Source: a virus
Length of the DNA stretch: 62,690 bases
Virus record (IMG/VR): IMGVR_UViG_3300009156_000005
Location: 1 to 62,690 of that record
Strand: one strand, 5' to 3'
A model generated the notes under the pieces. That model was not told the DNA's origin, searched no databases, and saw only the letters and a list, made by a program, of their open reading frames with translations. This document shows, piece after piece, positions 1 through 62,690 of this stretch. Positions within the stretch are counted from its first letter, which is position 1. Each line of letters starts with the position of its first letter. A program made the translations under genes and the position numbers.

Positions 1-120
1 AGATGATCAAGTCAATCTGGACGCAACGCGCTTTATCCCTTTTACCAATGAAGATGGCGTCTATGACTATATGGCAATCACAGCTACGCCAAAATCCGAT
101 GAGGATCGCGCCGCTATGCG
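1..120. repeat. Terminal direct repeat, left copy (identical to 62571-62690)
   Basis: The first 120 nt (agatgatcaagtcaatctgg...gccgctatgcg) are repeated letter for letter as the last 120 nt. An ORF reads through the junction. Confidence 0.95.
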
Positions 121-223
121 CCCACTGTTTGAAGCCACAGATTGTGTTTGGCAAATGGCAGTTGAGCATGAAGCCGCCACGCTTGATCTTGCCATGCCAA
201 GCGCAGAGCCGGTGCTGTCATGA
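2..223 (+). CDS. 3' part of the wrap-around ORF that starts at 62278 (hypothetical early protein)
   Basis: The frame of the 62278 ORF maps through the repeat onto frame 2 here. It stays open to TGA at 221-223. Confidence 0.6.
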   Translation, partial: DDQVNLDATRFIPFTNEDGVYDYMAITATPKSDEDRAAMRPLFEATDCVWQMAVEHEAATLDLAMPSAEPVLS

Positions 224-474
224 ACACACGACAGGGCATTGTGCGCTTTCCCAACCAGACAGCCGCCATTGCACAGGGCTACTCTTTTCCTGATAAGGGC
301 ATAGACACAGATGTCTCGCCCTACCCGAATGAGGCAAGCGGTATCAAGTGGCAAAATCAGGCCGGTCAAATCACAGTGCCGGTTTGGTTGGATGAATACC
401 AAGATCTAGATCCAGCGCACAAGGGCAAACGCGCCATCGTCGGCATGGTCGTTCAGATGTATCCGCCTAAATAG
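220..474 (+). CDS. Hypothetical protein (84 aa)
   Basis: ATGA start/stop overlap with the upstream wrap-around ORF. The amino-acid composition looks protein-like. Confidence 0.55.
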   Translation: MNTRQGIVRFPNQTAAIAQGYSFPDKGIDTDVSPYPNEASGIKWQNQAGQITVPVWLDEYQDLDPAHKGKRAIVGMVVQMYPPK

Positions 475-502
475 TTATCACATCAAGTAGGGGGGTGGCT
501 CC

Positions 503-554
503 AAAAAAAAGGTGCCGCCCCTTTTTTGACTTTTTCAAAATCGCCTGTACGCGC
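503..554. repeat. About 50-bp conserved element, copy A (A-run, GGTGCCGCCCC, T-runs, AAAATCGCCT); copy B is at 58049-58098
   Basis: aaaaaaggtgccgccccttttttgactttttcaaaatcgcctgtacgcgc aligns with 58049-58098 apart from a few indels and mismatches. Confidence 0.8.
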
Positions 555-578
555 TTTCGCCCACGAGCGCACGAGAAA

Positions 579-716
579 ATTCCCAAATTTCTCCAGCAAA
601 TTATCCCAAAATTTGTTGGCAAATTGCCCGAAAAATATCCCAAAATACTCCAGAAAAATATCCCAAAATTGTCCTGAAAATCTCCAGAAAATCCTGAGTA
701 ATTTATCCCAAAAAAT
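579..716 (+). repeat. Cluster of five TATCCCAAAAT-type direct repeats, interleaved with CTCCAG(A/C)AAA
   Basis: Copies lie at 579 (degenerate), 602, 636, 659 and 704. Spacings are 23, 34, 23 and 45 bp, which are near multiples of a helical turn. Confidence 0.8.
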
Positions 717-957
717 GTAGCAAAAATGCTGCTTGATTTCTTGGAATTATTGTGATAAATTTATGACGAATTCCCAGCAATCATGAGCAGATTTCACCTG
801 GGATTTCTAGCTAAATTACACAGGAAATTGTCCCCATGTTGAGACAGGTCAGCCGGAAAATTCTTGCGGATCAAGTCACGTTCGCAAAAATTTGCCCACA
901 CAAGAGCAAGCCCACACAGGAAAACTCAAATATAACCCTGGCAACCTACCTTATAGA

Positions 958-980
958 GGGGGGGGGAGGGGGGTATCGGG
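958..980 (+). other. G-tract G9-A-G6 followed by a nearby GGG
   Basis: gggggggggaggggggtatcggg lies inside a 985-bp non-coding stretch. Confidence 0.9.
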
Positions 981-1206
981 TGTCCACCTACGCATGTTCG
1001 TGTACTTGTCACACTAACCCCAGAGTCGCCCGCCCTTGTTATGTCAAGTCCAAGCGATTGTGAAATAACTCACAATCAAAATGCAACCTGCGCTAAAATT
1101 ATCGTCACAAAATGTTGCAAAATCTGATACACCCGATTACTTCCGAAAAAAATGTTAGCACTTCAAAAAGTGAAGCTTTTCCTAGTGAAGCACTTTTTGA
1201 TCGTGC

Positions 1207-1242
1207 CGGTGCCGGAAGCACCGCGTTAGACTTCCGGCACCG
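1207..1242 (+). promoter_or_regulatory. 12-bp-stem hairpin CGGTGCCGGAAG / CTTCCGGCACCG
   Basis: Perfect inverted repeat with a 12-nt loop and no U-tract. It lies in the leader region of the island. Confidence 0.6.
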
Positions 1243-1362
1243 GTGCCAAGAGCCAAGCGCCAACCGGCACCAGATCACCGGCAAGCATGGCACGCTCTTT
1301 CTCGTGCCGGTGCCGGTGCCGGAAGCACTGCGCATACATATAGAATGTTATCAAGAATTTAC

Positions 1363-1403
1363 TGTATCAAGATTTGACACATATAAGGATAAAATGTTAT
1401 GAT
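1363..1403 (+). promoter_or_regulatory. Operator-like inverted repeat TGTATCA-N5-TGACACA overlapping a candidate promoter (TTGACA-N18-TATGAT) for the 1460 operon
   Basis: -35 ttgaca at 1374-1379 and -10 tatgat at 1398-1403. The inverted repeat is at 1363-1381. A partial duplicate tgttatcaagaattt lies just upstream. Confidence 0.5.
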
Positions 1404-1459
1404 TTGATTGAAGTACCTTGAAGCGAGAAATACACGAGTGAAAGAAAGAAGAAACACAA

Positions 1460-2593
1460 ATGAGCAATCGACAAGAAGCACTGCAAGCGCAAGCCAAGAG
1501 CATGACAAAAGCAAAAGTGATCAAGCTTTTGGCGGTGCTTGGCGTGCAAGAGATCGTGAAAGTGGGAAGATTTGAAATTGAAGCAACTGTCAACGGAAAG
1601 CGCGGTCAATTTGATCCGCGTGATCTGTGGGTTGAGCTTATGCTTGAGTTTAAGCCACTGTATCAAGAAGCACCGGAAGTCTATACGGAAGCATACTTGA
1701 GTGATGAGGCGATCTTATGGGAGATCGCCAATTATGATATGGCGCGAGAATGGTGCGGTGCCGAAAGTGATAACCGGCAAAGTGATAGGTTGGCACAACT
1801 TTTCGCGCTCTTCCGCCATACTGCCAACCTAAACTTGGAAGTGCAATACTCAGAGATATGTGAATGTATTCTTGACGATCTCTTCCCACTGCCAAGAAAG
1901 AGCGCCAAGCTTCCGGCACCGGTGCAAGAAGAGCAACCGGCACCGGCACCAATCAAGCAATTTTCAATTGATGATCTCGTGCCAACCGGTGATCACTCTT
2001 GGCTCTTGCCAAATGCTATACAGTGCTTGGAGATCAAGCGCACCGGCACCAATGAATACACCGCCATGCTTCCGGCAAGTGATCACGCGGTCACTTGGCC
2101 CATGCCAAGCTTGAAGAGCTTGCTTGTCGTGATGAGTGCTTACATCTCCCAACCGGAAGCGCAACCGGCACCGCTTGACCCAACCGGCATATACGATCAA
2201 GTGGCCTACGATTGGCAAGAGCGCACCTATCAAGTTATCGAGCAAGCACTTGAGCAAGAGCGCACCGCCAAGCTTGCCGATCTCTTGGGTGATCTCGATT
2301 GGCAACCGGCACCGCTTGAGCAAGCCACTTTCGATTGGTTGGCAGTGCCGGAAGCGCCGATCTCATTGTCGTATGCTTCCGCCACGCGTGCCGGTGCTTA
2401 TAACGTGCCGGAAGCTTTCCGCTTGCTTCCCTATCAAGCACCGGAAAGCTTGCTTGAGCGCGTGGCGCGTGCCGGTGATGCTTTTGACCAATGGAGTGAG
2501 GATAACTTTGCGCTCTTCACTCATCCACTTGTGTGCTTTATGTCGTATGCCGGTGTGATCTTTTTGCTCATGTATACGATTTTCAACCGTTAA
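1460..2593 (+). CDS. Hypothetical protein (377 aa) with QPAP repeats and a hydrophobic C-terminal tail
   Basis: Long ORF preceded by a purine-rich leader (gaaagaaagaagaaacacaa). It is the first gene of the island operon. Confidence 0.7.
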   Translation: MSNRQEALQAQAKSMTKAKVIKLLAVLGVQEIVKVGRFEIEATVNGKRGQFDPRDLWVELMLEFKPLYQEAPEVYTEAYLSDEAILWEIANYDMAREWCGAESDNRQSDRLAQLFALFRHTANLNLEVQYSEICECILDDLFPLPRKSAKLPAPVQEEQPAPAPIKQFSIDDLVPTGDHSWLLPNAIQCLEIKRTGTNEYTAMLPASDHAVTWPMPSLKSLLVVMSAYISQPEAQPAPLDPTGIYDQVAYDWQERTYQVIEQALEQERTAKLADLLGDLDWQPAPLEQATFDWLAVPEAPISLSYASATRAGAYNVPEAFRLLPYQAPESLLERVARAGDAFDQWSEDNFALFTHPLVCFMSYAGVIFLLMYTIFNR

Positions 2594-2622
2594 TTTTCTC
2601 ATCACAGAAAGAAGCTTCTTGT

Positions 2623-4338
2623 ATGCCTACCTATCTAGATTCTATTGCACGAAAATACAACTCCGAAAGCAATCATGCTTTCGTGCTATACGGTGCCACG
2701 CGTGATCTCCAATTAGGTCAAAACGGATCACTCTTGATCGAGCAACATTTGATGCAAACACAAGCGGAAGCGCGGATCGTTGTCACGTTTTGCGTAGGTG
2801 CCGGTTGGAAGTTTGCCGGTGATGCTGAAAGAGCCACTTTCAAGCAAATCACCGGCATTGATCAAGCTTCCGGTGATTTTGCCGGTTTGACAAGCAATAG
2901 TGACAGTGATGATCTCCCGATTGACGTGCCAAGCGCCATTGGCTTGATTGATACTGCCATGCGCCAATCAGAGAAAAAAGTTATGCTTGTGCTTGACCGC
3001 GCAGAACTTATCGCACCGGCACAATCCTATGATCGCATGGCACCGTCTGACAAAGCGGTGCTTGCTCTTCTTGGCAAGCTCGCGGTGGATCGTGCCGTGG
3101 AAAGCACCGGCAATATGATCATTATGATCACAGATAACTTGATTGATTTACACGAAAGCTTGCGCTTGGCAAGCTCGCGTTACTTTGCTATCGAGATCAC
3201 ACCGCCAAGCGCGGAAGAGCGCTTGAGCATAGCACAATCTGTTTTTCCCCAACTAGAGGATCGCGGCGTAGTGCTTGAGCTTTCGCCGGAAGCTTTTGCA
3301 AGCGCCACAAGTATGCTAACTCGATATGGATTGATGGACATCGTATTGGACGCACAAGCACAATTGCGCTTGAGCAAGGATCAAGTGAAAGCGGTAAAAG
3401 CTCAAGTGTTATCACAAGAGTATGGTGATGTGCTTGAGCCACTTGAGCCACTGCCAACCGGTTTTGATGCCATCGCGGGATTGGAGCCACTGAAAGAGCT
3501 TTTTGATGAGATCGTCACCAATATGATTGGTGGTGATCTTGGAGATGTGCCAACCGGCATACTTTTTGCCGGTGCCGCGGGATTGGGGAAGTCTTACTTT
3601 ATGCGCGGCGTCGCCGGTGCTTGTGGCTTGCCGGTGATTAATTTTAACGTAGGGCGCTTGCTTGGCTCTTTCGTAGGCCAATCTGAGCGCAACCTAGAGC
3701 GCGCCCTAACTGCCATACGATCCGCGGCACCGTGTATTGTCGTGATTGATGAGATCGAGACAACTTTTCCAGATCGAGCCAATGCCGCGCCAAGTGGCGA
3801 TTCTGGTGTTAGCTCAAGAATACTCAAGCGTATGCTTGAAGAGCTATCCGACCCAAGCAACCGCGGAAAAATTCTGTGGGTTGGCATCACCAATTTTCCC
3901 AATAAGCTTGACGCCGCGCTTTCTCGTGCCGGAAGATTTGACTTGACGGTTGCCATGCTTCCGCCAACCGAACGCGAGCGCTTGGCGCTTTTGATGCTTT
4001 ATGCCAAGAAGTACGCGGTCAACCTGCCATATAACGATCAAATCTTGGAAAGCACCGCCAAGCTCTTGGTTGGCTATACCAATGCCGAAATCGAGAATGT
4101 AGTGAGGAAAGTTAGAGCGCTCTTCAAGACGTATGGCACCGATCAAGCTTGGCAAGAAGCACCCAAGCGCGTACGCGCCAATACACGAGATGTGCAACTC
4201 ATGACTAACTTGGCTCTTTCCGCAGTGAATGACTCAGATATGCTTCCGGTTGAATACATAGACCAATGGCGCAAGATCACCAATCAAGCACCGGAAGCAA
4301 CCGGCACCGGCACCCAAGAGCGCAAGCGCGTTTTTTGA
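2623..4338 (+). CDS. AAA+ ATPase (classical Cdc48/FtsH-type module in the C-terminal half)
   Basis: Walker A GAAGLGKS, Walker B IVVIDEIE, and SRAGRFD arginine-finger region. The ATG at 2623 follows atcacagaaagaagc. Confidence 0.85.
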   Translation: MPTYLDSIARKYNSESNHAFVLYGATRDLQLGQNGSLLIEQHLMQTQAEARIVVTFCVGAGWKFAGDAERATFKQITGIDQASGDFAGLTSNSDSDDLPIDVPSAIGLIDTAMRQSEKKVMLVLDRAELIAPAQSYDRMAPSDKAVLALLGKLAVDRAVESTGNMIIMITDNLIDLHESLRLASSRYFAIEITPPSAEERLSIAQSVFPQLEDRGVVLELSPEAFASATSMLTRYGLMDIVLDAQAQLRLSKDQVKAVKAQVLSQEYGDVLEPLEPLPTGFDAIAGLEPLKELFDEIVTNMIGGDLGDVPTGILFAGAAGLGKSYFMRGVAGACGLPVINFNVGRLLGSFVGQSERNLERALTAIRSAAPCIVVIDEIETTFPDRANAAPSGDSGVSSRILKRMLEELSDPSNRGKILWVGITNFPNKLDAALSRAGRFDLTVAMLPPTERERLALLMLYAKKYAVNLPYNDQILESTAKLLVGYTNAEIENVVRKVRALFKTYGTDQAWQEAPKRVRANTRDVQLMTNLALSAVNDSDMLPVEYIDQWRKITNQAPEATGTGTQERKRVF

Positions 4339-4342
4339 TACA

Positions 4343-4356
4343 CTTATCACGATAAG
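4343..4356. promoter_or_regulatory. Palindrome CTTATC-AC-GATAAG, copy 1
   Basis: The block acacttatcacgataagaa is shared with 6466-6484 and lies immediately upstream of the leader/RBS of the 4371 gene. Confidence 0.7.
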
Positions 4357-4370
4357 AAAGAGGATCACCA

Positions 4371-5603
4371 ATGGATACTTACAATGTCAGTCAAGCACTT
4401 GACACAAACCAGAAAGAGCTTGAGCGCTTGCAAGGCGCTTTTGATGGCATCACCACAGATATAAGCTTGAGCAATAAAGATTGGCGCGAATTGATGGAAA
4501 GCGGTGCGCTCGCGAGCTTGAGCATATCACGATACCGCGGCCACAAGAGTCTATCAAGCGCCGATCTTGGCATCTCCCAAGAAGAGTATAAAGAAGTGGA
4601 AAGCATCGTCTCACTTGGCTTTCGCTTGCTCTTGCCTAAAGCGGTGCTTGGCGCTTTCAATTCTCTGGAAAGCAACGCGCGCCAAGTTTTGCGCCGTTAT
4701 ACGCTGAAAGTGCCAACCGGTTATTTTCTTCCGGCAAGCGCCTATCAAGCTTGTGCCGGTGCCATGCAAGATCACAAGAGCAAATTTGATGCACTTGTGG
4801 CGCAACTGTTAGACGATCTCGATATGCATGAGCGCACTGTCCTAGAGCAATATACGGTGCTTGCCGATCAAGTTTCCACGCGGCTATACAATGCCGGTGT
4901 GATCACGTATGGCGAAAGATGGGAGAAAGCACAAGAATTCAAGGATCGGTGCATGGCTACTTTTCCCACTGCGGAAGAGCTTGCCGATCAATTCTCTTTC
5001 CGCTTGAGCTTGGCTTTCGTGCCGGTGCCGTATCAAGCCAATCAAGAAGCACCGCAGTACGCTCAAGCAAGCGCCGATCTCTTGGCACTGCGCAAAGCGG
5101 TGCTTGAAGAGCAATCACGCGTGCAAGCTCAAGAAGTGACAGGTTTTATCAAAAGCATACAATCGGAAGTCTATGCACTGGTGAATGAAAGCTTGAGCGC
5201 AGTGCTTTCCACGGCACAAGATAAGAGCCATTTACAATCGCGCTCGATTGTCCAATTGCGCGGTCTAATCGAGCGCTTGGGTCAAATGAATTTTTGGGGT
5301 GATGCCAAGCTCGATCTAATCAAGCAAGAGATCACTGCCATACTTGACCGCGAGCCAAGCAAGCGCAATTTTGAGATCGATCAAGCTCTTTTGTCTGCTA
5401 TGCAATCGGAAGTGCAATTGACCCTAAGAAGCATTGGCACCGTGGAACGCGGTGCGCTCGATATGTCGCAACCGGCACCGGCACCAATCAGTATGGCAAC
5501 CGGCACGCGCCAAGAGCCAATCAAAATCGCACCGGCACCGGCACGCTTGCCACTTCCGGCAAGCGCTCTAGCCAACCGCGCCAATAATGGCAAATTATTC
5601 TAA
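4371..5603 (+). CDS. Hypothetical protein (410 aa), possibly DUF3150-like
   Basis: The N-terminal pattern SLSISRYRGHKSLSSADLGI...SLGFRLLLPK...FNSLESNARQVL resembles DUF3150 proteins, which sit beside AAA ATPases in ICEs and phages. This is from memory only. Confidence 0.7.
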   Translation: MDTYNVSQALDTNQKELERLQGAFDGITTDISLSNKDWRELMESGALASLSISRYRGHKSLSSADLGISQEEYKEVESIVSLGFRLLLPKAVLGAFNSLESNARQVLRRYTLKVPTGYFLPASAYQACAGAMQDHKSKFDALVAQLLDDLDMHERTVLEQYTVLADQVSTRLYNAGVITYGERWEKAQEFKDRCMATFPTAEELADQFSFRLSLAFVPVPYQANQEAPQYAQASADLLALRKAVLEEQSRVQAQEVTGFIKSIQSEVYALVNESLSAVLSTAQDKSHLQSRSIVQLRGLIERLGQMNFWGDAKLDLIKQEITAILDREPSKRNFEIDQALLSAMQSEVQLTLRSIGTVERGALDMSQPAPAPISMATGTRQEPIKIAPAPARLPLPASALANRANNGKLF

Positions 5604-5633
5604 TCACCCAATCACAGAAAGAGGATCACAATC

Positions 5634-6107
5634 ATGGCTTGCAATAGTGTAGCAGTTAGCAAGGCGCAAATTGCGCAGATCGCATTGGCGAAAGAAGAGC
5701 TTGTGACGATGCTTTCCAAGCTTCTTGGCATCACTCCGCAAGAAGTACACTTCTTCCAAAAGAATGTAGGGGAAAGAGCGTATACGCATGGCGGAAGTGA
5801 GATCACCATGAAGTACGATTATGCACACGCCGCGTACAGTGGGCGCAAGTATGCCGGTGTAGACTCGATTGCCATCGTACAGCGCGTGGTAAGTGGCAAG
5901 ATCACGCTTGAGCTTTCCGTAAGCACTGACAATTACCATGTCAAGCGCGGTCAAGAAGTGCAAGAAGAGCTTGCACAAGCTTTCGAGCGCCAATCTACAG
6001 TGGCGCAACAAACCACTGTATTGAAGAAGCTCGCGGCTCTTGGCAAGCTTTCTAGCATCACCCAAAAAGATAATGGCGTCACGGCACGTATCGAGATCAC
6101 CCTATAG
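5634..6107 (+). CDS. Hypothetical protein (157 aa), possibly DUF1257-like
   Basis: ORF with the conserved leader caatcacagaaagagg. The C-terminal pattern KKLAALGKLSSITQKDNGVTARIEITL is reminiscent of DUF1257. Confidence 0.6.
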   Translation: MACNSVAVSKAQIAQIALAKEELVTMLSKLLGITPQEVHFFQKNVGERAYTHGGSEITMKYDYAHAAYSGRKYAGVDSIAIVQRVVSGKITLELSVSTDNYHVKRGQEVQEELAQAFERQSTVAQQTTVLKKLAALGKLSSITQKDNGVTARIEITL

Positions 6108-6156
6108 GCCACTGCCAACCGGCACCGGCACCAATCACAGAAAGAAGCTTACAATC

Positions 6157-6396
6157 ATGGCACGCAAGATAACTTTTGACATAGCAATCACCAATGATGG
6201 TCAAATAGGGCTTTTTGCTCGCGGTGATGCAACCGCGGAAGAGGGGAAAAAAGCACTTGAAGCAATTTGGAAAGCGCTTGGCACCCAAGAGATCGAGCTT
6301 TCCGGCATAACGGAAGTAGAGCGCCATACGGACGATCCAAGAGTGCAAGCGGTACACGATTTGACCCACGAACATAATCACAATCACGATCATTAA
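6157..6396 (+). CDS. Small protein (79 aa), possibly DUF2997-like, with a His-rich tail
   Basis: KITFDIAITNDGQIGLFARGD...ALGTQEIEL...TEVE follows the pattern of DUF2997. The leader is caatcacagaaagaagc. Confidence 0.55.
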   Translation: MARKITFDIAITNDGQIGLFARGDATAEEGKKALEAIWKALGTQEIELSGITEVERHTDDPRVQAVHDLTHEHNHNHDH

Positions 6397-6404
6397 AAAG
6401 CACC

Positions 6405-6445
6405 GGCACCGGAAGAGCCAAGCAAGCTCAAGCTCTTCCGGTGCC
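6405..6445 (+). promoter_or_regulatory. 14-bp-stem hairpin GGCACCGGAAGAGC / GCTCTTCCGGTGCC
   Basis: Perfect inverted repeat with a 13-nt loop, located 9 nt after the stop at 6396. There is no T-tract. Confidence 0.6.
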
Positions 6446-6467
6446 ACTGCCAACCAATCAACCTACA

Positions 6468-6481
6468 CTTATCACGATAAG
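6468..6481. promoter_or_regulatory. Palindrome CTTATC-AC-GATAAG, copy 2
   Basis: Same 14-bp palindrome, upstream of the 6503 gene. Confidence 0.7.
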
Positions 6482-6502
6482 AAGAAAGAAGCATCACCAA
6501 TC

Positions 6503-6799
6503 ATGGCAATTGACCAATGGGGCAACATAGAAATCAAGCTTGAGCGCCAATTATGGCAACCGGCGATCTACGCAATCATGGCGGAAGTGTTTGCGGTCGA
6601 TCAATACGATCTTGAGCTTGAGGCGGAAGTGGAAGATACCTATATTCTCTATACTGCGCAACCGGAAGAAGATATACTTTTTGCAGTGTCAACCAATGCC
6701 GATCTCACTTCCGATCTCACTATAGAATTTTGTGGTGATGATCCAAGCTCTTTCGATAGCAAGGCGCTTGAAAGCAAGCTTGCTCGCGCAGTGGCCTAA
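6503..6799 (+). CDS. Acidic hypothetical protein (98 aa)
   Basis: ORF whose leader is shared with the other island genes. Confidence 0.6.
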   Translation: MAIDQWGNIEIKLERQLWQPAIYAIMAEVFAVDQYDLELEAEVEDTYILYTAQPEEDILFAVSTNADLTSDLTIEFCGDDPSSFDSKALESKLARAVA

Positions 6800-6853
6800 T
6801 CACCGGCACCAATCACCCTAACATTGATCTCTTCACAGAAAGAAGCTTTCCCA

Positions 6854-7021
6854 ATGCAAATTATGACTAACTCAGAGAAATTGACCCAAGTGGCTTTCGA
6901 TGGCGCAATCTATCTTGCCGGTGCGCTTGGCTATTGGTTTCCGTGGGCCTGTAAACTCCAATACGTGATTTGGCACGCCGCGCATATCTGCGGTGTATAC
7001 GTCACCGGTGGAGTAGGCTAA
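6854..7021 (+). CDS. Small hydrophobic protein (55 aa)
   Basis: The ATG at 6854 follows cacagaaagaagctttccca. It is the last ORF before a strong terminator. Confidence 0.45.
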   Translation: MQIMTNSEKLTQVAFDGAIYLAGALGYWFPWACKLQYVIWHAAHICGVYVTGGVG

Positions 7022-7069
7022 ACTGCCAACCGGCACAAGCCACTATCAAGCACAATAGAATAAGCACCC

Positions 7070-7107
7070 AAGAGCTTGCAAGCGCCCACTTGCAAGCTCT
7101 TCTTTTT
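7070..7107 (+). terminator. Intrinsic terminator at the end of the island operon
   Basis: 13-bp stem AAGAGCTTGCAAG / CTTGCAAGCTCTT with a 6-nt loop, followed by cTTTTT. Confidence 0.8.
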
Positions 7108-7290
7108 GGCTCTTCCGGCACTGCCAAGCATCACCCCAAAAAGCGCCGATCTCATCACCCCAACTATACCGCCAATCACCAATGCTTTCTACGGTGCCGT
7201 ATAAGCTCGATTTCTAGGTCACTACGCCACTTTCTACCATGCTTATGATGATTTTGACCTAGAGCTTTTTTTGCTATGCTTCTTGCGCTT

Positions 7291-7319
7291 CTTTTTGGAG
7301 TATCATTTACTGCTACACT
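7291..7319 (+). promoter_or_regulatory. Operator/promoter-like motif AGTATCA-N5-TGCTACA with a TACACT -10 box
   Basis: agtatcatttactgctacact at 7299-7319 matches the motif at 59515, 62200, 22394 and 53577. The -35 position is weak. Confidence 0.4.
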
Positions 7320-7931
7320 TCCGCCAACCGGCATACACCGCCAACCGGCACCAATTCGCAGTGGCCTATACACCGCCATGCTCAAGCGCTTGGCTCATGC
7401 TCAAGCTCATTGTATCGAGCGCCGTTATAGTGGCTCTTGGAAGCTTGGGTCAATCCTCTTGCTTCCAAGCTCAAGCTTGCTTCCGGCACCACAGATCACC
7501 ACAAGCTTGATACACTGCCAACCGGCACGCACAATTTACAACCGGCACCAATGCAAGACTTCCGGCACGCACAACCGGCATGAGCCACAAACACAAGCTT
7601 GGGAGCGCGGTTGCTTGTGATCTTATCGTGCCAAGAGCATACCAATGCAACGCGGCATAGTGTTAGCGTGCAAAGTGCAAGCACCGCCATAATCTTTGCA
7701 TGGCACATTGGTTTACAGAATGTTGCATTGTGTAAAGCAATAAATGTTGCGATGCGCTTCACATAACAAGCTCAAAGGCGTGCCGGAGGGCTATGCCCTT
7801 ATTATGTCAAGCCCATGCCCCTTATGTAGCTCTCTAAGTCCGGATAGTGAAAAATTTCCCCTAATAGTTTGTTATTGTCAAGTTAGGTCTAAAAAATCTC
7901 GTTATTGGGTAGATAAGTGCAACAAATGGTG

Positions 7932-8963
7932 CTAAATGTCGGGTTGGGCATTTAGGGGGCGGAAGTTGTTGCGATTGGGCGGCGGAGGGGGTTCGGGGAC
8001 GGTGATAGGTTCGACGTGGATATAGGGTTGGTCGGCGGGGTTACGGAGGGGCAAGAAGTTGCGCGCTTGGTTACCGGAGAAGGCCGTTTTTTTGATACGG
8101 ACGGTAGCGGTATAGCTTTCTTTGCTGATCATGAGGCGGTGGAGTTGTTGATTGGAGACATAGGCGTTCCATGCGTGGATGACGAGGCGGGCAAGGAGAT
8201 TGGATTCCACAGGCCGGTTGAGATTTTTATGGATGCGAATGGTACGCGGCAGGAGGTCATGGAGGGCTTTGCGGGGGTCGCCGCGCGGGATGGCGTCATC
8301 TTGGGCGACTTGACGCCAGAAGTCGCGGGCGAGGTCGGGGGCATAGTGAAAGGTAATCAGGGCAACGGAGAAAACGGCAGATTTGTAAAGGAGTCTGCGC
8401 CAGTGTTTATCAATGGGGGAGATAGCGGCGTCGAGGCGATGATATTCGGGTGCCCAGAGGGGGACTTGTTCAAGGAGGACACCGACAGGGAGAAGGTTAT
8501 AGGGTGTTTGGCAACCGAAACAGTCATAGATAAAGCGAAGGGCGGCGGCGATTTCATCGACAGTGCGTTTAGGGACGTGCATTTGTTCAGAGATGTGATA
8601 GGCAACGGCGGTATCGGCAAAGGAGCGTTTTTTTTGAATATCGGTGGTAGCGTAGAGGATTTTGAGGTCATCTTCTGAGCAATTGAAGGTACGGACGATA
8701 GGGAGGGCGACAGGTTTATCGGCAAGGATGATAGCATTGAGGGTATGTTGGCCGTTGATGAGGATGGGTTGATTGTCGGAAGTGTGGGCGATTTGGATGG
8801 CGAAATTGGGCATGAGGCGATCATAGCGGATCTCGGTAGCAAGGAACTGGACGTGATTGGGGCGCAGTGGGCGATTTCTGGTATTAGCGACAAGGAGTTG
8901 TTCAGCCATGCCTGGGGTGATGAGTTCAAAGGTAGCGGTAGGGTTGAGGTACATAGGACGCAA
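7932..8963 (-). CDS. ParB/sulfiredoxin-like N-terminal domain protein (343 aa)
   Basis: NRPLRPNHVQFLATEI...ILINGQHTLNAI follows the pattern of ParB-like nuclease domains. The coding strand is strongly G-poor. Confidence 0.6.
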   Translation of the reverse strand: MRPMYLNPTATFELITPGMAEQLLVANTRNRPLRPNHVQFLATEIRYDRLMPNFAIQIAHTSDNQPILINGQHTLNAIILADKPVALPIVRTFNCSEDDLKILYATTDIQKKRSFADTAVAYHISEQMHVPKRTVDEIAAALRFIYDCFGCQTPYNLLPVGVLLEQVPLWAPEYHRLDAAISPIDKHWRRLLYKSAVFSVALITFHYAPDLARDFWRQVAQDDAIPRGDPRKALHDLLPRTIRIHKNLNRPVESNLLARLVIHAWNAYVSNQQLHRLMISKESYTATVRIKKTAFSGNQARNFLPLRNPADQPYIHVEPITVPEPPPPPNRNNFRPLNAQPDI

Positions 8964-9150
8964 ACGCTTTCTGCGCCAGTTTTAGCGCGACAAGTTTGGG
9001 GGGTAGATTGACAGGGAACAGAAAAGGGTTTACGTTGAGGAAGTAGGCAGTACCCATTTTCTCAAAGCTCAGGGGTAGCACCCCCTGGGCTTTGTTGTTC
9101 TTGGGGAGATGATCGCGCCAAAGATAAAAAAAATCAAGGGGTTTGCAGAC

Positions 9151-9474
9151 TTATGTCAATTCGCTGCTGTCTGGAGGGGGACGGCGGTGTTCGATGGGGT
9201 AGTTATAGCCATGCGGGTGGAGGGTATTGAAGTAGGAGATCCAGTAATCGAGGCGTGGGCCGAAGTGGATAGAGTCGGGGAGGGTTTCGATGAGGGTAAA
9301 GAGGGTATTTTGGATGCCGTAGCGGAGGATGTCGGATAGGAGGGTATCGTTTTGATGGAGACCGAAGCGGCGGGCATCGGTAGCGGCGCGGTGGCGGATA
9401 CGGGAGAGTTTGGCGGTGGAAGCGCCGATGAAGGATTTGCCGGTGGCTTTGCAGTAGGCTTTATAGATGATCAT
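9151..9474 (-). CDS. GIY-YIG domain nuclease (107 aa, catalytic domain only)
   Basis: IIYKAYCKATGKSFIG (GIY..YIG spacing), RIRHR, LIETL, and HPHGYN. Confidence 0.6.
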   Translation of the reverse strand: MIIYKAYCKATGKSFIGASTAKLSRIRHRAATDARRFGLHQNDTLLSDILRYGIQNTLFTLIETLPDSIHFGPRLDYWISYFNTLHPHGYNYPIEHRRPPPDSSELT

Positions 9475-9492
9475 AGGTTTATTAAAGCAAGT

Positions 9493-9735
9493 TTAGGGGT
9501 AGCGGGTTTTGGGCGGCACGTCTAGGAGCGTTGGTTGGGCTGGGATGGCAGGTTCGCAGTGTGGTTTGAGGGCATCTTTGAGTTCGGCCAGGATCGATTT
9601 AAGGCGGTCGATTTCAGCGAGTTTGGCGGCGAGTTTGGGGGGGTTATCACGAAAGACGTATTGGCGTGCGGAGCGTTCTTTGTTGGCGATTTTGACGGCT
9701 TCGGTATAGAGGGTTTGGAGATGGTCAATATTCAT
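9493..9735 (-). CDS. Hypothetical coiled-coil protein (80 aa)
   Basis: The ATG at 9735 (MNIDHLQTLY) is preferred because the longer form would run into the 9769-9809 hairpin. Confidence 0.5.
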   Translation of the reverse strand: MNIDHLQTLYTEAVKIANKERSARQYVFRDNPPKLAAKLAEIDRLKSILAELKDALKPHCEPAIPAQPTLLDVPPKTRYP

Positions 9736-9768
9736 AAGGGTAAATATAGCATGATAAGGTGGGGCGAT

Positions 9769-9809
9769 CAAGAGCGATGGGGTACGAGGCCATCGCTCTT
9801 GGTCTTTTT
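9769..9809 (+). terminator. Strong plus-oriented intrinsic terminator inside a minus-strand gene block
   Basis: 12-bp stem CAAGAGCGATGG / CCATCGCTCTTG with a 9-nt loop, followed by gtcTTTTTg. There is no A-run on the other side. Confidence 0.7.
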
Positions 9810-9817
9810 GTGTAAGG

Positions 9818-11195
9818 GGCGGTTGCTGAGATGTGCAGTGACTCGCTAAGCAGAACAGTGACTCGCTGTGCCGTTGCGGGGCGCGGCTTTACTTTTCCTT
9901 TGCCAAGCGGAGGCTCGCTATGCCGTTGCACCGAGATGCGGAGAGCCGCGCTGCTATGCCATCGCGTAGGAACGGCTCGCAGTGGTACGCCGTTGCGTGG
10001 GTACGAGGTACGTAGCTCCGCCGTTGCGTCGTCATGCGTCGAACTGATGTGCCTTAGCCAAGCTAGGCGTAGGTGCGGATTGGTCTGCCGTGGCGGTGTA
10101 GTGCAAGGATTGGCCTTGCCGTTACCGAGACAAGAGCAATGGTACGGATTGCTTTGCCGATGCTTTGGAGGGCCACGTTATGCCGTGGCATTGACTGGCT
10201 CTGGATAGGTGCGCCATTGCTGCGGGCTGCGTTGTAGGGTTTTGCGTAGCCGTTGCTGGGCGGTGTACTGTTGAGGTAAGCTCTGCCTTCGCCACGCGCG
10301 GGGTTGCTCAACTGCGCCGTTGCTGTGTACAGGACTGGTGCGCAATGCCGTCGCATTGGTAGGCTAAGGGTTACGTCGCCGCTGCGCCGAGCCGTTGAGT
10401 GCCTTGACTTGCCTTTGCGTGGATTAGTATTGGAGCGACTTGCTTTGCCTTTGCTGCGCTACGCTAACTATGACTCGCAAGGCCGTTGGTTCCCAGCGGT
10501 GTGCGTAGCGGTTGCTGGGCGACGATTCGGCTTGCCTTGCCTTTGCTGAGAAGTGCTGCGTCCTGGTGTGCAGTGCCGTTGCCAAGATCAGCTTAGCTTT
10601 TCCATGCCGTTGCCACGATCAGCGTAGACTCGCTTAGCCATTGCTACGAACAGCGTAGGGTTGCTTAGCCGTTGCCCTGATAAGTTGTTAAGGTGCGCGG
10701 TTGCTTTGCGTGTGCGTAGAGTAGAATCAAAGTGTGCTACGCTGACAGCACGTAGATCTACCTTGACGATGCCCTGCTCAACTTCGCTTTTACGGTGTCT
10801 TGCTTTGCACGGCCATGCCGTCGCGGGGCACAGGCGAACTAAGCTCTGCCCTTGCGTTGATACGATATGTACTGCCATGCCTCTGGCTCGCGCTGGTAGG
10901 CCATGCCTTCGCTCGGAAGTGCCAGGCTTCCCTATGCCTTTGCATAGATATGGCTGGCTTAGCTTTCCAGTGCCCTTGCGTAGCGTCGGGCTACCATGCC
11001 GCTGCTGAGATATGGCTGGCTTGCCCTGCCGTTGCCTTGCGTCGTCCCGCCTTGCCGTTGCGATGGCAAGCATAGAGGTGATGAGCTAAGCCGTTGCCAC
11101 GGTCGGCTATGGGCTGATTGCCTTGCCACTGCTTCGATTAGCCATGAGACGCCTTTGCTTGGCGATGGTTTGGACAGCTAAGCCTTTGCCATGTT
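9818..11195. repeat. Array of about 43 degenerate same-orientation repeats (modal period 31 bp, core GCCGTTGC, second box GCGTAG)
   Basis: Core start positions include 9989, 10020, 10051, 10087, 10118, 10156, 10182, 10213, 10249, 10285, 10316, 10347, 10378, 10411, 10447, 10482, 10508, 10539, 10575, 10606, 10637, 10668 and 10697. The spacing is mostly 31 bp and otherwise 26-38 bp. Confidence 0.85.
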
Positions 11196-11768
11196 GAAGG
11201 AGAAGCGCCCCCATGATCCGCTGCGCCATTGCCCCATTCCCCTGTACTTGCCATAATCAAAGAGTTCAAAAAGAAGCTCTTGGCTCATGGTTTTGTCATC
11301 GAGGACAAGAAGCTCAAAGTTGAGGGTTGAGCCGGTTGGGATTGTCTCGCTAAAGGCAAGGGCGACACGTTCGCCTTGTGCGGTTTGGGCACGGAGCGGG
11401 CGTTGCAGTTCACCGACGGTGCCGTGCAGGGTAAAGGGGATCAGGCGTGGTTCGACAAAGACCAAGCCGTCGATCACCTTCTTGAAGGCACGCACCTTTT
11501 TGGAGAGGCTATCTTCCATACGGGAGAGCATAGAGCAAGCGTCTTTGAGATAGCCTTTTACCACATAGTCATAAAGCACAGGTGTGCCATCGGGGAGCCG
11601 GTGGAAGCCGGTTTTGCCCTTGTCGTCAATGGTGATGGTTTCCACTTCTTCGATGGCATTGGCCGGAGCGCCGTCTTTACTGGCGATGAAGTCGGTGTAG
11701 ATCTGCTTATTGAGCGGCACTGTCCCTAGAATATCGGTTAGAAAGGTCAGTGTTACATCGTAGCGCAT
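11178..11768 (-). CDS. Hypothetical protein with RAMP (Cas7/Csm3-like) motif order
   Basis: GGAGGA sits 3 nt before the ATG at 11768. Motifs in order: MRYDVTLTFLTDILGTVP; GFHRLPDGTPVLYDYVVKGYLKD; GERVALAFSETIPTGSTLNFELLVLDD; and a C-terminal glycine loop GKYRGMGQWRSGSWGRF. Confidence 0.65.
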   Translation of the reverse strand: MRYDVTLTFLTDILGTVPLNKQIYTDFIASKDGAPANAIEEVETITIDDKGKTGFHRLPDGTPVLYDYVVKGYLKDACSMLSRMEDSLSKKVRAFKKVIDGLVFVEPRLIPFTLHGTVGELQRPLRAQTAQGERVALAFSETIPTGSTLNFELLVLDDKTMSQELLFELFDYGKYRGMGQWRSGSWGRFSFNMAKA

Positions 11769-11838
11769 CAGTCCTCCAGAAATTATCATGGTAAGTTTGA
11801 GAGTAAGTGGGGGTGTTACTGGCTTGGGTATTTGATGA

Positions 11839-12027
11839 TTATTTCATGCTGGTTATCTCCTTCCGCGCCTCAGTTGTGCGGTGGTCGGGGCAATAGTGCT
11901 TCTTGGAGCCGATTTGCCAGTTGTCCATGCGGGCGAACATGATGAGGCGGCTGCGGTTGTGGGTGAAACTGACATAGCGTTTTTCGCAACCTGGCTGGTC
12001 GCACTTGATGGTAAGGTAGATGCTCAC
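11839..12027 (-). CDS. Small zinc-ribbon-like protein (62 aa)
   Basis: CDQPGC...YCPDH cysteine/histidine pairs. The gene is tightly packed in the operon. Confidence 0.5.
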   Translation of the reverse strand: MSIYLTIKCDQPGCEKRYVSFTHNRSRLIMFARMDNWQIGSKKHYCPDHRTTEARKEITSMK

Positions 12028-12437
12028 AGTTCCTCATCGGATGTGTCATAGATGGCGAACGAGCCATCGGGTTCGAGACGGCGGCGGCGCACGCGGGTCT
12101 GATGGTCAACAAAATCAATGGCGCGTGTCCAGTTCTTTGGCTCAGCGGGATAGTAGTCGGGGCCAGGCGGGTCGATGTAGCCTAGCAGGGATGAGAGTGC
12201 TATGACAAGCGCATTGGTAGAGCCGCCGTTGGCTTCATCATCATACGTCCATTGGCGACCGCGGGTGAGCGGGGTGTCATACTCAAAGATGCCCCAATTG
12301 TAGAGTTGGCGTTCGATGGTAAGCACATGGCCGATGTGCGGCGATGGGCACTGGACGTACATGCCGTCAAAGTCGGGCACTTCAAAAGGGGCGGCTGGTA
12401 GCGACTTGGGTAGGTCACCGGTGTCAATTTTCCTCAC
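12024..12437 (-). CDS. Hypothetical protein (137 aa)
   Basis: 4-nt overlaps with both neighbouring genes. Confidence 0.6.
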   Translation of the reverse strand: MRKIDTGDLPKSLPAAPFEVPDFDGMYVQCPSPHIGHVLTIERQLYNWGIFEYDTPLTRGRQWTYDDEANGGSTNALVIALSSLLGYIDPPGPDYYPAEPKNWTRAIDFVDHQTRVRRRRLEPDGSFAIYDTSDEEL

Positions 12438-12742
12438 TGAATACCCTCACGTTCGACCAGGCTCAGCAGCACGGCAATCGGAGCCGAGTTGTCTTTGCTT
12501 TCCAGTTCTCCCAGCAAGCGCAAGGCTTCAATGGCAAGATGCACCGTTGCCAAGTGCATCTTGGTCATGGGAACGAGCGGGATCAGCCGGTAGCCTTTGG
12601 GTAGGTTGGATGTGACCTGCACGCCGTTGACGCTGGCGATGATGTCAACGCCATTGCCGTTAATCGGGTCGGAGTGCTTGAGCGTGCAGGGGACGGCGAA
12701 GTCATCACCAGGCAAGGCCAGGAGATAGGTGCCTTCTTTCAT
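12434..12742 (-). CDS. Hypothetical protein (102 aa)
   Basis: 4-nt overlaps with both neighbouring genes. Confidence 0.6.
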   Translation of the reverse strand: MKEGTYLLALPGDDFAVPCTLKHSDPINGNGVDIIASVNGVQVTSNLPKGYRLIPLVPMTKMHLATVHLAIEALRLLGELESKDNSAPIAVLLSLVEREGIQ

Positions 12743-13161
12743 GGTTTTTCCTCAAGTTGTTTTTGGTTCTCCTTGTAGACATCGTACATGGTCTCTTTGG
12801 AGTCGGTTCGCACGATCATGTAGGGCATAAAGACTTCATCGGCGCTGACCATGTTAGTCTGGATGATGGCGATCTGCGCCGCCGTCCAGTCTTTCAAAAT
12901 GCGCCAGGCAATGCGCAGGGCTTGTTTGTGGGTACGCAGACCTTTGGGCACGCTTGGATTTGTTACGATAAGTTTATAGACTTGCTCGGTACGACAGGGG
13001 AGCAGGTAGGTGTTGTGTTCAAGCTCAAAGATCAGGGCAACCGGCTCACCATGCTCAAAGTTGACCAGGACACGGTTGGCACCGGCGCGGCCAAGCATGA
13101 TGTGGATCTCGGTGACAGACCTGCTGGCTTCGATGCTTGTCGAGTAGTTCAGTACCGGCAT
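12739..13161 (-). CDS. Hypothetical phage protein (140 aa)
   Basis: The ORF overlaps its neighbours. The composition looks protein-like. Confidence 0.6.
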   Translation of the reverse strand: MPVLNYSTSIEASRSVTEIHIMLGRAGANRVLVNFEHGEPVALIFELEHNTYLLPCRTEQVYKLIVTNPSVPKGLRTHKQALRIAWRILKDWTAAQIAIIQTNMVSADEVFMPYMIVRTDSKETMYDVYKENQKQLEEKP

Positions 13162-13541
13162 CAGTCCCTCTTTAACTTTGGCAAGTGAAACTCATGGCAG
13201 AAGGCGCAATATTTCTCACGGATGTCGCCCAGGTTGGCCGAAGCCATGCCACAACAGAGACAGACAATGCTGGCTTCGCCTGGCGTTAGCTCATAAGTGG
13301 CAAGGCCGTTGAGCTTGAGGACGGTACGGCGCTCGCGGGCATCGAGCAAGCGCCGTTGGTCTCTGGCGTCTTTCTTCATGCAGGGTTTGTCCCGCGCGGG
13401 CGGGTCATCGACTTCCTCATCCAGTCCATCCTCTTTATCAAATTCAAAATCAAAGCTGTCATCATCCATATACCATAGGCGCACTTGCATAAATGTAATA
13501 TATCCTGTATACTCGTACAAGTCGTGCAATTTGTACGGCAA
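13161..13541 (-). CDS. Hypothetical protein with a C-terminal CxxC...CxxC motif (126 aa)
   Basis: CLCCG...CAFCHEFH. It is the first gene of the minus-strand operon. The exact start is uncertain. Confidence 0.5.
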   Translation of the reverse strand: MPYKLHDLYEYTGYITFMQVRLWYMDDDSFDFEFDKEDGLDEEVDDPPARDKPCMKKDARDQRRLLDARERRTVLKLNGLATYELTPGEASIVCLCCGMASANLGDIREKYCAFCHEFHLPKLKRD

Positions 13542-13562
13542 GAAGTCTTACTCAGGAGAACA

Positions 13563-13892
13563 ATGATGCCTTTACGAAGTCACAAGCTCGGTTCAGATGA
13601 AGTACGCCGCCAATGGCGTGATGTGTTGGATGAGGTGCAAGCCGGTGAGAGTGTGATCGTCTCGCGTGCTGGTAAGCGGGTTGCGGTCATCATTCCCTTT
13701 GAGTTATGGGATCTGGCAAAAGACCAACTCGAAAACTTGGATGACACGCTTGACCTGCGCAAAAAGATTGACGCATACCGCCGTGCTGTGGCGGCGGGTC
13801 TTGAGGAACGTGATCCAACTTGGGATCGACTGGCTGACGAAGAAGTCGCGGCTGGGTACTTGGCTCCCTTAGAAGAAAAGGAAGCCGCGTGA
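13563..13892 (+). CDS. Phd/YefM-family antitoxin
   Basis: SDEVRRQWRDVLDEVQAGESVIVSRAGKRVAVIIPFELW matches the family pattern. The gene overlaps the toxin gene by 4 nt. Confidence 0.7.
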   Translation: MMPLRSHKLGSDEVRRQWRDVLDEVQAGESVIVSRAGKRVAVIIPFELWDLAKDQLENLDDTLDLRKKIDAYRRAVAAGLEERDPTWDRLADEEVAAGYLAPLEEKEAA

Positions 13893-14155
13893 GCCAACCC
13901 TACCGTGTGACCTATGCGCCCGCCGCCGCCAAATTTATCGAGAAAAAAGCGCCCAATCACATGCGGGGACGGTTGAAAGCGGCTTGTGAGTCGCTTGGGC
14001 GAGAACCACGCCCCTATGGTTGCGAAAAGATGTCTGGTTATGACAACCGCTGGCGTATTCGCGAAGGCGACTATCGGATCGTCTATGAAATTTACGATAA
14101 AGAGTTGCACGTCCACATCATTGACACAGACCATCGCAAGGACATATACCGCTAA
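13889..14155 (+). CDS. RelE/ParE-family toxin
   Basis: WRIREGDYRIVYEIYDKELHVHIIDTDHRKDIY is the canonical RelE/ParE C-terminal pattern. Confidence 0.85.
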   Translation: MSQPYRVTYAPAAAKFIEKKAPNHMRGRLKAACESLGREPRPYGCEKMSGYDNRWRIREGDYRIVYEIYDKELHVHIIDTDHRKDIYR

Positions 14156-14799
14156 TTAAATTTGTAGTTTGAAGCCCCTGGTGGTTTGCCAGGGGCTTTT
14201 TTGTGCAAGCGGTCGAGGAAGTCCCTGCCGCCGCTCTCTTTGATAATCTTTTCTTGCAAACCACGGCGATAGCCCTTCCAAAAGGCGTTGCAGAGGTCGC
14301 TTTGGGCATCGTTGGGCTTGTCGTCGTCATAGGGGGTATGCTCGGTCGCCAGCGGGATCATGCGCTTGCGGGCGTTGCGCCGCACATCCATGAAGCTGAT
14401 CGCCATGCGCCCATCAATCGTTTGGCCGATGGCAGAGATGGTCTCAATGCGCTTGGGGTCATCACGCGGCATTGGGCGCTCTTCCAGCGGCTCAGGGCCG
14501 GATGTGCGCCAGGCTTCACTGAGAAAGACAAAGGCGATCACCAGATGACCGGCTTCGGCCATCTTGACGCCAAAGGCTTCGAGGTACTTGTACCTGTGAT
14601 CCACGTCAAAGTCAGGCATCACGGCAATCACGGAGCCTCTGTCAGTGGGCGGTTGAAAGGTATAGAGATAGGCAACCGGTATAAAGGCGGTTGCCTTGCC
14701 ATCTGCCAGATGTTCCCTTGCCTGGATCATGGCAATCTCAAACAGGTGGTTGAAATCCGCCGTCGGCAAGATATAGCTCTTGGGGTCGTGACCTGTCAT
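14152..14799 (-). CDS. Hypothetical protein (215 aa)
   Basis: AGGAGA RBS upstream. The 3' end overlaps the toxin gene tail to tail by 4 nt. Confidence 0.6.
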   Translation of the reverse strand: MTGHDPKSYILPTADFNHLFEIAMIQAREHLADGKATAFIPVAYLYTFQPPTDRGSVIAVMPDFDVDHRYKYLEAFGVKMAEAGHLVIAFVFLSEAWRTSGPEPLEERPMPRDDPKRIETISAIGQTIDGRMAISFMDVRRNARKRMIPLATEHTPYDDDKPNDAQSDLCNAFWKGYRRGLQEKIIKESGGRDFLDRLHKKAPGKPPGASNYKFN

Positions 14800-14825
14800 G
14801 TGATCTCCTATAAATCCTATAAAAC

Positions 14826-15833
14826 CTACTGCGTCTCTAAACTTGTCTCAATAACTTTAAGGATGCGGGCGCTCTCTTTATCAGAGATCACAGGGTTCAT
14901 ATCAAACTGCTTGAAGGCATCCAGTATCTTGCCCCACAGCACACGCGGCAACTCGACCAGCACACCATCCTTGACTTTTCGTGTAGAAATCGACGGCGCT
15001 TGAAAATGGGTGCCATTGGGCACAGGAGCCGCTTCTTCCTGGGGGTGGAGCCTGTCATACTGGCGGATCGCATGGTCAAGCACATGCTGGCGCGAGAGAT
15101 CATCCGGCGGCAAGAGCGTGAGTGCCTTTTGCAATTGCTCTTTGTTGGCGTTATGTAAAGCGTCGGCCAATGACTGATCGCCTGGCGCTTCGACTAAAGT
15201 TTTCACGATAACGTCATCGGTCTTTTGCACGGAGTATTGACCGGCAATCGTGCGGGCGATGCGCTCGCGCCGTGGGCGCTTATCTTCTTCGGGCCGGTAC
15301 TCATCGGCTATGGCTCTGGCTTCGGCAATCTTGAGCGTTTCATCCTGCTCCGCTTTTTCTTCAAACGCTTCGAGAATGGCGACGACACCCTCATCCGGCA
15401 GCGACGGCGAAGCCATGATGCGCAAAACTGTAGCAGGAACGCCCGATACAAGTGCAGGGTTATCGGCAAAGCGGCGGGCGATGTTCATATACTCCTGAGC
15501 CGTTTTCATGCTGTAGTCAAATTCGGTTTCAATCCACACCGTAAAGTGCTTGGGGATGGCTTCTTGAATCTCAAGGAGTCGCTTACCTATCTCGAAAATG
15601 TCTTTAGCGGCGCGCTCGCGGCGCATGTTGATGTCCACGGCGGCATCTTGCAACAGATAGCGCGTTTCCTCATCTTCGATGCTGTCATAGTCATATCTTA
15701 GCTTGCTAAATTCGAGCTTGCGCAGGTTGGCAGGGGCATCCATTTCACGCGTGGTGGTCGGCACGTAGTCAGGTTCATTCAGCGCGGCAAGCTCATCCTT
15801 AATTTTGAGGTCTTTCTTAGACGTGCGAGGCAT
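14826..15833 (-). CDS. Putative partition partner / centromere-binding protein in the parB position (335 aa)
   Basis: The ATG at 15833 overlaps the parA 3' end by 17 nt. The central region IGKRLLEIQEAIPKHFTVWIETEFDYSMKTAQEYMNIARRF is HTH-like (DUF3102-like, from memory). Confidence 0.5.
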   Translation of the reverse strand: MPRTSKKDLKIKDELAALNEPDYVPTTTREMDAPANLRKLEFSKLRYDYDSIEDEETRYLLQDAAVDINMRRERAAKDIFEIGKRLLEIQEAIPKHFTVWIETEFDYSMKTAQEYMNIARRFADNPALVSGVPATVLRIMASPSLPDEGVVAILEAFEEKAEQDETLKIAEARAIADEYRPEEDKRPRRERIARTIAGQYSVQKTDDVIVKTLVEAPGDQSLADALHNANKEQLQKALTLLPPDDLSRQHVLDHAIRQYDRLHPQEEAAPVPNGTHFQAPSISTRKVKDGVLVELPRVLWGKILDAFKQFDMNPVISDKESARILKVIETSLETQ

Positions 15834-16617
15834 AAATCTTCTCCAAGTTCTTTTCAAGATAATCATAACCCGCCAATCCAAAGAGGCGGGCGGCGAGTCT
15901 ACCATAGGCAGCGCGCACCACGTCAAGCCCACTGTCCTTGTATTCCCAAATGGTCAAACCCTCTGAGAAGGCTTCCAACACGCTCACGCGATGGGGCACC
16001 GCGTTTGCTTCACTGACACTGTACTTTTCACCAAGCGATTCAACCACGGCCATCAGGTTGCGGCGGTGGATCGTGTATTGGCGTTGATAGCCGACCGGCA
16101 AGAGCGTAACCCCCGCGCCACCGGCAGAATTGCGGATCACATCCATCACGTTCTTGAGCGAGGCAAGCGAGGCACCCTCTGTCCTGAACGGGACAACTAC
16201 ATGGTCGGCAACCATCAAGGCCGCTTCCTGTAGGAATCCACCGGCGGCGGTGTCATAGACTTCAAAGTTAAAACCCTCTATCTCCATCAGCTTACTTGCC
16301 AGCGCGAACGCCCCTTGTTGGCTCACATACTTGTAGCCGACATCTTTGGAGCTTGTGTCACCTGGCAGGATGCGCAGGATCTCCGGTCTACCGACATACA
16401 GGCTTTCCGCGAGTGTCTGATTGTCCATCAGCCAATCAAAGACGCCAGGCGCTTGCTTGCGTCCAAAGTGGGCGGCAACTTGCGCCTGGGGGTCAAAATC
16501 GACCAATAGGGTCTCTTGGTACTTGGCAAGCATGGCGGCAAGGCTGACGGCGCTTGTCGTCTTGCCGGTGCCGCCTTTGATTGAGGCGACTACAATGCGG
16601 TAAGGCTGAATACTCAT
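15817..16617 (-). CDS. parA: ParA/Soj-family partition ATPase
   Basis: Deviant Walker A box VASIKGGTGKTT, followed by LVDFDPQ. Confidence 0.9.
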   Translation of the reverse strand: MSIQPYRIVVASIKGGTGKTTSAVSLAAMLAKYQETLLVDFDPQAQVAAHFGRKQAPGVFDWLMDNQTLAESLYVGRPEILRILPGDTSSKDVGYKYVSQQGAFALASKLMEIEGFNFEVYDTAAGGFLQEAALMVADHVVVPFRTEGASLASLKNVMDVIRNSAGGAGVTLLPVGYQRQYTIHRRNLMAVVESLGEKYSVSEANAVPHRVSVLEAFSEGLTIWEYKDSGLDVVRAAYGRLAARLFGLAGYDYLEKNLEKIYASHV

Positions 16618-16644
16618 CTTTATCCTCTGTTGGTGGTTGGTTGA

Positions 16645-17139
16645 TTACAGCATATCCCATGACTGTGGGGCTTGCCACAGGTGATAGCAAAACTCATGGA
16701 CGTTTACATAATCAGATTCTTTCGGGAGAACCATGACTACATCCACTTGTTTTGGAAAGAACAACGAACGCACCCCCTTGATCTCATCCCAAGCGGGCGC
16801 ATGGGTAGGGTAACTCATCGAGACGTGCATCAGCACACCGAAGCGGGCGGTGTTGTCGAGCGAGGCCGACACCACAAAGCGCGTCGGCGCAAAGTACCAG
16901 CCCTTACTCTCTAGGATGGCGTCTTTGGTCACCTTGTTCATGATGGCACCGGTTGGCCCCTGGCGAATGTCGTAGCCCATGATCGGTTGCAAGACACGGC
17001 CATCCGGCATCCGGAGCGAACCACGCGGCATCTTGAGCGGGGCTTGTTGGGCTTCGTCCAGTTTTTCGAGTCGCATAGGCTTATCATACTCCAAATAGGG
17101 TAGTAGCGCAAGAGCCAATGACGCCCTACTGTTTGACAA
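16645..17139 (-). CDS. Hypothetical protein (164 aa), first gene of the parA operon
   Basis: ORF directly downstream of a TTGACA-N17-TAATCT promoter. Confidence 0.6.
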   Translation of the reverse strand: MSNSRASLALALLPYLEYDKPMRLEKLDEAQQAPLKMPRGSLRMPDGRVLQPIMGYDIRQGPTGAIMNKVTKDAILESKGWYFAPTRFVVSASLDNTARFGVLMHVSMSYPTHAPAWDEIKGVRSLFFPKQVDVVMVLPKESDYVNVHEFCYHLWQAPQSWDML

Positions 17140-17161
17140 AGCGTTATTAGCTTGCTAAGAT
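17133..17161 (+). promoter_or_regulatory. Promoter TTGACA-N17-TAAGAT for the rightward 17229 operon
   Basis: -35 at 17133-17138 and -10 at 17156-17161. Confidence 0.55.
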
Positions 17162-17186
17162 TAACCACAATCTTAAAATATGTCAA
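17158..17186 (-). promoter_or_regulatory. Promoter TTGACA-N17-TAATCT for the leftward parA operon
   Basis: -35 is the complement of 17181-17186 and -10 is the complement of 17158-17163. Its -10 box overlaps the -10 box of the opposing promoter. Confidence 0.55.
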
Positions 17187-17228
17187 CACAAATTTACCAT
17201 AACAGGATTATACTAGGAGGCAAAGGAG

Positions 17229-17816
17229 ATGATTGAAATGCACGTATCAAGCTACTTGGAACGGCTTAAAATCAAGCTCATTTCGCTTCAACTGGAAGAG
17301 CGGTTGTATATCGCCAATGCCTCTGAGGTACTGCACTCGTGGGGCGATATGGATCTCGGTGAGCGGCTGGACTCCCACAAGCCGGTGGGCGACTGGCTGC
17401 GCCTCAGTATCATGCCCTACGAGGAATTTGTCGTCTGGTGCTACCAGCATGGCATCCATGCCTACTATCACGAGCATGACAGTGCAATGGTCTTTGTGCG
17501 GGTGCAGATAGACCGTGTGCGGCTCGACAAGCTGATGCAGGAGATACCGCCGCTTTATGAGAAGCCCGACACGTCTGACTTTGCCCTGATGCAAGGGCTG
17601 ATCCGGCAGAGCATCGACCTGCTGCGCCTGATCCGCGCCAATGCGGTCGGGCGCGGCCTGGCCCGCATTTTTATCTCAGTAGTTATGTTAAGTTACCGCC
17701 TCAAGATAGACTTAGCAAGCCAACTTTTTGAAACGCTGGTGTCAGATAAGCTCGACCAGATCGAAGCAAACACCAAGACTGACAAGGTTGAACCCTTCTC
17801 ACAAGAGCGCCGCTAA
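17229..17816 (+). CDS. Hypothetical protein (195 aa)
   Basis: AGGAGG..GGAG upstream of the ATG. Confidence 0.6.
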   Translation: MIEMHVSSYLERLKIKLISLQLEERLYIANASEVLHSWGDMDLGERLDSHKPVGDWLRLSIMPYEEFVVWCYQHGIHAYYHEHDSAMVFVRVQIDRVRLDKLMQEIPPLYEKPDTSDFALMQGLIRQSIDLLRLIRANAVGRGLARIFISVVMLSYRLKIDLASQLFETLVSDKLDQIEANTKTDKVEPFSQERR

Positions 17817-17921
17817 TTTCTATGCGAAGATATTGGCTGGCTCCCCTGCTTGCATAGTGACGCTTTATGATGTACAATGCGTCACAGTTTATTCAATCCA
17901 ACCAGCAAGAAGAGGAAAAAG

Positions 17922-18245
17922 ATGGCTAAAGAGCCTAGCAAGAACGATTTTTATGTTGAGACGATGTACGGAGCGATGACCAAGCAACCGTTGGTCAAGA
18001 TCTCGTATGACGACCAACCCCTGTGCATGATCAACCCCAAAGAGGCGGTGCTACTTGCCATCAACCTGATTCAAGCCGCCAACGCCGCTATCTCTGACGC
18101 CTTCCTGTTTGAGTTCATGGCGGATTCCGGCTTGCCGCCGGAGCAAGCGGCGCACATGATGGGCGAGTTTCGCAAGTGGCGCGTTGCCAAGAATTACGAC
18201 TTGGGCGATGACTTGATTCAAGGAAACAGGAGACACCCACGATGA
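17922..18245 (+). CDS. Hypothetical protein (107 aa)
   Basis: ATG at 17922 (MAKEPSK). The 3' end overlaps the next gene by 4 nt. Confidence 0.55.
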   Translation: MAKEPSKNDFYVETMYGAMTKQPLVKISYDDQPLCMINPKEAVLLAINLIQAANAAISDAFLFEFMADSGLPPEQAAHMMGEFRKWRVAKNYDLGDDLIQGNRRHPR

Positions 18246-18664
18246 ACGGCTATAGCTACCGGCGCTTAGAGGACAGTGAGATTCCGTCGAGCCTGGCGCT
18301 TGCTGTCGGGCTGGACAACGATACGCCTGGGCTTGTCATGGTAGATTTAGTCATCCCGCAGTACCAGGGTGCCTACCGGTTCACGGCGCAGCAATTTGAG
18401 CAATTCGCCTATGCGGTCACCGATGCCGCCAAGATGTCCAAGACCTTTGCCATCATGGTGCATTGCGTGATTGGCGCGTTGCACGATGAAGATCCCGATT
18501 TTGCCAAGCGTGTCTGGAAGAAGGTGACCGAGTATATGTACGAGTATGCCGCTGACGCGGGCGGCGAAAACGTCGAGATCACGGAGCTTGAAGAAGAGAA
18601 TGTGCCGTTCAGTGAATTAGATCATGAACTGGATGAAGATGACTTTCCCGACTTCGGGCTTTGA
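18242..18664 (+). CDS. Acidic hypothetical protein (140 aa)
   Basis: ATGA overlap with the upstream gene. Confidence 0.6.
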   Translation: MNGYSYRRLEDSEIPSSLALAVGLDNDTPGLVMVDLVIPQYQGAYRFTAQQFEQFAYAVTDAAKMSKTFAIMVHCVIGALHDEDPDFAKRVWKKVTEYMYEYAADAGGENVEITELEEENVPFSELDHELDEDDFPDFGL

Positions 18665-18682
18665 ACTTAGCGAGATAAGAAG

Positions 18683-19282
18683 ATGGCTAGGACAAAAGAT
18701 AATCTCACCGCTCCTGAACACAAGCGCAAACGCCGCAAGAAAAAAGAAGTGCCGGTCTTTCTGCAACTCTTGTTGCCCTTTGCCCCCTATCCGGCGTTGT
18801 CTACCAATCCGGATCTGGCCGCAGACTTGGCCGAAGATTACGGCTATGTCCAAAAAGGCCAGTGCTGGAAAAATGCTGTCCTGAGCATGAACTGTTTGGG
18901 CTATCGCAAAGCGCCCGATTGCAAGATGGAGTACGTCGAGGGCTGGCTGATCATACGCGAAGGCGAGTACGCCATCGAGCATGGTTGGCTCGAAGTCGAA
19001 GGCGACGTAGTTGACGTGAGCTTGCCTGGTGAACATCCTGCCAGTGCCTACTATGCCGTGTACCGCTATGGCTTTGACGATGTGCAAAAGCTGATTGAGA
19101 AGCGCAGCATCACCTTGCCCTTCTTTGGCAACCACGAGGCGGGTCATGCCGCCATGTATGAGGCTTGGGAGCAGTTGCCGGTCAACCATGATATGAATGT
19201 GGCGCTTGCCACGCTCGGCTATCTGCACACCGGCAATTGGAGCGTCGTCATACCGGAAGGGGTATTCCTGGGGCCAAAATGA
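18683..19282 (+). CDS. Hypothetical protein (199 aa) with a basic N-terminus
   Basis: ORF within the operon. ATGA overlap with the next gene. Confidence 0.6.
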   Translation: MARTKDNLTAPEHKRKRRKKKEVPVFLQLLLPFAPYPALSTNPDLAADLAEDYGYVQKGQCWKNAVLSMNCLGYRKAPDCKMEYVEGWLIIREGEYAIEHGWLEVEGDVVDVSLPGEHPASAYYAVYRYGFDDVQKLIEKRSITLPFFGNHEAGHAAMYEAWEQLPVNHDMNVALATLGYLHTGNWSVVIPEGVFLGPK

Positions 19283-19527
19283 GCGAGACCGACGCACGCA
19301 TGAGAGTCAACCTGCTGATCAGCCGCCAAGCCTATGATGCCCTGCTGGAGATGGCCGGTGGCGAAAGACGGATGGGGCTGTGGCTCGATGCCACCATCCT
19401 AGACATCTATCACAACCGGATGCCGCATGCCGCTGTCTTTCACTTGGCGCAAGCCAGGGATTATCTGAATAAGTTTTTCGAGGCACGCGAAGCACACGAG
19501 GCGGGCATAAAAAAAGCGGGGTCATGA
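19279..19527 (+). CDS. Hypothetical small protein (82 aa)
   Basis: The ATG at 19279 overlaps the upstream stop. The terminator hairpin spans its own stop codon. Confidence 0.55.
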   Translation: MSETDARMRVNLLISRQAYDALLEMAGGERRMGLWLDATILDIYHNRMPHAAVFHLAQARDYLNKFFEAREAHEAGIKKAGS

Positions 19528-19542
19528 GCGCCCCGCTTTCTT
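19514..19542 (+). terminator. Intrinsic terminator
   Basis: Stem AAGCGGGG / CCCCGCTT with a 9-nt loop, followed by a T-rich tail. Confidence 0.55.
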
Positions 19543-19581
19543 ATGCGTCTGACAGGTCAAGGAGAGACGCACCCAAAAATT

Positions 19582-19625
19582 ATAGGCGGTCGGCTCTTGG
19601 AAGTCAAGCCGACCGCCTATTTTTT
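19582..19625. terminator. Bidirectional intrinsic terminator between convergent genes
   Basis: 14-bp stem ATAGGCGGTCGGCT / AGCCGACCGCCTAT, with TTTTT downstream and AAAAATT upstream. Confidence 0.8.
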
Positions 19626-19842
19626 ATCGGGCGTCCAGTTGTAAACGGAGCGCAATCCCCTGTGCGATGATGGCATGGGCCTGAGCATATTCGATCATGC
19701 CCTTGCCGTCAAGCTGATCCCAAGAGACAATGCGCAAGGCATCGGCGGCATCCTGTAAATGCTTCTCCATTGCGTCAATCATTCGCACGCGGCGATTGTT
19801 GGCGTCATCAAGCTCTTGCTGCAAGTCAATATAGCTACTCAT
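19624..19842 (-). CDS. Hypothetical protein (72 aa)
   Basis: The ORF abuts the terminator. Confidence 0.5.
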   Translation of the reverse strand: MSSYIDLQQELDDANNRRVRMIDAMEKHLQDAADALRIVSWDQLDGKGMIEYAQAHAIIAQGIALRLQLDAR

Positions 19843-19884
19843 GGTATATCTCTCTCTTTCAGGTAACAGGTTATGTTAAGTTAG

Positions 19885-20007
19885 TTATGGTAAACTTACT
19901 ACAGTGCCGATGACCGGCATTGCCATGCCGATCATGGCAAGCCCACACAGCAGGAATAAAATTATCACGATAAAACTAAGCACGGCGAAGCTCTTGCTGT
20001 CTTTCAT
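19885..20007 (-). CDS. Possible 40-aa membrane peptide
   Basis: MKDSKSFAVLSFIVIILFLLCGLAMIGMAMPVIGTVVSLP. It is below the ORF-track cutoff and was read directly from the sequence. Confidence 0.35.
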   Translation of the reverse strand: MKDSKSFAVLSFIVIILFLLCGLAMIGMAMPVIGTVVSLP

Positions 20008-20047
20008 GTTTCTACTAAATCCTCTAGTTAATACAAGTGTTGATGAT

Positions 20048-20698
20048 TTAATCCCTGGCTACATCCCAAACGCGTCGTAGCTCACTCCCCTCTTCAATGG
20101 CTTCCATCAAAATATCAGGTGGGATCTCTTCGCTCATGGCGGCACGCACCGAAAAGGAATTGCCGACACTGGAGAGCCACTTGACCGCTAACCTGAGAAA
20201 GACATCATCGCCGCGGCGGTCGCAATACTTCTGCACGCGCTGGGCGTTGTCGAGAATAAACGGGCTGCGCCCCCCTTCGACCAAGAGCGCGATACCCTCT
20301 GCGCCAACCATCTCCTGCAACAAGACAATGCGGCGCTTGAGGCGGTCGGGAAAGCCTGGCGTATCGAGCGCCAAGCCAGCATCGACCGCGGCCAGCCATT
20401 GACTCGGTGACAGGTTCATGGTCTCGGAGTTGAGTACGACCCATAAAGTTGCCGCGTCAAGTTGATGCTCGTGATAGATGGCAACCGGCACTTCCGGTAA
20501 GCTCAACAACTTGGCGCATTGTAAGCGGCGATGACCGTCGGCAAGCGTGCAATCATAGGCCAGTGCCAGCGGCTCTAAGATGCCGTGCTTCTGGATCGAG
20601 AGCAGCAGACCGGTCAGTGTCTCACGGTTGATCCTGCGCTCAGGGTTGAAGTGTGAAACTTTCACGAAAAACGGGGGCATGGTCTTGTACTCAGGCAT
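20048..20698 (-). CDS. ParB-like nuclease (ParBc) domain protein (216 aa)
   Basis: ILEPLALAYDCTLADGHRRLQCAKLLSLPEVPV follows the DGHRR motif pattern of ParB N-terminal domains. Confidence 0.7.
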   Translation of the reverse strand: MPEYKTMPPFFVKVSHFNPERRINRETLTGLLLSIQKHGILEPLALAYDCTLADGHRRLQCAKLLSLPEVPVAIYHEHQLDAATLWVVLNSETMNLSPSQWLAAVDAGLALDTPGFPDRLKRRIVLLQEMVGAEGIALLVEGGRSPFILDNAQRVQKYCDRRGDDVFLRLAVKWLSSVGNSFSVRAAMSEEIPPDILMEAIEEGSELRRVWDVARD

Positions 20699-20718
20699 CG
20701 CCTATACTCCTTCTAGTC

Positions 20719-21168
20719 CTACACTGGTATTAAATAAAGGCGGTCAAGTTGCCGCTCTTTGCTAAGAATTTGATGATCGATGTTGCCGATGACCTGGCTG
20801 CGTTGATTGGCTGCACGAGTCAGGTAATCATTTCTGCTTTGGTTGCCAAGCACCACAAAGACAACACACAGCACAAGACACAAGCCCGCGGCCATCACAT
20901 TGACCAACGCTAAAATTAGCATGGCAACAAAAAGCAAACCGGCTACGGTAAGCGCATTGTCTCCGGTGCCGTTGCGATGACCCAAGATCTCAGAAGGGGG
21001 CATTTCGCCCACCTTGAGCCGCTGCGCTTCTAGTGTCCGAATCTCCGCTTCCAGTTTGGCAATTTGTTCATCCTTGCTCAAGCCCATCACGCTTGGATTG
21101 GGCGCAAGCACAACCGGATTGACCGGCTCACGGTGCGACGTGCTACGTCGCATGAGGCGATGTTTCAT
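20719..21168 (-). CDS. Membrane protein (149 aa)
   Basis: The ATG at 21168 (MKHRL) lies 2 nt after the upstream stop. The protein has a coiled-coil followed by two hydrophobic spans. Confidence 0.55.
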   Translation of the reverse strand: MKHRLMRRSTSHREPVNPVVLAPNPSVMGLSKDEQIAKLEAEIRTLEAQRLKVGEMPPSEILGHRNGTGDNALTVAGLLFVAMLILALVNVMAAGLCLVLCVVFVVLGNQSRNDYLTRAANQRSQVIGNIDHQILSKERQLDRLYLIPV

Positions 21169-21170
21169 CG

Positions 21171-21497
21171 TTAGTCCTTCTTCGGTTCTAAGCGACGACC
21201 ATTGCGCGCCATTGCCAGGCCAAAGGATTCGCCGCAACCTAGTGTGCAAAAGAAGCCATTGCCTAAATACCCTGGCTTTTCCCACGCTTTCACCTTTTCG
21301 CCTGTCTTGACCATGCTGCGCCGTCGTCCTTTCGTCACAACCAGTTCAAGATGACCAGTGCGATCCGCAATCTCTTTCGTTTCTTCGGGTTCTTCTACCA
21401 GCACTGTGATCTCGTGGTACGTATAGTAAAGTTTCTTGCCGCACCAAAGGCAGGTGTTTGGCTCGTTGCTTGCGTTGAAGCTGTGTGAACTAGGCAT
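21171..21497 (-). CDS. Zinc-binding hypothetical protein (108 aa)
   Basis: CLWCGKK...CTLGCG cysteine pairs. Confidence 0.55.
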   Translation of the reverse strand: MPSSHSFNASNEPNTCLWCGKKLYYTYHEITVLVEEPEETKEIADRTGHLELVVTKGRRRSMVKTGEKVKAWEKPGYLGNGFFCTLGCGESFGLAMARNGRRLEPKKD

Positions 21498-21498
21498 C

Positions 21499-22353
21499 TT
21501 ACTTTAACCAATCTACTGAGGGTAGCTCAGTCCTTTTGACGTAGCGTTGTGTAGTTGTGATACTGGCATGGCCCAACGCTTCCTGCGCTTGCTTGATGTT
21601 CTCCTGCGCAAGTTGGGTTGCCACAAAGCGCCTGAAATCATGGCAAGCGATATTCAAGCCAGCCGCCTTTGCCCTTTCCACGATAACCGCATGAGCGGCT
21701 TGCCTGGACATCGGCTTGTCAACCGGCGTCATGCTCTTGCCCTGATAGCTGGTGAACACATAATCCGCCATGAAACCGCGCTCATACAACCACGTCATCA
21801 CATGGCTCATGGCAACCCTGTTCGTGGGGGCAAGCCGTCGCACAATGTCCGTCTTACCAAGCACAGAGAAAGTGCTTTCGGCCATGTTCATGTTGTCTAC
21901 TCTGAGGCTCACCACTTCGGAGATGCGGGCACCGGATGTACTGAGCAGCGCAATCAAGGCTTTGTCACGCAAAGAAAGTGCATCCTTGCCGGAGATAGAG
22001 TCTACCAATAGCTGCATGGTCTCCGTGGTCAGTAGATCCTTGTCCGGTCGCAAGCGGTCACGCAAGGCCCGCACACTGACCGTGCCCACGGCACGCACTT
22101 GGGTGTAAAGCTCAAGCGAAACTTCACCGCTGGGCACGGAGGCACCCATGATACTTTTGATGGCCGACAAGTGGCTGTTGATGGTGTTGGGGCTGTAAAG
22201 GCTCTCTACGAGGTTTGTACGCCAGGCCAAGACCGATGATGCGTTGAGCGGTTCGATGCCCTGGTCTTGGCAGAAGCTCATGAATCGCTGCCAACTCTCC
22301 CGATACCGATCCAAACTGGCATCGGTGATCGTGCCTATTAAATTGTCTAACAT
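21499..22353 (-). CDS. Tyrosine recombinase, short XerC/D-like form (284 aa)
   Basis: SGARISEV (Arg box), HDFRRF (H-x-x-R), and LGHASITTTQRY (catalytic Tyr). Confidence 0.85.
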   Translation of the reverse strand: MLDNLIGTITDASLDRYRESWQRFMSFCQDQGIEPLNASSVLAWRTNLVESLYSPNTINSHLSAIKSIMGASVPSGEVSLELYTQVRAVGTVSVRALRDRLRPDKDLLTTETMQLLVDSISGKDALSLRDKALIALLSTSGARISEVVSLRVDNMNMAESTFSVLGKTDIVRRLAPTNRVAMSHVMTWLYERGFMADYVFTSYQGKSMTPVDKPMSRQAAHAVIVERAKAAGLNIACHDFRRFVATQLAQENIKQAQEALGHASITTTQRYVKRTELPSVDWLK

Positions 22354-22393
22354 TGACCTGTCTCTTTCGTGCTAACTTCTTGGATGGTGTAAA

Positions 22394-22412
22394 TGTATCA
22401 AGACCTGCTACA
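22394..22412. promoter_or_regulatory. Operator-like inverted repeat TGTATCA-N5-TGCTACA
   Basis: tgtatcaagacctgctaca lies directly downstream of the recombinase promoter -10 box. It faces the late operon on the plus strand. Confidence 0.6.
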
Positions 22413-22414
22413 TT

Positions 22415-22443
22415 AGATTAGCACAAGCCTTACACAATGTCAA
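22415..22443 (-). promoter_or_regulatory. Promoter TTGACA-N17-TAATCT for the recombinase operon
   Basis: -35 is the complement of 22438-22443 and -10 is the complement of 22415-22420. Confidence 0.6.
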
Positions 22444-22642
22444 GCCCCCAATTTATTCACTCTTGATCTGCGGCTGGAAGCGTGATACAGTTTACAATAA
22501 CTTGCACGCCGCTCTACCCCCTCATTGACATAACTCCTTGAAATAGCGCCGCCTCAAGTTCTTTGTCACTTGCACCAGAGATATACCGCTATGCCGCCTG
22601 GCATAGTTTATTTCTGTCCGTGACAAAACTTGGAGCGCCCGC

Positions 22643-23281
22643 ATGACCCGCAAAAAAATCAAAGACCAGATGCTCGACAATGGCGAGCTTGAATCTGAGA
22701 GCTTCCTGAGCCGGATGCGCAACACGCAGATCTCGCAAGGAACCTTAGACTTAGCACGCCAAAAATATGGCTATGAGTTGCCGGAAGATGTCATAGAAGT
22801 CATCGCCCGCCAGCAAGCCGTTGCCCGCCCCATCCTTGAGCAATACCACACGCTGCACGAAGCCACCCCTACCCTCACGATGGCACGCGCCACCATGCAA
22901 AAAGAGATGGATGAGATCCTTGACACCTTCTGTGGCATGGATCTGAACGACATTGGCGACATTGGCGAGTTCCACGATGAATACTCATGCCCCAAATGCG
23001 CCCACCGTTGGAGCGGCGCACCCAACAACCGCACCGGCTATGGCAACGTGGTCTATGTGCCGACCGGCAAGCTCAGCAAGCGCAGCGGCTTGCCAAGCTC
23101 AATCCGCTATGGCGCACCGGCCAAGACCGCCAAAGGTGAGTTCAGCAAGCAACGCTACTGGAAAGCGGCACGCGCCTCCCAATTGCCGCGTGGCTTTGGC
23201 AATCGCCCCATCGGGGAGCCAATCATCGGGGAGACCTGGCGCAGAGGTTCTAAGCCCCCTGCGGGCTATGAGGATCAATAG
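22643..23281 (+). CDS. Hypothetical protein (212 aa) with a CPKC motif
   Basis: First ORF of the rightward late block. Confidence 0.6.
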   Translation: MTRKKIKDQMLDNGELESESFLSRMRNTQISQGTLDLARQKYGYELPEDVIEVIARQQAVARPILEQYHTLHEATPTLTMARATMQKEMDEILDTFCGMDLNDIGDIGEFHDEYSCPKCAHRWSGAPNNRTGYGNVVYVPTGKLSKRSGLPSSIRYGAPAKTAKGEFSKQRYWKAARASQLPRGFGNRPIGEPIIGETWRRGSKPPAGYEDQ

Positions 23282-23592
23282 TGGACAAGCAATCCCTACC
23301 CTATGTCGTGACGATCCAATCCCAGCGCGCGCTTGACGCACAGAAGGTCTTAGTCCTGGCCGACATCATGCTCAACGGGGCTGTTGCCAGCGTAAACCTG
23401 GAAGATGTTGCCGTCGCCTTTGAATGGTTTCGTGTGCAGTTTACGGATTACCTGCATGAATCGGTTGAACTGGTCGAGTCGCAGGAAGAGCGCCATGAGC
23501 TATGGCAGATGATTGACAATAGCGAACACTGGCTCAAATTCTTGCGCAATGCCCTGCACGAAGCCAGCGCCGAAGCCAGGGCAGAAGCCTAG
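23281..23592 (+). CDS. Hypothetical protein (103 aa)
   Basis: The GTG start overlaps the upstream TAG. The protein is acidic and helical. Confidence 0.5.
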   Translation: MDKQSLPYVVTIQSQRALDAQKVLVLADIMLNGAVASVNLEDVAVAFEWFRVQFTDYLHESVELVESQEERHELWQMIDNSEHWLKFLRNALHEASAEARAEA

Positions 23593-23593
23593 C

Positions 23594-24223
23594 ATGGCCC
23601 GCCGTCGCAATGGCTTTCAACCCGCCACCCCCTACCCCGATGAGGATGAGCCGGAGATCGAGATCGACGCACCTTCCATCGAGCGCCAGGATGTCTATGA
23701 ATTGCCGCAGACCGACCTGCGCATTGACGCCAACAGCGTCACCATCACCCGCCTGGTTTTAACGCCTGAGCTTGTCGCCGTCGCCATCTATGAAGCGCGC
23801 GGGATGCTCAGCATTGCCGCCCGCAAACTTGGCACAACGGCGCGCACCGTCAAGGGCTTTGTAGACCGCGAAGAGTTATGTCGAGTGGCCTACGAAGAAG
23901 CCGACGAAATGCTGCTTGATTTTGTCGAGGCAAAGCTATACCAAAAGATTAAAGCCGGAGATATAGCCAGCATTATTTTTTACCTGCGCACCAAAGGCAA
24001 GCGCCGCGGTTATACCGAAAAGCTCAAGGACAACGACGAGAGCGATCCGGCCAACAAGCGTGCGCAATTGCAGGAATCAGAGGATAAGCAACGCGAGCTT
24101 GAAATGCGGCTGCAAGACATCAGCGGTCGCCTGGTCTGGACAATGCCAGGTGATGAAGATGAACCACAGCCAGCCTCACAAATAGACCTAGAGCCTGATG
24201 AGTACACAAGCACCGACGAGTGA
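23594..24223 (+). CDS. terS: Terminase small subunit
   Basis: HTH-like region IAARKLGTTARTVKGFV plus FYLRTKGKRRGY. It lies immediately upstream of, and overlaps, the large subunit gene. Confidence 0.6.
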   Translation: MARRRNGFQPATPYPDEDEPEIEIDAPSIERQDVYELPQTDLRIDANSVTITRLVLTPELVAVAIYEARGMLSIAARKLGTTARTVKGFVDREELCRVAYEEADEMLLDFVEAKLYQKIKAGDIASIIFYLRTKGKRRGYTEKLKDNDESDPANKRAQLQESEDKQRELEMRLQDISGRLVWTMPGDEDEPQPASQIDLEPDEYTSTDE

Positions 24224-25595
24224 AAGCATCCTCAACGAGCGGCTAAGGCAAGTCTTACCGCGCCAGGCGCACCCGATGAGCCTGGCCGAAAAGATTGCCA
24301 TGCTTGACGTGGAGCAACGCACCAAGATGCTCTATGAGATTGCGCCGACCGCCGAAGATATGGAGCGGTTGCTGTACACCTGGGCATTTTGGGCAAGGCC
24401 CAACCAGTTGGAGCCACAAGGCGCTTGGCAGACGTGGGCTGTCTTTTCCGGTCGTGGCTTTGGCAAGACAAGACTAGGGGCGGAAGCCTGTATCAAGCGG
24501 GCGCGGCATGGCCCCTTTTACCCGATTGCATTGGTCGGCCAAAGCAAAGGCGATGTGCGCGACACGATGGTCGAAGTCTTTGAGTCGAGCATCATCAAGA
24601 TCTCAAGCCCTGCCTTCATGCCCAAGCTGGAGACCAGCAAGCGGCGCGTGACCTGGCCCAACGGCATGATCGCCATTATGTACAGCGGCGATGAGCCAGA
24701 TCAGCTAAGAGGCCCGCAGCATGGCTTTGGTTGGCTGGATGAGTTAGCAAAATTCCAGTATCCGGATATTACTTGGGCAAATTTCAGCCTGGGGCTACGG
24801 CTTGGCCCGACCCCGCAAAGCATTATCACGACAACGCCAAGACCGATACCCATTATTAAAAAGCTCTTTGAAGATCAGCGCGTCACCAAGACCTTTGGCT
24901 CGACTTATGACAATGCCAGCAACTTACCGGCGACCTTTTTGGAAGAAATGCTGATCAGGTATGAAGGCACCAGGCTGGGCGGTCAAGAGTTGCACGGCAA
25001 GCTGATGGGCGATGTCGAAGGGGCGCTCTGGTCACGCGGCACACTCGACAAGCACAGGGTACTCAAGCTACCCCATATTGTGCGCATGATTATCGCAGTA
25101 GACCCAAGCGCCGGTGGCAACGGCGACTATGCCTCCGAGACCGGCATCATTGCGGCGGGCTTGGGCGATGACGGTCACGCCTATGTCTTGCAGGATTGCA
25201 CGGTCAATACCAACAAGCCGGAAGTGTGGGGAGCCGAAGTTGTCGCCGCCTATCACCGCTATGCCGCCGACTGTGTAGTCGCTGAGACCAACATGGGCGG
25301 TGAGATGGTGCGCTACACCTTGCAGACCATCGACCCCAATATGCCGGTCACCAAAGTCACGGCGTCACGCAACAAGCAAACCCGCGCCGAGCCGGTCTCC
25401 AGTCTGTACAGTCAAGGCAAGGTGCATCACTTGGGGCTGATGCCCAATCTCGAAGATGAGCTTTGTTCGTGGGTGCCTGGCGATGCCAGTCCGGATAGGT
25501 TGGATGCCTGTGTGTGGGCAATTACTGAACTTATCCTGAAAAACTCAAACAGCATGAGCCTGAATGAGCTTGCCGGTCTTTTCCAGTGGATCTAG
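24198..25595 (+). CDS. terL: Terminase large subunit
   Basis: Walker A-like FSGRGFGKT, Walker B GFGWLDE, and C-terminal nuclease-like IIAVDPS...VVAETN. Confidence 0.85.
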   Translation: MSTQAPTSESILNERLRQVLPRQAHPMSLAEKIAMLDVEQRTKMLYEIAPTAEDMERLLYTWAFWARPNQLEPQGAWQTWAVFSGRGFGKTRLGAEACIKRARHGPFYPIALVGQSKGDVRDTMVEVFESSIIKISSPAFMPKLETSKRRVTWPNGMIAIMYSGDEPDQLRGPQHGFGWLDELAKFQYPDITWANFSLGLRLGPTPQSIITTTPRPIPIIKKLFEDQRVTKTFGSTYDNASNLPATFLEEMLIRYEGTRLGGQELHGKLMGDVEGALWSRGTLDKHRVLKLPHIVRMIIAVDPSAGGNGDYASETGIIAAGLGDDGHAYVLQDCTVNTNKPEVWGAEVVAAYHRYAADCVVAETNMGGEMVRYTLQTIDPNMPVTKVTASRNKQTRAEPVSSLYSQGKVHHLGLMPNLEDELCSWVPGDASPDRLDACVWAITELILKNSNSMSLNELAGLFQWI

Positions 25596-25623
25596 TGGGC
25601 ATATCTAAACCAGGATCAGGGCT

Positions 25624-27207
25624 ATGAATAACTGGCTAGGGAGAGTATCAATGGCAACCAGCGCGGGCATGATGACCTTTCGGCGCGTCTACAACGACCC
25701 GCAAAGTTTCCTCTACAAGCAGAACTATGAAAACTGGAGTAGCAGATACTCACTGCTGTGGAGCTACTATCTCAACAGCGCCTTTGAGGACATGCTTTTT
25801 TGGAGCCTCTATCGCTCGCACAACCGCCTCTACAGGTTCACCCGCAGCATCTACAACCCGACCCGCCGTTTGGTAGATTTCTATGTCGGCACCATCTATC
25901 CAGGTGTCCTGACCGCCGATGCCAAACGCTTTGAAGATGGTACTGTCATTGCTATCCCCTTTGCCGAAGATACCAACTCTGCACTTATCAAGGCAATCGC
26001 AAGCCTGTGGAAGTGGTCGAACTGGCAGATCGGCAAGAACCTGATGGTACGCTATGCGGCTTGCCTGGGCGAGTGCCTGGTCGAAGTGGTGGACGATGTG
26101 GACAACCAGCACATCGAGTTTGAAGTGCAGCACCCAGGCCGTGTCTTTGACCTCAAGCTAGACTTTCGCGGCAACGTCAAAGCCTACACCATCGAGTATG
26201 ACTTTGAGGAAGAAAGCCCCACCCAAAAAGGCGTCATTCAAACCCATAGGTTCAAAAAGACCGTAGACCAAGACGCCATCCAGTTCTTCCGTGATGATGT
26301 GCCGCACTCCTATGGCGGTGAGCAAGTTTCGTATGACAACCCCTACGGCTTTGTACCGGCGGTCTGGATCAAGCACGTCGATGTCGGCACGGCGCACGGC
26401 GAACCGGCCATGCGCAATATGAATAAATTTGACGAGCTAAATTCACTGGCCTCGCACGTCGTAGACCAAGCGCATAGAGTCCTCGAAGCGCCGCTGCTCA
26501 TCTCCGGCGACAACATCCAGCCTTTTAATCCGGAGCAACCGCCCGACGGCGCACAGGTCACCGGCGCACGACCGGATGCCGGTCGCGGCAACATCCCCAT
26601 GATCAAAGCCACCATCGGAGCCAGGATTGACGCCGTGCAACCGCCACAAGGCGAGTCGATGACCAACATTGACCACATGCTTGATGAGATTGAGAAAGAC
26701 CATCCGGAATTAACCATGTACCACGAGATGCGCAAGATGAGCCAGGTCACCGGCCCTGCCGTCTCCAGGCTCTTTGGCGATGTGGACATCAGCGTCAGTG
26801 AAGCCAGGGGCAACTATGACACGCAGATGGTCAAGCTGCACCAGATGGGCATTGCCATCGGCGGCTACCGCTACAACTCCGGCGATTGGGGCGACACATC
26901 AGACTTGCCGGATGACCGCCTGGTCTTTGCCCCCTTTGACTTGGAGAGCTATGAACAAGGCGACCTTGATTTTGAGATTGCCTCACGGCCACTGGTGCCG
27001 CTCGGACAGTGGGAGACGATCCAGGCCCGCCGCGCCGAAGTCGCCCTTGAGCGCGAAGAGCTTATGTTGGAAGCGACCAAAGCCAACCCGCTCGGTGTCG
27101 GCGCTCCCGAAGGCGCACAGGCCAACCAGATCGGCCAACGGCTTCGCATGAGAAGCGCAACCGAAGGCGCGTTGCAGACGAGCAACCCGCCCACTGCGCC
27201 CGCTTAA
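25624..27207 (+). CDS. Portal protein
   Basis: 527-aa ORF directly after terL and before the head morphogenesis gene. Confidence 0.65.
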   Translation: MNNWLGRVSMATSAGMMTFRRVYNDPQSFLYKQNYENWSSRYSLLWSYYLNSAFEDMLFWSLYRSHNRLYRFTRSIYNPTRRLVDFYVGTIYPGVLTADAKRFEDGTVIAIPFAEDTNSALIKAIASLWKWSNWQIGKNLMVRYAACLGECLVEVVDDVDNQHIEFEVQHPGRVFDLKLDFRGNVKAYTIEYDFEEESPTQKGVIQTHRFKKTVDQDAIQFFRDDVPHSYGGEQVSYDNPYGFVPAVWIKHVDVGTAHGEPAMRNMNKFDELNSLASHVVDQAHRVLEAPLLISGDNIQPFNPEQPPDGAQVTGARPDAGRGNIPMIKATIGARIDAVQPPQGESMTNIDHMLDEIEKDHPELTMYHEMRKMSQVTGPAVSRLFGDVDISVSEARGNYDTQMVKLHQMGIAIGGYRYNSGDWGDTSDLPDDRLVFAPFDLESYEQGDLDFEIASRPLVPLGQWETIQARRAEVALEREELMLEATKANPLGVGAPEGAQANQIGQRLRMRSATEGALQTSNPPTAPA

Positions 27208-27280
27208 TATGATTTTTATGTGGCCTCAAAATGATGACATTTAGCAAAATTTGACAAGACAAGTATTTCAAGGAAAACTA

Positions 27281-28069
27281 ATGCTAACCGAACAGGAAAT
27301 TGAAGAGTTGATTCAGTTGCTTGTACGGCTCATCCTCGAAGGTTCACTCAGCGAAGATGAAGCGAACGCCATCTTAGATGAAGTTCGCTCCAGCGGGAAG
27401 TTGCCCGAAGGATTCCAGTTACCGCTCCCTTTGGAGTTGGCAATTCCCGAAGAGCTTTCCTCCCTTGTCACCAATTTTCTAACGCTCGAAGTCGGTACGC
27501 ACTACTCCATTGAAGCCGCCCAAACCAACTTTGAAAATCGCATTGATGAGATCACACGAGATCTGATCCGCGGCCAGATTACCCTTAAATCTTGGCAGGA
27601 GAAGTTCATCGACGCTCTCATTGAGTACCTCTCGACCGCAGCGGCGGCGGGAGCGCAGACTGACATCACCGGCACCCCAAGAGAAAATCCCGTTCTAGAA
27701 ATGGTGCGTGTCCAGCTTGCCTATTTGTCGCGCTTTGCCGACTCCTATGGACTTGGCATGATAAGCGCAGGGCAAGCCTTGAACCGTGGCGTGATGTATT
27801 CCGGTCAAGGGCGGGCTTTGTTTTATCAGCAAGAGGGAATATCCAATGCCGATGCCGGATGGGTGATTGATTACATCGCCGTCGATGACCGCTACACCTG
27901 TGAACCCTGTCGCCAGGCCGAAGAGCGCGGGCCTTATTTGCCGGATGATGCGGCGGCTCCGCTGCCAGGAAGTGTCTGCTTGGGCCGTGGCTATTGCCGT
28001 TGTGTGCGGGCGCTCAGATATGACCCGCAGACCTACTTGCGCTTATCAGGCGTAGCAGTTACAGCCTAG
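27281..28069 (+). CDS. Head morphogenesis protein (Mu F / SPP1 gp7-like)
   Basis: DDRYTCEPCRQAEERGPY...GYCRC is the signature at the C-terminus. Confidence 0.65.
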   Translation: MLTEQEIEELIQLLVRLILEGSLSEDEANAILDEVRSSGKLPEGFQLPLPLELAIPEELSSLVTNFLTLEVGTHYSIEAAQTNFENRIDEITRDLIRGQITLKSWQEKFIDALIEYLSTAAAAGAQTDITGTPRENPVLEMVRVQLAYLSRFADSYGLGMISAGQALNRGVMYSGQGRALFYQQEGISNADAGWVIDYIAVDDRYTCEPCRQAEERGPYLPDDAAAPLPGSVCLGRGYCRCVRALRYDPQTYLRLSGVAVTA

Positions 28070-28130
28070 CAGTTATGGGCTAGCACTTGATATTCCAATC
28101 GAGTTATGTTATGTTGAGGGGAGAACTTCG

Positions 28131-28751
28131 ATGACAACCGCAAGCGATTTACCCGTTACCGACACTGCACAGGATGTGAAAGACGGTGACACAGCCCCAG
28201 GCGCGAAGCCTACCGCTCAGGATTCAGGCGAATCCAAAACCCACGACTACGATAGTTTGCCAGATTGGGCGCAGAAAGAGATCAAGCGCCTCAACAGTGA
28301 AGCACGCGAACGACGGCTCCAGGTCAGAGACCAGGAGAACGCCGCCAAGACGCAGCGCGAGCAATCCCTTGCTGAACAAGAGCAATGGAAAGTGCTGGCT
28401 GACGAGCGCCTCACTGAAATTAGCAAGCTAAAAAGTAGGGCAGAGCAGTTCGATGAGCTTTCCGTACTTTTTGACAAGCAATTTTCAGATGAAGTCAAAG
28501 AGTGGCCGAGTGAACTTTTGGAGATGGCTCCGGCGCAAGAAGCGCCGCTCACCCAAAGGCTGACTTGGTTGGAGAAGGCTCGACCGATGGCTAAGAAGTT
28601 GATGGCAAGCGCGCCAAGCGATACGGGTGCGCCACGTCAACCGGTCGGGGGTAATCGCCGCGGGCCTGAACCGTCCTCGCAATCACTGCGCACCCAATCA
28701 CCCTCACTTGCTGATGTTGGGCCACTCGTAGACGCAAAGAAGAAATTCTAA
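28131..28751 (+). CDS. Scaffolding protein
   Basis: Acidic coiled-coil protein of 206 aa, located between the head morphogenesis and capsid genes. Confidence 0.55.
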   Translation: MTTASDLPVTDTAQDVKDGDTAPGAKPTAQDSGESKTHDYDSLPDWAQKEIKRLNSEARERRLQVRDQENAAKTQREQSLAEQEQWKVLADERLTEISKLKSRAEQFDELSVLFDKQFSDEVKEWPSELLEMAPAQEAPLTQRLTWLEKARPMAKKLMASAPSDTGAPRQPVGGNRRGPEPSSQSLRTQSPSLADVGPLVDAKKKF

Positions 28752-28766
28752 CGTCTAGGAGGTAGC

Positions 28767-29174
28767 ATGGCTACTATTGCTGTACCAACCCCTTCGTTGA
28801 TCAATCCGACCAACGAGATGCCTTTTGTCCACCGTCAATTCTTGCCCGCCGCCACGATTGTGCAAGGGCAACTTTGTATTTGGAACGCCGCTCGCCAGAT
28901 TGTCCCGACCGGTGGCACCGCACCCGCCGCCGGAACCCAACTCGCCGGTGTTGCCCTACGCAGCGACCGCTTAGGTGGTCAACCGATCACCCTGCTGCAA
29001 CAGGGCTTCCTGTGGGGCTATGACATGACCGGTCGTGCTTTGTACGACAAGATTGGGGCCGGTATCAACGGTCTGTTGGACACGGCGGGCACGGTGATTA
29101 TCGGCATGGTCTTGCCCTTCGGTGCAGGTGGCGAACTCGCCGTCTGGATCGATGTGACAGTCACCTGGCGCTAA
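28767..29174 (+). CDS. Head decoration / DUF2190-like protein
   Basis: AGGAGG RBS. 135-aa Gly/Ala-rich beta-type protein located just before the capsid gene. Confidence 0.5.
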   Translation: MATIAVPTPSLINPTNEMPFVHRQFLPAATIVQGQLCIWNAARQIVPTGGTAPAAGTQLAGVALRSDRLGGQPITLLQQGFLWGYDMTGRALYDKIGAGINGLLDTAGTVIIGMVLPFGAGGELAVWIDVTVTWR

Positions 29175-29206
29175 TCTTTTCAAGACAAGGACAAGGGTGA
29201 GACATT

Positions 29207-30286
29207 ATGGCTGCAACTATTTACGGGATTCTTGGCCTACCGGATGCGCAACGCACGATCCAGTCCATCGGCCAAGTTGTCATTTACGATGCTATCCAGC
29301 AATTGCTGGCGCGCCACAACGCCGACTTAAATTCTGTGCTGGGCACCTTCGTCGGCAGCACAACCAGCACGCCGGAAGAGACCTATGCGGCTGGCGGTGG
29401 CGGGATGATGCAGGAGTCCGACCGCCTGACCCGACCGGCAGCGGTCAAGGCTGGGCAACGCTATACCGTGGGCTATCCCCTGCGCGATGCCCGCGACCAG
29501 ATTGCCGGTGACGATGTGACCTATGCCTATATGAGCCTGGCAGATTTACAGGTGCAGGTACAGAACATCTTCATGCGGCATATCAACTGGACAAGATTCA
29601 ACGTCCTCAAATCTTTTCTCAACAACGCCAACTATACTTTTGAAGATGAAACCCTCTCGCAGCGTTTGATTGCGGTCAAGCGATTCGCCAATCTCGACGG
29701 CACCATCTATCCGCCAACCATCCAAATGACGCTCGACGGTGCCGACGACCAACATTATCTTGTCGCCGGTTATTTGTCATCGGCCATCTCCAACGCCAAC
29801 AACCCCTTTGTTCCGATCCGCAATGAGATCAGAGAACACTTTGGCGACGGCAATGTGGTGGTCTTTATCAACTCGGCGCAACAGGCGGTGGTGGAAGCCC
29901 TGACCAACTTCATCGAGTATACCGACCCGATGATTGCGCAACCGGTTGACCAACCGCGCATTGTCGGCAGAGCGCCAAGCGATGTGCCAGGCACGATTAC
30001 CGGACGCATTAACAATTGCTGGGTAAGCGTATGGGATTTTGTACCGCCTGACTACATGGTCGCAACCGACTTGGATGCCGACCCGCCGCTACGCAAGCGC
30101 GTGGACGCGGTGCCGGTTGCCGGTTCGGGCAACCTGGCGCTGATCGCACGCCAACAAGAGTTCCCATTGGAAGAAGCCTTCTGGCGCTGTCGGCAGGGCT
30201 TTGGTGTTGCCAACCGTCTTAACGGTGTTGTCATGCAGTTTAAGGCATCGGGCAACTATGACATCCCTGCGGGCTATGCCCTCTAA
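29207..30286 (+). CDS. Major capsid protein
   Basis: 359 aa. The call rests on its position after scaffold and decoration genes and on the hairpin that follows it. Confidence 0.7.
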   Translation: MAATIYGILGLPDAQRTIQSIGQVVIYDAIQQLLARHNADLNSVLGTFVGSTTSTPEETYAAGGGGMMQESDRLTRPAAVKAGQRYTVGYPLRDARDQIAGDDVTYAYMSLADLQVQVQNIFMRHINWTRFNVLKSFLNNANYTFEDETLSQRLIAVKRFANLDGTIYPPTIQMTLDGADDQHYLVAGYLSSAISNANNPFVPIRNEIREHFGDGNVVVFINSAQQAVVEALTNFIEYTDPMIAQPVDQPRIVGRAPSDVPGTITGRINNCWVSVWDFVPPDYMVATDLDADPPLRKRVDAVPVAGSGNLALIARQQEFPLEEAFWRCRQGFGVANRLNGVVMQFKASGNYDIPAGYAL

Positions 30287-30422
30287 TCTTTCTCGCCGTT
30301 CCCCAGGAACGGGCATCCGTATCCTCTTTAGGATGTTGGGCATCTAGGAGCCATCGCACCGGTCATTTCGGGATGGGCGATGTGTGACTCCTAGACGCCC
30401 AACAAGTCGGGAGACCAAGACA

Positions 30423-30731
30423 ATGCCAACTGCGCAATCCGTAGCAATTCGAGAAGAGACGGCAATCGAGCGTGTCCGTCAAGCGGCTGTCACGCTCAAG
30501 CAAAGAACCGGCGCTGACTTCAAAGATGTGGATCTCAACTTCCGCATGGCACCGATTGAGCGCCAGGCTGTGACGCTGGAACAGGTTGCCGACATCTTGG
30601 AAAGCCTTGTCCTTGTCTTGCAAGATCCAGTGATGCTGGACGAAGCACCGGAAGCAGAAGAGAAGGAAGAGGCTGACAATGGCTCCACTGAGCAAGGCAA
30701 GCGCCGCCCAAATCCTCGACGTAAAACTTAA
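30423..30731 (+). CDS. Hypothetical head-associated protein (102 aa)
   Basis: ATG at 30423. The 3' end overlaps the next ORF by 53 nt. Confidence 0.45.
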   Translation: MPTAQSVAIREETAIERVRQAAVTLKQRTGADFKDVDLNFRMAPIERQAVTLEQVADILESLVLVLQDPVMLDEAPEAEEKEEADNGSTEQGKRRPNPRRKT

Positions 30732-31182
30732 ATATCTCGCCAATGAAGTCAAGCAATTGACCCATGCCGATGGGGTAGACGGCTATGGCATCGACCTGGA
30801 TGACGCCGCCCGCCGCATGAACATTGCTGACCCAATTGACCTGGCTACGCCTATCGAGCAAGCGACCTATCTGGTGATTGCCAGATGGTATGCGCTTGTC
30901 CGTTTCGCCGCGCTGCTGGCGACCAGAGTTGACACGGAAAGTTTTGCCGTCGAAGGCGACCGTGAAACGATCTTCACCAATGTCTTGGCCTTGATCCGGC
31001 AAGCGGTTGAAGAGGCGGCTGTCTATGGCTATGTCCTGCAAACCAGAGACGATGGGCAAATTGGTGTCGGTCTGACGCCGGTTGACCCGACCGGTGGCAA
31101 CCAGGCTTGGGAACGCACCTTCTTCGGCACCGACTATCTGAGCGGTTTCCCGCCTGGCTATCCGGTGTGGGACTGGAGCTAA
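30679..31182 (+). CDS. Putative head-tail connector protein
   Basis: Assigned by its position between the capsid and tail genes. Confidence 0.45.
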   Translation: MAPLSKASAAQILDVKLKYLANEVKQLTHADGVDGYGIDLDDAARRMNIADPIDLATPIEQATYLVIARWYALVRFAALLATRVDTESFAVEGDRETIFTNVLALIRQAVEEAAVYGYVLQTRDDGQIGVGLTPVDPTGGNQAWERTFFGTDYLSGFPPGYPVWDWS

Positions 31183-31185
31183 ACC

Positions 31186-31686
31186 ATGTCTTTGGCCTTG
31201 CCGCCGTCGCTCTGGACACTGCTCGATACCTACTTCTATAACCTAGTGCTGGCTTGGTGCGCCAAGTACAACGAGCTTGCCAATGCGCAGATTGTGATCG
31301 CTGACCAGTTTGACCCTGGCGCGGTCAAGATGCCTTTTATCCTGATCCGCGCCACCGAGCGCAAGATGGCCGAAGGCGAGCCGATGTTTGGCGATGGTGA
31401 ATATCACCTGGACGGCATCTACTATCCGTATGAGTTTGTCGTAACAAATTCATTTGAAGAGATGGCTGACGCCAAGACCTTTGCTTCTAATGCCAGTGCC
31501 GCGCTGACGGTTGAGCTTGCCCTAGACCCCTACATGGGGGGGCTTGCCGCGGCTGACGGTGAATATGTCAAGCAATTTGAATATGATGACGGCGAACTGT
31601 ATATCACCGGATTGGCCGGTCAAAAGCCGGAAGGCCGATACACCGGTGCCGCCTGTGTACGAATCCGCGTTCTAACGGAGAGGTAA
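31186..31686 (+). CDS. Putative head-tail joining protein
   Basis: Assigned by position. Confidence 0.45.
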   Translation: MSLALPPSLWTLLDTYFYNLVLAWCAKYNELANAQIVIADQFDPGAVKMPFILIRATERKMAEGEPMFGDGEYHLDGIYYPYEFVVTNSFEEMADAKTFASNASAALTVELALDPYMGGLAAADGEYVKQFEYDDGELYITGLAGQKPEGRYTGAACVRIRVLTER

Positions 31687-31692
31687 TAGATT

Positions 31693-32808
31693 ATGCCGAG
31701 TCCAAGTAGTCTGACCACGCGGCTTGCCTTTACTCCGCAAACTGTAAAGGGGACATACCCCACGACCAATGTACAGGCGACGCGGGCAATCAGCCTGGAG
31801 TCGGTTCCTGAGATGGAGTATGTCGAGAATGAAAATCACATGCTGGGTGTTCACGAGCGTTCGACCGCCGCCCAAAGTGTGCCGGAGCGGTCAAGCACGA
31901 GTGTACCCTTAGATTTTGAAGTCGGTGCCTATCCCTACAGCATGGCGCATTTGCTTTTTGGCATCGGCATGGTGCAAGGCGCGCCTGTCGTGGCGACCGG
32001 CGTCACCACGCATAAGTTTGTCAAGTCAACCGTAAGCGATGCGCCGTACATCACCAGTTATATCAGGATGGGGACAGGTGCCGGTAAGTTCTCGCGCCAG
32101 ATCCATGATTGCCGGTTGAGCCAACTTGTCCTGAGTTTGCAACGTGGGCAAGGCGTTCAGGCGCGTGGTGTTGGCATGGGCCTCAAAGAGACAATCATTG
32201 CCGACGGTGGTTATACGGTCAAAGCGGAAGCGGATACGGAGTTCATGCCGTTCTTGGGGGGCATGATATGGGACACGGCGACAGCCGGTTTCAGTGACTT
32301 TGACTTTGGTATCCCACGCGAGCATACCATCACCATCGACCGTGCCATCGAAATGGATGACCAATTGTTGCACACTTTCTGGCGAAATGACAACCAGGAA
32401 ATGAGCTTCGCCGTGCGCGGCGAAATCCGCGGTCTGGAATTGAGCCTGGCTTTTTACAATGAACTGCTCTATGGCGGTGTCGGTGTCGTGACCGGTGCCA
32501 GTCTGAGCGCCGCCACCGTCTTGACCGGTCTCACCATCGAGATGAATACCAACCGCCCGATTCCCAGCACGACCACACCCTTCAAATTCATCATCAACAT
32601 CCCCAAAGCCGAGATTCGCATTGGCCGTTTCCAAGCGCAGAACAACCAGATTATCCGCGCCGATGCCGCCTGGAAGATGATTGACGATGCCTTGACGCCG
32701 CCCATTCGCATAGAGCTTGCCAATGACATTGCCAGTTATCCGATCAGCACAGCGGGCTTTACCGCCGCCGGTGGTTCGGCCTGGACATTGCCCGATGCAA
32801 CTCCATAA
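31693..32808 (+). CDS. Putative major tail (tube) protein
   Basis: 371 aa, located immediately upstream of the frameshifting chaperone pair. Confidence 0.5.
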   Translation: MPSPSSLTTRLAFTPQTVKGTYPTTNVQATRAISLESVPEMEYVENENHMLGVHERSTAAQSVPERSSTSVPLDFEVGAYPYSMAHLLFGIGMVQGAPVVATGVTTHKFVKSTVSDAPYITSYIRMGTGAGKFSRQIHDCRLSQLVLSLQRGQGVQARGVGMGLKETIIADGGYTVKAEADTEFMPFLGGMIWDTATAGFSDFDFGIPREHTITIDRAIEMDDQLLHTFWRNDNQEMSFAVRGEIRGLELSLAFYNELLYGGVGVVTGASLSAATVLTGLTIEMNTNRPIPSTTTPFKFIINIPKAEIRIGRFQAQNNQIIRADAAWKMIDDALTPPIRIELANDIASYPISTAGFTAAGGSAWTLPDATP

Positions 32809-32860
32809 GTTTGTCGAGATAAATTCAGAGTCGCCCTAGTATGGGCACAGGAAAAGCAGC

Positions 32861-33502
32861 ATGTTGCTCACCAGCAGTGAAAGTGTCATTTGGAAGGTGC
32901 CCGCCCCAAGTTGGGCGCGGCGCAAGGTCAGAGAGTACAAGGCGCTCAGTGATGATGATGCCGGTGCGGAGCGCAAGGCGAGCCTGGCAAAAGAGCTACC
33001 GGAAATCAGCGAGTACCGGCTTACCTTTGGCACGGTAACGATAGCCGAAGAGATCAAGCGCGATGAGCTTTTGAAAACGGTACGTGACAGCTTTGAAGTG
33101 CAGCACGGCATCTCGCCTGGCGATTTTTCGATGTGGTTTCTCGACAAGTTCGTGCGCGAGCGTGAGCCGGAAGTCGAGTATGAGCAGGGCAAGAGCCTTG
33201 ACAAGTTTCAGGCGTTTACGCTCTGGCAGCACACACGAGACATGGCGGATTGGGCGACCTTCATGAGTTGCTTGAGCAAAGCCGAAGAGCGCAAGGTGAG
33301 CTTGCTCAACGGTTCGCAACCGGCCTGGCTGGAGATCCCGATACCGGCAGCGTGGTTGAGCCTAGATCAATTTCTCAAGCTCTTTCCACGCAAACTTTTA
33401 GAGGCTTGTGTCGAAGTCTGCAATGACCTTAATCCTGGTGTGTGGGAATTGCAGATGGACGATGAAGCAAAAAACTTCGGGGGCGTCAACGTGGCTACCT
33501 AG
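32861..33502 (+). CDS. Tail assembly chaperone (gpG-like, zero-frame product)
   Basis: Located upstream of the tape measure gene. It contains the slippery heptamer A-AAA-AAC 27 nt before its stop. Confidence 0.65.
   Translation: MLLTSSESVIWKVPAPSWARRKVREYKALSDDDAGAERKASLAKELPEISEYRLTFGTVTIAEEIKRDELLKTVRDSFEVQHGISPGDFSMWFLDKFVREREPEVEYEQGKSLDKFQAFTLWQHTRDMADWATFMSCLSKAEERKVSLLNGSQPAWLEIPIPAAWLSLDQFLKLFPRKLLEACVEVCNDLNPGVWELQMDDEAKNFGGVNVAT
33469..33475 (+). promoter_or_regulatory. -1 programmed ribosomal frameshift slippery site A AAA AAC
   Basis: The zero-frame codons are gcA AAA AAC. The -1 frame is open from 33466 to 33822. Confidence 0.65.
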
Positions 33503-33822
33503 AAGAGCTAGTTGACGCCCAACTTAAGTACGAAGATGACAGCGCCCGCCACAAGGCGCGCAACCAACTGATCACGCAAGCCGACCTCGACGCCAAAGAA
33601 CGAGAGGGGCTGTGCAACCCGATCAGCATTGACATCTACTACACATGGAAAAGTTTTGGCGGCGGCATGGGCGCAAGCCTCTCGCTGAGCGAGATCTTGA
33701 ACATGCCGACATGGTTGCGCAAAGACTTCAAATATATCCGCCGTCTCGAACATGAGATCCGTGATGACCGCGAAGCGTCGGCCTTGTGGTTTGCCGACCA
33801 AGCAGATGCGGCCAAGAAATAG
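33475..33822 (+). CDS. -1 frame extension of the tail chaperone (gpGT-like fusion, join 32861..33475 with 33475..33822)
   Basis: 115 sense codons with no initiator at the start. The sequence is protein-like (LRGRQRGYLEELVDAQLKYEDD...). Confidence 0.6.
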   Translation, partial: LRGRQRGYLEELVDAQLKYEDDSARHKARNQLITQADLDAKEREGLCNPISIDIYYTWKSFGGGMGASLSLSEILNMPTWLRKDFKYIRRLEHEIRDDREASALWFADQADAAKK

Positions 33823-33830
33823 GAGCGCCG

Positions 33831-34328
33831 ATGCCAATGCAAATGGGCATGACCATACCAAGCGGCATGTTTGAAGGCATTGAAGATCTGATCAATCGCT
33901 GGCGGCGACCGACCAGCAACGACCTGACAACCATCGAGCGAGCGGTGCGCTACGGCTTTGCCGGTAACTTCGCCCGCCAAGCCGCCGGTGATAGCCCGCC
34001 GTGGGCACCCCTCGCGCCCCGCACGCGGCGTGAAAGAATCTTTCTTGGCTACAACCCGACGACGCCGATTTTGGTGCGTTCGGGACAATTCCGCCAATCG
34101 TGGCTGGCGCTCTATCCGGTTGGCTATCGCATTGTCAACTATGCCGCCGATGGCTGGACGATGCAGGTCGGCAGCAGTGACTTCCGCGCCGACCTCTTAG
34201 GGCTGGGTGTGCCCGCCCGCAACCTACCGGCGCGACCTGCGCATTACCTGGACACCGGCCAAATTAACAATATCGCCGGTGCCGTGACCGCTGTGCAGGA
34301 CAAAATCATAGCCGATCTTGGCTTATAA
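33831..34328 (+). CDS. Possible virion morphogenesis / tail completion protein (Mu gpG-like)
   Basis: AGGAG RBS. The motifs SPPWAPLAPRT...ILVRSGQFRQS resemble that family. Confidence 0.4.
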   Translation: MPMQMGMTIPSGMFEGIEDLINRWRRPTSNDLTTIERAVRYGFAGNFARQAAGDSPPWAPLAPRTRRERIFLGYNPTTPILVRSGQFRQSWLALYPVGYRIVNYAADGWTMQVGSSDFRADLLGLGVPARNLPARPAHYLDTGQINNIAGAVTAVQDKIIADLGL

Positions 34329-34337
34329 AAATTTATC

Positions 34338-36677
34338 ATGGCAAAAAAAAGCGTAACCTTTGATGTCAAAGTAAATACCCCAAGCGCCCAACAAGAAGCC
34401 ACGCGTGTTGCCAACATCTTTCAGACGGCTTTTAGCAAGCTGCAAGTAAGCACCAAAGCCTCTGCCAGTGGTGGCGGCGGCGGCGGTGGCGGCGGAAGTG
34501 GCAGCGGCGGCGGCTCCAACATGCCTGGTTCGAGTCTGCGCAACTTGGTCTTTGGCTCAGCGCAATATGCGTTGGCCGGTCAGTTCTATTCCTTCTACCA
34601 AAATCTTCCTGCCAATATCATGAACATCGACCGCATGGCGACCGCCAATCGCCGTGCCGCCGCTTCTTTTGCCACGATTGCCGGAAGCGCCGACAAAGCC
34701 AACAGCCTGGTCGATGCCTATATCAGAGGCACCGGCAACATCGCCACGCGTGGCGAAGCGATGACCGATGCCATGAAGCTCTTTAACCTGGGGCTAGCGA
34801 CCACCGAAACGCAAATGCAGAAGTTCACGACGGTCAGCCGTGGCATGTCGCAAGCGACCGGACGTGATGTGCAATACATCCAAGAACAATTTAGCTTGGC
34901 AATGGCAAACCAGTCATTGCTCAGGTTTGATCAGCTAGGGCTAAGCATCCAGCGTCACAAAGAGATCATGAAGGATCTGCAAAATCAGTATCCGGACATG
35001 ACGCGTGAAGTTGCTTTTCAAAACGCCATGTTGCAGCAAGCAACAGAGAAGTATTACGACCTGGCGACCGCCCAAGAAGCCCTGGCAACCAGCAGCGAGA
35101 TTGTCAGTCGAGCGGCACGCCAAGCCGCCGAAGATATTGGCCTGGTCATCCAAGAGCGCCTGATCAACCCGCGCATGGCCGAACTTGCCAGAGGCTTGGG
35201 GCAAACGGATATGGGCCTCTTCTTGCCCGACCTGGCGGCACGCAGGGAAGCGCACCAGCGTGACCTATTTGCACGCGAGCAGCGCGGCGGGCCTGGGCCA
35301 AGTGAATACTACGAAGCGGCTTTCCATCTGCAAAACCCGCAAGATGTTTACCAACGGGACATGGCGCGGCTGCGCACCAAGATCAAAGCCGAAGATACGA
35401 TGCTTGGACTTGGCGGGAAAATGTCGGCAGCGGAGACGATGGGCGTCAAGATCCCTGATCAGTGGCGCGACCAGTTTTCTAGGCTTAACGATGCCGTCGC
35501 TAATTTTGGCGTGATAACGCCACAGATGACGGCGCAGATTGACAACTTAAGTACCGCCGTTGATTTTCAGGTGGGCATCCTCAAAGACAAAGCCGATGCC
35601 GAAGATGCCGAAGCCGATGCCGTCTCAGGAGCGACCGCCGCCATTGAGGATATGGTGGCAGGGCTGCACGGCATTGGCACCAAGTTGGTCGATGACCTGC
35701 TTGAACGGGGCTTCTCTCCCGAAAAAATCCGCGACATGATGCCGTCCGAAGGCGACATTCAAGACCTGGCGCTACTCTACCAACAGCAAAAGATGTTGCA
35801 AGGCGACTATGTTTCGCAGGAGATTGCCAAAAAGTACGCCGAAAAAACTTTGTATGGCGGCATCCAAGATACGGTTGAAAGCATTGACGATGCGGCAAAG
35901 GCGTCAGAAAAAGCATCCAGAGCAGCGGAGAGCGCCGCAAAGAAGTGGGAAACGACGGTCAACACTACCGCCGACAAGCTCAAAAGCACCTTCTCCAGCA
36001 TGTTGCACAGCATCCCTGGACTTTTCGGGACAAGTGAAGTCAATGAGGATGACCTGTACTTAGCCAGTCAAGGCATACCGGTCAACTACGCCGATGACCC
36101 CTTGCGCCGCCTGGCAGATGTGGCGCTCAACAAGACCAAGCGTGATGACGTGGACTTGGGCGAGTGGGCGAGAGCCTTGCGCTTACCGGAAGGCACTGAC
36201 CCCAAAGCCCTGTATATCCTTGCCAAGCGTGCTTGGGAGAGCGGCGAGCTATTTGCCAACCCTGAGAACATCAACAAGTTTGTCAACAAGCAAGCGGTCG
36301 GCGGCGATCTGATGGGGCAGGAGTTTGCTTCACTTGGGCAACAAGCTCTTGAAGCCATGTTTGGCATCGGCACCCCCGAAGGCACAGAGTACCTTAGAGT
36401 TTTCGGGATAAAAGCACTTGAACCGATTCAGGATGGACTTATCACGGAAATCACAACGAAGGGGCCAGCAATGGGCAGCATCATTGCCGATGCCATGTAT
36501 GACGGTTTCCAAAGTCAAGCGATGTCCTTGCCGTGGGTATCCAAGCTGATGGAGATCATGACCGGTCAAGTCGGGCGCAGCATCGCCACCGAGATGAACA
36601 GCAATGCCACCAGTGACTTGGCAAGCTCAGAGGCGGTGCCTTATACGACTCCGGCAGGGGCGGGAGTGCTACATTGA
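34338..36677 (+). CDS. Tape measure protein
   Basis: 779-aa helical protein downstream of the chaperone pair. It has an N-terminal poly-Gly tract encoded by (GGC)n. Confidence 0.7.
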   Translation: MAKKSVTFDVKVNTPSAQQEATRVANIFQTAFSKLQVSTKASASGGGGGGGGGSGSGGGSNMPGSSLRNLVFGSAQYALAGQFYSFYQNLPANIMNIDRMATANRRAAASFATIAGSADKANSLVDAYIRGTGNIATRGEAMTDAMKLFNLGLATTETQMQKFTTVSRGMSQATGRDVQYIQEQFSLAMANQSLLRFDQLGLSIQRHKEIMKDLQNQYPDMTREVAFQNAMLQQATEKYYDLATAQEALATSSEIVSRAARQAAEDIGLVIQERLINPRMAELARGLGQTDMGLFLPDLAARREAHQRDLFAREQRGGPGPSEYYEAAFHLQNPQDVYQRDMARLRTKIKAEDTMLGLGGKMSAAETMGVKIPDQWRDQFSRLNDAVANFGVITPQMTAQIDNLSTAVDFQVGILKDKADAEDAEADAVSGATAAIEDMVAGLHGIGTKLVDDLLERGFSPEKIRDMMPSEGDIQDLALLYQQQKMLQGDYVSQEIAKKYAEKTLYGGIQDTVESIDDAAKASEKASRAAESAAKKWETTVNTTADKLKSTFSSMLHSIPGLFGTSEVNEDDLYLASQGIPVNYADDPLRRLADVALNKTKRDDVDLGEWARALRLPEGTDPKALYILAKRAWESGELFANPENINKFVNKQAVGGDLMGQEFASLGQQALEAMFGIGTPEGTEYLRVFGIKALEPIQDGLITEITTKGPAMGSIIADAMYDGFQSQAMSLPWVSKLMEIMTGQVGRSIATEMNSNATSDLASSEAVPYTTPAGAGVLH

Positions 36678-37099
36678 CCATCTATACCGATCCGCTCAAG
36701 CGCCCGATTGCGGGCAATCTCTATGTGCCTGACTCGATGGAAGCACGCGGCAGCATCAAGCCGATTCCACCGATTACCGGCCAACGCAATGGCATGGGCG
36801 AACAGATCCGTACCGGCATTTGGGGCTATGAGTGGCGCTTCAAGGTGATGAATAAAACAGAGTTTCAGTGGTGGGCCGACTTGGTTGACTTTGGCGAAGC
36901 AGTAGACTTTGGGCCGTTTAGCAAACGCTTTACCGAAATCGGCAGCGGCGGAAGCTACATGCCCGCTTGCCGTTTGTGGGTAAACAATACCTTTATCCTC
37001 AACTTCCGCGAGGCTGTGGTTGACCTCCCGACCTGGCAAGAATACAAAAATGGGCTGTACCACGATTGCCTGGTCAAGTTCGCCTTTATGACGGTCTAA
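36674..37099 (+). CDS. Putative distal tail protein (141 aa)
   Basis: The TTG start overlaps the tape measure stop. Assigned by position. Confidence 0.45.
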   Translation: MTIYTDPLKRPIAGNLYVPDSMEARGSIKPIPPITGQRNGMGEQIRTGIWGYEWRFKVMNKTEFQWWADLVDFGEAVDFGPFSKRFTEIGSGGSYMPACRLWVNNTFILNFREAVVDLPTWQEYKNGLYHDCLVKFAFMTV

Positions 37100-37103
37100 T
37101 CCT

Positions 37104-40100
37104 ATGACCCTCAATGCGATGACCTTCAACGCCTATATCGGGCCGCGCCATGTGGCGACGGATGACCCGACCGCTTTTGGGCATTGGAGTTGGGTGCAAG
37201 AACTCTATGACCTACCGGCTCCCCCCCTGCGCTACATGGGCCAAATGAGCTTGACGGCGACCGTCGGTTCGGGAAACCTGACCATCACCATCAGCGGCGG
37301 CACAGGCATCCCCAATGGCGGCGGGCTGTGGGTAGGGCCAAATGCGGTGGGCGAAGGCTGGGAGTACATGCCCTACTACAAGAGCGGGGCGATCATCAAT
37401 GTGCAGCGCACAATCCCCGAAGGGCAAAACGGCTTTCACACAAGCGGCGCGCCGGTCTATCTGTGGTATCCGCTCCAGAACAACAATGGCGTTGTCCAGT
37501 ACGACGAAGAGCTTTCCGAAAACACCGCCACCGTGACCTGGACAGCCAAACTCTCCGGCGTAGCAGCACCGGCAAGCATCCTCAAGCCTGAGCATCTGCT
37601 TGTCGTGACAATCGCAACGCCGCCATATTCATTGGCCGAAAACCAACATCACCAGTATTTCGTGGGGCTGGTCGAGCGGGTGAGCATGAGCCAAGACTTT
37701 AACATGCAAGGCACATGGGAGATTGACATAACCTCATCGGCAAGGCTCCTGCAAGTCTCGCAAGTCCCTGCACTCCGGCTGGGGCCGCTCGATGTCGGTG
37801 TGCAAGCACAGGCGACCGCCAGTTCAAGCCTGGGGGCCAACTGGAAGTTGATCTACCCGCAACTCGAAGAAATCAAGACCGGTGCGCGACCGGAACTCGA
37901 CATTGTTGAGCTACAGGTCGATTGTGAGCCAAGCAACATCACCGACGGCAACGAAGATACGGTGTGGGTGAGCGACGGTTGGCTGGGCGCTCGTGCTGCT
38001 TATGCCAATACCAAAGATAAAAAAGCCTGGATGAGTCTCTTTGTCGTGCCGCCGCCGGTTGACTTTTACGGCTGCAAGTACATCGAGATTATCAACACCG
38101 ACAACATGGACAACTCTTGGCTGTACATCTTCTCCAAGTGGAAAGACACGGCGGGCGTCTATCACAAACGCTGGTTTCAGGGAGGCAACTCCGACACCTT
38201 TGCCAAATACGGCGGCATGGATGACACGACGATCTCGAAGCCGGATCTGCGCATGGTGATAGCCGAAGATGCTTCGGTGTTCAAGCGGATCTTTCCCGCC
38301 GCCAAGCCGACGACCTTGATCGATGCCTCAACATTGGTGCCCAAAGACGACTTGGGGACGAACATTGAGCTTGTGCGCCGCGTGTGGTGGGAAGGTGGGG
38401 CCATCTTCTTACGCTGGGTACTCGGCGGCAGTTCGGGGCGTGATTCGCTGGTCAGTTGGGGCGATGTCACCCTGACTGAGCTACAAGATGAGTGGGCCAT
38501 TTCCGGCACCGGCGACTTTTCTTTTCCTGGCCGTGACGCGCACATTGCCTATGGGCCTTTTGATGGCACCAAGCCTGTAATTTTACCAGGCCAAGTTTTT
38601 AGACGTGACTTGCTCGAAGGCACTGCCGTCACCCACGCCTACACCGTAGATTATGTCCATGCGCCTGGCTATCAGATTGCCGACCAACGGACGGACGATG
38701 ACCCTGACGACCATCCTTCGGTCGGCGTTGAGTATCTGATCTTCAAGTTGCCGGAGATGAGCCACTTCTTATTTGAGGACATTGCGCTTGGCACCACTTC
38801 CATACGGGTGGTAGACAGCCAACAGCATCCCAACGTCGAAGGGCTGAGCTTGCATCAGACGACGCCTGGCTTCGGCTCCGGCTTTATCATCATCGACACC
38901 GAACTCATCCCCTACACAGGAAAAGATTATAAGACCGGCACCTTGACCGGCTGCACGGTGAATAACACGCACAAGGCCGGTGCGCGTGTCTATGTGCGGT
39001 GGAATGTCAACGCCTATGGCCGTGGCAATGCCTTTAACATTGTCGCCGTTGACGCCGATGAACGGAAGCCGATGCAGGGAGCCAGCTTCCGCATTGCCAG
39101 TTGTGCCTATCCCCTGGCAGGGCTGGAGTGGGGCAGAGGCAAGTTTCGGGCCGCGCCGCACGCCGACCGCCATCCTTATCTCAAAAACTTTACGTGGTGG
39201 TTCAGTCTCGATGAAGATCCGCCAGCGCCAACCGAACCCTTTTTCCCGAATGGCTATTTGGGCACGCTGATTGACAGCACCGCTTCCGGCTATCCGCACT
39301 CGGCAGCAGGGGTGCCCAATGCTTCGATTGACCTGACGCATAGCCACTTTGCCGAAGTCAGCGGCGATGGCTTTCGCCCCAAGAGCATGATGCTCGATAT
39401 GCGGGCGATGGCAAATGCCGCCGCGACCATTATCACGGCAAGGCCAATGCTCAACTATATGCGGTGTCTGGTAGACCGCCGCTATTACAACCCTGAAACT
39501 TGGTTGGATGCGGGCGACTATGGCAGCGGCTACAACAACGAAGTCCAGATCCAGGCGCTCATGCGCTTATCAGGACAAGATGCGGGCTTCTTTGGCACCG
39601 GCGGCTCCGGCCTCTTCGCCCGCGGTGCCCGCAAGATTGGCGTGACCGAAGCGGGCAACGCCTGGCAAATCGCCTCCGACATGGCCGACTATGGCTCCAG
39701 CCTGATCCGTGCGCAGCGCAACTCTGTGATTCTGATCACGCAAAATCCTTTCCTGCTCAGTGCAACGCACACACCGGTCAAGACCTTTACCCGCACCGAA
39801 ATCATGAGTCTGGAAACGGTCAACGTGCGCCCTAGCGAAGTCGCCCAAGTGCGCCTGACCTGGGAAGATCCCAACACGAAGGTGAAAGGCATGGTCTTTT
39901 ACCCGCCGACCAACCTGATGCGACCAGGCGGCACCATCGTGGATGTCGGGCCGATGTTGGCCGACGACGATGCCGATGCGCAAATTCTCTGTACCAATTT
40001 GTACCGCATGAAAAGGTTTGCCTACAACGTTTTTGTTGAGCTTGACCTGTCGGACGTTGACTTTGAGATCCAGTGCGGGCACATCCATCAAGTCCAGTAC

Positions 40101-40226
40101 GATTTTCTAGGCAACAAGCAACCTTTCATCAAGCACCTGATGGTGGAGACGGTCAGCCGTACCTTGCAAGATGGCACCTTGCGCTTGCAACTTGGCTATC
40201 GGGAGATTGATAGGGAGAGTTACTAA
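37104..40226 (+). CDS. Large tail tip / host-specificity protein (1040 aa)
   Basis: Assigned by size and by position after the tape measure and distal tail genes. Confidence 0.55.
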   Translation: MTLNAMTFNAYIGPRHVATDDPTAFGHWSWVQELYDLPAPPLRYMGQMSLTATVGSGNLTITISGGTGIPNGGGLWVGPNAVGEGWEYMPYYKSGAIINVQRTIPEGQNGFHTSGAPVYLWYPLQNNNGVVQYDEELSENTATVTWTAKLSGVAAPASILKPEHLLVVTIATPPYSLAENQHHQYFVGLVERVSMSQDFNMQGTWEIDITSSARLLQVSQVPALRLGPLDVGVQAQATASSSLGANWKLIYPQLEEIKTGARPELDIVELQVDCEPSNITDGNEDTVWVSDGWLGARAAYANTKDKKAWMSLFVVPPPVDFYGCKYIEIINTDNMDNSWLYIFSKWKDTAGVYHKRWFQGGNSDTFAKYGGMDDTTISKPDLRMVIAEDASVFKRIFPAAKPTTLIDASTLVPKDDLGTNIELVRRVWWEGGAIFLRWVLGGSSGRDSLVSWGDVTLTELQDEWAISGTGDFSFPGRDAHIAYGPFDGTKPVILPGQVFRRDLLEGTAVTHAYTVDYVHAPGYQIADQRTDDDPDDHPSVGVEYLIFKLPEMSHFLFEDIALGTTSIRVVDSQQHPNVEGLSLHQTTPGFGSGFIIIDTELIPYTGKDYKTGTLTGCTVNNTHKAGARVYVRWNVNAYGRGNAFNIVAVDADERKPMQGASFRIASCAYPLAGLEWGRGKFRAAPHADRHPYLKNFTWWFSLDEDPPAPTEPFFPNGYLGTLIDSTASGYPHSAAGVPNASIDLTHSHFAEVSGDGFRPKSMMLDMRAMANAAATIITARPMLNYMRCLVDRRYYNPETWLDAGDYGSGYNNEVQIQALMRLSGQDAGFFGTGGSGLFARGARKIGVTEAGNAWQIASDMADYGSSLIRAQRNSVILITQNPFLLSATHTPVKTFTRTEIMSLETVNVRPSEVAQVRLTWEDPNTKVKGMVFYPPTNLMRPGGTIVDVGPMLADDDADAQILCTNLYRMKRFAYNVFVELDLSDVDFEIQCGHIHQVQYDFLGNKQPFIKHLMVETVSRTLQDGTLRLQLGYREIDRESY

Positions 40227-43200
40227 TGGGCCAAGCCCTCAATCGAATTATCAAGCGAACTTTACAGAACGAATACCGGCGGCAAACACAGCGCCGCAGC
40301 GGTGTCGTCAAAGCGGCTGTTGCCGCCGTGGTCAGCGGGCCATCGACGCTCACGCTGGGCGGGCAAGCGACCAGTGCCTTTGCCGTCGATGCGCCGCCAG
40401 GGAGCCTGGTTGCCGTGCAAAACATCGGGCGACCGGCCAATGCCGTCTACGCGCCAGCGCGAGCATCAGCCGTCTTTGCCGTCGGCGGTGCCGGTGGTGG
40501 TAGCGGGGGTGGTGGCGGCGGCGGCGGGCCAACCTATAGCGCCGGTGCCGGTATCGACATCACCAGCACTGTCATTAGCACGAAAAACAAGAGCGCGGGC
40601 GGCATCGCCTCGGACAGCAGCGGCAACTTCTTAATCTTGCCAATCAACTCAGGGCTGATTCTCGATGGCAGCGGTCTAAAGGTAGACCCTGGCGACGGCA
40701 TTGATATTTTGTCCACCGGCGTCTCGGTCGATGTCACCGACCTGATTGATACGACAAAGGGCTTGGGCGAAGATGGGGCCAATAATATTTATGTGAAACT
40801 TTCTAGCAACCCTGGCTTGGAGTTTCGCTCCGGCGGCGGCTTGGCACTGGCGCTTGGCGATGACCTGACCTACGCCACGACCAATGCCACGACAGCCACC
40901 GGCCATACCCATGCCGTGACAAGTTCAGCCGATGTCTCGGTCACGCAAATTGCTACTTTGCTCAGATCCGGCAACAGCGGCGAGCTTGGACTTCGCCAGC
41001 TAACTTTAAGGGGCAACCTAATCTTTCAAGCCGGTGATAGGTCAATCACGGCGACCAACCGCTTGACGATTGCACCGGCTGATGACCTGCAATTGTGGCC
41101 GACGGCGGGCAAGTTAATCACCGTCCGCAATAGCCAAACCACAAAGACCGTCAATGCCCAAGATAACATCGGCGGCATCAGCGGCTTTAACATCTTTGAC
41201 AGCCAGCCACCGGCCAACTACATGCAACTCACGATTGCTAATATCAAGGCCGATAATATCTTCGCACGCAAGTTCACCGCCGATGAAGCCAGAGTTGCCA
41301 GAGGCGAATGGTGGTTGACCCGTTCCTTTGGTGTTGTCGAGACAACGTATGACGCCTTGCCCGCGCCTGGGAGCCAGATGGACATTTGGTTTGAAGAAGC
41401 GCCGCAACTTGGCAACTTCAAGCTCTTTGACCCTGGCAATTGGGCGATGTTTAGAATCATCGACATCGCCCACGGCACCCCTGCGGCGACGATCTATGTA
41501 ACGATTGTCGATGTGCCCCCCAATGGCTATATCGCCAGAGAAGCGCAGACCGCCGACGGCGTTGTGCCGCCACACATGGCGCGCCAAAAGTGGCGCTTGC
41601 TGGTCAAGGCGGGCGGCTTTACCGGCCAACCGATTGCCAAAGGTGAAGTCTTGGCCGACATCGGTTTGCCCGCCAACGGCACGACCGACCTGATCGGGCA
41701 AGGCAGCATCTACATGAACGCTTTGCACGGCAAGGACGAAGGCTCGGAAGGGCCATTTGTCAACGTGCAGACCTTTGACCATGTGACCTCCAACATCCCT
41801 TACTTCAAGAGTCGGGTGCGCATCGGCAACCTGCACAATGTCGTGGACTACACCGATGACATCTTTGGTTTTGCCGCCGGTAATGACCTGTCATCGGTGC
41901 CGACGGCGGGCTTTAGCGGGGCGACGGTCGATACGACGGTGGGCATGAGATTGTTCAACACCGACCTCGCGCTCTATGACGCCGCCGCTAAAGTTGTCAC
42001 GCTAACTCGAAGCGAAGGGCTGACGTTGGTTCAAGACCAGAACATGCTTGACAAAGCGTATGCCTATCTTGGCTGGGTAGACTACTTTGGCGTGGGCAAC
42101 AAGTTGGTCTCCTGGTTGGCGGCGGCGAACGGCGGCACTCCTGGCGACAGCTATTTGCAATTGCAAGCAACGAGCTTCGCTTCGGGCGCAGAAGCCGGTA
42201 TCACGATTGGGGCTAACTCGCCGGATGCCGGTGCCCGCCTCTCGCTCAACACAAGTGGCATCAACGGCGATGTCTTTTTGGTGGCGGGCGGCAATTCTGC
42301 ACACATGCTGCTGGCGGCAACCGAAATCCACATGCAAAAAAAGGTCTTGATCGCAGACCTGAGCGTGACGCCGATAGCACCGCTTCATGTTTACGAAGCG
42401 TCCAACAACATCAATGAGTCGGCGGGCATCCTGATCGACCAGGGCAGTAATGGCGATGCCGTCATTCACTGGCGCATCAATCCTATCGACAAATATTTCA
42501 CCGCCGGTATTGACAATTCCGATGGCCGCAAGTTCAAGATCTCGGCGGGTACTACGCTGGGCGGCTCCAGCGGTCTCAATGACTTTATCACGCTAGACCC
42601 AACGACCGGCACCGTCACCATCAAGGGCTTGACGGTCGGGCCATCGGCTCCCGCCGATCTGGTTGCCGGAAGTGGCATCCAACTGATAGGGCCGACGATT
42701 CAGGTCGATCCATCGGTGGTGCGCACAAGCCGCATCTTGACCGCCGGTGCCGGTCTGACTGGCGGCGGCACCCTGGCGACGACGGTTACCTTTGACATTG
42801 ACCTGGCAAGTCCAGCGGGCTTGACATTGGCGGGCAATGAATTAGCCCTCGCTGAGTCGGTGGCGGGCGTTGGCCTGATCATGGAAAGTAAAGTGCTGCG
42901 CGTAGATCCGGCGCTCTTTACCCGCACAAGCACGCAAGTGATCGTCCATGCGCCGCTCGATGGCGGCGGGCCACTGAGCGACGACATTGATATTTACCTG
43001 CAAATTGCCACTGGCAGCGGCTTGTTTGTGCAGAGCGGCATCAATCCTGGCTTGCGCGTTGACCCCTCGATTGCCGGTACAGGGCTGGAGATGCTGGTTC
43101 CTGGCGTCTTGAGCATTGACCCTGACTATGCAGGGGGCGGCGGCAGCGGCACCGTCGGTGACTTGAATGTGACCGCGCCTATCACCGGTGGCGGGCCAAT

Positions 43201-46200
43201 GAGCGCCGATGTCACTGTCGGTCTAAAACTTCACACGACAAGCCCAGGGCTACAAGTAGATGGCACGAGCGGCGGCTTAAAAGTAGACAGCACAATTGCC
43301 CTCAACACACTGACAGTGGGGGCCGGAAATGGCTTGAGCGGCGGCGGTGCCATCAGCACCAATCCGGTCTTGAACATCGGCGGCGGCACGGCCATTGATG
43401 TCTTTGCCGACAACATTGATGTCAAGCTGGCAGCGACTTCCGGCCTGAACAAAACATCCGGCCTGGCAATCGGCGGCGGCACCGCCATTCAAGTGCTGGC
43501 AAGCAACATTGATGTGCTTCTCGCAGCAAATTCAGGGCTAGTCAAAGGTTCCGGCCTGGCAGTAGACCCGCTCTTGGCGGGCAATGGTTTGCTTCTGACG
43601 GCTGGCAAGATTGATGTGGTGCCCGCCGATACGACCTTGACGGTTGCCGCCGACAACATCAAAGTCAACCAGGCGTTTGACTTTAACTGGACAGGCGCAC
43701 AGACGTGGGCGGCGGGCAAGACACAGACCCATAACGGGCCGGTCATCTTCAACCAAGACAGCACTTTCAACACCGGCGTCTTTACTTTTAATACCAATCC
43801 CAAGATAGCCGCCAATATCGACTTCATCAATGGGCCGCGCCAGATTACCACACAGGGTACGGATGACCTGGCGCTTGTGCCTGGCGGTTCGGTCACGCTC
43901 AGCCCGAACACCAATGTTGTCTACCCCAAGACGACTTTCCTGACCGACATCGGTGCCTACAACCGCAAGTTCCGCACGCTCTACATTGGCGAGTTGTATG
44001 CCGAAACACTTGTCGCCCAAAAAGTAATGGCGACTGTGGGTGGCAGAGTCATGATTGCGCCAACCAATGTGCTTGTCGCCCAAATCTTAGCCAGTGCCAC
44101 GCCGACAACCACGATTCATGTCAAGTACAACAACTTCCAGAACGGCTCCTACATCATGTTTGAGTCGGCTCCTGGCGGTGCGGCGCAATTTGAAGTGATG
44201 AAAGTCACCAGTGTGGCGGGCGGTGTGGTCGGTGATTACACCTACACGGTCACCCGCGACCAGGATCTCACCGGCGCAAATCAGTGGGAGATAGGCGATG
44301 CCTGTGTCGATTGGGGCTTCGCCGCGGGCCAGGGCTACATTGACCTGACCAGCACGACGACCGCGCTCAACTCGAAGAGCGGGCCAACCATCACCGTCTA
44401 CTCACGCACCAGCACCGCAGCCTGGAACAACATCAAGCCGGTGACGACGATGGGTAACCTGAAAGGTTTTGTCGGCTTTGGCGGCGATGAGTTTGGCTTT
44501 GCGGCGGGCAACGACCTTACGATTAACCCGCTAACCACAAGCGGCTTTTCCGGCTTTAGCATCGACAAGACCAACGGATTGAGGCTCTTTAATACCGACC
44601 TCAACTTCTTCATTGGCACGACCAACTCGATGCTGATCGATGACAGCAGCGGTATCAAGTTTCTCTACCAGACGCTCGGTTCCCCGACCAACAACCCGCT
44701 CTATCAAATCGAATGGGATACCTCACTGACCGCTCCTGACCTGTCGAACCAGTCGCGGCTCAGTGCCTACCGCGCCGGTGTCGATAGCTTCTTCCGCATT
44801 AGTCAAGTGACAACGGCGGGGGCCAGCCTCCTTCATCTCTCCAGCACAGGCTCAAACAACGGCAACGGCGCGCTTGCCCTGCACAACGATTATGTCACCC
44901 TCCAGCATACCAAGTTGGGTGCGCTTGCCCAAATCATCCTCAAGGATAGCCGCGTTTGGATCAGCGATGGTGGACTCAGTGACCCGCCACCTGTGGCGAC
45001 ATCCTCGCTTCATCTTTATCACAACAACGCCTTCACCGGCAGCAATGCGGGCATCACCGTCGAGCAGTTGGGGGGGGGTGACAGCCAGATTCAATTCTTG
45101 CTGACCGGCGTGCGCCGCTGGACAGTGGGTGCCGACAACAGCGACCTCCAGAAGTTTAAGATTGCCAACAATGCCGCGCTTGGCTCCGCTGATGTTTTCA
45201 CGATAGACACAGCGGGCTTTGCGGGCTTTGGCCTCAGTGATCCGTTTACAGAACTTGAAGTGTTGTCCCCAACTAGCAATCTTCATCGTGGCATTTCGGT
45301 GACGCAGGTTGGGTTGACAACTGGCGGCGCGCCGCTGACCTTTTTCAAGGCGCGCGGCACACGCGCGGCAAAAACGGTTGTTGTGACTGGCGACAACTTG
45401 GGAATTGTGCGCGGGTACGGTTGGGATGGCTTGGCCTGGGCGGAGGGGGCGCGCATTGCCTACGTCACCAATGGCACCATCGGCGCGGGCGCGATGCCGA
45501 CCGACATGGTTTTTTCTACGGCGGGTGCCACTGGCGGTATTGTCGAAGAAATGCGCTTGACAGCGGCGGGTAATCTTGGCATCGGCACAGCGGGACCAAG
45601 TGCGCCCTTGCATGTCATGGCGGCTGACCTAACCACCCGCGAGACGCTTGCCAAGTTCATGCTCAACGTCAACACCTCGTCCAACTTGTTCATCTACAAT
45701 GCGACCACGGCGGCAGGGGCGAACATGGCGGCAATCGGCGGCGTCAGTAGCACCACGGCACGCTCCATCCTGGGGATTGATTCCTATACCACGGTGGATA
45801 GCAGCACACAGCCGATGACCCGCTTTAACGCCGTCATCACCGACAATCTAGGCGATCCGGCCAACGGAGTTTTCTCCAGTGTTACGGTGCGCCCACTTTT
45901 CGCTTGGCAAAACAACGGTGCGGCGAGAATGACAATGCTGGCTAGTGGCTTTGTTGGCATCGGCCAGGATGCAACCACGCCCACCAATCCCCTGCATGTC
46001 CGCACCGACCAGAACACCAACACGATTATCGCGGTGGAAAATCAAGACCCTGGGACGGGTGCTGGAGTGGCGTTCTCAGCAACCAATGGCACTAGCTCGA
46101 TGTCGATGCAAAAGCGTGGGGCTAATTATACGGCTGGTGCGCTTGGGGCCAACACTGGCTTCCTCTACAACAGCGGGGCGGGCGACATTGCCATTTACAA

Positions 46201-48082
46201 CTCGGTGGCGGCGGCTGGCATCCGTTTGCATACGGCCAACAATGCAACGTCGCGCCTCTATATTGATGAGTTAGGCAACATGGGCGTCTCTACGACCGAC
46301 GTAGAGGCATGGCATACGTCTTTCAGGGCAATCGAGTGGTATCGCAATGCGATCATGGTGCGCAACATTTCACCAGGCGGCATGTACATCTGTGATAACC
46401 TCTGGTATGACGGTCAATGGAAATATAAGACGGCAGCAGCCGCAGCCTATATGTCATTGACAAGTGGGGCGTTGACTTATGGAGTGAATACAGGGACGCC
46501 AGTGCAGGATGGGGTGACATCGTTTTTTACCGCCTTGTCGGTAGATGCCACTGGTCAGGTGGGTGTCAACGTCACTCCGGCGGCGGCGTCTCTGCACATC
46601 GGGCCGAACTCGCCCACGTTGGCGACCTATTCTGGTGCTGGCATCTGGCTTGCTCCGGCCTCGGCCAATGTGACCTTTGCGATGCGGGCTACTGGTGGCA
46701 TCGAAGGCGGCATGTTCCTCCACTCATCGAACAACATGTACTTAGGAACGTGGACGAACCACGCGCTTATTCTGCGCTCCAACAACATTGACAAGATCTT
46801 CATCAACGACGCCGCCACCTACGAAATTGACATCGTGGGCTATACGCGCGTGCGTTCGGCCATTACAAGTAAAGCCGCTAGCACAAGTGGATCGGTACAA
46901 CTCAATCCTGGCAGTTCGACGGTAACAGGGCTGATTAGCTTTTATCGTCCTCATGCCGATGCAGCAGCGGCCACGCGATCCGGCTACATCGGTAGCCATG
47001 CCACCAATGTTGGCGTCACGTTGGAGAACAGCGCCGACTTTTATGTGAGCGGCGGCAGCATGGGACTTGGCGTGATAACGCCAGGCATCGACTATCTCGG
47101 CACCAATGATTACACCTATGACACTTTCCTTGAAATTCGCGGGACAAACGCAGCGTTGTTGATCAACGGCAATAGTGCATCGGCATTGGATATTATCAAC
47201 CGCACCGCCGGAATCAACAATCGCCGCTTTAACTTCTACATTGATGTAGACAACACCAGCAGATTCCAGGCACTCAATGATGTCGGCACCCCCAAATACA
47301 ACTTCTTAACGCTCGACCATACTAACGGCGTGATTGGCTTCAACAATGCCAATCCTCTCGCCCAGCTTGATGTGATTGCCGATGCTCGAAATGCACTAAG
47401 GGCAACGAGTTATGGCAGCGCCAGCGGCGTCACGTTCGCGGTTTACAAAGCCAACGGCAGCAGTGGTAGCCCGACCGCTATCGCCAATAGCGATTATCTC
47501 GGCGGATTGCAGTTTAGAGGCTATACCAGTGGCGGCTGGGCGACGAGCAGCAGCGCCGAAATTTCGATTTATGCCGCCGAAGCGTTTGATACCGGCGCGG
47601 GCGGCAAGGCTGGGGCGCAGATCACCTTTGCTGTTCGCAAGCAGTTGAGTGCAACGGTAACGCAGCGCATGGCGATTCAGGATAGCGGCAACATCGCTTT
47701 TTCCAATCAGGTCTATATCAATACGACCGGCGGCACCAATCGTTCGCTCTTTGTCGATAATAATGGGCTAATCGGTGGCGTTGCCAGCAGCATCCGTTAC
47801 AAGACCAACATTCGACCACTGCCGCAGCACTATGACGATGCCTTTATCGAGAGGCTGGAGCCGATAGTCTACAACGCCAAAGATGACCCGACCGAAGCAG
47901 ACCAAGTTGGCCTGATCGCGGAAGCGGTCGCTGCATTGGGAGCGAAAGAGCTTGTGTTCTATCGGGAAGATGGCGAACCCGAATCGCTGCATTATGAACG
48001 GTTTATTGTTCCGCTGATCGCTGCACTTCAGCGGCTAATGGCGCGCGTCAGCGTGCTGGAACAAAGGTTGGCGGCAACCTAA
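40226..48082 (+). CDS. Giant tail fibre (2618 aa) with a C-terminal intramolecular chaperone (peptidase S74-like) domain
   Basis: TAATG overlap with the upstream gene. The protein has repeated GIGT..P...LHV-type modules. The C-terminus reads SSIRYKTNIRPL...VGLIAEAV...LEQRL. Confidence 0.8.
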   Translation: MGQALNRIIKRTLQNEYRRQTQRRSGVVKAAVAAVVSGPSTLTLGGQATSAFAVDAPPGSLVAVQNIGRPANAVYAPARASAVFAVGGAGGGSGGGGGGGGPTYSAGAGIDITSTVISTKNKSAGGIASDSSGNFLILPINSGLILDGSGLKVDPGDGIDILSTGVSVDVTDLIDTTKGLGEDGANNIYVKLSSNPGLEFRSGGGLALALGDDLTYATTNATTATGHTHAVTSSADVSVTQIATLLRSGNSGELGLRQLTLRGNLIFQAGDRSITATNRLTIAPADDLQLWPTAGKLITVRNSQTTKTVNAQDNIGGISGFNIFDSQPPANYMQLTIANIKADNIFARKFTADEARVARGEWWLTRSFGVVETTYDALPAPGSQMDIWFEEAPQLGNFKLFDPGNWAMFRIIDIAHGTPAATIYVTIVDVPPNGYIAREAQTADGVVPPHMARQKWRLLVKAGGFTGQPIAKGEVLADIGLPANGTTDLIGQGSIYMNALHGKDEGSEGPFVNVQTFDHVTSNIPYFKSRVRIGNLHNVVDYTDDIFGFAAGNDLSSVPTAGFSGATVDTTVGMRLFNTDLALYDAAAKVVTLTRSEGLTLVQDQNMLDKAYAYLGWVDYFGVGNKLVSWLAAANGGTPGDSYLQLQATSFASGAEAGITIGANSPDAGARLSLNTSGINGDVFLVAGGNSAHMLLAATEIHMQKKVLIADLSVTPIAPLHVYEASNNINESAGILIDQGSNGDAVIHWRINPIDKYFTAGIDNSDGRKFKISAGTTLGGSSGLNDFITLDPTTGTVTIKGLTVGPSAPADLVAGSGIQLIGPTIQVDPSVVRTSRILTAGAGLTGGGTLATTVTFDIDLASPAGLTLAGNELALAESVAGVGLIMESKVLRVDPALFTRTSTQVIVHAPLDGGGPLSDDIDIYLQIATGSGLFVQSGINPGLRVDPSIAGTGLEMLVPGVLSIDPDYAGGGGSGTVGDLNVTAPITGGGPMSADVTVGLKLHTTSPGLQVDGTSGGLKVDSTIALNTLTVGAGNGLSGGGAISTNPVLNIGGGTAIDVFADNIDVKLAATSGLNKTSGLAIGGGTAIQVLASNIDVLLAANSGLVKGSGLAVDPLLAGNGLLLTAGKIDVVPADTTLTVAADNIKVNQAFDFNWTGAQTWAAGKTQTHNGPVIFNQDSTFNTGVFTFNTNPKIAANIDFINGPRQITTQGTDDLALVPGGSVTLSPNTNVVYPKTTFLTDIGAYNRKFRTLYIGELYAETLVAQKVMATVGGRVMIAPTNVLVAQILASATPTTTIHVKYNNFQNGSYIMFESAPGGAAQFEVMKVTSVAGGVVGDYTYTVTRDQDLTGANQWEIGDACVDWGFAAGQGYIDLTSTTTALNSKSGPTITVYSRTSTAAWNNIKPVTTMGNLKGFVGFGGDEFGFAAGNDLTINPLTTSGFSGFSIDKTNGLRLFNTDLNFFIGTTNSMLIDDSSGIKFLYQTLGSPTNNPLYQIEWDTSLTAPDLSNQSRLSAYRAGVDSFFRISQVTTAGASLLHLSSTGSNNGNGALALHNDYVTLQHTKLGALAQIILKDSRVWISDGGLSDPPPVATSSLHLYHNNAFTGSNAGITVEQLGGGDSQIQFLLTGVRRWTVGADNSDLQKFKIANNAALGSADVFTIDTAGFAGFGLSDPFTELEVLSPTSNLHRGISVTQVGLTTGGAPLTFFKARGTRAAKTVVVTGDNLGIVRGYGWDGLAWAEGARIAYVTNGTIGAGAMPTDMVFSTAGATGGIVEEMRLTAAGNLGIGTAGPSAPLHVMAADLTTRETLAKFMLNVNTSSNLFIYNATTAAGANMAAIGGVSSTTARSILGIDSYTTVDSSTQPMTRFNAVITDNLGDPANGVFSSVTVRPLFAWQNNGAARMTMLASGFVGIGQDATTPTNPLHVRTDQNTNTIIAVENQDPGTGAGVAFSATNGTSSMSMQKRGANYTAGALGANTGFLYNSGAGDIAIYNSVAAAGIRLHTANNATSRLYIDELGNMGVSTTDVEAWHTSFRAIEWYRNAIMVRNISPGGMYICDNLWYDGQWKYKTAAAAAYMSLTSGALTYGVNTGTPVQDGVTSFFTALSVDATGQVGVNVTPAAASLHIGPNSPTLATYSGAGIWLAPASANVTFAMRATGGIEGGMFLHSSNNMYLGTWTNHALILRSNNIDKIFINDAATYEIDIVGYTRVRSAITSKAASTSGSVQLNPGSSTVTGLISFYRPHADAAAATRSGYIGSHATNVGVTLENSADFYVSGGSMGLGVITPGIDYLGTNDYTYDTFLEIRGTNAALLINGNSASALDIINRTAGINNRRFNFYIDVDNTSRFQALNDVGTPKYNFLTLDHTNGVIGFNNANPLAQLDVIADARNALRATSYGSASGVTFAVYKANGSSGSPTAIANSDYLGGLQFRGYTSGGWATSSSAEISIYAAEAFDTGAGGKAGAQITFAVRKQLSATVTQRMAIQDSGNIAFSNQVYINTTGGTNRSLFVDNNGLIGGVASSIRYKTNIRPLPQHYDDAFIERLEPIVYNAKDDPTEADQVGLIAEAVAALGAKELVFYREDGEPESLHYERFIVPLIAALQRLMARVSVLEQRLAAT
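45070..45078 (+). repeat. G9 homopolymer inside the tail fibre ORF
   Basis: ttg ggg ggg ggt encodes LGGG. Confidence 0.95.
47768..48079 (+). other. S74-type auto-cleaving chaperone domain of the tail fibre
   Basis: LIGGVASSIRYKTNI, then GLIAEAVAALGAKELV, followed by a terminal coiled coil. Confidence 0.6.
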
Positions 48083-48102
48083 AGAGTGATCAGGAGAGAT
48101 TT

Positions 48103-48441
48103 ATGGCAATCCAAAATTCACGCAGTAGGAAAGGAATGAAGAAGATGGAACAGCAAGAAGTAATAGCTCAGGGTTTGCAAAATGGTGTCGAGAAAAGTGC
48201 AGTGATGCCCCAAGTTGTGCAACCCAAGCAAACCAGCGTCCAAGTTCAAAGTTTACTCGACAAGCGCATGGAAATGCTCAATGCCCTCAACGGGGCCAAA
48301 GCCGACCGTGATGCTGTGGCCGAACGCCTGGGCGAACTGGAAAAAGGCGTCAACCGCCAAGAGGGGGCGGTACTGATGCTCAACCAACTGATTCAGGAGA
48401 GTGACCCTGAACTCTTCCAGAAGATTGCAGCGGGGGGCTAA
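48103..48441 (+). CDS. Hypothetical coiled-coil protein (112 aa)
   Basis: ORF located after the fibre gene. Confidence 0.5.
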   Translation: MAIQNSRSRKGMKKMEQQEVIAQGLQNGVEKSAVMPQVVQPKQTSVQVQSLLDKRMEMLNALNGAKADRDAVAERLGELEKGVNRQEGAVLMLNQLIQESDPELFQKIAAGG

Positions 48442-48442
48442 C

Positions 48443-48820
48443 ATGCCTATCAACGCACTCCAGCAGAAGGCGTTTAACCAGTCAGAAGAGTTTCGGCTAC
48501 AGGTCTTGAGCGAAGTCAAGAAGCAAGCAATCGACATGGCCGATGCGCTTGAGCCACTGGACGATAAGCGGGCGCAGTTGGCGAATGTGATCAAGTACCC
48601 CGACCAGTTTCAATTCCCACAAACGATGGTCTCTGACTATGACTGGACGGTTACTTTTGACCCGTGGGCGGAAAATCCGCCAAGCGCCGACGGTGCGATT
48701 CAGACTTTTGTGACCAAACATTTTGGCTTGCTTACCGGTTACTATCCGCTAGGGCCATCACAGACACAAGCACAGCCGGAAGCACCGCCACCACCCGCAT
48801 CACCGCCACCGGAGCCTTAA
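48443..48820 (+). CDS. Hypothetical protein (125 aa) with a Pro-rich tail
   Basis: The ATG at 48443 lies 1 nt after the upstream stop. Confidence 0.5.
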   Translation: MPINALQQKAFNQSEEFRLQVLSEVKKQAIDMADALEPLDDKRAQLANVIKYPDQFQFPQTMVSDYDWTVTFDPWAENPPSADGAIQTFVTKHFGLLTGYYPLGPSQTQAQPEAPPPPASPPPEP

Positions 48821-48838
48821 AGTTAGCGAGGCAAGTTC

Positions 48839-49051
48839 ATGGGCAGTTGGGCACCGTGGGATTACATCATTGCCTATGTCGGGATCTCAGGACTGGCTTT
48901 GGCATTTATGCAGCTAGGCCACAACCGCGCCATGAACAAACTGACCAAAGTGTATGACGAAGCGCGCCTTGACCAACAGGCGATGATTGCCGCGCTGCAA
49001 AGCCTGGTGGTCATCCTTGAGGATCTGGTGCGGCGGCAACGTGAAGTGTAG
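48839..49051 (+). CDS. Single-pass membrane protein, holin or spanin candidate (70 aa)
   Basis: It has one hydrophobic span, YIIAYVGISGLALAFM. It is adjacent to the lysin gene. Confidence 0.4.
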   Translation: MGSWAPWDYIIAYVGISGLALAFMQLGHNRAMNKLTKVYDEARLDQQAMIAALQSLVVILEDLVRRQREV

Positions 49052-49062
49052 AAGGGGGCACG

Positions 49063-51159
49063 ATGGCGAACTATCTGCACGGCTTACATGACCCTGGCGG
49101 TGAGTGGGCCTATGGCGACCATCCAAGCTGGATTGTGCATAGCATTGCCTTGACAGAGACAGAGTGGATGAACTTCACCGGCTGGACAGGCGAAGGCTTC
49201 CGCAACATTGTGCGCCTCAATTGGGCGCACAACGGCGTAGACGGCACCATCCCATCACCCGACCAGTACCAGGATTTCGCCAACCGCTGTGCTGATTTTG
49301 TCATGAACAGTCCAGGCGTTGAGTGGGTGGTCATCGGCAATGAACCGAATCACAAGCAGGAATGGCCGAAACAGCAAAAGATTGAGCCGACGCAGTATGC
49401 CAAGTGCTTTGACCTCTGCTACCAAGCCATTCGCAACACCGGCGATCCGGTCAAAGTGATGACAGCCGGTATCGCCCCCTGGAACCAACAGGCGGGCGAC
49501 TGGCTGGCCTATTACCGCACCATGCTCACCTACATCACCAAGCTCGACGGCTTTGCCCTGCACGCCTACACGCACGGCACAAGCCCTGACCTGATCTTCT
49601 CCGAGCAAAAGGTCGAAGGCTGGCTCTGGCACTTCCGCACTTATCAAGACCAGCTAAAAGCCATCACCAATGTCGCCAAGTGGCCGCTCAATCTGCCTAC
49701 CTTTATCACGGAAAGTGACCAGGGCGATGACCCCTGGCGGGATGCCAATACCGGTTGGATACAAAATGCACTTGCTGAGATAAACGCATGGAACAGCCAC
49801 GACGGTATGCGCAAAGTACATGCGGTTTGTTTTTACCGCTGGACGAATCAACCTGGCGACATTTGGGGCATCGAAGGCAAGAACGGCGTGATTGAGGACT
49901 TTCAGATTGGAGCCAACATCGGCTACACCGTCAGTGAAGGGCCAACGCCAACCCCGCAACCGCCGAACCCTGAGCCAACCCCTGAACCCCCCACACCAAC
50001 CCCTGAGCCTATCCCTGAACCGGCGCGTGATATTGACCCCAAGTTGATTGCCCGCGGCGTCTACTTTGACTTTGTGGAGCCGCCGCCTGGCACAAAATAC
50101 TGGCGCATCACCCAAGCCTATTGGCTGGAAGATGCCGCCAATATCGTGGGGCCGGATCATCACATCTTAGGCACCGTCTTGCAGAACAAGTTAGAAGTAG
50201 GCGGCATCAAACTCCAAGTTGACTGGCCTAGTGGCAGCGATGAAGTGACCAGCAAGCCGGATGACCCCAACGCCTCGTATAACTATGACTTTGGCATGTC
50301 TGCTAGTCTCAATGAGTTTGGCATCCACGTCGTTGAGGGTGTGCCCAGCGACTATGCGGGCGGCATCGGCATGGGCAAGAACGGCAACCCCAAAGAGCAT
50401 ACCTCGACGTGGATCACCTTTGAGTATGTGACGGCGGCTGAACCAATAGAGCCAATACCTCCCCTTCCTCCACACGGAGAGATTGAGACCGGCATTGTTA
50501 CAGCAAGCGCCGGTCTCAATCTTCGGGCTGGGCCAGGCACTTCGTTCCATGTACTTGGCACGCTAAGACATGGCAGCACCGTGCTGTATGACACGGAGCA
50601 AGAAGGCTGGCTGCATGTGGTTGACGGTTGGGCCTCGGCGGATTATGTGGGCGACAAGTTTAGCTATATGCCGCCGCCCTTGCCGGTAGCGCCGCCGATC
50701 CTGATCGGTGGTCTAGTCCACCCCTTGCCAGGTTCTTTTATCACCCAACATTTTTATCAAGACCCGCCAAGCTATGAGCAATTTGACTTGCCTGGGCATG
50801 ACGGCACCGATTTTGGCGGTGTCGTGCAGGGCACGCCGATTCTCGCCATAGCCGATGGCAAGATCTTCCGCTCCGACTATGACGCTGGCTATGGCAATTA
50901 CATCATGATCTTCCATGAGCAAAAGCTGTGCTATAGCCTATATGCCCACTGCTCGGAGTTGCTTGGACTTGTTGGGAAAAGTATAAGGGCCGGTGAAGCG
51001 ATAGGTTTGCTTGGCTCGACCGGCAATAGTTCAGGGCCGCACTTGCATTTTGAAATCAGATTGTGTAACCAGGATGGCACATACCGCGAAGATACCCCGA
51101 TGCGGCATGGCCGTGTAGATCCCGAAACGTGGTGCATCGTGCAGGGCTTAAACTTATGA
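49063..51159 (+). CDS. Multidomain lysin: clan GH-A-like TIM-barrel glycosidase, Pro/Thr linker, SH3b and M23 peptidase
   Basis: IGNEPN and FITESDQ (acid/base and nucleophile Glu pattern); linker PTPTPQPPNPEPTPEPPTPTPEP; SH3b-like GLNLRAGPGTSFHVLGTL; M23 motifs HDGTDF and GPHLHFEIR. Confidence 0.8.
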   Translation: MANYLHGLHDPGGEWAYGDHPSWIVHSIALTETEWMNFTGWTGEGFRNIVRLNWAHNGVDGTIPSPDQYQDFANRCADFVMNSPGVEWVVIGNEPNHKQEWPKQQKIEPTQYAKCFDLCYQAIRNTGDPVKVMTAGIAPWNQQAGDWLAYYRTMLTYITKLDGFALHAYTHGTSPDLIFSEQKVEGWLWHFRTYQDQLKAITNVAKWPLNLPTFITESDQGDDPWRDANTGWIQNALAEINAWNSHDGMRKVHAVCFYRWTNQPGDIWGIEGKNGVIEDFQIGANIGYTVSEGPTPTPQPPNPEPTPEPPTPTPEPIPEPARDIDPKLIARGVYFDFVEPPPGTKYWRITQAYWLEDAANIVGPDHHILGTVLQNKLEVGGIKLQVDWPSGSDEVTSKPDDPNASYNYDFGMSASLNEFGIHVVEGVPSDYAGGIGMGKNGNPKEHTSTWITFEYVTAAEPIEPIPPLPPHGEIETGIVTASAGLNLRAGPGTSFHVLGTLRHGSTVLYDTEQEGWLHVVDGWASADYVGDKFSYMPPPLPVAPPILIGGLVHPLPGSFITQHFYQDPPSYEQFDLPGHDGTDFGGVVQGTPILAIADGKIFRSDYDAGYGNYIMIFHEQKLCYSLYAHCSELLGLVGKSIRAGEAIGLLGSTGNSSGPHLHFEIRLCNQDGTYREDTPMRHGRVDPETWCIVQGLNL

Positions 51160-51176
51160 CAGAAAGGACAATCAGC

Positions 51177-51323
51177 ATGAACAGGTATTTAACGCTCTTG
51201 GGAATAATTTTGGCGGCGCTCTTGATTCTCTTTCACTTCGTCGGGCTGGCCGCGGGCTTAGAAGTAGTTCTCTTGGCAATCTCGATCATCCTGGTCGGCG
51301 TGGGTACGCTCACTGGACTCTAG
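51177..51323 (+). CDS. Two-TM small protein, holin candidate (48 aa)
   Basis: MNRYLTLLGIILAALLILFHFVGLAAGLEVVLLAISIILVGVG. An alternative ATG at 51156 overlaps the lysin stop. Confidence 0.45.
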   Translation: MNRYLTLLGIILAALLILFHFVGLAAGLEVVLLAISIILVGVGTLTGL

Positions 51324-51325
51324 CA

Positions 51326-51442
51326 ATGGACGATCACAATTTTTGGTTTTTCATGATTGTGATTTTCATTGCGATTTTCTTGCTGCTGTGCGACCTGATC
51401 CGGCTCGACCATCGGGACAAAGAGAAGCGCCATCGCAGATGA
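51326..51442 (+). CDS. Single-TM peptide with a charged tail (38 aa)
   Basis: MDDHNFWFFMIVIFIAIFLLLCDLIRLDHRDKEKRHRR, read directly from the sequence. Confidence 0.4.
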   Translation: MDDHNFWFFMIVIFIAIFLLLCDLIRLDHRDKEKRHRR

Positions 51443-51481
51443 AGTGTTGCACTTTCCGCACCATTATGTTAGAGTAAACGC

Positions 51482-52033
51482 ATGAACAGCGCCGCCATTG
51501 CAAAACTACTCAAGACACTCTCGCCTGACATTATCGAGTTAAATGAAGATGTCCTTCTGAACGCGGGAAAGCGCCGCCCACTCCTTCGGCGCACACCGCT
51601 TACCTCGGCGGGCGTAACCGGCATAGACTCAGCTACGCCGGTTACGCCAGAGCTTACGCCAGAGCTTACGCCAGAGCTTACGCCAGAGCTTACGCCAGAG
51701 CCTAGCAACAAGCGCAAGATTCTGGAAGATAGGTTCCTCGGCAACTGGACGATGCTGGGCGGGCCGCAGTTGCAGCGGGAGTACCGCTTTGACACAGAAC
51801 GCCGCTGGCGCTTTGATTTTGTCGTGGTGGGGGTGATGATTGCTTTTGAGATTCAAGGCGGTCTGTACGCCCCGCAGACAGGGCACAGGTCACAAGAGGG
51901 AGTAGAGCGTGACTATGAAAAACTCAATGCGGCGCAGATGGCCGGTTGGCAGGTCTTTCAGATCTCCAGCAAGTCGGTCAATGACACAAAATTGTTGCAA
52001 AAACTTATTGACTATTGTTTGAGATTAACATAA
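51482..52033 (+). CDS. PD-(D/E)xK (Vsr/DUF559-like) endonuclease-fold protein with an N-terminal PELT repeat
   Basis: RWRFDF...AFEIQGG...H...ERDYEKLNAAQMAGWQVF is the pattern. Confidence 0.5.
   Translation: MNSAAIAKLLKTLSPDIIELNEDVLLNAGKRRPLLRRTPLTSAGVTGIDSATPVTPELTPELTPELTPELTPEPSNKRKILEDRFLGNWTMLGGPQLQREYRFDTERRWRFDFVVVGVMIAFEIQGGLYAPQTGHRSQEGVERDYEKLNAAQMAGWQVFQISSKSVNDTKLLQKLIDYCLRLT
51644..51703 (+). repeat. 12-bp tandem repeat ACGCCAGAGCTT x5 (the last copy has one mismatch)
   Basis: In frame; encodes T-PELT-PELT-PELT-PELT-PEP. Confidence 0.95.
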
Positions 52034-52091
52034 AATAAAGGGGCTGTGTTTGTGCAAGGGCGCAGCAAGAACATGAGGCAAGCAAGAAGCA

Positions 52092-52129
52092 AAAGGGGGG
52101 AGCCGACAGACAAGACGGTTCCCCCCTTT
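52092..52129. terminator. Bidirectional terminator between convergent modules
   Basis: About 14-bp stem AAAGGGGGGAGCCG / CGGTTCCCCCCTTT with a 10-nt loop and T-rich flanks. Confidence 0.75.
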
Positions 52130-52133
52130 GTGT

Positions 52134-52784
52134 TTATTCTGATAAGCCCATGTCTCGCCGTTTAGCCGGTTTCTTGGGGACGGGTGGCGCTTGTGTCTCA
52201 GACTTGCTCTTGGCTTCTTTGCCCAAGCGCCTTTCTAAGATGCGTCTTTGCATAATGCGGGCCTGGCTTTCGGCCATCTTCTGCCGTTGGCGGCGCTTGC
52301 GAATGACTTCGGCCTGGGCCAGATTCTCGCTCATCACCATCAGTTCAGCGTGCAGCTTGAGCGCCAGGATCTTGCCGTTCTTGACATCATCAAGACAACG
52401 GTAGACGGTGTGGCGTGAGATGTTGAGCAACTTTTGAAAGTGGTGCAGCGGCACGTTGTCCGGTGCAAACTGGCGGTCAAGCATGTAGTACAGATGGACA
52501 AAGGCGGCAACCATCTCACTCTTGCGGTACTCGCCTTCAATCTGATGGACAGGCAGCTTGTAATCGAGCGTGCCTTTGGGTCGCCCCTGCGGTCGCCGCA
52601 AAAGCAACGAATCAATATCATCCTCGCTGATCAACTCTTCTTGCTGGGTGGCTTCAAGCTCAATGCCGTCATCGACCTCAACATCCAAGTCATCGTCTAT
52701 CACATTCTCTGTGATATTTTCTTCGGTCGGCTCTGCGATGGCTTCTTCTTCGATAACCTCGTGCTGCTTCTTAGGTCTTGACAT
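52134..52784 (-). CDS. HTH-containing hypothetical protein with an acidic N-terminus (216 aa)
   Basis: LLNISRHTVYRCLDDV is an HTH-like segment. Confidence 0.55.
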   Translation of the reverse strand: MSRPKKQHEVIEEEAIAEPTEENITENVIDDDLDVEVDDGIELEATQQEELISEDDIDSLLLRRPQGRPKGTLDYKLPVHQIEGEYRKSEMVAAFVHLYYMLDRQFAPDNVPLHHFQKLLNISRHTVYRCLDDVKNGKILALKLHAELMVMSENLAQAEVIRKRRQRQKMAESQARIMQRRILERRLGKEAKSKSETQAPPVPKKPAKRRDMGLSE

Positions 52785-53553
52785 ACAAAATATCTCCGTT
52801 TTCCTCTTGGGTTACATGGTCATCCCGCATAGTGATCGCAGTGTCACGCCCGCGTTCTTCGGCCATTTGGTGCATTGCCCCCTCAAAAGCATCTTCATCG
52901 GCAAAGAGCCTGGGGTCAAGGCGCAAGTCAAAGGCTTTGGTGATGGCGGCTTTCTCTGCTCTTTTCTCGGCAACTTCAAGCGCCGTCCAGGTCTCCGGAA
53001 TGTTGTCCGGCTTATAGCCTGTGATGTTGCCGCGGTTATCTTTGATGGCTCTGGCATTGCGCCGCCAGAAGCCACGGCCTACGGTGGGATAGTAGGGGAT
53101 ACCGACGTGCTTGCACTCTTTGGCGACATCGAGCCTAAATAGCTGCACCTCGACACCGATGTCCTCCGGTTCATAGCTCTCCCGCCGTAGTTTCTTGACT
53201 TCCTCATCTTCCATCACACGAACCGGCGCTATCGTGTAATGGCTTTGGCGATGGGCCAACACCCGCAAGCCCTTGATGCCGATCATGACGACGTACTTAT
53301 CTTGCCACTCTTCGCCCACTTTTTCCTTACCGACCGCCACGGCGTAGATCTCGCCGTTAAAAGGGTCAAGCCGGTAGGCCACAGCCAGTTGTGCCAGGCT
53401 CCATAAGACATCCACCGGCATGTTGTTGGCATTGGGCAACATCAACAAGAGCCGTTTATGCGCCGCCGCAATCTCCATGCGGTCGCCCAAGTGCCGTGGT
53501 GATATGACAATGTTGCCGTTGTCAGTGGCGTTTAGTTCTATCTCGCTTTCCAC
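52771..53553 (-). CDS. recT: RecT/Red-beta-like single-strand annealing protein
   Basis: AYRLDPFNGEIYAV..., MIGIKGL and EVAEKRAEKAAITKAF follow the RecT pattern. The start is GTG with an AGGGGGA RBS. Confidence 0.6.
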   Translation of the reverse strand: MESEIELNATDNGNIVISPRHLGDRMEIAAAHKRLLLMLPNANNMPVDVLWSLAQLAVAYRLDPFNGEIYAVAVGKEKVGEEWQDKYVVMIGIKGLRVLAHRQSHYTIAPVRVMEDEEVKKLRRESYEPEDIGVEVQLFRLDVAKECKHVGIPYYPTVGRGFWRRNARAIKDNRGNITGYKPDNIPETWTALEVAEKRAEKAAITKAFDLRLDPRLFADEDAFEGAMHQMAEERGRDTAITMRDDHVTQEENGDILYVKT

Positions 53554-53576
53554 TGTTCCCCCTATTTCCCGTAAAA

Positions 53577-53595
53577 TGTATCAAGTTCCGTTACA
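53577..53595. promoter_or_regulatory. Operator-like inverted repeat TGTATCA-N5-CGTTACA
   Basis: tgtatcaagttccgttaca lies just downstream of a candidate leftward promoter (TTGACA is the complement of 53620-53625). Confidence 0.55.
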
Positions 53596-53757
53596 TTTTT
53601 ATCACAGGGCAAGGGTGGTTGTCAATAGGCAAGGCTGGCAAGAATCTTAAATTTATGTAAACAGCCTAAAAAACGGCTTAAAATGGGCCTGATAAATTTT
53701 TGTGACTCTTAGGCCGTTTTTCCGTGCAACGTGGCGCAGAGCGCCGGAAATTGGCCT

Positions 53758-54150
53758 TTACGGGCCATCCAGCGGCGATTCAACCGCGGCCAATTCGCCC
53801 ATGCGTTCGCGGTTGGTGCTTAGATGCAGCCGTAGAAAGATGCTCCGGTTGAAGGGCGAAGCGGCACCGGAATGAATTTCACGCAGCAAGTCTAGCTCAC
53901 GCGTAAAGAGCGCCAGTAGCTCGTTGGCGGTCACTTCACGCTTGAAGTCGAGCATGAGCGTCAACGGTTCGGCTCCCGACGGTGTAAGGCGTGAAAGCAA
54001 ACTTGGCTCCAGTGGCGGCAAGACCAGGATCACACGGCGGTAGACGCCTGGTGCCGGAAACGCCACGTTGAGCGGCTTGAACTCCCGCAGATGCACGAGT
54101 GTCCAGGGGTCATGATGCTCATTGCTGAATGAATGATCAGGATCATTCAT
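53758..54150 (-). CDS. Hypothetical protein (130 aa)
   Basis: The sequence is protein-like. Its ATG lies inside a perfect 12-bp-arm palindrome. Confidence 0.5.
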   Translation of the reverse strand: MNDPDHSFSNEHHDPWTLVHLREFKPLNVAFPAPGVYRRVILVLPPLEPSLLSRLTPSGAEPLTLMLDFKREVTANELLALFTRELDLLREIHSGAASPFNRSIFLRLHLSTNRERMGELAAVESPLDGP

Positions 54151-54158
54151 TCTTTTTT
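54127..54158 (+). terminator. Plus-oriented terminator-like palindrome GAATGAATGATC-AG-GATCATTCATTC followed by T6
   Basis: Perfect palindrome followed by tttttt. The right arm is repeated at 54169-54181. Confidence 0.55.
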
Positions 54159-54183
54159 ATTCCCACTAGGATCATTCATTCAG

Positions 54184-55254
54184 TCACTCAACTTCCTCGG
54201 TCTCAGTCTCTTGGTCATCATCGGTGCCAAAGTCATCGGCCATGAGCTTTGCAATCGGCGTGCGCTCGATGTCGTAAAAGTACATCTTTTTGGCATCGAA
54301 GCCAGAGAACGACATGCCGGTTGCGCCATTCCTGTTCTTGGCAACCACAAAATAACAAGGGTCATCAATGTTGGTCGGGCCTACAATCTTGTTCAGGACT
54401 CTGGTGTCAACTTCCATGCCCTTATCCTGATAATATTTGGGACGCATCATCAGCACGATGTTATCCGCCAGTTGTTCAATCATGCCCGATGAACGCAGGT
54501 CGCTCATCCTGGGTAGCTTGTCGGCTCGATCTTCAACCTCGCGGTTGAGTTGCGAAATGCCAATCACCGGCACGTTGAACTCTTTGGCGATGTCCTTGAG
54601 CGCGGTGACCGCCATGCTTGCCCGCTCTTCGTTGGTCTTGCCTCTGGTGCGCAGTAGCTCCATAAAGTCAAAGACGACCGCCGCCAGCGTGTAATCCTTT
54701 TGAAAATCTTCAAGCTCAGCCTTCATGTAGGAGTAATCCGGTGCCGACTTGTCGGAGATCCAGATTGGCAACTCGGCCAGGTCGCGCAAGGCTTCTTTGA
54801 TGCCATCGTATTGGGCTTGGGTCGCCATGTTACGGCGTAGGGTGGGGATTTCGACACCGGCAACCGCCGAAGCCAGCCTGAGCAGGAGCATGTTGCCTGA
54901 CATTTCTGCGCTAAAGATAGCCACACGCTCATTGCTGCCTTCGACACGCACGGCATCTGTGATCAACTGGATGGCGAGTGCGGTCTTGCCGGTGCCTGGC
55001 CGACCGGCGATGATGGTCAGTTCTTTGGGTGCAAACTGGATGTACTGGTCGAGCGCCTTGAGATTGGCGCGGAAACCGCCACCGGCTTCATTGCGCTGCC
55101 ATGCCTCAACCATGATAATCGCTTCGGCCAAGACAAAGCTGACCGGTCGCAAGCCTTCGCCGCTAAAGCCTTCCGGATTTGTCCTGAAAAACTCATCCAT
55201 CTCATTGAACTCGTTGGGGTCAATGATGTCCTCGAAATCATCCATTACCTTCAT
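54184..55254 (-). CDS. dnaB: DnaB-family replicative helicase (C-terminal RecA-like domain)
   Basis: GRPGTGKT, SQLNREVEDR, and DLRSSGMIEQLADNIVLMMR. Confidence 0.85.
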   Translation of the reverse strand: MKVMDDFEDIIDPNEFNEMDEFFRTNPEGFSGEGLRPVSFVLAEAIIMVEAWQRNEAGGGFRANLKALDQYIQFAPKELTIIAGRPGTGKTALAIQLITDAVRVEGSNERVAIFSAEMSGNMLLLRLASAVAGVEIPTLRRNMATQAQYDGIKEALRDLAELPIWISDKSAPDYSYMKAELEDFQKDYTLAAVVFDFMELLRTRGKTNEERASMAVTALKDIAKEFNVPVIGISQLNREVEDRADKLPRMSDLRSSGMIEQLADNIVLMMRPKYYQDKGMEVDTRVLNKIVGPTNIDDPCYFVVAKNRNGATGMSFSGFDAKKMYFYDIERTPIAKLMADDFGTDDDQETETEEVE

Positions 55255-56293
55255 CCTCTTTCTGGTCGCTCTGTTTCTCTTTGAATCGACTGAACAACTT
55301 GATTAGCGTTTTACTCTTGTCGGTATAGTCCACATCCGAAGTTTCGGGTTTCGCCTGTGGATTAGCTCGGTATTCCATCTCCTTCCGCCGAATCTCGTCG
55401 GCACGTTTTGTTGCTTCAAGACGGCTCAATATCGCTTCAAGGAACCTCATGCTCGGCCAGTTGCCACGCGTGTTCTCGGTGAACGCCGTGTTCAATCCCT
55501 CACGCAGCAACTCATCGCCGTACTTAACATAAAAACCCCATAGTGCTTCTTCGGTCGCCGCGTTGAGCTTCTTGCCGGAGTTGCTGTACCACATGCGCTC
55601 AATCTTTTGAAACGGCGCATCGTTCTTGCTGGGCGGTACTTCCGCGCGCTCGCGAGGATCGCGCGACTGAGAGTTTGTAAAAGAAACATCAGTTGTAGGA
55701 AGATCCGCGCGATCTTGTTCTAGGTTAGTAGTATTCAGATCATTAGTAGAACTAAGAAAAAAAGAAGAAGAAGAAGAAGAAGGTGCAGTGAAATTCACAG
55801 CAGGGGGTGTCATGAAATCCATTGCAGGGGTCACTAATGGCCCGCTCACACTGGTAATGTCGCCAATCTCGCCGTTATCCACCCCATTGGTGAAATTCAA
55901 TGCAGGGGTATTGGTGAAATTCATTGCAGGGGGGGTATTAGTGATATTCATTGCAGGGATCTCACTCACCAGCAACCATGTATCGGGGTCATTGAGCTTG
56001 TACAAGTTTGACAACTTGCTGCCCTTCTTATCACGCCTTGAAACTTTCGTGATAATTCCATACGACGCAAGTTTGTCGAAGGTGTTACGCAACGTCCATT
56101 CTTTGCACCCTGCGGCGCTTGCCACTTCTTCATAGGTTGGCGTCATGTTGCCACGTTGAATCAGCTTGAGCATTGCTCCATAGACACAGACGCCAGCTTG
56201 CCCAACTTGCTCGATGTAATTTTCAAACAGGTACGTCAAGCTGTTGTGAAAAGGTCTGTCCATATCCTCTAACTCCAAGCGTCTTTCAGCCAT
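55238..56293 (-). CDS. Replication initiator / replisome organiser (N-terminal winged helix, C-terminal DnaD-like)
   Basis: ATG at 56293 (MAERRLELE) follows a purine-rich leader. TPTYEEVASAAGCKEWTLRNTFDKLASYGII is HTH-like. The C-terminal region ...NWPSMRFLEAILSRLE is DnaD-like. Confidence 0.6.
   Translation of the reverse strand: MAERRLELEDMDRPFHNSLTYLFENYIEQVGQAGVCVYGAMLKLIQRGNMTPTYEEVASAAGCKEWTLRNTFDKLASYGIITKVSRRDKKGSKLSNLYKLNDPDTWLLVSEIPAMNITNTPPAMNFTNTPALNFTNGVDNGEIGDITSVSGPLVTPAMDFMTPPAVNFTAPSSSSSSFFLSSTNDLNTTNLEQDRADLPTTDVSFTNSQSRDPRERAEVPPSKNDAPFQKIERMWYSNSGKKLNAATEEALWGFYVKYGDELLREGLNTAFTENTRGNWPSMRFLEAILSRLEATKRADEIRRKEMEYRANPQAKPETSDVDYTDKSKTLIKLFSRFKEKQSDQKEDEGNG
55725..55783. 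repeat. A/T-rich tract with (GAA)6 next to the iterons
   Basis: ttagtagtattcagatcattagtagaactaagaaaaaaagaagaagaagaagaagaagg. It encodes poly-Ser on the coding strand. Confidence 0.85.
55788..55958. repeat. Five iteron-like 19-bp repeats GTGAAATTCAWTGCAGGGG inside the initiator gene
   Basis: Copies lie at 55788, 55812, 55889, 55913 and 55940. Confidence 0.8.
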
Positions 56294-56461
56294 CTCTTCA
56301 CTCTTTCTCTTTTCCCACTTGCATATCCAACCCGACCATGCTAGAGTGGAAATCACATGGTTGGGTGTACGTATGGCTGGGGGTATTCGTTTTTGCGGGT
56401 ACTCGTACTGCGTTACTACAACCGCTTTTCTGTGAAGAGAAAAGAGAACTGCAAGCAATTG

Positions 56462-56496
56462 GGGACGGTTGACCAGACCGTCCCTTTTGCTTTCTT
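56462..56496 (+). terminator. Plus-oriented terminator-like hairpin between minus-strand genes
   Basis: Stem GGGACGGT / ACCGTCCC with a 7-nt loop, followed by TTTTgcTTTcTT. Confidence 0.5.
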
Positions 56497-56499
56497 ACG

Positions 56500-56871
56500 C
56501 TACAAGACTTCTTCGATTAAGCCAAGCTCTGTTAAGTGCAGCAGATGGCGCTTGACGGTCACCTTCTGGCAACCCAAGAACGCCGCTATACTGTGTACGG
56601 TTGGCTCATTACCCATGTAAGTGAGGAATTGCCAGGCAACATAGACGGCAACTCCAAACGGCCCCAGCACACGGCTGTTCTCCTGCAAAACTTCTTGTGA
56701 TAAGAACAAGCCCTGTGGCTCCAGCCATCTATTTTCCAAATTACTAACCAGAACAAGCCGGTTCTCATCTTTGTCAGTGGCGCTTGGCTTCTTCAAGGTG
56801 ATGGTACTCATGCCCTGTATCCTCTTTTGGATCTTAAATTGTATATAATCTTGCCAAGATGGTCTTGACAA
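56500..56871 (-). CDS. Winged-helix DNA-binding protein (123 aa)
   Basis: VHSIAAFLGCQKVTVKRHLLHLTELGLIEE. Confidence 0.55.
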   Translation of the reverse strand: MSRPSWQDYIQFKIQKRIQGMSTITLKKPSATDKDENRLVLVSNLENRWLEPQGLFLSQEVLQENSRVLGPFGVAVYVAWQFLTYMGNEPTVHSIAAFLGCQKVTVKRHLLHLTELGLIEEVL

Positions 56872-56898
56872 AAGGGCTGTTCATGCCTTAAATGTAAC

Positions 56899-56927
56899 TT
56901 GACAAACTTCACCTACTCGTGTATAGT
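56899..56927 (+). promoter_or_regulatory. Consensus-like promoter TTGACA-N17-TATAGT pointing antisense into the primase-like gene
   Basis: -35 at 56899-56904 and -10 at 56922-56927. It is flanked by further TTGACA boxes at 56865 and 56928. Confidence 0.5.
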
Positions 56928-56973
56928 TTGACATAAGTTTATTCAGGCATGAACAGTGGGCAAAACTGTGGTG

Positions 56974-57936
56974 TCAACGAGGCCGTGACGTTTCGGGCGT
57001 TGCGGCCTCACTTTGTCTGCGCTTCGGGTCAAACCCATGCAGACTCGCAATGTGAATAATCGTGCCAATGCGGGAGAGTTTGCCCCCGTTGCGGCGGGTG
57101 CCCTTCCAGCACTGCGCTACATCCCCTTCTTCTTCACTTCCCCAATTCAACGCCAGGTTGAAACCGGCATCGCCAAGCTCATTCTTGATCGCCGCAATCA
57201 CCGTGAACCACTCGTCATAGCTGATGCCCCATTTTGGGATAAAGCTCAGGGCTTCGGCTATGCGCTCATACTTTTCATCATCGGTCAGTGGTTGGCTTGG
57301 TTGGCGTTGCGGCCTACGTGGTGGGATCTTGTCGTGAAACGCTCTGTACATTTTGCGCATCACATCGAGCGGCAAGACACTGCCTATCTCTTCGCACATG
57401 CAATCCTTCGCCCCAAAGAAGCCACGGCTAGGGTCTGTACAGGCTTTGTCCCCCCCCAAACATTTGCTCAGGAAAGTGCAAGCGGCGGTATAGCCGTCGG
57501 CGCTTTCTATCGCTCTGTCCAAGAAGAAGATCACCCTACTGCGGGGCGCATCCGGTTTGTGGCTGGCCGTGCTGTGCAGCAGCGTGCCGTAGGCTACAAC
57601 CAGTGGCTTTTTCAAGATAGATCCAAAGCTACTGCGCTCATCTTCGGTGTCGAGATCGACGGCGATGAACTGGCTCTTTTGCCAGTTGGCACTGTGCCGA
57701 TAGTGCGGGTCATGCCAGGCCGTGTAACCGTGACCGTCCCTGATCTGGTCGGCTAACTGGCTCGGCGTGACCGTGCAATTCTCGAAAGAATTGTTGTACT
57801 CGAACCAACGCTTGTCATTTTTTTCCAGCTTGGTCGGTAACGCCATCTGATTGATGGCTACAGCAGCGGCAGCGGCTCTCATGGCCCGCTCTCCCGCCAT
57901 GCCAAGCCAAAAAGTTCGCATGACTCTCTCATACAA
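56974..57936 (-). CDS. Primase-like protein (N-terminal D-x-D region, C-terminal PriCT-like)
   Basis: FIAVDLDTED, SRVIFFLD, and YDEWFTVIAAIKNELGDAGFNLALNWGSEE. Confidence 0.5.
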   Translation of the reverse strand: MYERVMRTFWLGMAGERAMRAAAAAVAINQMALPTKLEKNDKRWFEYNNSFENCTVTPSQLADQIRDGHGYTAWHDPHYRHSANWQKSQFIAVDLDTEDERSSFGSILKKPLVVAYGTLLHSTASHKPDAPRSRVIFFLDRAIESADGYTAACTFLSKCLGGDKACTDPSRGFFGAKDCMCEEIGSVLPLDVMRKMYRAFHDKIPPRRPQRQPSQPLTDDEKYERIAEALSFIPKWGISYDEWFTVIAAIKNELGDAGFNLALNWGSEEEGDVAQCWKGTRRNGGKLSRIGTIIHIASLHGFDPKRRQSEAATPETSRPR

Positions 57937-58048
57937 AATCCTTTCACTCTCTGGTTGTTAACGTGCGTTTTGGGAAAATTGTCGCGTGTTAATACTATGC
58001 GAAGTGACATAACGTGCAAATGGGTGTTACACCGTGCCGGTATAACCA

Positions 58049-58098
58049 GAAAAAAGGTGCCGCCCCCTTTCGGCTTTTTTGAAAATCGCCTATGCGCC
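58049..58098. repeat. About 50-bp conserved element, copy B (see 503-554)
   Basis: agaaaaaaggtgccgccccctttcggcttttttgaaaatcgcctatgcgcc. Confidence 0.8.
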
Positions 58099-58111
58099 TA
58101 TGCGGGAAAAA

Positions 58112-58312
58112 TTAGTCGGCTTTTGGGCTGGAATTTTCCTTGATCGTGTGGCTCTGATGGACACGAGCGCCCATGACAAGTGTGCGGATCATGCGGGACA
58201 TACTAAAGCCACTTTCCTGGCAAAGTCGGCGCAATTTCTCGCGACTTTCCTGGTCAAGTTGTACCGAAATGATATAGGCATTGCCTGGCTGATATTCGGC
58301 GCTTCTTCGCAA
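58112..58312 (-). CDS. Ribbon-helix-helix (Arc/CopG-like) regulator, about 66 aa
   Basis: YIISVQLDQESREKLRRLCQESGFSMSRMIRTLV is the RHH pattern. The TTG start at 58312 is inferred. A promoter lies 55 nt upstream. Confidence 0.5.
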   Translation of the reverse strand: MRRSAEYQPGNAYIISVQLDQESREKLRRLCQESGFSMSRMIRTLVMGARVHQSHTIKENSSPKAD

Positions 58313-58366
58313 ATTCCTACCCCTTTTTGTCGGCAATTTTCCGCGCAACTTGCCGCAACCCCAAAA

Positions 58367-58395
58367 AGAATAGTGACAAATGAAAAAAATGTCAA
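58367..58395 (-). promoter_or_regulatory. Promoter TTGACA-N17-TATTCT for the RHH gene
   Basis: -35 is the complement of 58390-58395 and -10 is the complement of 58367-58372. Confidence 0.55.
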
Positions 58396-58445
58396 GCGGG
58401 GAAATTGTTAAAAAAAAGTTGGCGGCTGTGAAAAAATTTCCCCGC
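58396..58445. promoter_or_regulatory. Inverted repeat GCGGGGAAATT ... AATTTCCCCGC (28-nt spacer) just upstream of the RHH promoter
   Basis: 11-bp arms. A related word, gtgaaaaatttcccc, also occurs at 7846. Confidence 0.6.
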
Positions 58446-58602
58446 AGGAGAGCAAGCAAGCTCAGGAGTTTTCCAAAATGACCCTGGCACTTTACCTTAT
58501 AGGGCTTCGGCCAAAATTGCTCCGTGCGCTCACCCGCACGCCCACGCCCGCTCTTGCACTCGGCCACGCCCCCGCGAGGGCTAAATTTATCATGCTAAGT
58601 GG

Positions 58603-58651
58603 CGGTCTGAGTTTGGTCAAGGTGCTGTCTGGATGCCGTCTGAGTTTGGTC
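58603..58651 (+). repeat. Direct repeat CGTCTGAGTTTGGTC x2, 33 bp apart
   Basis: The copies are at 58603-58618 and 58636-58651. Confidence 0.85.
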
Positions 58652-58816
58652 TTACGCGTCGCTCACGCAAGGCTGGATCGCCGGTTGGCCTAACTTACGA
58701 CCCAGCCCCGCATGAGCTTACCGCGATAAGACGGCGCACCGATCATATCATAATTTTTGCAAAGTAAGCACAGCGAGTTTTTAGCAGGACGGCGCGCTGG
58801 TAGCAGGAAAGTTCCT

Positions 58817-58861
58817 ATTCTTTCCCCTTTAATTCTTTCCCCTTTAATTCTTTCCCCTTTC
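58817..58861 (+). repeat. 15-bp tandem repeat ATTCTTTCCCCTTTA x3
   Basis: Three head-to-tail copies. A GTATATATATAC palindrome lies at 58882-58893. Confidence 0.95.
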
Positions 58862-58930
58862 ATGATTGCGCTCGCGCGTGCGTATATATATACAAGTGCG
58901 CTAGAAACTCTAGATACAACACGTCTTGTA

Positions 58931-58959
58931 TTGACAAATACTCTGGATAAGGCTAGAAT
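58931..58959 (+). promoter_or_regulatory. Promoter TTGACA-N17-TAGAAT for the rightward early genes
   Basis: -35 at 58931-58936 and -10 at 58954-58959. Confidence 0.65.
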
Positions 58960-58997
58960 CACGTAGGTTTAGTGTTTACTTTCACAGGGGAAATTGC

Positions 58998-59480
58998 ATG
59001 AACGACGAAATACGGAAGGCTAGGACAGAAGCGCGCTTTTGGAGCAAGGTAGATGTGCGCTCTGAAAATGAATGTTGGCTATGGCAAGGCGGGAAAAATC
59101 AGGGGGGATATGGAGTGATTGGCGTAGACTCCAAAAACATGTTGGCGCACCGCTATTCTTGGCAATTGCACTACGGGCCGATTCCCGATGATCCTTCTAC
59201 TTATCATGGTACTTGCATACTGCATGATTGCGACGTTCGTGCTTGTGTGAATCCGGCTCACCTGTTTTTGGGGACGCATGAAGATAACATGAACGAAATG
59301 GCTTATAAAGGCAGAGCTAGTGCAATCAAGCAAAGAAAATTAACAGATGAGCAAGTGAACGAAATCAAGACGTTATTGTCAAGTAGACGCAGACCATCAT
59401 TGCGAAAAATCGCTGCGCAATTTGGCGTCAGCCACAATGCTATCTGGTTTATTGACCAAGAAATCACCTGGCGCGAATGA
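58998..59480 (+). CDS. HNH homing-type endonuclease with a C-terminal HTH
   Basis: CWLWQGGKNQGGYG, AHRYSW, CDVRACVNPAHLFLGTHEDNMNE. Confidence 0.85.
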   Translation: MNDEIRKARTEARFWSKVDVRSENECWLWQGGKNQGGYGVIGVDSKNMLAHRYSWQLHYGPIPDDPSTYHGTCILHDCDVRACVNPAHLFLGTHEDNMNEMAYKGRASAIKQRKLTDEQVNEIKTLLSSRRRPSLRKIAAQFGVSHNAIWFIDQEITWRE

Positions 59481-59506
59481 GTTTTAGCGAGTTTTTGGCA
59501 AAACTA

Positions 59507-59535
59507 TTGACAAGTGTATCAAGTTCTGCTACACT
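59507..59535 (+). promoter_or_regulatory. Promoter TTGACA-N17-TACACT containing the operator-like repeat TGTATCA-N5-TGCTACA (59515-59533)
   Basis: -35 at 59507-59512 and -10 at 59530-59535. Confidence 0.65.
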
Positions 59536-59586
59536 TTCAATCAGGAAGTTTTTTGTAAAGCTAATCACTGAAAGACAGGTCAAAGA

Positions 59587-59883
59587 ATGAGCAACACAGC
59601 TAGAAACAAAGAATTGGTAGACGCGCTAGAATTAGTCATGAGGGCGGTAAATGGCGGTGGTAGCGACAATGAAAGAGCCGCCGCCGTTCAAGACTGGTTT
59701 GCTCGTGAACATCGTACTTTGCAACAAAGTTTTATGCGGATCGTGATTATGCCGCTGCTGCTACAGCTTGATCAAGCGTACACGAATGGTCGGACTGATT
59801 TACGCAATCAAGACGCGGCGGAAATGGCGCACAAGATGTTACAAGCGGTTGAAGAGCGGGATCGCTATTTGCCGCTGGTTTAG
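59587..59883 (+). CDS. Hypothetical protein (98 aa)
   Basis: The leader gaaagacaggtcaaagaATG is shared with three other genes. Confidence 0.55.
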   Translation: MSNTARNKELVDALELVMRAVNGGGSDNERAAAVQDWFAREHRTLQQSFMRIVIMPLLLQLDQAYTNGRTDLRNQDAAEMAHKMLQAVEERDRYLPLV

Positions 59884-59955
59884 CAGGTTGTGTCCTAAGC
59901 ATGACACTAAACTGCTTACACTTATCCCACTAACTTTTTGAAAGACAGGTCAATC

Positions 59956-60624
59956 ATGAGCAATAGCATTTTGAAGAGCAAGTATGGCTTTTGTGTGGCA
60001 ACACGCACCAACTATGATCAAAGCAAGCGCCCCGAAATTAACATCGAAATTGAGATCTGCCGGTTGATGCCGCTGGACGTTCCCAAGCCGCCCAAAGACA
60101 TTTTCACAACGTCGCCGCTGATTTATCTGAATACCAAATTGCTTGGCATGGATCGTCCACAGCAACCGTCAAAGTACGGCGTACATCCGTTGGCGTTCCC
60201 GACTAGCACTTGGCAAAGTGGCTATGACGCTGCCATGCTTTGCAAATTTGAATGGTCAAGCTGCAATTACTTGACCGTCAATGTGCAAACGCTCAAAGCG
60301 CCTGGTTGCACCGACGCTATGCGTTTAGTCTGCAAAGCGCAAGAGCTTGCCGACGATTTTGGGGGCAATCTTTACCGCCAAGAAAATAAGCCGTTGACTG
60401 AGAACAATACCTATTGGAGTCTTGATTATTTCACACGGCTGCTGATTGGGCTGCACCACGTAGGGTTGCGCCATGTCACGCCAAAAGATTATTACAGCAA
60501 TCCACAGTCGTTCACACCGTATCAATTCGATGCCGACTTAATCCGCGGGATGTGGGATTCTACCAACATGATCCGCGCCATGTCAGAGCAAGAGCTTATA
60601 GAGCTTGGCGCGATCTATGCCTAA
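59956..60624 (+). CDS. Hypothetical protein (222 aa)
   Basis: The ATG at 59956 follows gaaagacaggtcaatc. Confidence 0.6.
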   Translation: MSNSILKSKYGFCVATRTNYDQSKRPEINIEIEICRLMPLDVPKPPKDIFTTSPLIYLNTKLLGMDRPQQPSKYGVHPLAFPTSTWQSGYDAAMLCKFEWSSCNYLTVNVQTLKAPGCTDAMRLVCKAQELADDFGGNLYRQENKPLTENNTYWSLDYFTRLLIGLHHVGLRHVTPKDYYSNPQSFTPYQFDADLIRGMWDSTNMIRAMSEQELIELGAIYA

Positions 60625-60789
60625 GTTTTTTGTGATAATAGAAGCAACGGCGGATTTTCAGGATGTGGCTTGTGTGCGAATTGCGCGCAAGCCATGTCAA
60701 AACCCTGGTAGCATTTGTTTGGGCTTCCCGACCTATCAGGCTGCGCTCACCTACATTTTATCAAGTGAAGAGTAAAGGACAGGTCAATC

Positions 60790-61083
60790 ATGCAAGTTAA
60801 CATAATCACAATGCAACTTTTTGATCTTGGCAAAGTTGTCGCCACGCACGGCGCGCTGGACGCGCTGCAAGAGGCGCAAGTAGATCCAATGACTTTGGTC
60901 GCACGTCACGCTAACGGCGATTGGGGCGATTTGGGCGATGAGGATAAACAGTCTAATCAAGCTGCCTTAGAGGATGATACGCGCATTTTCAGCGCCTACA
61001 TTTTGCCCGATGGGGTGAAAATTTGGGTAATTACCGAATGGGATCGTTCCTACACGACGCTGCTGCTGCCGTCAGAATACTAG
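60790..61083 (+). CDS. Conserved small protein (97 aa)
   Basis: GDWGDLGDEDKQSNQAA...RIFSAY...ITEWDRSYTTLLLPSEY is a motif I recall from plasmid- and phage-borne proteins of unknown function. The leader is aaaggacaggtcaatc. Confidence 0.6.
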   Translation: MQVNIITMQLFDLGKVVATHGALDALQEAQVDPMTLVARHANGDWGDLGDEDKQSNQAALEDDTRIFSAYILPDGVKIWVITEWDRSYTTLLLPSEY

Positions 61084-61096
61084 CACTGGACTTATC

Positions 61097-61678
61097 ATGA
61101 CAAACACACGCCGCGGTACAGGTCTCTTTAATCATCTCTTGGGGTTCCCCGACCCTAAGAGTGAGCCGCCGCCAGTCGCGCTTTTGAGCCAACACGAGGC
61201 GCACAAACTAGGCTTAGTCAAAGGGCGCGAGATCTGGATCGACAATAAGATTGTCACAGTAATGTTTTGGCCGCGCCCCGATTCGCCATTGCATGACAGC
61301 AAGATGAACCATATCTTCAAAACCAGTGGTGCTAAGTTTTTTGACTTTGATCTTTCGGTATCTGATAGAAGCAAAGTCTATGGCATCAAGGAGTCTATGA
61401 TTTGGGTTCCTGGTAGCAAGGGCAGGATGGAGACGCAAATGGTAGACATTGCGCTTACGCAAGCCGGTTTCTTTCGGGATAACACAGAGCTTGAGTTTAT
61501 CAAGAAATACAAGGAGTACACTGGACTAGCAAGCGAGTACGGCGAATTACGTTGGGCAATGGCTGGACGCTGCGATAAGTTGTTCTCACAACGTCTAGGT
61601 ATGTTGGTCAATGAGCAAGAGTTTATCCACAAAGAGATCAACGCTATGCGTGACAACGAAGGGCCACAGGTCTACTAA
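61097..61678 (+). CDS. Hypothetical protein (193 aa)
   Basis: ORF followed by a strong terminator. Confidence 0.6.
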   Translation: MTNTRRGTGLFNHLLGFPDPKSEPPPVALLSQHEAHKLGLVKGREIWIDNKIVTVMFWPRPDSPLHDSKMNHIFKTSGAKFFDFDLSVSDRSKVYGIKESMIWVPGSKGRMETQMVDIALTQAGFFRDNTELEFIKKYKEYTGLASEYGELRWAMAGRCDKLFSQRLGMLVNEQEFIHKEINAMRDNEGPQVY

Positions 61679-61698
61679 ACTTATCACGCAAAACACAT

Positions 61699-61729
61699 GC
61701 CGCTGGGGTATTCCCTAGCGGCTTTTTTT
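61699..61729 (+). terminator. Intrinsic terminator
   Basis: Stem GCCGCTGGGG / CCCTAGCGGC (one wobble pair) with loop tatt, followed by T7. Confidence 0.8.
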
Positions 61730-61784
61730 ATTGTAAACTGTCTTTACCGCACAGACAGGATTTTGACAGGGAGATAAATTTATC

Positions 61785-62159
61785 ATGGCAAAAGCAAGTG
61801 ATACACAAGAGCTAGAGGTCACACAGGATAACACGACGGTACAATTCACAGGCATCCCAGCCGATCATTGGTACGCTTGGAATTATCAAGCTACTGACAC
61901 GGATCCGGTACAGGTCTTTGAGTTTGGGATGCCGCTCAATGACTTGGATGCCGGTAATCGCATTGCCAAGTTTTTTGACTTGGATACTTTGCCCGCTGGA
62001 TTTGTCTTGACACCGACAAGCGAAGGGGTACTCGGCACGACTGTACGTAGCGAGACAAGCCCAAGCACACCGCCGAATCCGCCGCCGCCGCCGCCCGAAC
62101 CGACTCCAGAGCCAACGCCAGAGCCAACGCCCGAACCAGAGCCGCCTTTCGCGGCGTAG
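61785..62159 (+). CDS. Hypothetical protein (124 aa) with a Pro-rich PEPT tail
   Basis: ORF with the C-terminal tail PPNPPPPPPEPTPEPTPEPTPEPEPP. Confidence 0.55.
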   Translation: MAKASDTQELEVTQDNTTVQFTGIPADHWYAWNYQATDTDPVQVFEFGMPLNDLDAGNRIAKFFDLDTLPAGFVLTPTSEGVLGTTVRSETSPSTPPNPPPPPPEPTPEPTPEPTPEPEPPFAA

Positions 62160-62191
62160 GCAAACGGACTGAATGTTGACCGTCAGCCGTC

Positions 62192-62220
62192 CAACTAAAT
62201 GTATCAGAATCCGCTACACT
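62192..62220 (+). promoter_or_regulatory. Operator/promoter motif TGTATCA-N5-CGCTACA with a TACACT -10 box
   Basis: tgtatcagaatccgctaca lies at 62200-62218 and the -10 box at 62215-62220. The -35 is weak (caacta). Confidence 0.5.
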
Positions 62221-62277
62221 TATTGCAGTTGAAGCAATCAAGTTTAGCGGATTTTGTTTAGAGAGACAGGTCAATCA

Positions 62278-62690
62278 ATGAGCAACAAACCAGTAGCAAG
62301 CGTCTTGAATGAGTACGTACACGATCTACTTTTTAGCTTTGCCGGTCGTTCCTACAGTGAAGGCTATTTCACCGTCTACCAGCTTGATGATGGCACACGA
62401 GAAACACAGCTTTGTACGTTTCCGGTCTCGCCCGATGGCAAGTACCTAACAGCCTACGTGGAAGAGCATGTCACGAGCATCCAGGTGCGCGGTCGCAAGC
62501 TCAGCGCCTTTGCTATGTTCTTATCACAAGAAGAAGATGGCGGTCTCTTTCACTGGTGGAGTCTCGCCACAGATGATCAAGTCAATCTGGACGCAACGCG
62601 CTTTATCCCTTTTACCAATGAAGATGGCGTCTATGACTATATGGCAATCACAGCTACGCCAAAATCCGATGAGGATCGCGCCGCTATGCG
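62278..62690 (+). CDS. 5' part of the wrap-around ORF (hypothetical, about 171 aa in total; continues at 121-223)
   Basis: The ATG follows gagagacaggtcaatca. The ORF is open to the end of the window and in frame across the terminal repeat. Confidence 0.6.
   Translation, partial: MSNKPVASVLNEYVHDLLFSFAGRSYSEGYFTVYQLDDGTRETQLCTFPVSPDGKYLTAYVEEHVTSIQVRGRKLSAFAMFLSQEEDGGLFHWWSLATDDQVNLDATRFIPFTNEDGVYDYMAITATPKSDEDRAAM
62571..62690. repeat. Terminal direct repeat, right copy (identical to 1-120)
   Basis: Exact 120-nt identity with the window start. Confidence 0.95.

Follow-up and report, generated by a model that had tools for sequence, protein, structure and literature searches.

A sharply bounded segment of intensified short-word avoidance in the genome of an uncultivated tailed phage

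The near-absence of many four- and five-letter words, more than an excess of the hexamer AAGCTT, defines a discrete island (1157..7706, no strand assigned) in the genome of a tailed phage. The window, i.e. the whole stretch of 62,690 nt that was analysed, is a complete phage genome of about 62.5 kb, assembled circularly with a 120-nt overlap, and encodes a tail-tube protein, an integrase and RecT. No close relative was found among cultured phages or genomes. The island makes up 10.4% of the genome, is written in a restricted word set in coding and non-coding DNA alike, and has a G+C content of 50%, compared with 55% in the remainder (7707..62690 plus 1-1156, no strand assigned), here called the backbone. 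Non-coding stretches of about 1 kb flank it. The limits are those of the maximum-scoring segment of an order-3 Markov log-likelihood ratio, island versus backbone. The sign of this ratio flips within 200 bp at both ends, and scores in the untrained edges (1157-2000 and 7000-7706) match those of the training core. A first-pass annotation had delimited an AAGCTT-rich island at 1170-7640; the discrete island stands, and the segmentation moves its borders to 1157 and 7706.

About 14 classes of four-letter words are nearly missing from the island and are used hundreds of times in the backbone. Per 4.5 kb, 10-11 4-mer classes are depleted in the island versus 0.2 in the backbone, and 85-90 5-mer classes (88) versus 18.6. 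The words that are near-absent on both strands are CAGC/GCTG, GAAC/GTTC, CCWGG, GCWGC, CCCG, AAGG, CCTC and GGAC; RGATCY is nearly missing as well, despite 70 GATC sites. CAGC occurs once and GCTG twice, as against 270 and 266 occurrences in the backbone (about 544 CAGC/GCTG in all), and the corresponding counts for GTTC and GAAC are 0 and 4 versus 149 and 154. CCWGG is found 190 times in the backbone. The two strands are equally poor in these non-palindromic 4-mers, which suggests that double-stranded DNA and not RNA is the target. The island had earlier been taken for the opposite of avoidance, but by these counts it is the more avoidant part of the genome.

The backbone shows avoidance of another kind. 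In it 43 hexamer classes, including AAGCTT and AGCGCT, and several 5-mer sites are wholly purged. Each of the 43 classes has an expectation of at least 12 (1102 summed), and 0.0004 such classes would be expected by chance. Observed/expected counts are 0/121 for CCSGG, 1/90 for GGWCC and 0/52 for CYCGRG. The island keeps 41 of the 43 hexamer purges (1 occurrence versus 95 expected), and the purge common to the whole genome covers about 41 hexamer classes together with CCSGG, GGWCC, GWGCWC, GRGCYC and CYCGRG. Known recognition sequences are significantly under-represented relative to composition-corrected expectation in both parts. From these counts the whole-genome purge is best read as the usual phage avoidance of sites cut by type II enzymes, presumably those of the host, in agreement with the first-pass reading of the backbone. 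A related phage, assembled as contigs L003 and L029, has most of the purge list in common, which points to a similar host restriction-modification (RM) landscape.

Two hexamers, AAGCTT and AGCGCT, are permitted in the island although the backbone has purged them. An exact count over the whole window gave 27 AAGCTT sites (1173..7600), all inside the island, and none in the remaining ~56 kb, which bears out the pile-up and absence first noticed by eye. Backbone expectations for AAGCTT are 11.4, 16.7, 28.4, 20.7 and 23.4 under Markov orders 0-4, with a Poisson probability of 6e-8 for zero sites when 16.7 are expected, and P = 3e-27 for 27 of 27 sites falling in 10.4% of the window. The 8-mer palindrome CAAGCTTG, of which at least nine copies had been reported, occurs exactly nine times, always inside the island. 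Nineteen of the AAGCTT sites are coding, and as had been described they fall in all three frames (8 K-L as AAG CTT, 5 x-S-L as A AGC TTG, 6 Q/E-A-x as AA GCT T). The other eight lie in 1288 nt of non-coding DNA, where the density is highest. Near-miss hexamers are indeed common outside the island (GAGCTT 40 versus 16 expected, AAGCTC 34 versus 15). AGCGCT is present eight times in the island (3218..7390) and never outside, with a backbone expectation of 20.8. The AGCGCT pattern, the 43 missing hexamer classes, the near-absence of 4- and 5-mers and the exact borders had all gone unremarked in the first-pass annotation.

Related genomes carry a syntenic cassette at the place of the island, likewise over-purged, with vocabularies and piled-up hexamers of their own. 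Cassette-specific depletion recurs in six lineages, a pattern that suggests segment-specific avoidance. Depleted 5-mer classes per 4.5 kb, cassette versus backbone, number 88 versus 19 in the window, 110 versus 25 in L010, 38 versus 20 in L003, and 27 versus 17 in both L004 and L006; the cassette of L007 has 103. The island of L010 (9127-15013) is equally sharp and uses a different vocabulary, with CTCCCC found 39 times versus once in the flanks and GAGACC 36 times versus twice. In each of the four lineages for which there is backbone sequence, CCWGG reaches or exceeds its expectation in the backbone and is scarcer in the cassette (the difference is clear in the window, L010 and L004, and only modest in L003, at 7/9.7); the cassette-only contigs L007 and L009 have none. 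The backbone purge list recurs in L003, where further sites are avoided in the cassette (RGCGCY 1/9.6 versus 59/51). L007 scores island-like throughout at a nucleotide identity of 68-78%, with 368 of 958 conserved codons differing synonymously; the vocabulary is thus actively maintained, over a nucleotide divergence of 22-32%.

Cassette gene order is the same in the six lineages, each of which also has repeat-containing untranslated DNA of about 1 kb on either side of the cassette. AAA protein identities of 62, 58, 57 and 42% in relatives track DnaB identities of 44, -, 46 and 32% (no value for the second). The cassette is thus ancestral, syntenic and co-diverging with the flanking genes in the phage family, and so is not foreign, which bears on the recent import from another host background that the first-pass annotation had considered.

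The island has the predicted layout of one operon on the + strand: a sigma-70-type promoter, a Cdc48-like AAA ATPase gene, a DUF3150 gene, small ORFs and a terminator. The predicted promoter (1374..1403, TTGACA-18-TATGAT with TG) is a consensus match 5' of the first gene, one of only four 11/12 matches in the window, and is kept in L007 at position 288. The first gene (1460..2593, 377 aa) is the most variable of the cassette; searches against Pfam, PHROGs, PADLOC and PDB sequences gave no match to its product, which has 34% identity to that of L007 and no tblastn match (E <= 1e-5) in L003, L004 or L010. It is followed by the best-conserved gene of the phage family (2623..4338), which encodes a 571-aa protein with homologs of 84-42% identity in relatives. 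Pfam detects PF00004 in its D2 part only (residues 313-443), while the AlphaFold model (pLDDT 82.3) has full-length Foldseek matches to p97, Cdc48, Rix7 and Drg1 with E ~1e-20; the protein is accordingly modelled as a tandem (D1-D2) Cdc48/p97-like AAA+ ATPase with two stacked AAA domains and Walker motifs in at least one. The DUF3150 gene (4371..5603; PF11348, E = 2e-11) adjoins the AAA gene in all relatives, and its product had no match in PLSDB. Four small ORFs (5634-6107, 6157-6396, 6503-6799 and 6854-7021) follow, three of which have counterparts in relatives. Scans of the cassette proteins against Pfam, PHROGs and PADLOC returned only the generic AAA domain and DUF3150.

A repeated leader, CACAGAAAGAAGCTT, precedes the gene starts at 2623, 6157 and 6854; the leader at 5634 reads ...CACAGAAAGAGGATC and lacks AAGCTT. 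After the last ORF lies a strong intrinsic-terminator-like hairpin (7070..7101, + strand; 13-bp stem and T run), and then a non-coding tail in island vocabulary (7102..7706, no strand assigned) with four AAGCTT sites at 7441-7600. The vocabulary begins 217 nt before the predicted promoter and ends 605 nt after the terminator. A 61-nt element across the right border (7678..7738, +) is 88.5% identical in L007, where the surrounding non-coding DNA cannot be aligned. Two 20-nt bracket repeats, CCCTTGTTATGTCAAGTCCA (1033..1052, +) and CCCTTATTATGTCAAGCCCA (7796..7815, +), lie 105 nt outside the left and 90 nt outside the right border. On the + strand of the window their pattern is matched perfectly by these two copies and by no other sequence, with 0.03 expected. 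Related TTATGTCAAG copies bracket the cassette of L003 and a variant pair that of L010, so placed that in these three genomes the repeats stand about 35-110 nt outside both borders. Further upstream, outside the island, are non-coding tandem repeats (576..727, +) with a 57-nt unit and four copies of TATCCCAA, conserved in L010.

The reading that we prefer, and to which we give an even chance, is that two selection regimes act against short words in double-stranded DNA, one of them on a cassette, early or leading, that meets defences from which the backbone is spared, and that a cassette swap accounts for the AAGCTT/AGCGCT difference. With 544 CAGC/GCTG sites the backbone could not survive an agent that cuts this word, and the agents that shaped the cassette must therefore see the cassette and not the backbone. 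In the simplest such scheme, staged exposure, no other part of the genome would be exposed or expressed before the cassette; the cassette products, or the programme of infection, would go on to protect the remainder. On staged exposure alone, every site purged from the backbone, and others besides, should be avoided in the cassette, a prediction that the 27 AAGCTT and 8 AGCGCT sites violate. The simplest account of this tolerance is a recent swap with the cassette of a close relative. In the weakest step of the scheme, an L007-like relative would have been the partner in an exchange of the cassette bounded by the conserved bracket and border elements; AAGCTT and AGCGCT may be unrestricted in the host range of that relative and hence legal only in the cassette. 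Such a swap would have to be very recent, since the backbone purge of the two hexamers lasts to within ~1-2% divergence.

The strongest competitor, possible but distinctly less probable, is history only: a recombination-prone cassette would have circulated through more or different hosts, with no difference in exposure within one infection. Sharp borders fit it, as do the bracket repeats and the border element, which could act as recombination sites, and the L007 and L008 contigs, which come from two runs and break at the same base near the border. The differences run both ways, AAGCTT/AGCGCT being legal only in the island and RGATCY/CCWGG only in the backbone, and the L003 cassette holds a few backbone-purged sites (TCATGA 2, CACNNNGTG 3). 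However, any carrier of the cassette also has a backbone with 544 CAGC/GCTG and 190 CCWGG sites, so that a cutting agent would be lethal regardless of the cassette. The avoidance load is higher in the cassette in all six lineages, the cassette co-diverges with its neighbours, and the vocabulary has been kept over the divergence from L007, all of which argue against history alone.

It is improbable, though less so than the readings taken up below, that the cassette avoids an early nuclease of the phage itself that degrades host DNA while the backbone comes later or is shielded. Such an enzyme predicts the same cassette-only purge and lineage-specific vocabularies that travel with the cassette (window and L007 versus L010), and several cassette proteins, including the fast-evolving first gene product, have no known function. 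T5 degrades host DNA under pre-early control (10.64898/2026.04.02.716235). Domain scans, however, detected no nuclease in the cassette, nor elsewhere except for an HNH_3 gene at 58998-59480. The window and L007 have a common vocabulary in spite of only 34% identity between their first genes, a single enzyme would hardly account for some 14 unrelated 4-mer classes, and the AAGCTT/AGCGCT exception would be unexplained here too.

The AAGCTT excess itself is mostly a by-product of the many forbidden words, which inflate the legal ones: AAGC/GCTT, CCGG, GATC and CCGGCACC, and hence AAGCTT and AGCGCT. Coding AAGCTT sites number 19, versus 2.4 with backbone codons and 5.0 +/- 2.0 after permutation of the codons of the island itself, in support of the view that the enrichment is set at the DNA level and not by codon usage alone. 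In a constrained codon-shuffling null, in which 94 depleted words were held at their observed level (150 samples), the expectation rises to 11.3 +/- 2.4. The same null fully reproduces the levels of CCGG, GCGC and CCGGCACC, and gives 136 occurrences of AAGC|GCTT against 179 observed. TT comes after AAGC (27/121) and after GAGC (15/62) at about the same rate, and the order-3 Markov expectation is 24.5 AAGCTT sites against the 27 found; the palindrome itself is not favoured. The shortfall of the constrained null (11.3 versus 19, a value reached in 0 of 150 samples) reflects either a missing constraint or some positive selection on AAGC/GCTT.

That AAGCTT, and AGCGCT with it, are binding, decoy or methylation sites which the cassette needs in many copies and the backbone avoids against ectopic action, a functional iterated palindrome in the terms of the first-pass annotation, is therefore quite unlikely. 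In its favour are this residual excess, the highest density in non-coding DNA, a greater density in cassette than in backbone in L003 (12/3.1 versus 4/9.1) and L004 (4/2.1 versus 2/4.2), and a few sites kept at orthologous codons in four lineages. But the half-words are as favoured as the whole, the cassettes of L009, L010 and L006 have no AAGCTT, sites turn over between the window and L007 (seven shared out of 11 and 15), and L010 piles up quite different hexamers, as fits a by-product. The 27 island sites have no flanking consensus apart from C/G at +/-1 and are irregularly spaced (30-614 nt), and over-representation beyond the sub-words or a conserved context or spacing, as in an iterated protein-binding or decoy array, was not found in the island. 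A practical caution is that a restriction site may be strikingly abundant in one region only because other words are avoided there more strongly.

That the assembly is a chimera, in which two related phages occurring together were fused at border elements common to both, an artefact the first-pass annotation had considered, is very improbable: the border element and the bracket repeats are present and the JGI, ENA and Logan assemblies may share one sample, but all three pipelines give identical junctions, the unbranched Logan k=31 contig L002 (9.7 kb) is 100% identical through both borders, the bracket copies agree at 18/20 positions and so are not exact repeats, and the gene order is the same in all relatives.

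The cassette also resembles an exchangeable repeat-flanked island in its sharp compositional borders, flanking direct repeats and lower G+C content; unlike such an island, it is ancestral, syntenic and co-diverging within the family, and no recombinase was found in it or beside it, the integrase being 14 kb off. Conjugative plasmid leading regions are the first DNA to enter, are enriched in anti-defence genes and provide early-expressed counter-defence; they enter as single strands and have single-strand promoters. The likeness is one of concept, in that first-entering DNA faces the defences alone, and no homology was found, the DUF3150 protein being without a match in PLSDB. Genome-wide palindrome avoidance in phages is matched by backbone and cassette alike, both of which lack dozens of recognition sequences at high significance. 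That avoidance is known as a per-genome trait, unlike the two regimes found here, which meet at borders sharper than 200 bp; the more severe of the two hits non-palindromic 4-mers and leads to secondary pile-ups of legal words.

A close comparison is with T5 and BF23, in which RM sensitivity is confined to the first-step-transfer repeat and sites elsewhere are tolerated (PMC10644984); CRISPR targeting of T5 is likewise effective only in first-injected DNA (10.1101/866236). The first-step-transfer region, which belongs to a long direct repeat at the physical end of the genome and enters first, is a segment of ~8-10% of the genome with early genes of its own and long untranslated, repeat-rich DNA beside it, and the present cassette similarly combines 10.4% of the genome, the heaviest purge and a position between ~1 kb non-coding stretches. 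Scans against Pfam, PHROGs and PADLOC identified none of the cassette proteins as a homolog of A1, A2 or dmp, the pre-early genes of T5. Unlike in T5, the backbone is not generally immune, as it purges 43 hexamer classes, and the cassette tolerates two backbone-purged sites, which T5 would not predict; the present case is moreover known from sequence alone. The injection-stop region of T5 combines extensive untranslated, repeat-bearing DNA with DnaA boxes in an ordered array; in the present genome DnaA boxes are not clustered (TTWTNCACA, 6 in the window versus 4.4 expected, none in the untranslated flanks). T7-like phages have a leading region that is transcribed by host RNA polymerase, variable and rich in anti-defence genes, and in Murciavirus RM sensitivity comes only from sites in the first-injected DNA (PMC12455610). 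In T7-like Autographiviridae strong promoters for host RNA polymerase stand at the leading end, a terminator closes the early unit, and a single-subunit polymerase of the phage then takes over entry and transcription. Here a predicted host-type promoter and a terminator-like hairpin delimit the operon, inside an island that extends beyond both; the phage differs in its tail-tube protein, integrase and RecT, and Pfam/PHROGs scans of the proteins tested (the 2618-aa protein excepted) found no RNA polymerase family. It differs from Murciavirus in the wholesale loss of 4- and 5-mers, as against one type I motif.

The general picture, offered tentatively and with somewhat less confidence than staged exposure with a swap in this genome, is of an uncultivated phage family with a repeat-bracketed early cassette, carrying a Cdc48-like AAA and a DUF3150 gene, whose DNA alone faces short-word-specific defences during a staged start of infection. 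If so, a two-stage exposure strategy like that of T5 would have evolved independently. In a bolder variant, the agent that purged AAGCTT and AGCGCT from the backbone would be blind to the cassette, making two reciprocal exposure compartments in one genome. Staged exposure would be recognisable from sequence as a sharply bounded jump in word avoidance, and leading or early regions with their anti-defence genes could be found in uncultivated phages. The lineage-specific forbidden vocabulary would then be a readout of the defences acting in the first minutes, and a catalogue of 4-5 bp motifs, many of them non-palindromic, read by some host defence. The Cdc48-like AAA/DUF3150 pair would be a candidate host-takeover or counter-defence machine.

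By exact count the window holds 27 copies of AAGCTT, all of them within 1173-7600, in three reading frames (K-L, x-S-L and Q/E-A-x) and, at eight sites, in non-coding DNA. All nine copies of CAAGCTTG also fall inside the island, here the cassette at 1157-7706. The remaining ~56 kb, the backbone, contains no AAGCTT, against 11.4, 16.7, 28.4, 20.7 and 23.4 copies expected under Markov models of order 0 to 4. At an expectation of 16.7 the Poisson probability of zero is 6e-8, and a chance placement of all 27 copies in 10.4% of the sequence has a probability of 3e-27. AGCGCT runs parallel to AAGCTT, with eight copies in the island and none in the backbone (20.8 expected). The distribution of AAGCTT is confirmed and highly non-random. 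Given the exact counts and the spread over frames and non-coding DNA, the first-pass annotation, which had reported AAGCTT and CAAGCTTG as confined to an island, in different frames and in spacers, was therefore correct in its description.

The backbone had been likened to classic restriction-site avoidance, and it is such a case, of unusual breadth. Forty-three hexamer classes, each with an expectation of at least 12, are at zero there (summed expectation 1102; zero classes expected by chance, 0.0004), and AAGCTT is one entry on this list. Degenerate sites are missing or nearly so (observed/expected: CCSGG 0/121, GGWCC 1/90, GWGCWC 0/69, GRGCYC 0/65, CYCGRG 0/52). The island had been taken for the opposite of avoidance, which did not hold. 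It keeps 41 of the 43 backbone purges, with a single copy where 94.6 are expected, and so shares the core pressure that has acted on the backbone; further words are almost missing from it. CAGC/GCTG is found 3 times where about 97 copies are expected (544 in the backbone), GAAC/GTTC 4 times (43 expected), GCWGC never (38 expected) and CCWGG never (8.8 expected), the latter with 190 copies in the backbone, more than expected there. CCCG, AAGG, CCTC, GGAC, CGAC and others are likewise almost missing on both strands, and none of the 70 island GATC sites stands in the context RGATCY, which occurs 60 times in the backbone. The symmetry between words and their reverse complements speaks for double-stranded DNA, rather than RNA, as what is recognised; on this ground selection at the RNA level is rejected. 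Trinucleotide ratios, the sole basis on which PAM depletion was considered, match no single PAM. In a likelihood-ratio scan the vocabulary switches at 1157 and at 7706, within 200 nt on each side, and untrained regions score level with the training core.

Codon usage is shifted in the island (Gln is CAA in 95%; Leu is CTT in 38% vs 15% in the backbone). Over 5262 coding nt, island codon usage alone predicts 5.0 +/- 2.0 AAGCTT and backbone codon usage 2.4, vs 19 observed. A constrained null was generated by synonymous codon permutation (MCMC) from random starts, during which 94 depleted words, defined independently, kept their observed summed count. It raises the expectation to 11.3 +/- 2.4 and fully accounts for CCGG, GCGC and the recurrent CCGGCACC. 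For the whole island the component 4-mers predict 24.5 AAGCTT against 27 observed, and TT is equally frequent after AAGC (27/121) and after GAGC (15/62). AAGCTT thus piles up mainly because the vocabulary has shrunk, and the earlier suggestion of a functional iterated palindrome is not borne out. A residual excess of AAGC/GCTT (179 vs 136 +/- 6 under the constrained null) reflects either a missing constraint or selection. A near-identical 23-nt motif, (G/C)CAACCGGCACCGGCACC(A/C)A, is present at 1933-1955, 4297-4319, 5468-5490 and 6115-6137. It occurs both in genes, in different frames (P-A-P-A-P, T-G-T-G-T), and in intergenic DNA, and the + strand carries most copies; since the constrained null matches the CCGGCACC count, this motif may be a vocabulary effect.

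The island is a single plus-strand operon. It carries a putative near-consensus promoter of the sigma-70 type (1374-1403, +); the genome has four such matches, and this one is conserved in L007, a contig of a relative with the homologous cassette. The first gene is variable and encodes 377 aa. The operon also encodes a 571-aa AAA protein, modelled as a full-length tandem D1-D2 ATPase of the Cdc48/p97/Rix7 type (pLDDT 82), followed by a DUF3150 protein and four small ORFs, all on the + strand, and has a strong predicted terminator (7070-7101, +). The island vocabulary reaches 303 nt 5' of the first gene and 685 nt 3' of the last. No match to the DUF3150 protein was found in phages or plasmids, and none to this or the 377-aa protein in a PDB sequence search. 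PADLOC reported nothing beyond generic AAA similarity to IetA and TRIP13, and the literature on DUF3150 yielded a single, irrelevant mention.

The rest of the gene content is that of a tailed phage, with a terminase (24198-25595), a major head protein (29207-30286), a tail tube protein (31693-32808), a virion protein of 2618 aa, a protein with an M23 peptidase domain, a DnaB-like helicase, a replication initiator, RecT, an HNH protein, a ParB-like protein and an integrase. The window ends share a 120-nt overlap, and the circle is closed by an ENA contig of 62,550 nt. No close relative was found among cultured phages, plasmids and genomes. Megablast of island and backbone against cultured phages gave no match, tblastn of the major capsid protein retrieved actinophages at about 25% only, an AAA profile scan of the genome collection returned distant AAA genes only and no host clue, the IMG/VR search had the contig L004 as its sole match, and an Rfam search of the window found no family. 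A phage-encoded methyltransferase or restriction enzyme was considered as the source of the AAGCTT contrast, and none is detectable in the concatenated proteome, where 'Serglycin' matches are artefacts of the GS linkers. The window phage differs in its lack of a detectable methyltransferase from its relative at 62% identity (contigs L003 and L029, joined to 44 kb), which has an N6/N4 methyltransferase directly after the cassette (L003 15508-16527) and a Dam-family methylase near RecT (L029 21298-21837).

Several features lie to the right of the island. At 7900-9800 the + strand has a GC skew of +0.4 to +0.5, and two public gene callers chose opposite strands. A 343-aa ORF (7932-8963, -) matches PHROG 5931; its homologs, 30-40% identical, include prophages in Magnetococcales MAGs, and these matches were traced to an unrelated prophage. 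Between 9870 and 11097 the + strand alone carries GCCGTTGC, 12 times exactly and many times in degenerate form, at intervals of about 30-70 nt; the window as a whole has 18 copies vs 4.8 expected. The copies overlap an ORF at 10588-11073 (-) and could be an array resembling iterons or parS, or a gene for a repeat protein. A Phd/YefM antitoxin and ParE toxin pair is located at ~13566-14155 (+) in the public gene table of the identical ENA contig; the crude ORF picking used here gave the opposite strand.

A chimeric assembly, as had been proposed, is not borne out, the JGI window, the ENA MEGAHIT contig and the Logan k=31 contig (482-10215 of the window, 100% identity, unbranched) being concordant across both island borders. 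The three assemblies may share one sample, so an assembler artefact is excluded and biological replication is not proven. Across the 21.7 kb compared with the fetched part of the ENA contig (L001 = window 55179-62690, 1-14338), differences are limited to a 15-nt indel in a GERIK-type peptide repeat (58817-58831) and a homopolymer indel at 58050.

Relatives were found via homologs of the AAA protein. They share a non-coding gap of ~1 kb, then AAA, DUF3150 and small ORFs, then a non-coding gap of 1-1.8 kb. AAA is the best-conserved gene. Its identities fall in the same order as the identities of the DnaB and primase-like genes that flank the cassette, and the cassette is therefore ancestral and not a foreign insert. 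The cassette recurs in related genomes in the same gene order, with more depleted words than its flanks in every lineage. In all four lineages with backbone sequence the cassette has less CCWGG than the backbone, a clear difference in three and a modest one in L003; the cassette-only contigs L007 and L009 lack CCWGG altogether. CCWGG is also over-represented in backbones (window 190 vs 122, L003+L029 170 vs 102, L004 62 vs 34), an excess beyond mere tolerance, and the cassettes of the same phages are depleted of it.

L007 (84% AAA identity) has the vocabulary of the window, with 21 AAGCTT and 16 AGCGCT. Nucleotide identity is 68-78%, synonymous differences affect 38% of conserved codons, and 7 AAGCTT sites are common out of 11 and 15. 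A vocabulary kept despite this divergence and site turnover is therefore maintained, not merely inherited. The relative at 62% identity has most of the backbone purge list in common with the window; its cassette purges further sites (RGCGCY 1/9.6 vs 59/51 in the backbone), and AAGCTT is not purged from its backbone. L010 carries a second, independent island at 9127-15013, equally sharp, whose vocabulary is unlike that of the window. It has 16 depleted 4-mer classes vs 1 in the flanks, 39 CTCCCC/GGGGAG vs 1 and 36 GAGACC vs 2 in 15 kb of flanks, and 69 GATC; AAGC/GCTT is depleted, the opposite of the window. These pile-ups are an independent illustration of the side effect of a restricted vocabulary. 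One AAGCTT encodes K-L in the conserved NFPxKLDAALSRAGRF motif of the AAA protein (window 3904, L003 11288, L004 10075, L007 2816). These four lineages retain it at the nucleotide level, including where AAGCTT is otherwise rare.

The cassette is bracketed by repeats. The 20-nt CCCTTRTTATGTCAAGYCCA occurs exactly twice in the window, 105 nt beyond the left border and 90 nt beyond the right (chance expectation 0.03); it supersedes AATGTTGC, which as a flanking repeat was not significant (8 vs 3.9). In L003, TTATGTCAAG at 9396, 9440, 9545 and 14613 flanks the island at 9504-14520, and in L010 a variant repeat pair at 9056 and 15047 flanks the island. A 61-nt element straddles the right border and is 88.5% identical in L007, while the non-coding DNA beside it is not alignable. 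The upstream untranslated region has degenerate 57-nt tandem repeats (TATCCCAA x4), followed by poly-G tracts and a conserved CACTAACCCCA (window 576-727 and 950-1030; L010 8608-8736 and 8960-9040). It is recognisable in L010 at only 57% AAA identity and so is probably cis-acting.

Agents cutting CAGC/GCTG or CCWGG anywhere would be excluded by the 544 and 190 copies in the backbone. The cassette sheds such words persistently, in several lineages. As the backbone is full of them, we infer that the cassette is visible to agents that miss the backbone. Staged exposure would be a known route to such visibility. In T5 and BF23 restriction sensitivity arises only from sites in the first-step-transfer repeat (PMC10644984), CRISPR sensitivity of T5 is likewise limited to that repeat (10.1101/866236), and in the T7-like Murciavirus only motifs within the first-injected region count (PMC12455610). 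Staged exposure would fit the cassette's share of the genome (10.4%), its putative host-type promoter, its insulation by long untranslated, repeat-bearing DNA and its predicted protein-remodelling ATPase. T5 marker genes were not found among the cassette proteins, and the window has no array of DnaA boxes like that of the T5 iss region. In a variant of staged exposure, the avoided words would be those of the phage's own early nuclease.

Staged exposure would predict that the cassette avoids a superset of the sites avoided by the backbone. AAGCTT and AGCGCT are the only 2 of 43 purged classes that violate this rule. One-step neighbours of AAGCTT and AGCGCT number 328 and 422, respectively, in the backbone, and the probability that both sites are at zero after 2% divergence without selection is 0.007; the purge of both is therefore current or very recent. 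The cassette's tolerance of the two sites, in contrast, predates its 22-32% divergence from L007. A very recent swap may have brought the cassette in from an L007-like relative, and such an event would fit the repeats that bracket it, the border element and the fact that L007 contigs break at the border. A search for a backbone of the L007 lineage, with the giant virion protein and the neighbouring gene on the right as queries, ended at non-self matches of 41% and 40% at best. Of the different host background proposed for the island, only such a recent exchange of a homologous cassette survives. Possibly, the agent acting on AAGCTT and AGCGCT is instead blind to the cassette.

The cassette itself is a more interesting result than the AAGCTT pile-up. 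It is an early-type operon bracketed by repeats, whose forbidden vocabulary is its own and specific to the lineage, a phenomenon conserved across a new phage family.

What the first reader, a model, noticed from the sequence alone, without database searches (positions are those of the whole stretch)
9818..11195. A 1.37-kb array of about 43 degenerate 31-bp repeats with a GCCGTTGC core and no ORF
The core (T/A)GCC(G/T)TTGC recurs in one orientation from about 9820 to 11190. In 24 consecutive measured intervals the spacing was 31 bp eleven times and otherwise 26-38 bp. A second box, GCGTAG, lies about 17-20 nt after the core. The best-preserved units are at 10575-10700 (gccgttgccacgatcagcgtagactcgctta / gccattgctacgaacagcgtagggttgctta / gccgttgccc...).

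Because the unit length varies, no reading frame persists, and the listed ORFs are repeat artefacts in three different frames. The first unit overlaps the stop codon of the RAMP-like gene at 11178, and the array lies downstream of it on the same transcribed strand.

A period of 31 bp is three helical turns. The array could be a very large phased protein-binding site, analogous to the centromere sopC of F with its 43-bp repeats. It could be a repetitive non-coding RNA. It could also be a cluster of oriented Chi-like octamers. I know of no described phage element of this form.
Basis: seen in the sequence. Interest (0 to 1): 0.85.

Follow-up and report, generated by a model that had tools for sequence, protein, structure and literature searches.

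The report
Phage VIPR guide-RNA repeat array
The 1.4-kb repeat tract is real and is almost certainly the guide-RNA array of a phage "VIPR" system: a small Cas7-like protein gene followed by about 270 five-base repeats, a kind of RNA-guided DNA-silencing system first described in 2026 preprints, so it is a striking new example of a known kind.

Summary
From 9818 to 11195 the core GCCKTTGC recurs only on the + strand, at 26/31/36-bp spacing. The basic period is 5.14-5.17 nt, not 31 bp. On the minus strand, the strand of the neighbouring 196-aa gene, the tract parses into 272 sub-repeats of the form n-G-C-N-N. They group into about 45 units (GGC-NN, then 3-5 nGC-NN, then nGC-AA-M).

The neighbouring protein is a single-RRM RAMP. 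Its model has pLDDT 91, and its best fold matches are type VII Cas7 and Csm3. Profile comparison shows remote homology to the Vipr protein of phage SUSP1 (hhalign probability 82-89%, E 1e-5 to 2e-6).

Gene and array travel together in 131 of 149 loci whose flanks are otherwise unrelated, and the core orientation is always the gene's. The arrays keep the G-C lattice while the NN positions diverge beyond alignment.

This matches VIPR systems (bioRxiv 10.64898/2026.04.26.720920 and .720927). There, one Vipr protomer binds each pentamer and presents NN for gapped pairing with DNA.

This locus differs from characterised type II VIPR. Its units are short (5-7 repeats), it has no 3' tail, its first G is not conserved, no accessory gene was found, and the array is unusually long. 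Targets were not found. The centromere and Chi readings are rejected.

The parts
11178..11768 (-). vipr-like gene. It encodes a 196-aa single-RRM RAMP (Cas7-like) protein. The mechanical ORF extends to 11789, but the start used by homologues and by public gene calls is the ATG at 11768.
   Evidence: ORF listed. P0001 is 100% identical over 196 aa. AF2 model: pLDDT 91.2, pTM 0.85. Foldseek best hits are type VII Cas7 and Csm3, E 3e-8, TM about 0.59. HMM match to the type VII Cas7 G-loop region, E 0.004. hhalign against the SUSP1 Vipr family: probability 82-89%, E 1e-5 to 2e-6, full length.
9818..11195 (-). Putative vrRNA array. About 272 sub-repeats (224 of 5 nt, 45 of 6 nt, 2 of 4 nt) of consensus n-G-C-N-N, grouped into about 45 units of 26, 31 or 36 nt: GGC-NN, then (nGC-NN) x3-5, then nGC-AA-M. 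The first unit overlaps the last codons of the vipr-like gene.
   Evidence: Sub-repeat position 3 is C in 88% and position 2 is G in 58%; positions 1, 4 and 5 carry 0.14 bit or less. The same lattice lies next to the gene in 131 of 149 loci. The RNA folds less well than shuffles, z = +1.79.
10575..10700 (-). Best-preserved stretch: four consecutive 31-nt units that are recent tandem duplicates, for example GGCTA AGCGA GTCTA CGCTG ATCGT GGCAAC.
   Evidence: TRF array 10606-10676, period 31, 80% matches. The repeat finder family D2. Parse.
9766..9804 (.). Strong hairpin (12-bp core stem) just beyond the distal end of the array. It probably marks the 3' boundary of the array transcript. It is followed by a T-run on the + strand only.
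   Evidence: Inverted repeat I2. Listed as terminator-like on the + strand. Minus-strand RNA fold -21.5 kcal/mol, z = -5.66.
9743..9771 (-). Sigma-70-like promoter match (TTGATC, 17 nt, TATATT, with TG) for the next gene (ATG at 9735). It marks the end of the vipr-array unit.
   Evidence: consensus match only. Public gene call maps to 9493-9735.

Best explanation
The tract is the guide-RNA (vrRNA) array of a VIPR system (Viral Interference Programmable Repeat), and the 196-aa gene immediately upstream on the minus strand is its Vipr protein.

Proposed mechanism, with the basis of each step:
1. The array is transcribed as the 3' extension of the vipr mRNA. This is inferred: the first unit overlaps the stop codon, leaving no room for a separate promoter.
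2. Vipr protomers polymerise along the RNA, one per pentamer. They clamp the conserved G-C of each sub-repeat and expose the two variable bases. This was shown for phage SUSP1 by cryo-EM. It is inferred here from homology and from the lattice.
3. The long transcript is cut or segmented at the conserved junctions nGC-AA-M | GGC-A-W into about 45 short guides of 5-7 protomers. This is inferred, and the staggered arrays mentioned in the preprint are a possible precedent.
4. The exposed NN dinucleotides pair with double-stranded DNA of competing phages or prophages, using the gapped 'xNN' code in which one target base is skipped. The bound filament then blocks transcription. This was shown for type II VIPR and is untested here.
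For: Protein:
- High-confidence single-RRM RAMP model with a long beta-hairpin thumb and a C-terminal G-loop.
- Best fold matches are type VII Cas7 and Csm3. The G-loop motif matches type VII Cas7 at E 0.004.
- Profile-profile homology to the experimentally characterised SUSP1 Vipr family runs over the full length: probability 82%, E 1.1e-5, and probability 89%, E 2.3e-6 with larger alignments.
- I located the SUSP1 locus and confirmed its YNNGG arrays on both sides of vipr/vap1.

RNA lattice:
- GC dinucleotide period of 5.14-5.17 nt.
- Conserved G2 and C3, variable positions 1, 4 and 5. The preprint lists YNNNG repeats as a variant vrRNA consensus.

Linkage:
- A periodic tract abuts the gene in 80 of 80 IMG/VR loci.
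- It is detected in 131 of 149 loci overall, lying downstream, upstream or on both sides.
- No other window protein has a homologue near these genes.
- Core orientation is 233 forward and 0 reverse relative to the gene.

Guide-like evolution:
- A relative whose vipr is 69% identical at the DNA level has a 1.35-kb array that shares only 34-45-nt repeat-like matches.
- The RNA is selected to be unstructured, z = +1.79.

Protein-RNA co-variation (inference):
- The two SUSP1 residues that read G1 (H17, D177) are T16 and Q here.
- W178 and R179, which hold G2 and Y3, are invariant W and R.
- This matches the loss of G1 conservation and the retention of G2 and C3.

No self-targets appear under the xNN rule, as the preprint reports for VIPR.
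Against: - Homology to a proven Vipr is remote: about 19-20% identity, and HMM-to-sequence scores of only 13-18 bits.
- Units hold only 5-7 pentamers, giving 8-12 variable guide bases, against 9-16 repeats in characterised vrRNAs.
- No conserved structured 3' tail, pseudoknot or hammerhead was found.
- No conserved accessory (vap) gene was found.
- No natural targets were found. Local searches under skip rules 0-3 showed no enrichment over shuffled guides. Two IMG/VR scans with 9-repeat guides from related loci gave 3 and 2 hits, about my own rough estimate of roughly 2 chance hits.
- There are no expression or binding data for this locus.
- The preprint's figures and tables were not available, so I could not place this clade in VIPR types I-VII.
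Confidence: 0.8

Rival explanations
1. The locus is a Vipr-related RAMP plus RNA module that does not act as a programmable DNA guide. The long pentamer RNA could be a scaffold, decoy or sponge. It might be a filament that sequesters host class 1 CRISPR subunits or the Vipr of a rival phage, or it might autoregulate the vipr mRNA in cis.
For: - Units are very short (5-7 pentamers), which gives little specificity per guide.
- No targets were detected.
- The array is fused to the gene's own 3' end.
- There is no tail and no vap gene.
- Type IV-B Csf2 filaments assemble on non-CRISPR RNA (PMC7937560, listed).
Against: - A scaffold or decoy would not need hypervariable NN positions. Yet NN and n1 carry almost no information while G2 and C3 are kept across 1049 unique units, and arrays of close relatives do not align. 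That is the signature of diversifying guides.
- The target searches were too small to count as negative evidence.
Confidence: 0.1
2. The tract is a phased double-stranded DNA binding array, such as a partition centromere like sopC or parS, or an iteron origin. It would be bound by the nearby ParB-like protein (7932-8963) or another DNA-binding protein.
For: - A ParB-like ORF lies 0.9 kb away (PHROG 1033, E 0.0015).
- The mean lattice period of 5.14-5.17 bp is half a B-DNA turn, and the modal unit of 31 bp is three turns.
Against: - Units of 26 and 36 bp (2.5 and 3.5 turns) are common.
- The ParB-like gene and all other neighbours are absent from 148 related loci, whereas the RAMP gene is always there.
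- The core is strictly co-oriented with the gene, 233 to 0, including arrays that lie upstream.
- The sense strand is A-rich and T-poor, with 15% T.
- Binding-site arrays are normally conserved between relatives, whereas this one is hypervariable.
Confidence: 0.04
3. The tract is a cluster of oriented Chi-like octamers (GCCGTTGC) that protects the phage DNA from a RecBCD- or AddAB-type nuclease.
For: The octamer is over-represented and occurs in a single orientation.
Against: - The octamer is degenerate (GCAA[A/C/T/G]GGC across relatives).
- It is embedded in a 5-nt lattice as a unit junction.
- It is conserved across hosts from Chloroflexota to Bacillota, which would not share one Chi sequence.
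- It always tracks the RAMP gene rather than the genome ends.
Confidence: 0.01
4. The tract is a decayed or frameshifted protein-coding gene, or a collapsed or misassembled repeat.
For: Gene callers place ORFs of 96 and 161 aa inside it.
Against: - The sequence is identical in independent assemblies.
- A 5-nt lattice is incompatible with codons.
- The ORFs differ between gene callers and have no Pfam hit.
- Nothing is conserved with the array of a close relative.
Confidence: 0.01

Closest known systems
VIPR systems, type II (Escherichia phage SUSP1, Pseudomonas fulva prophage); bioRxiv 10.64898/2026.04.26.720920 and 10.64898/2026.04.26.720927
   Same: - Phage-borne minimal locus.
- A RAMP protein of about 20 kDa with a single RRM, a thumb and a G-loop (G-x-G-x-W-R...G-R-F).
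- Adjacent same-strand tandem pentanucleotide repeats in which conserved scaffold bases alternate with hypervariable bases.
- Arrays lie downstream and/or upstream of the gene.
- No self-targets.
   Different: - The consensus here is n-G-C-N-N, with G1 free except in the first sub-repeat of each unit. SUSP1 has G-G-Y-N-N.
- Units have 5-7 repeats instead of 9-16.
- No invariant 3' tail or pseudoknot.
- Units abut directly through a conserved junction that adds one base.
- About 45 units in one 1.4-kb tract, against four vrRNAs of about 100 nt in SUSP1.
- No vap gene was recognised.
- Protein identity to SUSP1 Vipr is only about 20%.
VIPR 'staggered arrays with overlapping vrRNAs' and YNNNG-type vrRNAs (mentioned in the same preprint, figs S17-S18; the figures were not available to me)
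   Same: - Back-to-back vrRNAs without spacers, where the end of one marks the start of the next.
- A variant consensus with three variable bases per pentamer.
   Different: I could not verify that the preprint's staggered arrays are this clade, or whether they show the one-base junction and the 5-7-repeat unit size seen here.
Class 1 CRISPR backbone (Cas7/Csm3/type VII Cas7 filament on crRNA) and CRISPR arrays
   Same: - The same protein fold and the same way of gripping RNA, with a periodic thumb.
- An array of short guides transcribed as one precursor.
- A conserved 8-11-nt junction reminiscent of the 8-nt crRNA handle.
   Different: - The period is 5 nt, not 6.
- There are no 25-40-bp repeats alternating with spacers.
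- There are no cas1, cas2, cas5, cas6, cas10 or cas11 genes.
- Guide information is interleaved with scaffold bases rather than contiguous.
Type IV-B Csf complex (Cas7-like Csf2 filament on heterogeneous non-CRISPR RNA; PMC7937560)
   Same: A Cas7-like filament assembled on RNA that is not a CRISPR transcript, carried on a mobile element.
   Different: The type IV-B RNA is heterogeneous, and that system carries Cas11 and other genes. Here a dedicated, sequence-periodic RNA is encoded beside a single gene.
sopC of plasmid F and parS centromere repeat arrays
   Same: Long tandem arrays of short oriented repeats next to a partition-type gene.
   Different: Those are conserved double-stranded DNA sites bound by SopB or ParB. 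This array is hypervariable, has a 5-nt sub-period, and co-inherits with a RAMP gene rather than with ParB.

Membership tests
VIPR system | The Vipr protein is a small (about 20 kDa) RAMP with one RRM core, a thumb hairpin and a glycine-rich loop, and no second RRM. | tested here: met
   196 aa. AF2 model pLDDT 91.2, with beta1-alpha-beta-beta-alpha-beta topology, a long hairpin at residues 119-143, and a G-loop at 177-187. Foldseek best hits are type VII Cas7 and Csm3, E 3e-8. The G-loop matches a PDB Cas7 at E 0.004.
VIPR system | Sequence homology to an experimentally characterised Vipr (SUSP1). | tested here: met
   hhalign, family against family: probability 82%, E 1.1e-5, 181 columns; probability 89%, E 2.3e-6, 187 columns. 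The relationship is remote. tblastn with the window protein did not reach SUSP1, and HMM-to-sequence scores are 13-18 bits.
VIPR system | Tandem pentanucleotide repeats (GGY/NN or a related consensus such as YNNNG) next to vipr on the same strand. | tested here: met
   Period 5.14-5.17 nt. 224 of 271 steps are exactly 5 nt. G2 and C3 are conserved while n1, N4 and N5 are variable. Orientation is 233 to 0 with the gene. The variant consensus is listed in the preprint's methods.
VIPR system | Hypervariable NN positions between related systems, as expected of programmable guides. | tested here: met
   The array of L154 does not align although its vipr is 69% identical at the DNA level. NN information content is 0.0-0.2 bit across 352 aligned six-sub-repeat units from related loci.
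VIPR system | vrRNA of 9-16 repeats capped by a conserved structured 3' tail (type II architecture). | tested here: not met
   Units have 4-9 sub-repeats, with a mode of 6. No conserved tail was found. Rfam gives nothing, including no hammerhead. The array RNA is less folded than shuffles. The preprint states that array architecture differs between types, so this excludes type II architecture, not VIPR membership.
VIPR system | An accessory vap gene next to vipr. | tested here: inconclusive
   No window neighbour is conserved beside the gene in 148 loci. Clustering of neighbouring ORFs gives only generic XRE-type HTH genes about 1 kb upstream. The 62-aa zinc-ribbon-like ORF at 11839-12027 has no counterpart in L154. 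The preprint says loci 'typically' have a vap gene.
VIPR system | Location on a virus or provirus. | tested here: met
   The window encodes a large terminase at 24198-25595. More than 589 relatives are on IMG/VR contigs. Relatives in MAGs lie in prophage-like contexts.
VIPR system | vrRNAs are expressed, processed and co-purify with Vipr as a helical filament, one protomer per repeat. | not testable with these tools
   This needs small-RNA sequencing, pull-down or cryo-EM. Only the overlap of the first unit with the stop codon and the terminal hairpin bear on transcription.
VIPR system | Natural targets in competing mobile elements under the one-base-skip (xNN) rule, and none in the element's own genome. 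| tested here: inconclusive
   No enrichment over shuffled guides in a 1.6-2.7-Mb local database for skips 0-3. Two IMG/VR scans gave 3 and 2 hits, about my own rough estimate of roughly 2 chance hits. There are no self-targets in the window: 0 perfect matches, and one-mismatch matches at the shuffle level.
CRISPR-Cas locus | Direct repeats of about 25-40 bp alternating with unique spacers of similar length, plus cas1/cas2 or an effector gene set. | tested here: not met
   The repeat quantum is 5 nt and units are 26-36 nt with no repeat/spacer alternation. Neighbouring ORFs have no Pfam or PADLOC hits.
Partition centromere (sopC/parS type) | A conserved double-stranded DNA repeat array that co-occurs with its cognate ParB/SopB gene. 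| tested here: not met
   The ParB-like ORF is absent from all related loci that carry the array. The array is hypervariable and strictly co-oriented with the RAMP gene.

The most novel reading that the evidence does not exclude
This clade may work differently from the VIPR systems characterised so far. A single transcript of up to 1.4 kb would be coated by about 270 protomers and punctuated every 5-7 protomers by a one-base junction. That spacing is about one turn of the six-subunit SUSP1 filament. The filament would then act either as a battery of about 45 ultra-short guides (8-12 variable bases each) that need cooperative, multi-site recognition, or as a continuous segmented filament whose function is not simple one-guide, one-target silencing. 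The protein would read only G2-C3, because the G1 pocket has been lost (H17 to T, D177 to Q).
Probability: 0.15. Interest if true: 0.7.

Novelty: new member of a known kind. Interest (0 to 1): 0.4.

Why it matters
VIPR is a newly described class of RNA-guided DNA recognition that has been proposed to predate CRISPR. Only type II systems have been studied in detail.

This locus belongs to a very large clade. My search found 2778 clusters with E <= 0.001, mostly from gut and anaerobic-environment phages. Its guide architecture differs clearly from type II: short units, a one-base junction, and a free first base with matching changes in the protein pocket.

At about 45 units, this array is one of the largest I saw, alongside the roughly 1.35-kb array of L154. 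It offers many natural guides from a single phage.

It is therefore a good test case for several questions:
- How short a VIPR guide can be.
- How arrays are processed without tails or ribozymes.
- How the protein pocket co-evolves with the repeat consensus.

For genome annotation, such tracts should be called as vrRNA arrays. At present they are called as spurious ORFs, as two public gene callers did here.

Tried and rejected
- Known RNA families and tRNAs: nothing at Rfam gathering thresholds for the whole window. Only two chance-level hits at E <= 1 around the array, and no hammerhead. No tRNA or tmRNA.
- DNA similarity of the array to 50,697 phage records: no match.
- Pfam, PHROGs and PADLOC on the RAMP gene and its neighbours: no hit for the RAMP gene.
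- Before finding the preprints I considered several periodic binders. These were TRAP-like or Hfq-like ring binders, Rho YC sites, nucleosome-like DNA wrapping (5.15 bp is half a turn) and a 6-nt Cas7 register. All were dropped once the 5-nt, one-protomer-per-repeat precedent was found.
- Target prediction:
  - Four NN skip rules and three NNN rules were tested on a local database of all fetched loci. An apparent 49 versus 20 excess for skip 1 disappeared after the database was de-duplicated and 3 shuffles per guide were used.
  - Two IMG/VR exact scans with 9-repeat guides from L111 and L048 gave 3 and 2 hits, about my own rough estimate of roughly 2 chance hits, and were not pursued.
  - A self-target scan of the window was negative.
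- Search for a conserved accessory gene: none found.
- Supplementary tables of the VIPR preprint that would list accessions and types were not held. The VIPR type could therefore not be assigned.
Full report

Yes. The core GCCKTTGC occurs 29 times in the window, against 9.5 +/- 3.1 expected. Eighteen of those copies lie between 9870 and 11189, all on the + strand.

Allowing one mismatch gives 35 + strand copies and one - strand copy inside the tract. Of 35 intervals, 11 are 31 bp, five are 36, four are 26 and three are 67. TRF sees only the best 2.3 copies at 10606-10676, because the units are highly degenerate.

The ORFs in the tract are short, overlapping and spread over several frames on both strands. 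Two independent public assemblies contain the identical 1601-bp sequence, so the tract is not a collapsed or chimeric repeat.

**2. The real period is 5 nt.**

The spacings differ in steps of five. The GC-dinucleotide power spectrum of the tract peaks at 5.10-5.20 nt, with a harmonic at 2.57. Flanking genes show nothing comparable.

I read the tract on the minus strand, the strand of both flanking genes. A simple lattice parse splits 9790-11200 into 272 sub-repeats:
- 224 steps of 5 nt, 45 of 6 nt and 2 of 4 nt.
- Position 3 is C in 88% and position 2 is G in 58%.
- Positions 1, 4 and 5 are almost uninformative.

The 6-nt steps define about 45 units. Each unit reads GGC-NN, then three to five nGC-NN, then a hexamer nGC-AA-M. 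These units account for the 26/31/36-bp spacing.

The 'second box' GCGTAG is present in only 8 units and is not a conserved unit position. 'Three helical turns' is therefore a by-product of the pentamer lattice.

**3. The neighbouring gene.**

The ORF at 11178-11789 on the minus strand has its real start at 11768 and encodes 196 aa. It has no Pfam, PHROG or PADLOC hit. It belongs to a large unannotated family of 2778 clusters.

An AlphaFold model built from 33 homologues is confident: pLDDT 91, pTM 0.85. It shows a single RRM-like core, a long beta-hairpin and a C-terminal glycine-rich loop.

Foldseek against the PDB returns backbone subunits of type VII CRISPR (Cas7) and type III (Csm3) as best hits, at E 3e-8 and TM about 0.59. 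A profile search of PDB sequences hits the G-loop region of type VII Cas7 at E 0.004. A 50%-identical viral homologue in BFVD had already been labelled 'Cas system-associated RAMP superfamily protein'.

**4. Gene and array are a mobile two-part module.**

- In 80 of 80 IMG/VR loci retrieved with the protein, a 300-700-bp tract with the same 5.1-5.2-nt GC period starts at the 3' end of the gene.
- 77 of 80 arrays have their best period at 5.1-5.2 nt. The core GCAA[A/C]GGC is found 233 times in the gene's orientation and never in reverse.
- None of 30 other window proteins has a homologue within 6 kb of the gene in those loci.
- In 68 further loci, mostly metagenome-assembled genomes (Chloroflexota, Oscillospiraceae, Lachnospiraceae, Thermodesulfobacteriota and others, down to 30% protein identity), the tract lies downstream, upstream or on both sides, on the gene's strand in the upstream example I read, L146.
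- A locus that the detector missed has a mini-array of about 15 pentamers.
- Overall, 131 of 149 loci have a detectable array, and 1049 unique units share the window's architecture.
- A close relative, L154, has a vipr gene 69% identical at the DNA level and an array of about 1.35 kb. That array cannot be aligned with the window's beyond short repeat-like matches.
- The array RNA is predicted to fold less well than shuffled controls, z = +1.79.

A conserved lattice, hypervariable interleaved bases, single-strandedness and strict co-orientation with a Cas7-like gene all point to a protein-bound guide-like RNA. They do not fit a DNA site or a structured RNA.

**5. What it is.**

Discovery paper (10.64898/2026.04.26.720920):
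- It reports phage-borne loci with a RAMP protein of about 20 kDa (Vipr) and vrRNAs made of 9-16 YNNGG pentanucleotide repeats plus a 3' tail.
- The NN bases pair with double-stranded DNA under a one-base-skip rule.
- Bound complexes silence transcription, and natural targets lie in competing phages.
- There are seven types with variant consensus (NNNGG, YNNNG, NNNNG).
- Array architectures vary: staggered or overlapping, hammerhead-interspersed, or a single vrRNA.

Structure paper (10.64898/2026.04.26.720927):
- One protomer binds each repeat.
- The GGY bases are flipped out and held by H17 and D177 (G1), R138 and W178 (G2), and R179 with helix 1 (Y3).
- NN is presented for gapped pairing inside an R-loop triplex.

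**6. Membership tests.**

I located the SUSP1 locus in NC_028808.2: vipr at 28474-29061, vap1 at 28031-28471, and YNNGG tracts on both sides. I collected its family and compared profiles. The window family and the SUSP1 family align over their full length at probability 82%, E 1.1e-5, rising to probability 89%, E 2.3e-6 with 120-sequence alignments. Sequence-level similarity is weak, at about 20% identity.

The alignment equates SUSP1 G-V-G-D177-W178-R179 with G-M-G-Q-W-R here, and H17 with T16. Both G1-reading residues are replaced, and both replacements are at least 90% conserved in this family. The G2 and Y3 readers W and R are invariant. The repeats here have lost G1 conservation, except in the first sub-repeat of each unit, but they keep G2 and C3. 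This protein-RNA co-variation is an inference, but it fits the published structure well.

Features not met or not settled:
- Units are 5-7 repeats rather than 9-16.
- There is no conserved tail or ribozyme.
- No conserved vap gene was found.
- No targets were found.
- No self-targets were found, as expected for VIPR.
- I could not see the preprint's figures or tables. Whether this clade is one of its seven types, or its 'staggered' architecture, remains open.

**7. Most likely mechanism.**

Confidence is about 0.8 that this is a VIPR-type Vipr plus vrRNA array, and lower, about 0.6, for the full guide mechanism.

1. The array is transcribed as the 3' extension of vipr. The first unit overlaps the last codons and the stop. 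A strong hairpin at 9766-9804 and a promoter-like site for the next gene mark the far end.
2. Vipr coats the RNA, one protomer per pentamer.
3. The conserved junctions delimit or direct processing of about 45 short guides.
4. The exposed NN bases recognise DNA of competitors.

Only the sequence anatomy, the linkage and the homology are shown here. Expression, processing, binding and targeting are inferred from the SUSP1 and P. fulva work.

**8. Rivals.**

- Non-guide RNP (scaffold, decoy or autoregulator). It remains possible, at about 0.1, because the units are so short and no targets were found. The hypervariability of NN argues against it.
- DNA centromere or iteron array, about 0.04. It fails on linkage, orientation and hypervariability, and the ParB-like gene is not part of the conserved module.
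- Chi cluster, about 0.01. The octamer is a lattice junction and is shared across phyla.
- Coding region or assembly artefact, about 0.01. It is excluded by the 5-nt lattice, identical independent assemblies and the lack of conservation.

**9. Novelty and score.**

The class is already described, though only in 2026 preprints, so this is a new member of a known kind. It is noteworthy within that kind for five reasons:
- It has one of the longest arrays I saw, about 272 pentamers in 45 units. Relatives typically have 300-700 bp.
- Its units are short.
- Its units are joined by a one-base junction.
- G1 is unconstrained, with matching changes in the protein pocket.
- No accessory gene is apparent.

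Interest is 0.4.

Noticed in passing
window 13566-14155 (+ strand): A Phd/YefM antitoxin (108 aa) and ParE toxin (88 aa) pair lies on the + strand, opposite to the surrounding minus-strand genes. It was identified from precomputed Pfam hits on the identical public contig. The 184-aa minus-strand ORF at 13580-14134 that I first took as a gene is probably its shadow.
   Followed up: partly
window 9151-9474 (-) and 7932-8963 (-): A GIY-YIG homing-endonuclease-like ORF (PHROG 7168, E 2e-9) and a ParB-like ORF (PHROG 5931, E 8e-23; PHROG 1033, E 0.0015) lie just beyond the array. Neither is conserved next to the gene-array module in relatives.
   Followed up: partly
window 8001-10000: The GC skew is very strong (+0.39 to +0.42 on the + strand), against about 0 to 0.15 elsewhere. 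The region covers the ParB-like gene and the small ORFs left of the array. It is unexplained.
   Followed up: no
window 9766-9804: There is a strong hairpin (-21.5 kcal/mol, z = -5.7). A T-run follows it only on the + strand, so it looks like an intrinsic terminator for + strand (antisense) transcription entering the array. On the minus strand it overlaps the -35 of a promoter-like site for the gene starting at 9735.
   Followed up: partly
window 40226-48082 (+): A single 2618-aa ORF sits in the structural module after 779-aa and 1040-aa ORFs. It is presumably a tail or host-interaction protein. It was not examined.
   Followed up: no
L001-L080 (IMG/VR contigs): Many viral contigs end 1.4-2.4 kb downstream of the vipr-like gene, for example L014 and L022-L029. 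These ends lie beyond the array rather than in it. They could be genome or prophage ends of one gut-phage lineage, or assembly breaks.
   Followed up: no
L093, L096, L141, L086, L099, L123; L145-L148, L107; L100 3830-3910: Array placement varies between relatives. Some loci have tracts on both sides of the gene, and the most divergent (30-36% identity) have them only upstream. L100 has only a mini-array of about 15 pentamers upstream.
   Followed up: partly
L004-L080 and others, about 1 kb upstream of the vipr-like gene: In 86 loci an XRE-type HTH (cI/Cro-like) gene lies about 1 kb upstream. In gut phages the module therefore tends to sit in the early or lysogeny-switch region. In L001 it instead lies directly upstream of a large ORF that I took from its translation to be a terminase (not tested).
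   Followed up: partly
L154 4597-5960 (ENA ERZ25039555 contig_10925, 72.7 kb): The closest long relative (protein 70% identical) also has an array of about 1.35 kb. Very long arrays may therefore be typical of this sub-clade, whose nearest relatives are in Chloroflexota/Anaerolineae MAGs, rather than unique to the window.
   Followed up: partly
BFVD A0A8S5R426 (Siphoviridae sp. ctcMb1): A 50%-identical viral homologue is named 'Cas system-associated RAMP superfamily protein' in UniProt, so at least one member has been recognised as a RAMP.
   Followed up: no

Follow-up and report, generated by a model that had tools for sequence, protein, structure and literature searches.

The gene at positions 11178..11768 (minus strand) of a 62,690-nt stretch of viral DNA (IMG/VR record IMGVR_UViG_3300009156_000005, here called the window) and the repetitive tract that adjoins it are quite likely a VIPR (Viral Interference Programmable Repeat) system of a tailed phage. 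As outlined in two preprints, VIPR has a lone phage RAMP, Vipr, which coats vrRNAs made of pentamer repeats and recognises DNA by a gapped code (bioRxiv 10.64898/2026.04.26.720920 and.720927). Genes for a large terminase, a major head protein, and tail proteins lie in the window, and the vipr-like gene encodes a 196-aa single-RRM RAMP, supported by its ORF, its homologues, an AlphaFold2 model, Foldseek, and hhalign.

The minus-strand ORF in the ORF listing spans 11178..11789, with the 196-aa form starting at the ATG at 11768 (MRYDV...). A Shine-Dalgarno sequence read off the DNA, GGAGG at 11773..11777 (minus strand), lies 4 nt before this ATG and is the reason for preferring the 196-aa start over the 203-aa start; all aligned homologues begin at the equivalent Met. 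The four motif segments quoted in the first-pass annotation of this protein are all present in the translation. Searches of Pfam, NCBIfam, and PADLOC returned no match for the protein, PHROGs returned only a weak match to a family of unknown function, and blastn of the region against GenBank phages returned no match. A total of 1691 homologues were found, every one unannotated, and ‘hypothetical’ is still the label of the family as a whole, which forms ~2000 clusters at 50% identity. Homologues occur on at least 555 IMG/VR viral contigs, and the closest relatives come from Chloroflexota/Anaerolineae MAGs. Among the family members in NCBI are A0A8S5R426 and V1755_05280, a protein of a Chloroflexota MAG. 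An identical protein occurs in three other public contigs, though the DNA there is 100% identical and therefore uninformative on array turnover.

The AlphaFold2 model of the protein (pLDDT 90.9) consists of an RRM core, a long beta-hairpin thumb, and a C-terminal glycine-rich loop, with a single RRM. Its elements run in the order beta1, two helices, beta, alpha1, beta-beta, thumb hairpin (residues 119-143), beta, alpha2, G-loop (residues 173-187; GMGQWRSGSWGRF), and beta. The top Foldseek matches in the PDB were type VII Cas7 and Csm3 (E ~4e-8, TM ~0.58), and the Cas7/Csm3-like RAMP fold, originally proposed from sequence motifs, is borne out by both structure prediction and structure search. 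As modelled, the protein carries the Cas7 fold, and its size and single RRM match Vipr (~20 kDa class). Across the best structural matches, type VII Cas7 (8z4j, 9j9e) and type III-A Csm3 (6xn3, 6ifn; E 4e-8 to 1e-6, TM 0.5-0.6), the RRM core, thumb hairpin, and glycine-rich loop are shared, as would be a filament in which each subunit covers a set number of guide nucleotides. In contrast, sequence identity to these proteins is 9-16%, and they act in multi-subunit complexes with Cas5, Cas10, Cas11, or Cas14 on 6-nt-periodic crRNAs from repeat-spacer arrays, none of which is present here. One member of the same family, UniProt A0A8S5R426 from Siphoviridae sp. ctcMb1 (50% identical, Foldseek E 1.7e-25), bears the name ‘Cas system-associated RAMP superfamily protein’; the RAMP resemblance had therefore already been caught by automatic annotation, though the name stands on a metagenomic phage contig with no array or function attached.

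That name, and the closest matches of the 196-aa protein among solved structures and PDB sequences (type VII Cas7 and type III Csm3/Csm4), would fit a reduced CRISPR-Cas remnant, in which a solo type III/VII-like Cas7 accompanies a degenerate CRISPR array and serves RNA targeting or mere RNA binding or processing. Such a remnant is improbable. Among the ten neighbouring ORFs, Pfam and PHROGs identified no cas gene, and none of the partners Cas5, Cas10, Cas11, Cas6, and Cas14, and the protein itself is without a PADLOC match; the first-pass annotation had likewise seen no other cas-like gene. The tract has no repeat-spacer architecture: only a 6-8-nt boundary is conserved, the rest is phased in pentamers, and a repeat search and TRF gave only 13-nt boundary motifs and one 2.3-copy stretch of 31 nt. 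The protein is, moreover, of Vipr size with a single RRM, and has reciprocal structure matches to SUSP-type Vipr.

Homology to the validated Vipr of Escherichia phage SUSP1, as judged from sequence profiles and predicted structures, has moderate, not overwhelming, support. A phmmer comparison with PDB chain 36pp_D (‘SUSP1 Vipr protein’) gave an E of 0.14, while hhalign of the family profile gave an E of 6e-5 with SUSP2 Vipr alone as the target and a probability of 77% (E 1.9e-5), over 181 colinear columns, with a type II (SUSP-type) profile built from 36 sequences. The hhalign probabilities for the SUSP-type Vipr link are modest (64-77%), and in a plain HMM search the C-terminus of the protein matched type VII Cas7 (E 0.003) slightly better than Vipr (E 0.74). 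By structure, the SUSP-type Vipr model finds the family member A0A8S5R426 in BFVD (E 2.8e-8, TM 0.62), four of the five viral proteins that it matches there (E <= 1e-3) are the four matched by the window model, and the order of secondary-structure elements is identical between the two models, element by element.

The residues of the G-loop add to this link. In SUSP1 Vipr, according to the preprints, W178 stacks on G2 and R179 forms a cation-pi contact with Y3, while H17 and D177 read G1 (bioRxiv 10.64898/2026.04.26.720920 and.720927). The tryptophan and arginine align to W181 and R182, which are invariant across 42 members of the family. The G1-reading pair is not conserved, with H17 and D177 aligning to T16 and Q180, both of which are nearly invariant in the family. 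This replacement is a type-level difference and agrees with a repeat that has lost its first G.

The vrRNA-like array, delimited by parsing, periodicity, and the uniqueness of its units, occupies 9820..11194 on the minus strand, the strand of the vipr-like gene, and contains ~45-49 units. Its first bases fall within the final codons of the gene (GCAAA-G-GCTTAG; stop TAG = 11178-11180), and it extends for 1.37 kb to about 9820. The array had been placed as beginning at the stop codon; the adjacency stands, while the exact start lies within the last codons. Each unit has the form [G] GCNNN (G/C/T)CNNN ... GCAA(C/A), with a single G joining unit to unit, as in the 26-nt unit at 9898..9923 (minus strand; GCATA GCGAG CCTCC GCTTG GCAAA + G). 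What had been described as a 31-bp repeat is in fact a series of 5n+1-nt units, most of them 26, 31, or 36 nt long, built of 4-9 pentamers with a mode of six (18 units with six pentamers, 31 nt; 10 with five, 26 nt; seven with seven, 36 nt). Among 259 phased pentamers, G occupies position 1 at a frequency of 0.61 and C occupies position 2 at 0.90, while positions 3-5 have an information content of <= 0.22 bit. Public gene callers lay spurious ORFs across such arrays.

The periodicity of the array was read by lag autocorrelation and a phase-resetting parse, with 300 dinucleotide-preserving shuffles as the baseline. The autocorrelation of C was strong at lag 5 (z = 10.6), lag 10 (z = 6.7), and lags 26, 31, and 36 (z ~8-9), and 52 in-phase GC pairs occurred at lag 5 compared to a shuffle mean of 24 and a maximum of 37. 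No peak at period 5 appeared in a global Fourier analysis of the array, since the phase is reset at every 1-nt junction. All 41 units with at least four pentamers differ at the variable positions, where mean pairwise identity is 0.28 and adjacent units are no more alike than all pairs. The only clearly duplicated neighbouring units lie at 10606..10676 (minus strand; 73% identical at variable positions), which is also the one stretch of the array that TRF scores (2.3 copies, 31 nt).

The repeat of the array is C-N-N-N-(G/C/T), i.e. YNNNG, and differs from the canonical YNNGG (GGY/NN). No run of at least three YNNGG or NNNGG pentamers occurs on the gene's strand of the array, the opposite strand has a single NNNGG run, of three units, and the full GGC occurs only at unit junctions. 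The dominance, on the gene's strand, of C with TC/CC deviants here, against G with GA/GG deviants at homologous loci, raised the suspicion that the array was inverted relative to its homologues. Inversion was ruled out, as the GCAA(M)-G boundary has the same orientation at all loci and the closest relative (locus L083) is also C-dominant.

An Rfam scan of 9000-12500 found no hammerhead ribozyme or other family, and the units carry no conserved structured 3' tail, ending instead in one conserved pentamer, GCAA(C/A), plus G. The sole strong hairpin sits at the end of the array (9766..9804, minus strand; 12-bp stem, dG -21.5 kcal/mol, z = -6.2), with a T-run on the plus-strand side, and is likely the 3' end or terminator of the predicted array transcript. 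A sigma-70-like promoter for the next gene (TTGATC-17-TATATT; 9743..9771, minus strand) suggests that the putative vipr-array transcription unit ends at this hairpin.

The gene and this kind of pentamer array occur together at phage and prophage loci that number in the hundreds and are unrelated in other respects. In 80 of 82 viral loci, strict pentamer tracts cover at least 20% of the 400 nt that follow the vipr-like gene, with a median coverage of 0.45 compared to 0.010 in the background and 0.000 upstream. A pentamer-periodic flank was present in 113 of 137 loci overall, and pentamer tracts flank the homologous gene at most of the bacterial genome loci (n = 54). On the gene's strand, 110 of the 113 periodic flanks have G as the periodic base, most often with C or T as the next base. 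Distant family members have GTNNN pentamers with the same 1-nt stagger, and across homologous loci the array is kept in kind and not in sequence. The first-pass annotation had proposed a solitary RNA-binding RAMP paired with a repetitive transcript and a survey of homologues with similar arrays; the survey (80/82; 113/137) strongly supports the pairing, which is the architecture of VIPR.

The same survey bears on whether the tract could be a DNA-level element (iterons, a centromere-like site for ParA-type partition, or a replication site) that lies beside the RAMP gene incidentally. A ParA/CbiA (15817-16617) and a DUF3102 protein are encoded ~4 kb away, and the modal 31-bp spacing is near three helical turns. 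Yet 80 of 82 viral loci, with no other gene in common with the window, have this kind of tract after their RAMP homologue; the 5n+1 unit lengths here destroy helical phasing, and the variable positions are essentially random between units, unlike protein-binding iterons. The strand asymmetry of the periodic G (110/113) further points to RNA, and a DNA-level role has very little probability.

Eight neighbouring window proteins were sought in the 82 other loci by tblastn and clustering of flanking ORFs, and none was present. In these other loci the genes directly upstream of the vipr-like gene encode diverse small HTH or zinc-ribbon proteins. At the window locus no vap gene was recognised. The gene immediately upstream (11839..12027, minus strand) encodes a 62-aa CxxxxC...CxxH protein with no family match, not conserved in other loci, and is a weak candidate for an accessory (vap-like) DNA-binding protein. 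Directly after the array, an 80-aa protein (9493..9735, minus strand) that is 36% identical to the product of the gene just upstream of vipr in L083 is likewise a weak candidate, either for a second accessory or for a marker of the cassette insertion site.

By analogy with SUSP1, the operon transcript would read through the array and then be cut or partitioned into units, each pentamer of which would be bound by one Vipr protomer. The fixed G-C (equivalent to G2-Y3 of the canonical GGY) may be sequestered by Trp181 and Arg182 of the G-loop together with the thumb, which would leave the variable bases presented for gapped pairing with double-stranded DNA, probably read two at a time with one base of the target passed over. 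The Vipr filament would then sit on the target and silence it. The first GGY position would now be N, in line with Thr16 and Gln180 in place of His17 and Asp177, and the junction GGC may mark the start of a filament or a site of RNA cutting. On this analogy, RNA-guided DNA binding is the likely role of the 196-aa protein, and of the earlier proposal of an RNA-binding or RNA-processing RAMP, the RNA-binding part is retained, while RNA processing gives way, by homology, to DNA binding.

No evidence of self-targeting was found. The window searched with its own array units under six rules gave no excess over shuffled units, an absence of self-targets that matches what the preprints relate of their VIPR systems. 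A local search over 20 combinations of paired positions and skip lengths (1.37 Mb, both strands) gave no non-array matches, and its signal, at period 5 only, was array-to-array similarity. Exact scans of IMG/VR with the two longest units (four scans) gave 0, 0, 1, and 0 matches, the single match, in a giant-virus MAG, being at chance level. The guides, of which at least 41 are distinct, would most likely target rival phages or other mobile elements that share the host, and not the phage itself.

A phage-encoded, Cas7-like protein linked to a repeat RNA, with no effector nuclease nearby, might instead serve as an anti-defence decoy, in which the RAMP and its RNA mimic or poison host type I/III CRISPR complexes and have no targeting of their own. 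RNA anti-CRISPRs exist. A decoy is nevertheless highly improbable here, as 41 distinct hypervariable units suit guides and not mimics of one host repeat, the same pentamer code is found across many phyla whatever the host CRISPR type, and the homologous SUSP1 system is a programmable DNA-binding silencer.

With VIPR as the preferred reading, the locus can be set against the type II systems of Escherichia phage SUSP1 and a Pseudomonas fulva prophage. All have a phage-encoded single RAMP of ~195 aa, a G-loop of the form G-x-G-x-W-R...G-R-F, and adjoining non-coding tandem pentamers on the gene's strand, in which fixed positions alternate with hypervariable ones, and all are without cas genes and without a CRISPR array. 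They differ in the repeat, (N)G-C-N-N (= YNNNG) in the window compared to GGY-NN in type II, with C (0.90) the best conserved base in the window clade, and in the number of repeats per unit (4-9 in the window compared to 9-16 in characterised vrRNAs). The window array has ~45 uninterrupted units joined by a single nucleotide, whereas type II has four vrRNAs, each with a ~40-nt tail and pseudoknot, and no counterpart of the downstream vap1-like gene of type II was recognised in the window.

The preprints (April-June 2026) list YNNNG/NNNNG repeat variants and staggered vrRNA arrays (fig. S17-S18, Methods); sRNA-seq confirmed the ribozyme-interspersed and single-vrRNA architectures, an account that in the preprint is silent on staggered arrays (bioRxiv 10.64898/2026.04.26.720920 and.720927). 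As described there, such systems share with the window a reduced-consensus pentamer code, and abutting units with a 1-nt offset fit the 5n+1 lengths. This likeness of the window clade to the staggered-array types is drawn from the preprints' text description and stops short of a match to one of the seven types. The suggestion that the locus was a new kind of phage module does not survive this comparison, as the VIPR kind, variant repeats and staggered arrays included, had already been described in the 2026 preprints.

A distinct decoding rule or assembly mode is a possible, though rather unlikely, departure from the SUSP1 scheme, e.g. three bases read per protomer, or cooperative one-turn filaments along one long RNA that would be processed at its GGC junctions. 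This reading draws on the two fixed pentamer positions (here mainly C), the three free positions, and the replaced G1 readers. It also draws on guides of about six repeats, equal to one turn of the six-subunit Vipr filament, with ~45 of them chained by a 1-nt frame shift. [quoted passage not shown]

VIPR joined the known RNA-guided systems only very recently. It has been suggested that the RAMPs of CRISPR descend from this viral system, and type II is so far the one type dissected. As a probable VIPR system, the window locus is a complete and clean case, carried by a phage, of the VIPR architecture that is least characterised, with staggered short units of the YNNNG type, at least 41 distinct guides, no recognised accessory gene, and replaced G1 readers. 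It provides a test case for the effect on the code of a fixed motif reduced from three bases to two, for how abutting units are separated, and for how new guides originate without Cas1/Cas2, for which one neighbouring pair of units here looks recently duplicated.

Within a minus-strand open reading frame at 11178–11789, an internal Met (MRYDV...) is the start in all homologues and is preceded by GGAGG (11773–11777), so that the gene is assigned to 11178–11768 (196 aa), in agreement with the first-pass annotation, whose four quoted peptide segments are all present in the RAMP translation. Searches of the protein against Pfam, NCBIfam and PADLOC returned no match, and the PHROG match was weak, to a family of unknown function. 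The RAMP family is very large and unannotated, with 1691 clusters at 90% identity in a word-indexed search and 2042 representative clusters at 50% identity in an exhaustive HMM search (E ≤ 1e-3; 794 with E < 1e-30). The AlphaFold2 model (42-sequence alignment) was confident (pLDDT 90.9, pTM 0.84), with an RRM core, a long β-hairpin (residues 119–143) at the thumb position and a C-terminal glycine-rich loop. Its top PDB matches in Foldseek were the Cas7 of type VII CRISPR-Cas and the type III-A Csm3 (E 4e-8 to 1e-6; TM 0.5–0.6; 9–16% identity), bearing out the Cas7/Csm3-like fold originally proposed from motifs. The closest genome-derived homologues (L087 and L088; 54–56% identity) belong to Chloroflexota/Anaerolineae MAGs, a sequence similarity that hints at the lineage of the phage's host. 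By tblastn, Hydrogenobaculum phage 1 (NC_028651.1, 15520–16209), which infects a thermophilic Aquificota, encodes a distant relative over the full protein length (24% identity, E 1e-3).

Downstream on the same strand, a 1.37-kb tract (9820–11194) lacking a credible coding signal begins within the last codons of the RAMP gene (…GCAAA-G-GCTTAG). Parsed with the phase allowed to reset, the tract resolves into about 45–49 units of the form [G] GCNNN (G/C/T)CNNN ... GCAA(C/A), including units of six (31 nt; n = 18), five (26 nt; n = 10) and seven pentamers (36 nt; n = 7), with G as the junction base in 37 cases. Within the pentamers, C occupies position 2 at a frequency of 0.90, position 1 is mostly G (0.61), C (0.17) or T (0.16), and positions 3–5 hold at most 0.22 bit of information. 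Relative to dinucleotide shuffles, periodicity was strong at lag 5 (z = 10.6), lag 10 (z = 6.7) and lags 26/31/36 (z 8–9), a structure that explains both the ‘31-bp repeat’ first reported and the restriction of the TRF match to a short stretch; the periodic tract stands, as pentamer-coded units of 5n+1 nt and not as a fixed 31-mer. ORFs of 161–259 aa placed across arrays by public gene callers (L083:6561–7340 (−), L085:4910–5395 (+) and window 10588–11073 (−)) look like artefacts of a repetitive non-coding tract, lag-3 periodicity being absent and lag 5 strong.

No two of the 41 units with at least four pentamers are alike; their variable positions are as dissimilar as random sequences (mean identity 0.28), and only one neighbouring pair has the look of a recent duplication. 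Such diversity across 41 units is difficult to reconcile with an anti-CRISPR decoy formed by the RAMP and array. The reading as a CRISPR remnant conflicts with the tract's lack of repeat-spacer structure and with the finding of no partner cas genes among the ten neighbouring ORFs (Pfam and PHROGs). The array ends at its 3′ side in a strong hairpin (9766–9804; −21.5 kcal/mol, z = −6.2), which precedes a sigma-70-like promoter serving the next gene; Rfam returned no match, ribozymes included, in the array region. Tandem repeats elsewhere in the window (576–691, 51642–51701, 55886–55958, 58817–58860 and 62106–62131) include 23/57-nt repeats of the AAAATNCCCAAAATACTCCAG type near the left end, a perfect 12-nt ×5 repeat (TTACGCCAGAGC) and another three of shorter length; array-like pentamer phasing is absent from all of them.

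The pairing of RAMP and repeat tract, for which a co-occurrence survey had been proposed, held across homologue loci. Strict in-phase pentamer-tract coverage of at least 20% across the 400 nt downstream of the gene was present in 80 of 82 IMG/VR and metagenome loci (median 0.45, compared to 0.010 elsewhere and 0.000 upstream). Most bacterial-genome loci (n = 54, many phyla) possessed a pentamer-periodic flank, usually downstream and in about nine upstream (among them L099, L103, L109, L112, L126, L135, L139 and L140). Overall, 113 of 137 loci had a tract, and in 110 of them the base that recurs periodically on the strand of the gene is G, followed mainly by C or T; C was dominant only in the window and in L083, the closest long relative (69% identity; about 45 units across 1.35 kb). 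Near-perfect arrays of the window design occur in several loci, e.g. L035 and L003 (GCNNN ... GCACA GCAAA [G]), and GTNNN or G(T/C)NNN pentamers, likewise staggered by 1 nt, in the distant members L128 (3650–3980), L129, L130 and L133 give a family-wide consensus of G-Y-N-N-N. These distant members (33–39% identity) derive from Planctomycetota, Omnitrophota, Caldicoprobacter and Blastocatellia. None of the proteins encoded around this pair in the window turned up at the other loci, so the conserved cassette is the RAMP gene plus array. Three features contradict a DNA iteron or centromere for the ParA genes close by: this linkage between unrelated genomes, spacing that varies as 5n+1, and the strand asymmetry. 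Three public assemblies (L084, ERZ27258587; L085, SRR5460694; L086, SRR5583254) are 100% identical to the window over 7.4–12.6 kb, including the array, and thus the same phage genotype recurs in several samples.

A PDB sequence profile search with the window family also gave a chain named ‘SUSP1 Vipr protein’. As outlined in two preprints on Viral Interference Programmable Repeats (VIPR; bioRxiv 10.64898/2026.04.26.720920 and.720927), Vipr is a solitary phage-encoded RAMP of about 195 aa that binds guide RNAs (vrRNAs) of tandem pentamers, each a fixed GGY plus a hypervariable NN; one protomer occupies each repeat, GGY is flipped out, and NN pairs with dsDNA with every third target base skipped, resulting in programmable silencing in phage-phage conflict. 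At the SUSP2 locus (L001), canonical GGTNN vrRNAs flank the vipr and accessory (vap) gene pair on either side. The window family profile aligned over its full length with SUSP2 Vipr (E 6e-5) and over 181 columns with a 36-sequence profile of type II, the SUSP1-type (probability 77%, E 1.9e-5). A SUSP-type model (AF2, pLDDT 94.6) has the secondary-structure order of the window model and, among predicted viral structures, matched the window-family member A0A8S5R426 (E 2.8e-8, TM 0.62); the window model found four viral proteins, all of them among the five significant matches of the SUSP-type model. The SUSP1 G-loop residues that hold G2 and Y3, W178 and R179, are matched by invariant W181 and R182 in the window family, and H17 and D177, which read G1, align with T16 and Q180, a pattern that fits a repeat keeping G2-Y3 without G1. 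Type II fixes GGY in every pentamer, whereas the window array reads C-N-N-N-G (YNNNG) in the preprints' register, with full GGC at unit junctions only, probably where the junction G meets a unit's first GC.

No vap-like gene was recognisable in the window. Genes upstream of the RAMP encode varied small HTH or zinc-ribbon proteins across loci and, in the window, a 62-aa Cys/His protein that matches no family. Just past the array, an 80-aa gene (9493–9735 (−)) is homologous (36% identity, pairwise E 3e-13) to L083:5765–6004, which directly precedes vipr in that relative, so that the cassette flanks this gene on one side in the window phage and on the other in the related phage. Two genes past the array lies a gene for a GIY-YIG homing endonuclease (9151–9474 (−)), and a PhdYeFM antitoxin/ParE toxin pair (13485–14155 (+); Pfam tags from an identical public contig) lies opposite in strand within vipr's minus-strand early operon. 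A ParA/CbiA ATPase (15817–16617) adjoins a DUF3102 protein (14826–15932; both (−)), a plasmid-like partition module, and the phage may therefore be maintained as a phage-plasmid. The tail region includes a single ORF of 2618 aa (40226–48082 (+)).

The evidence directly supports a RAMP gene of the Vipr family that is tightly co-inherited with an array of distinct pentamer-coded units on its own strand, in a viral genome encoding a large terminase and a major head protein. The initial reading was essentially right about a real module; the system is a member of a kind described in 2026. By homology, an operon transcript would span the array, one protomer would bind each pentamer with the fixed G-C sequestered, the variable bases after G-C would base-pair with DNA in gapped fashion, and binding would silence genes of competing elements. 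More speculatively, six repeats per unit might make one turn of the six-subunit binary filament, and assembly could start, or cleavage occur, at the junction GGC motifs. Local searches for a natural target yielded array-to-array matches only, self-targeting by the window phage was not above control, and four exact IMG/VR scans with the two longest units, a weak test given exact matching and short units, gave one chance-level match. Most likely, the system is one of the YNNNG/staggered-array types of the preprints (bioRxiv 10.64898/2026.04.26.720920 and.720927), among whose types only type II has been dissected experimentally; it is distinguished by its array size, its clade's C-dominant repeat and its lack of a recognisable accessory gene.
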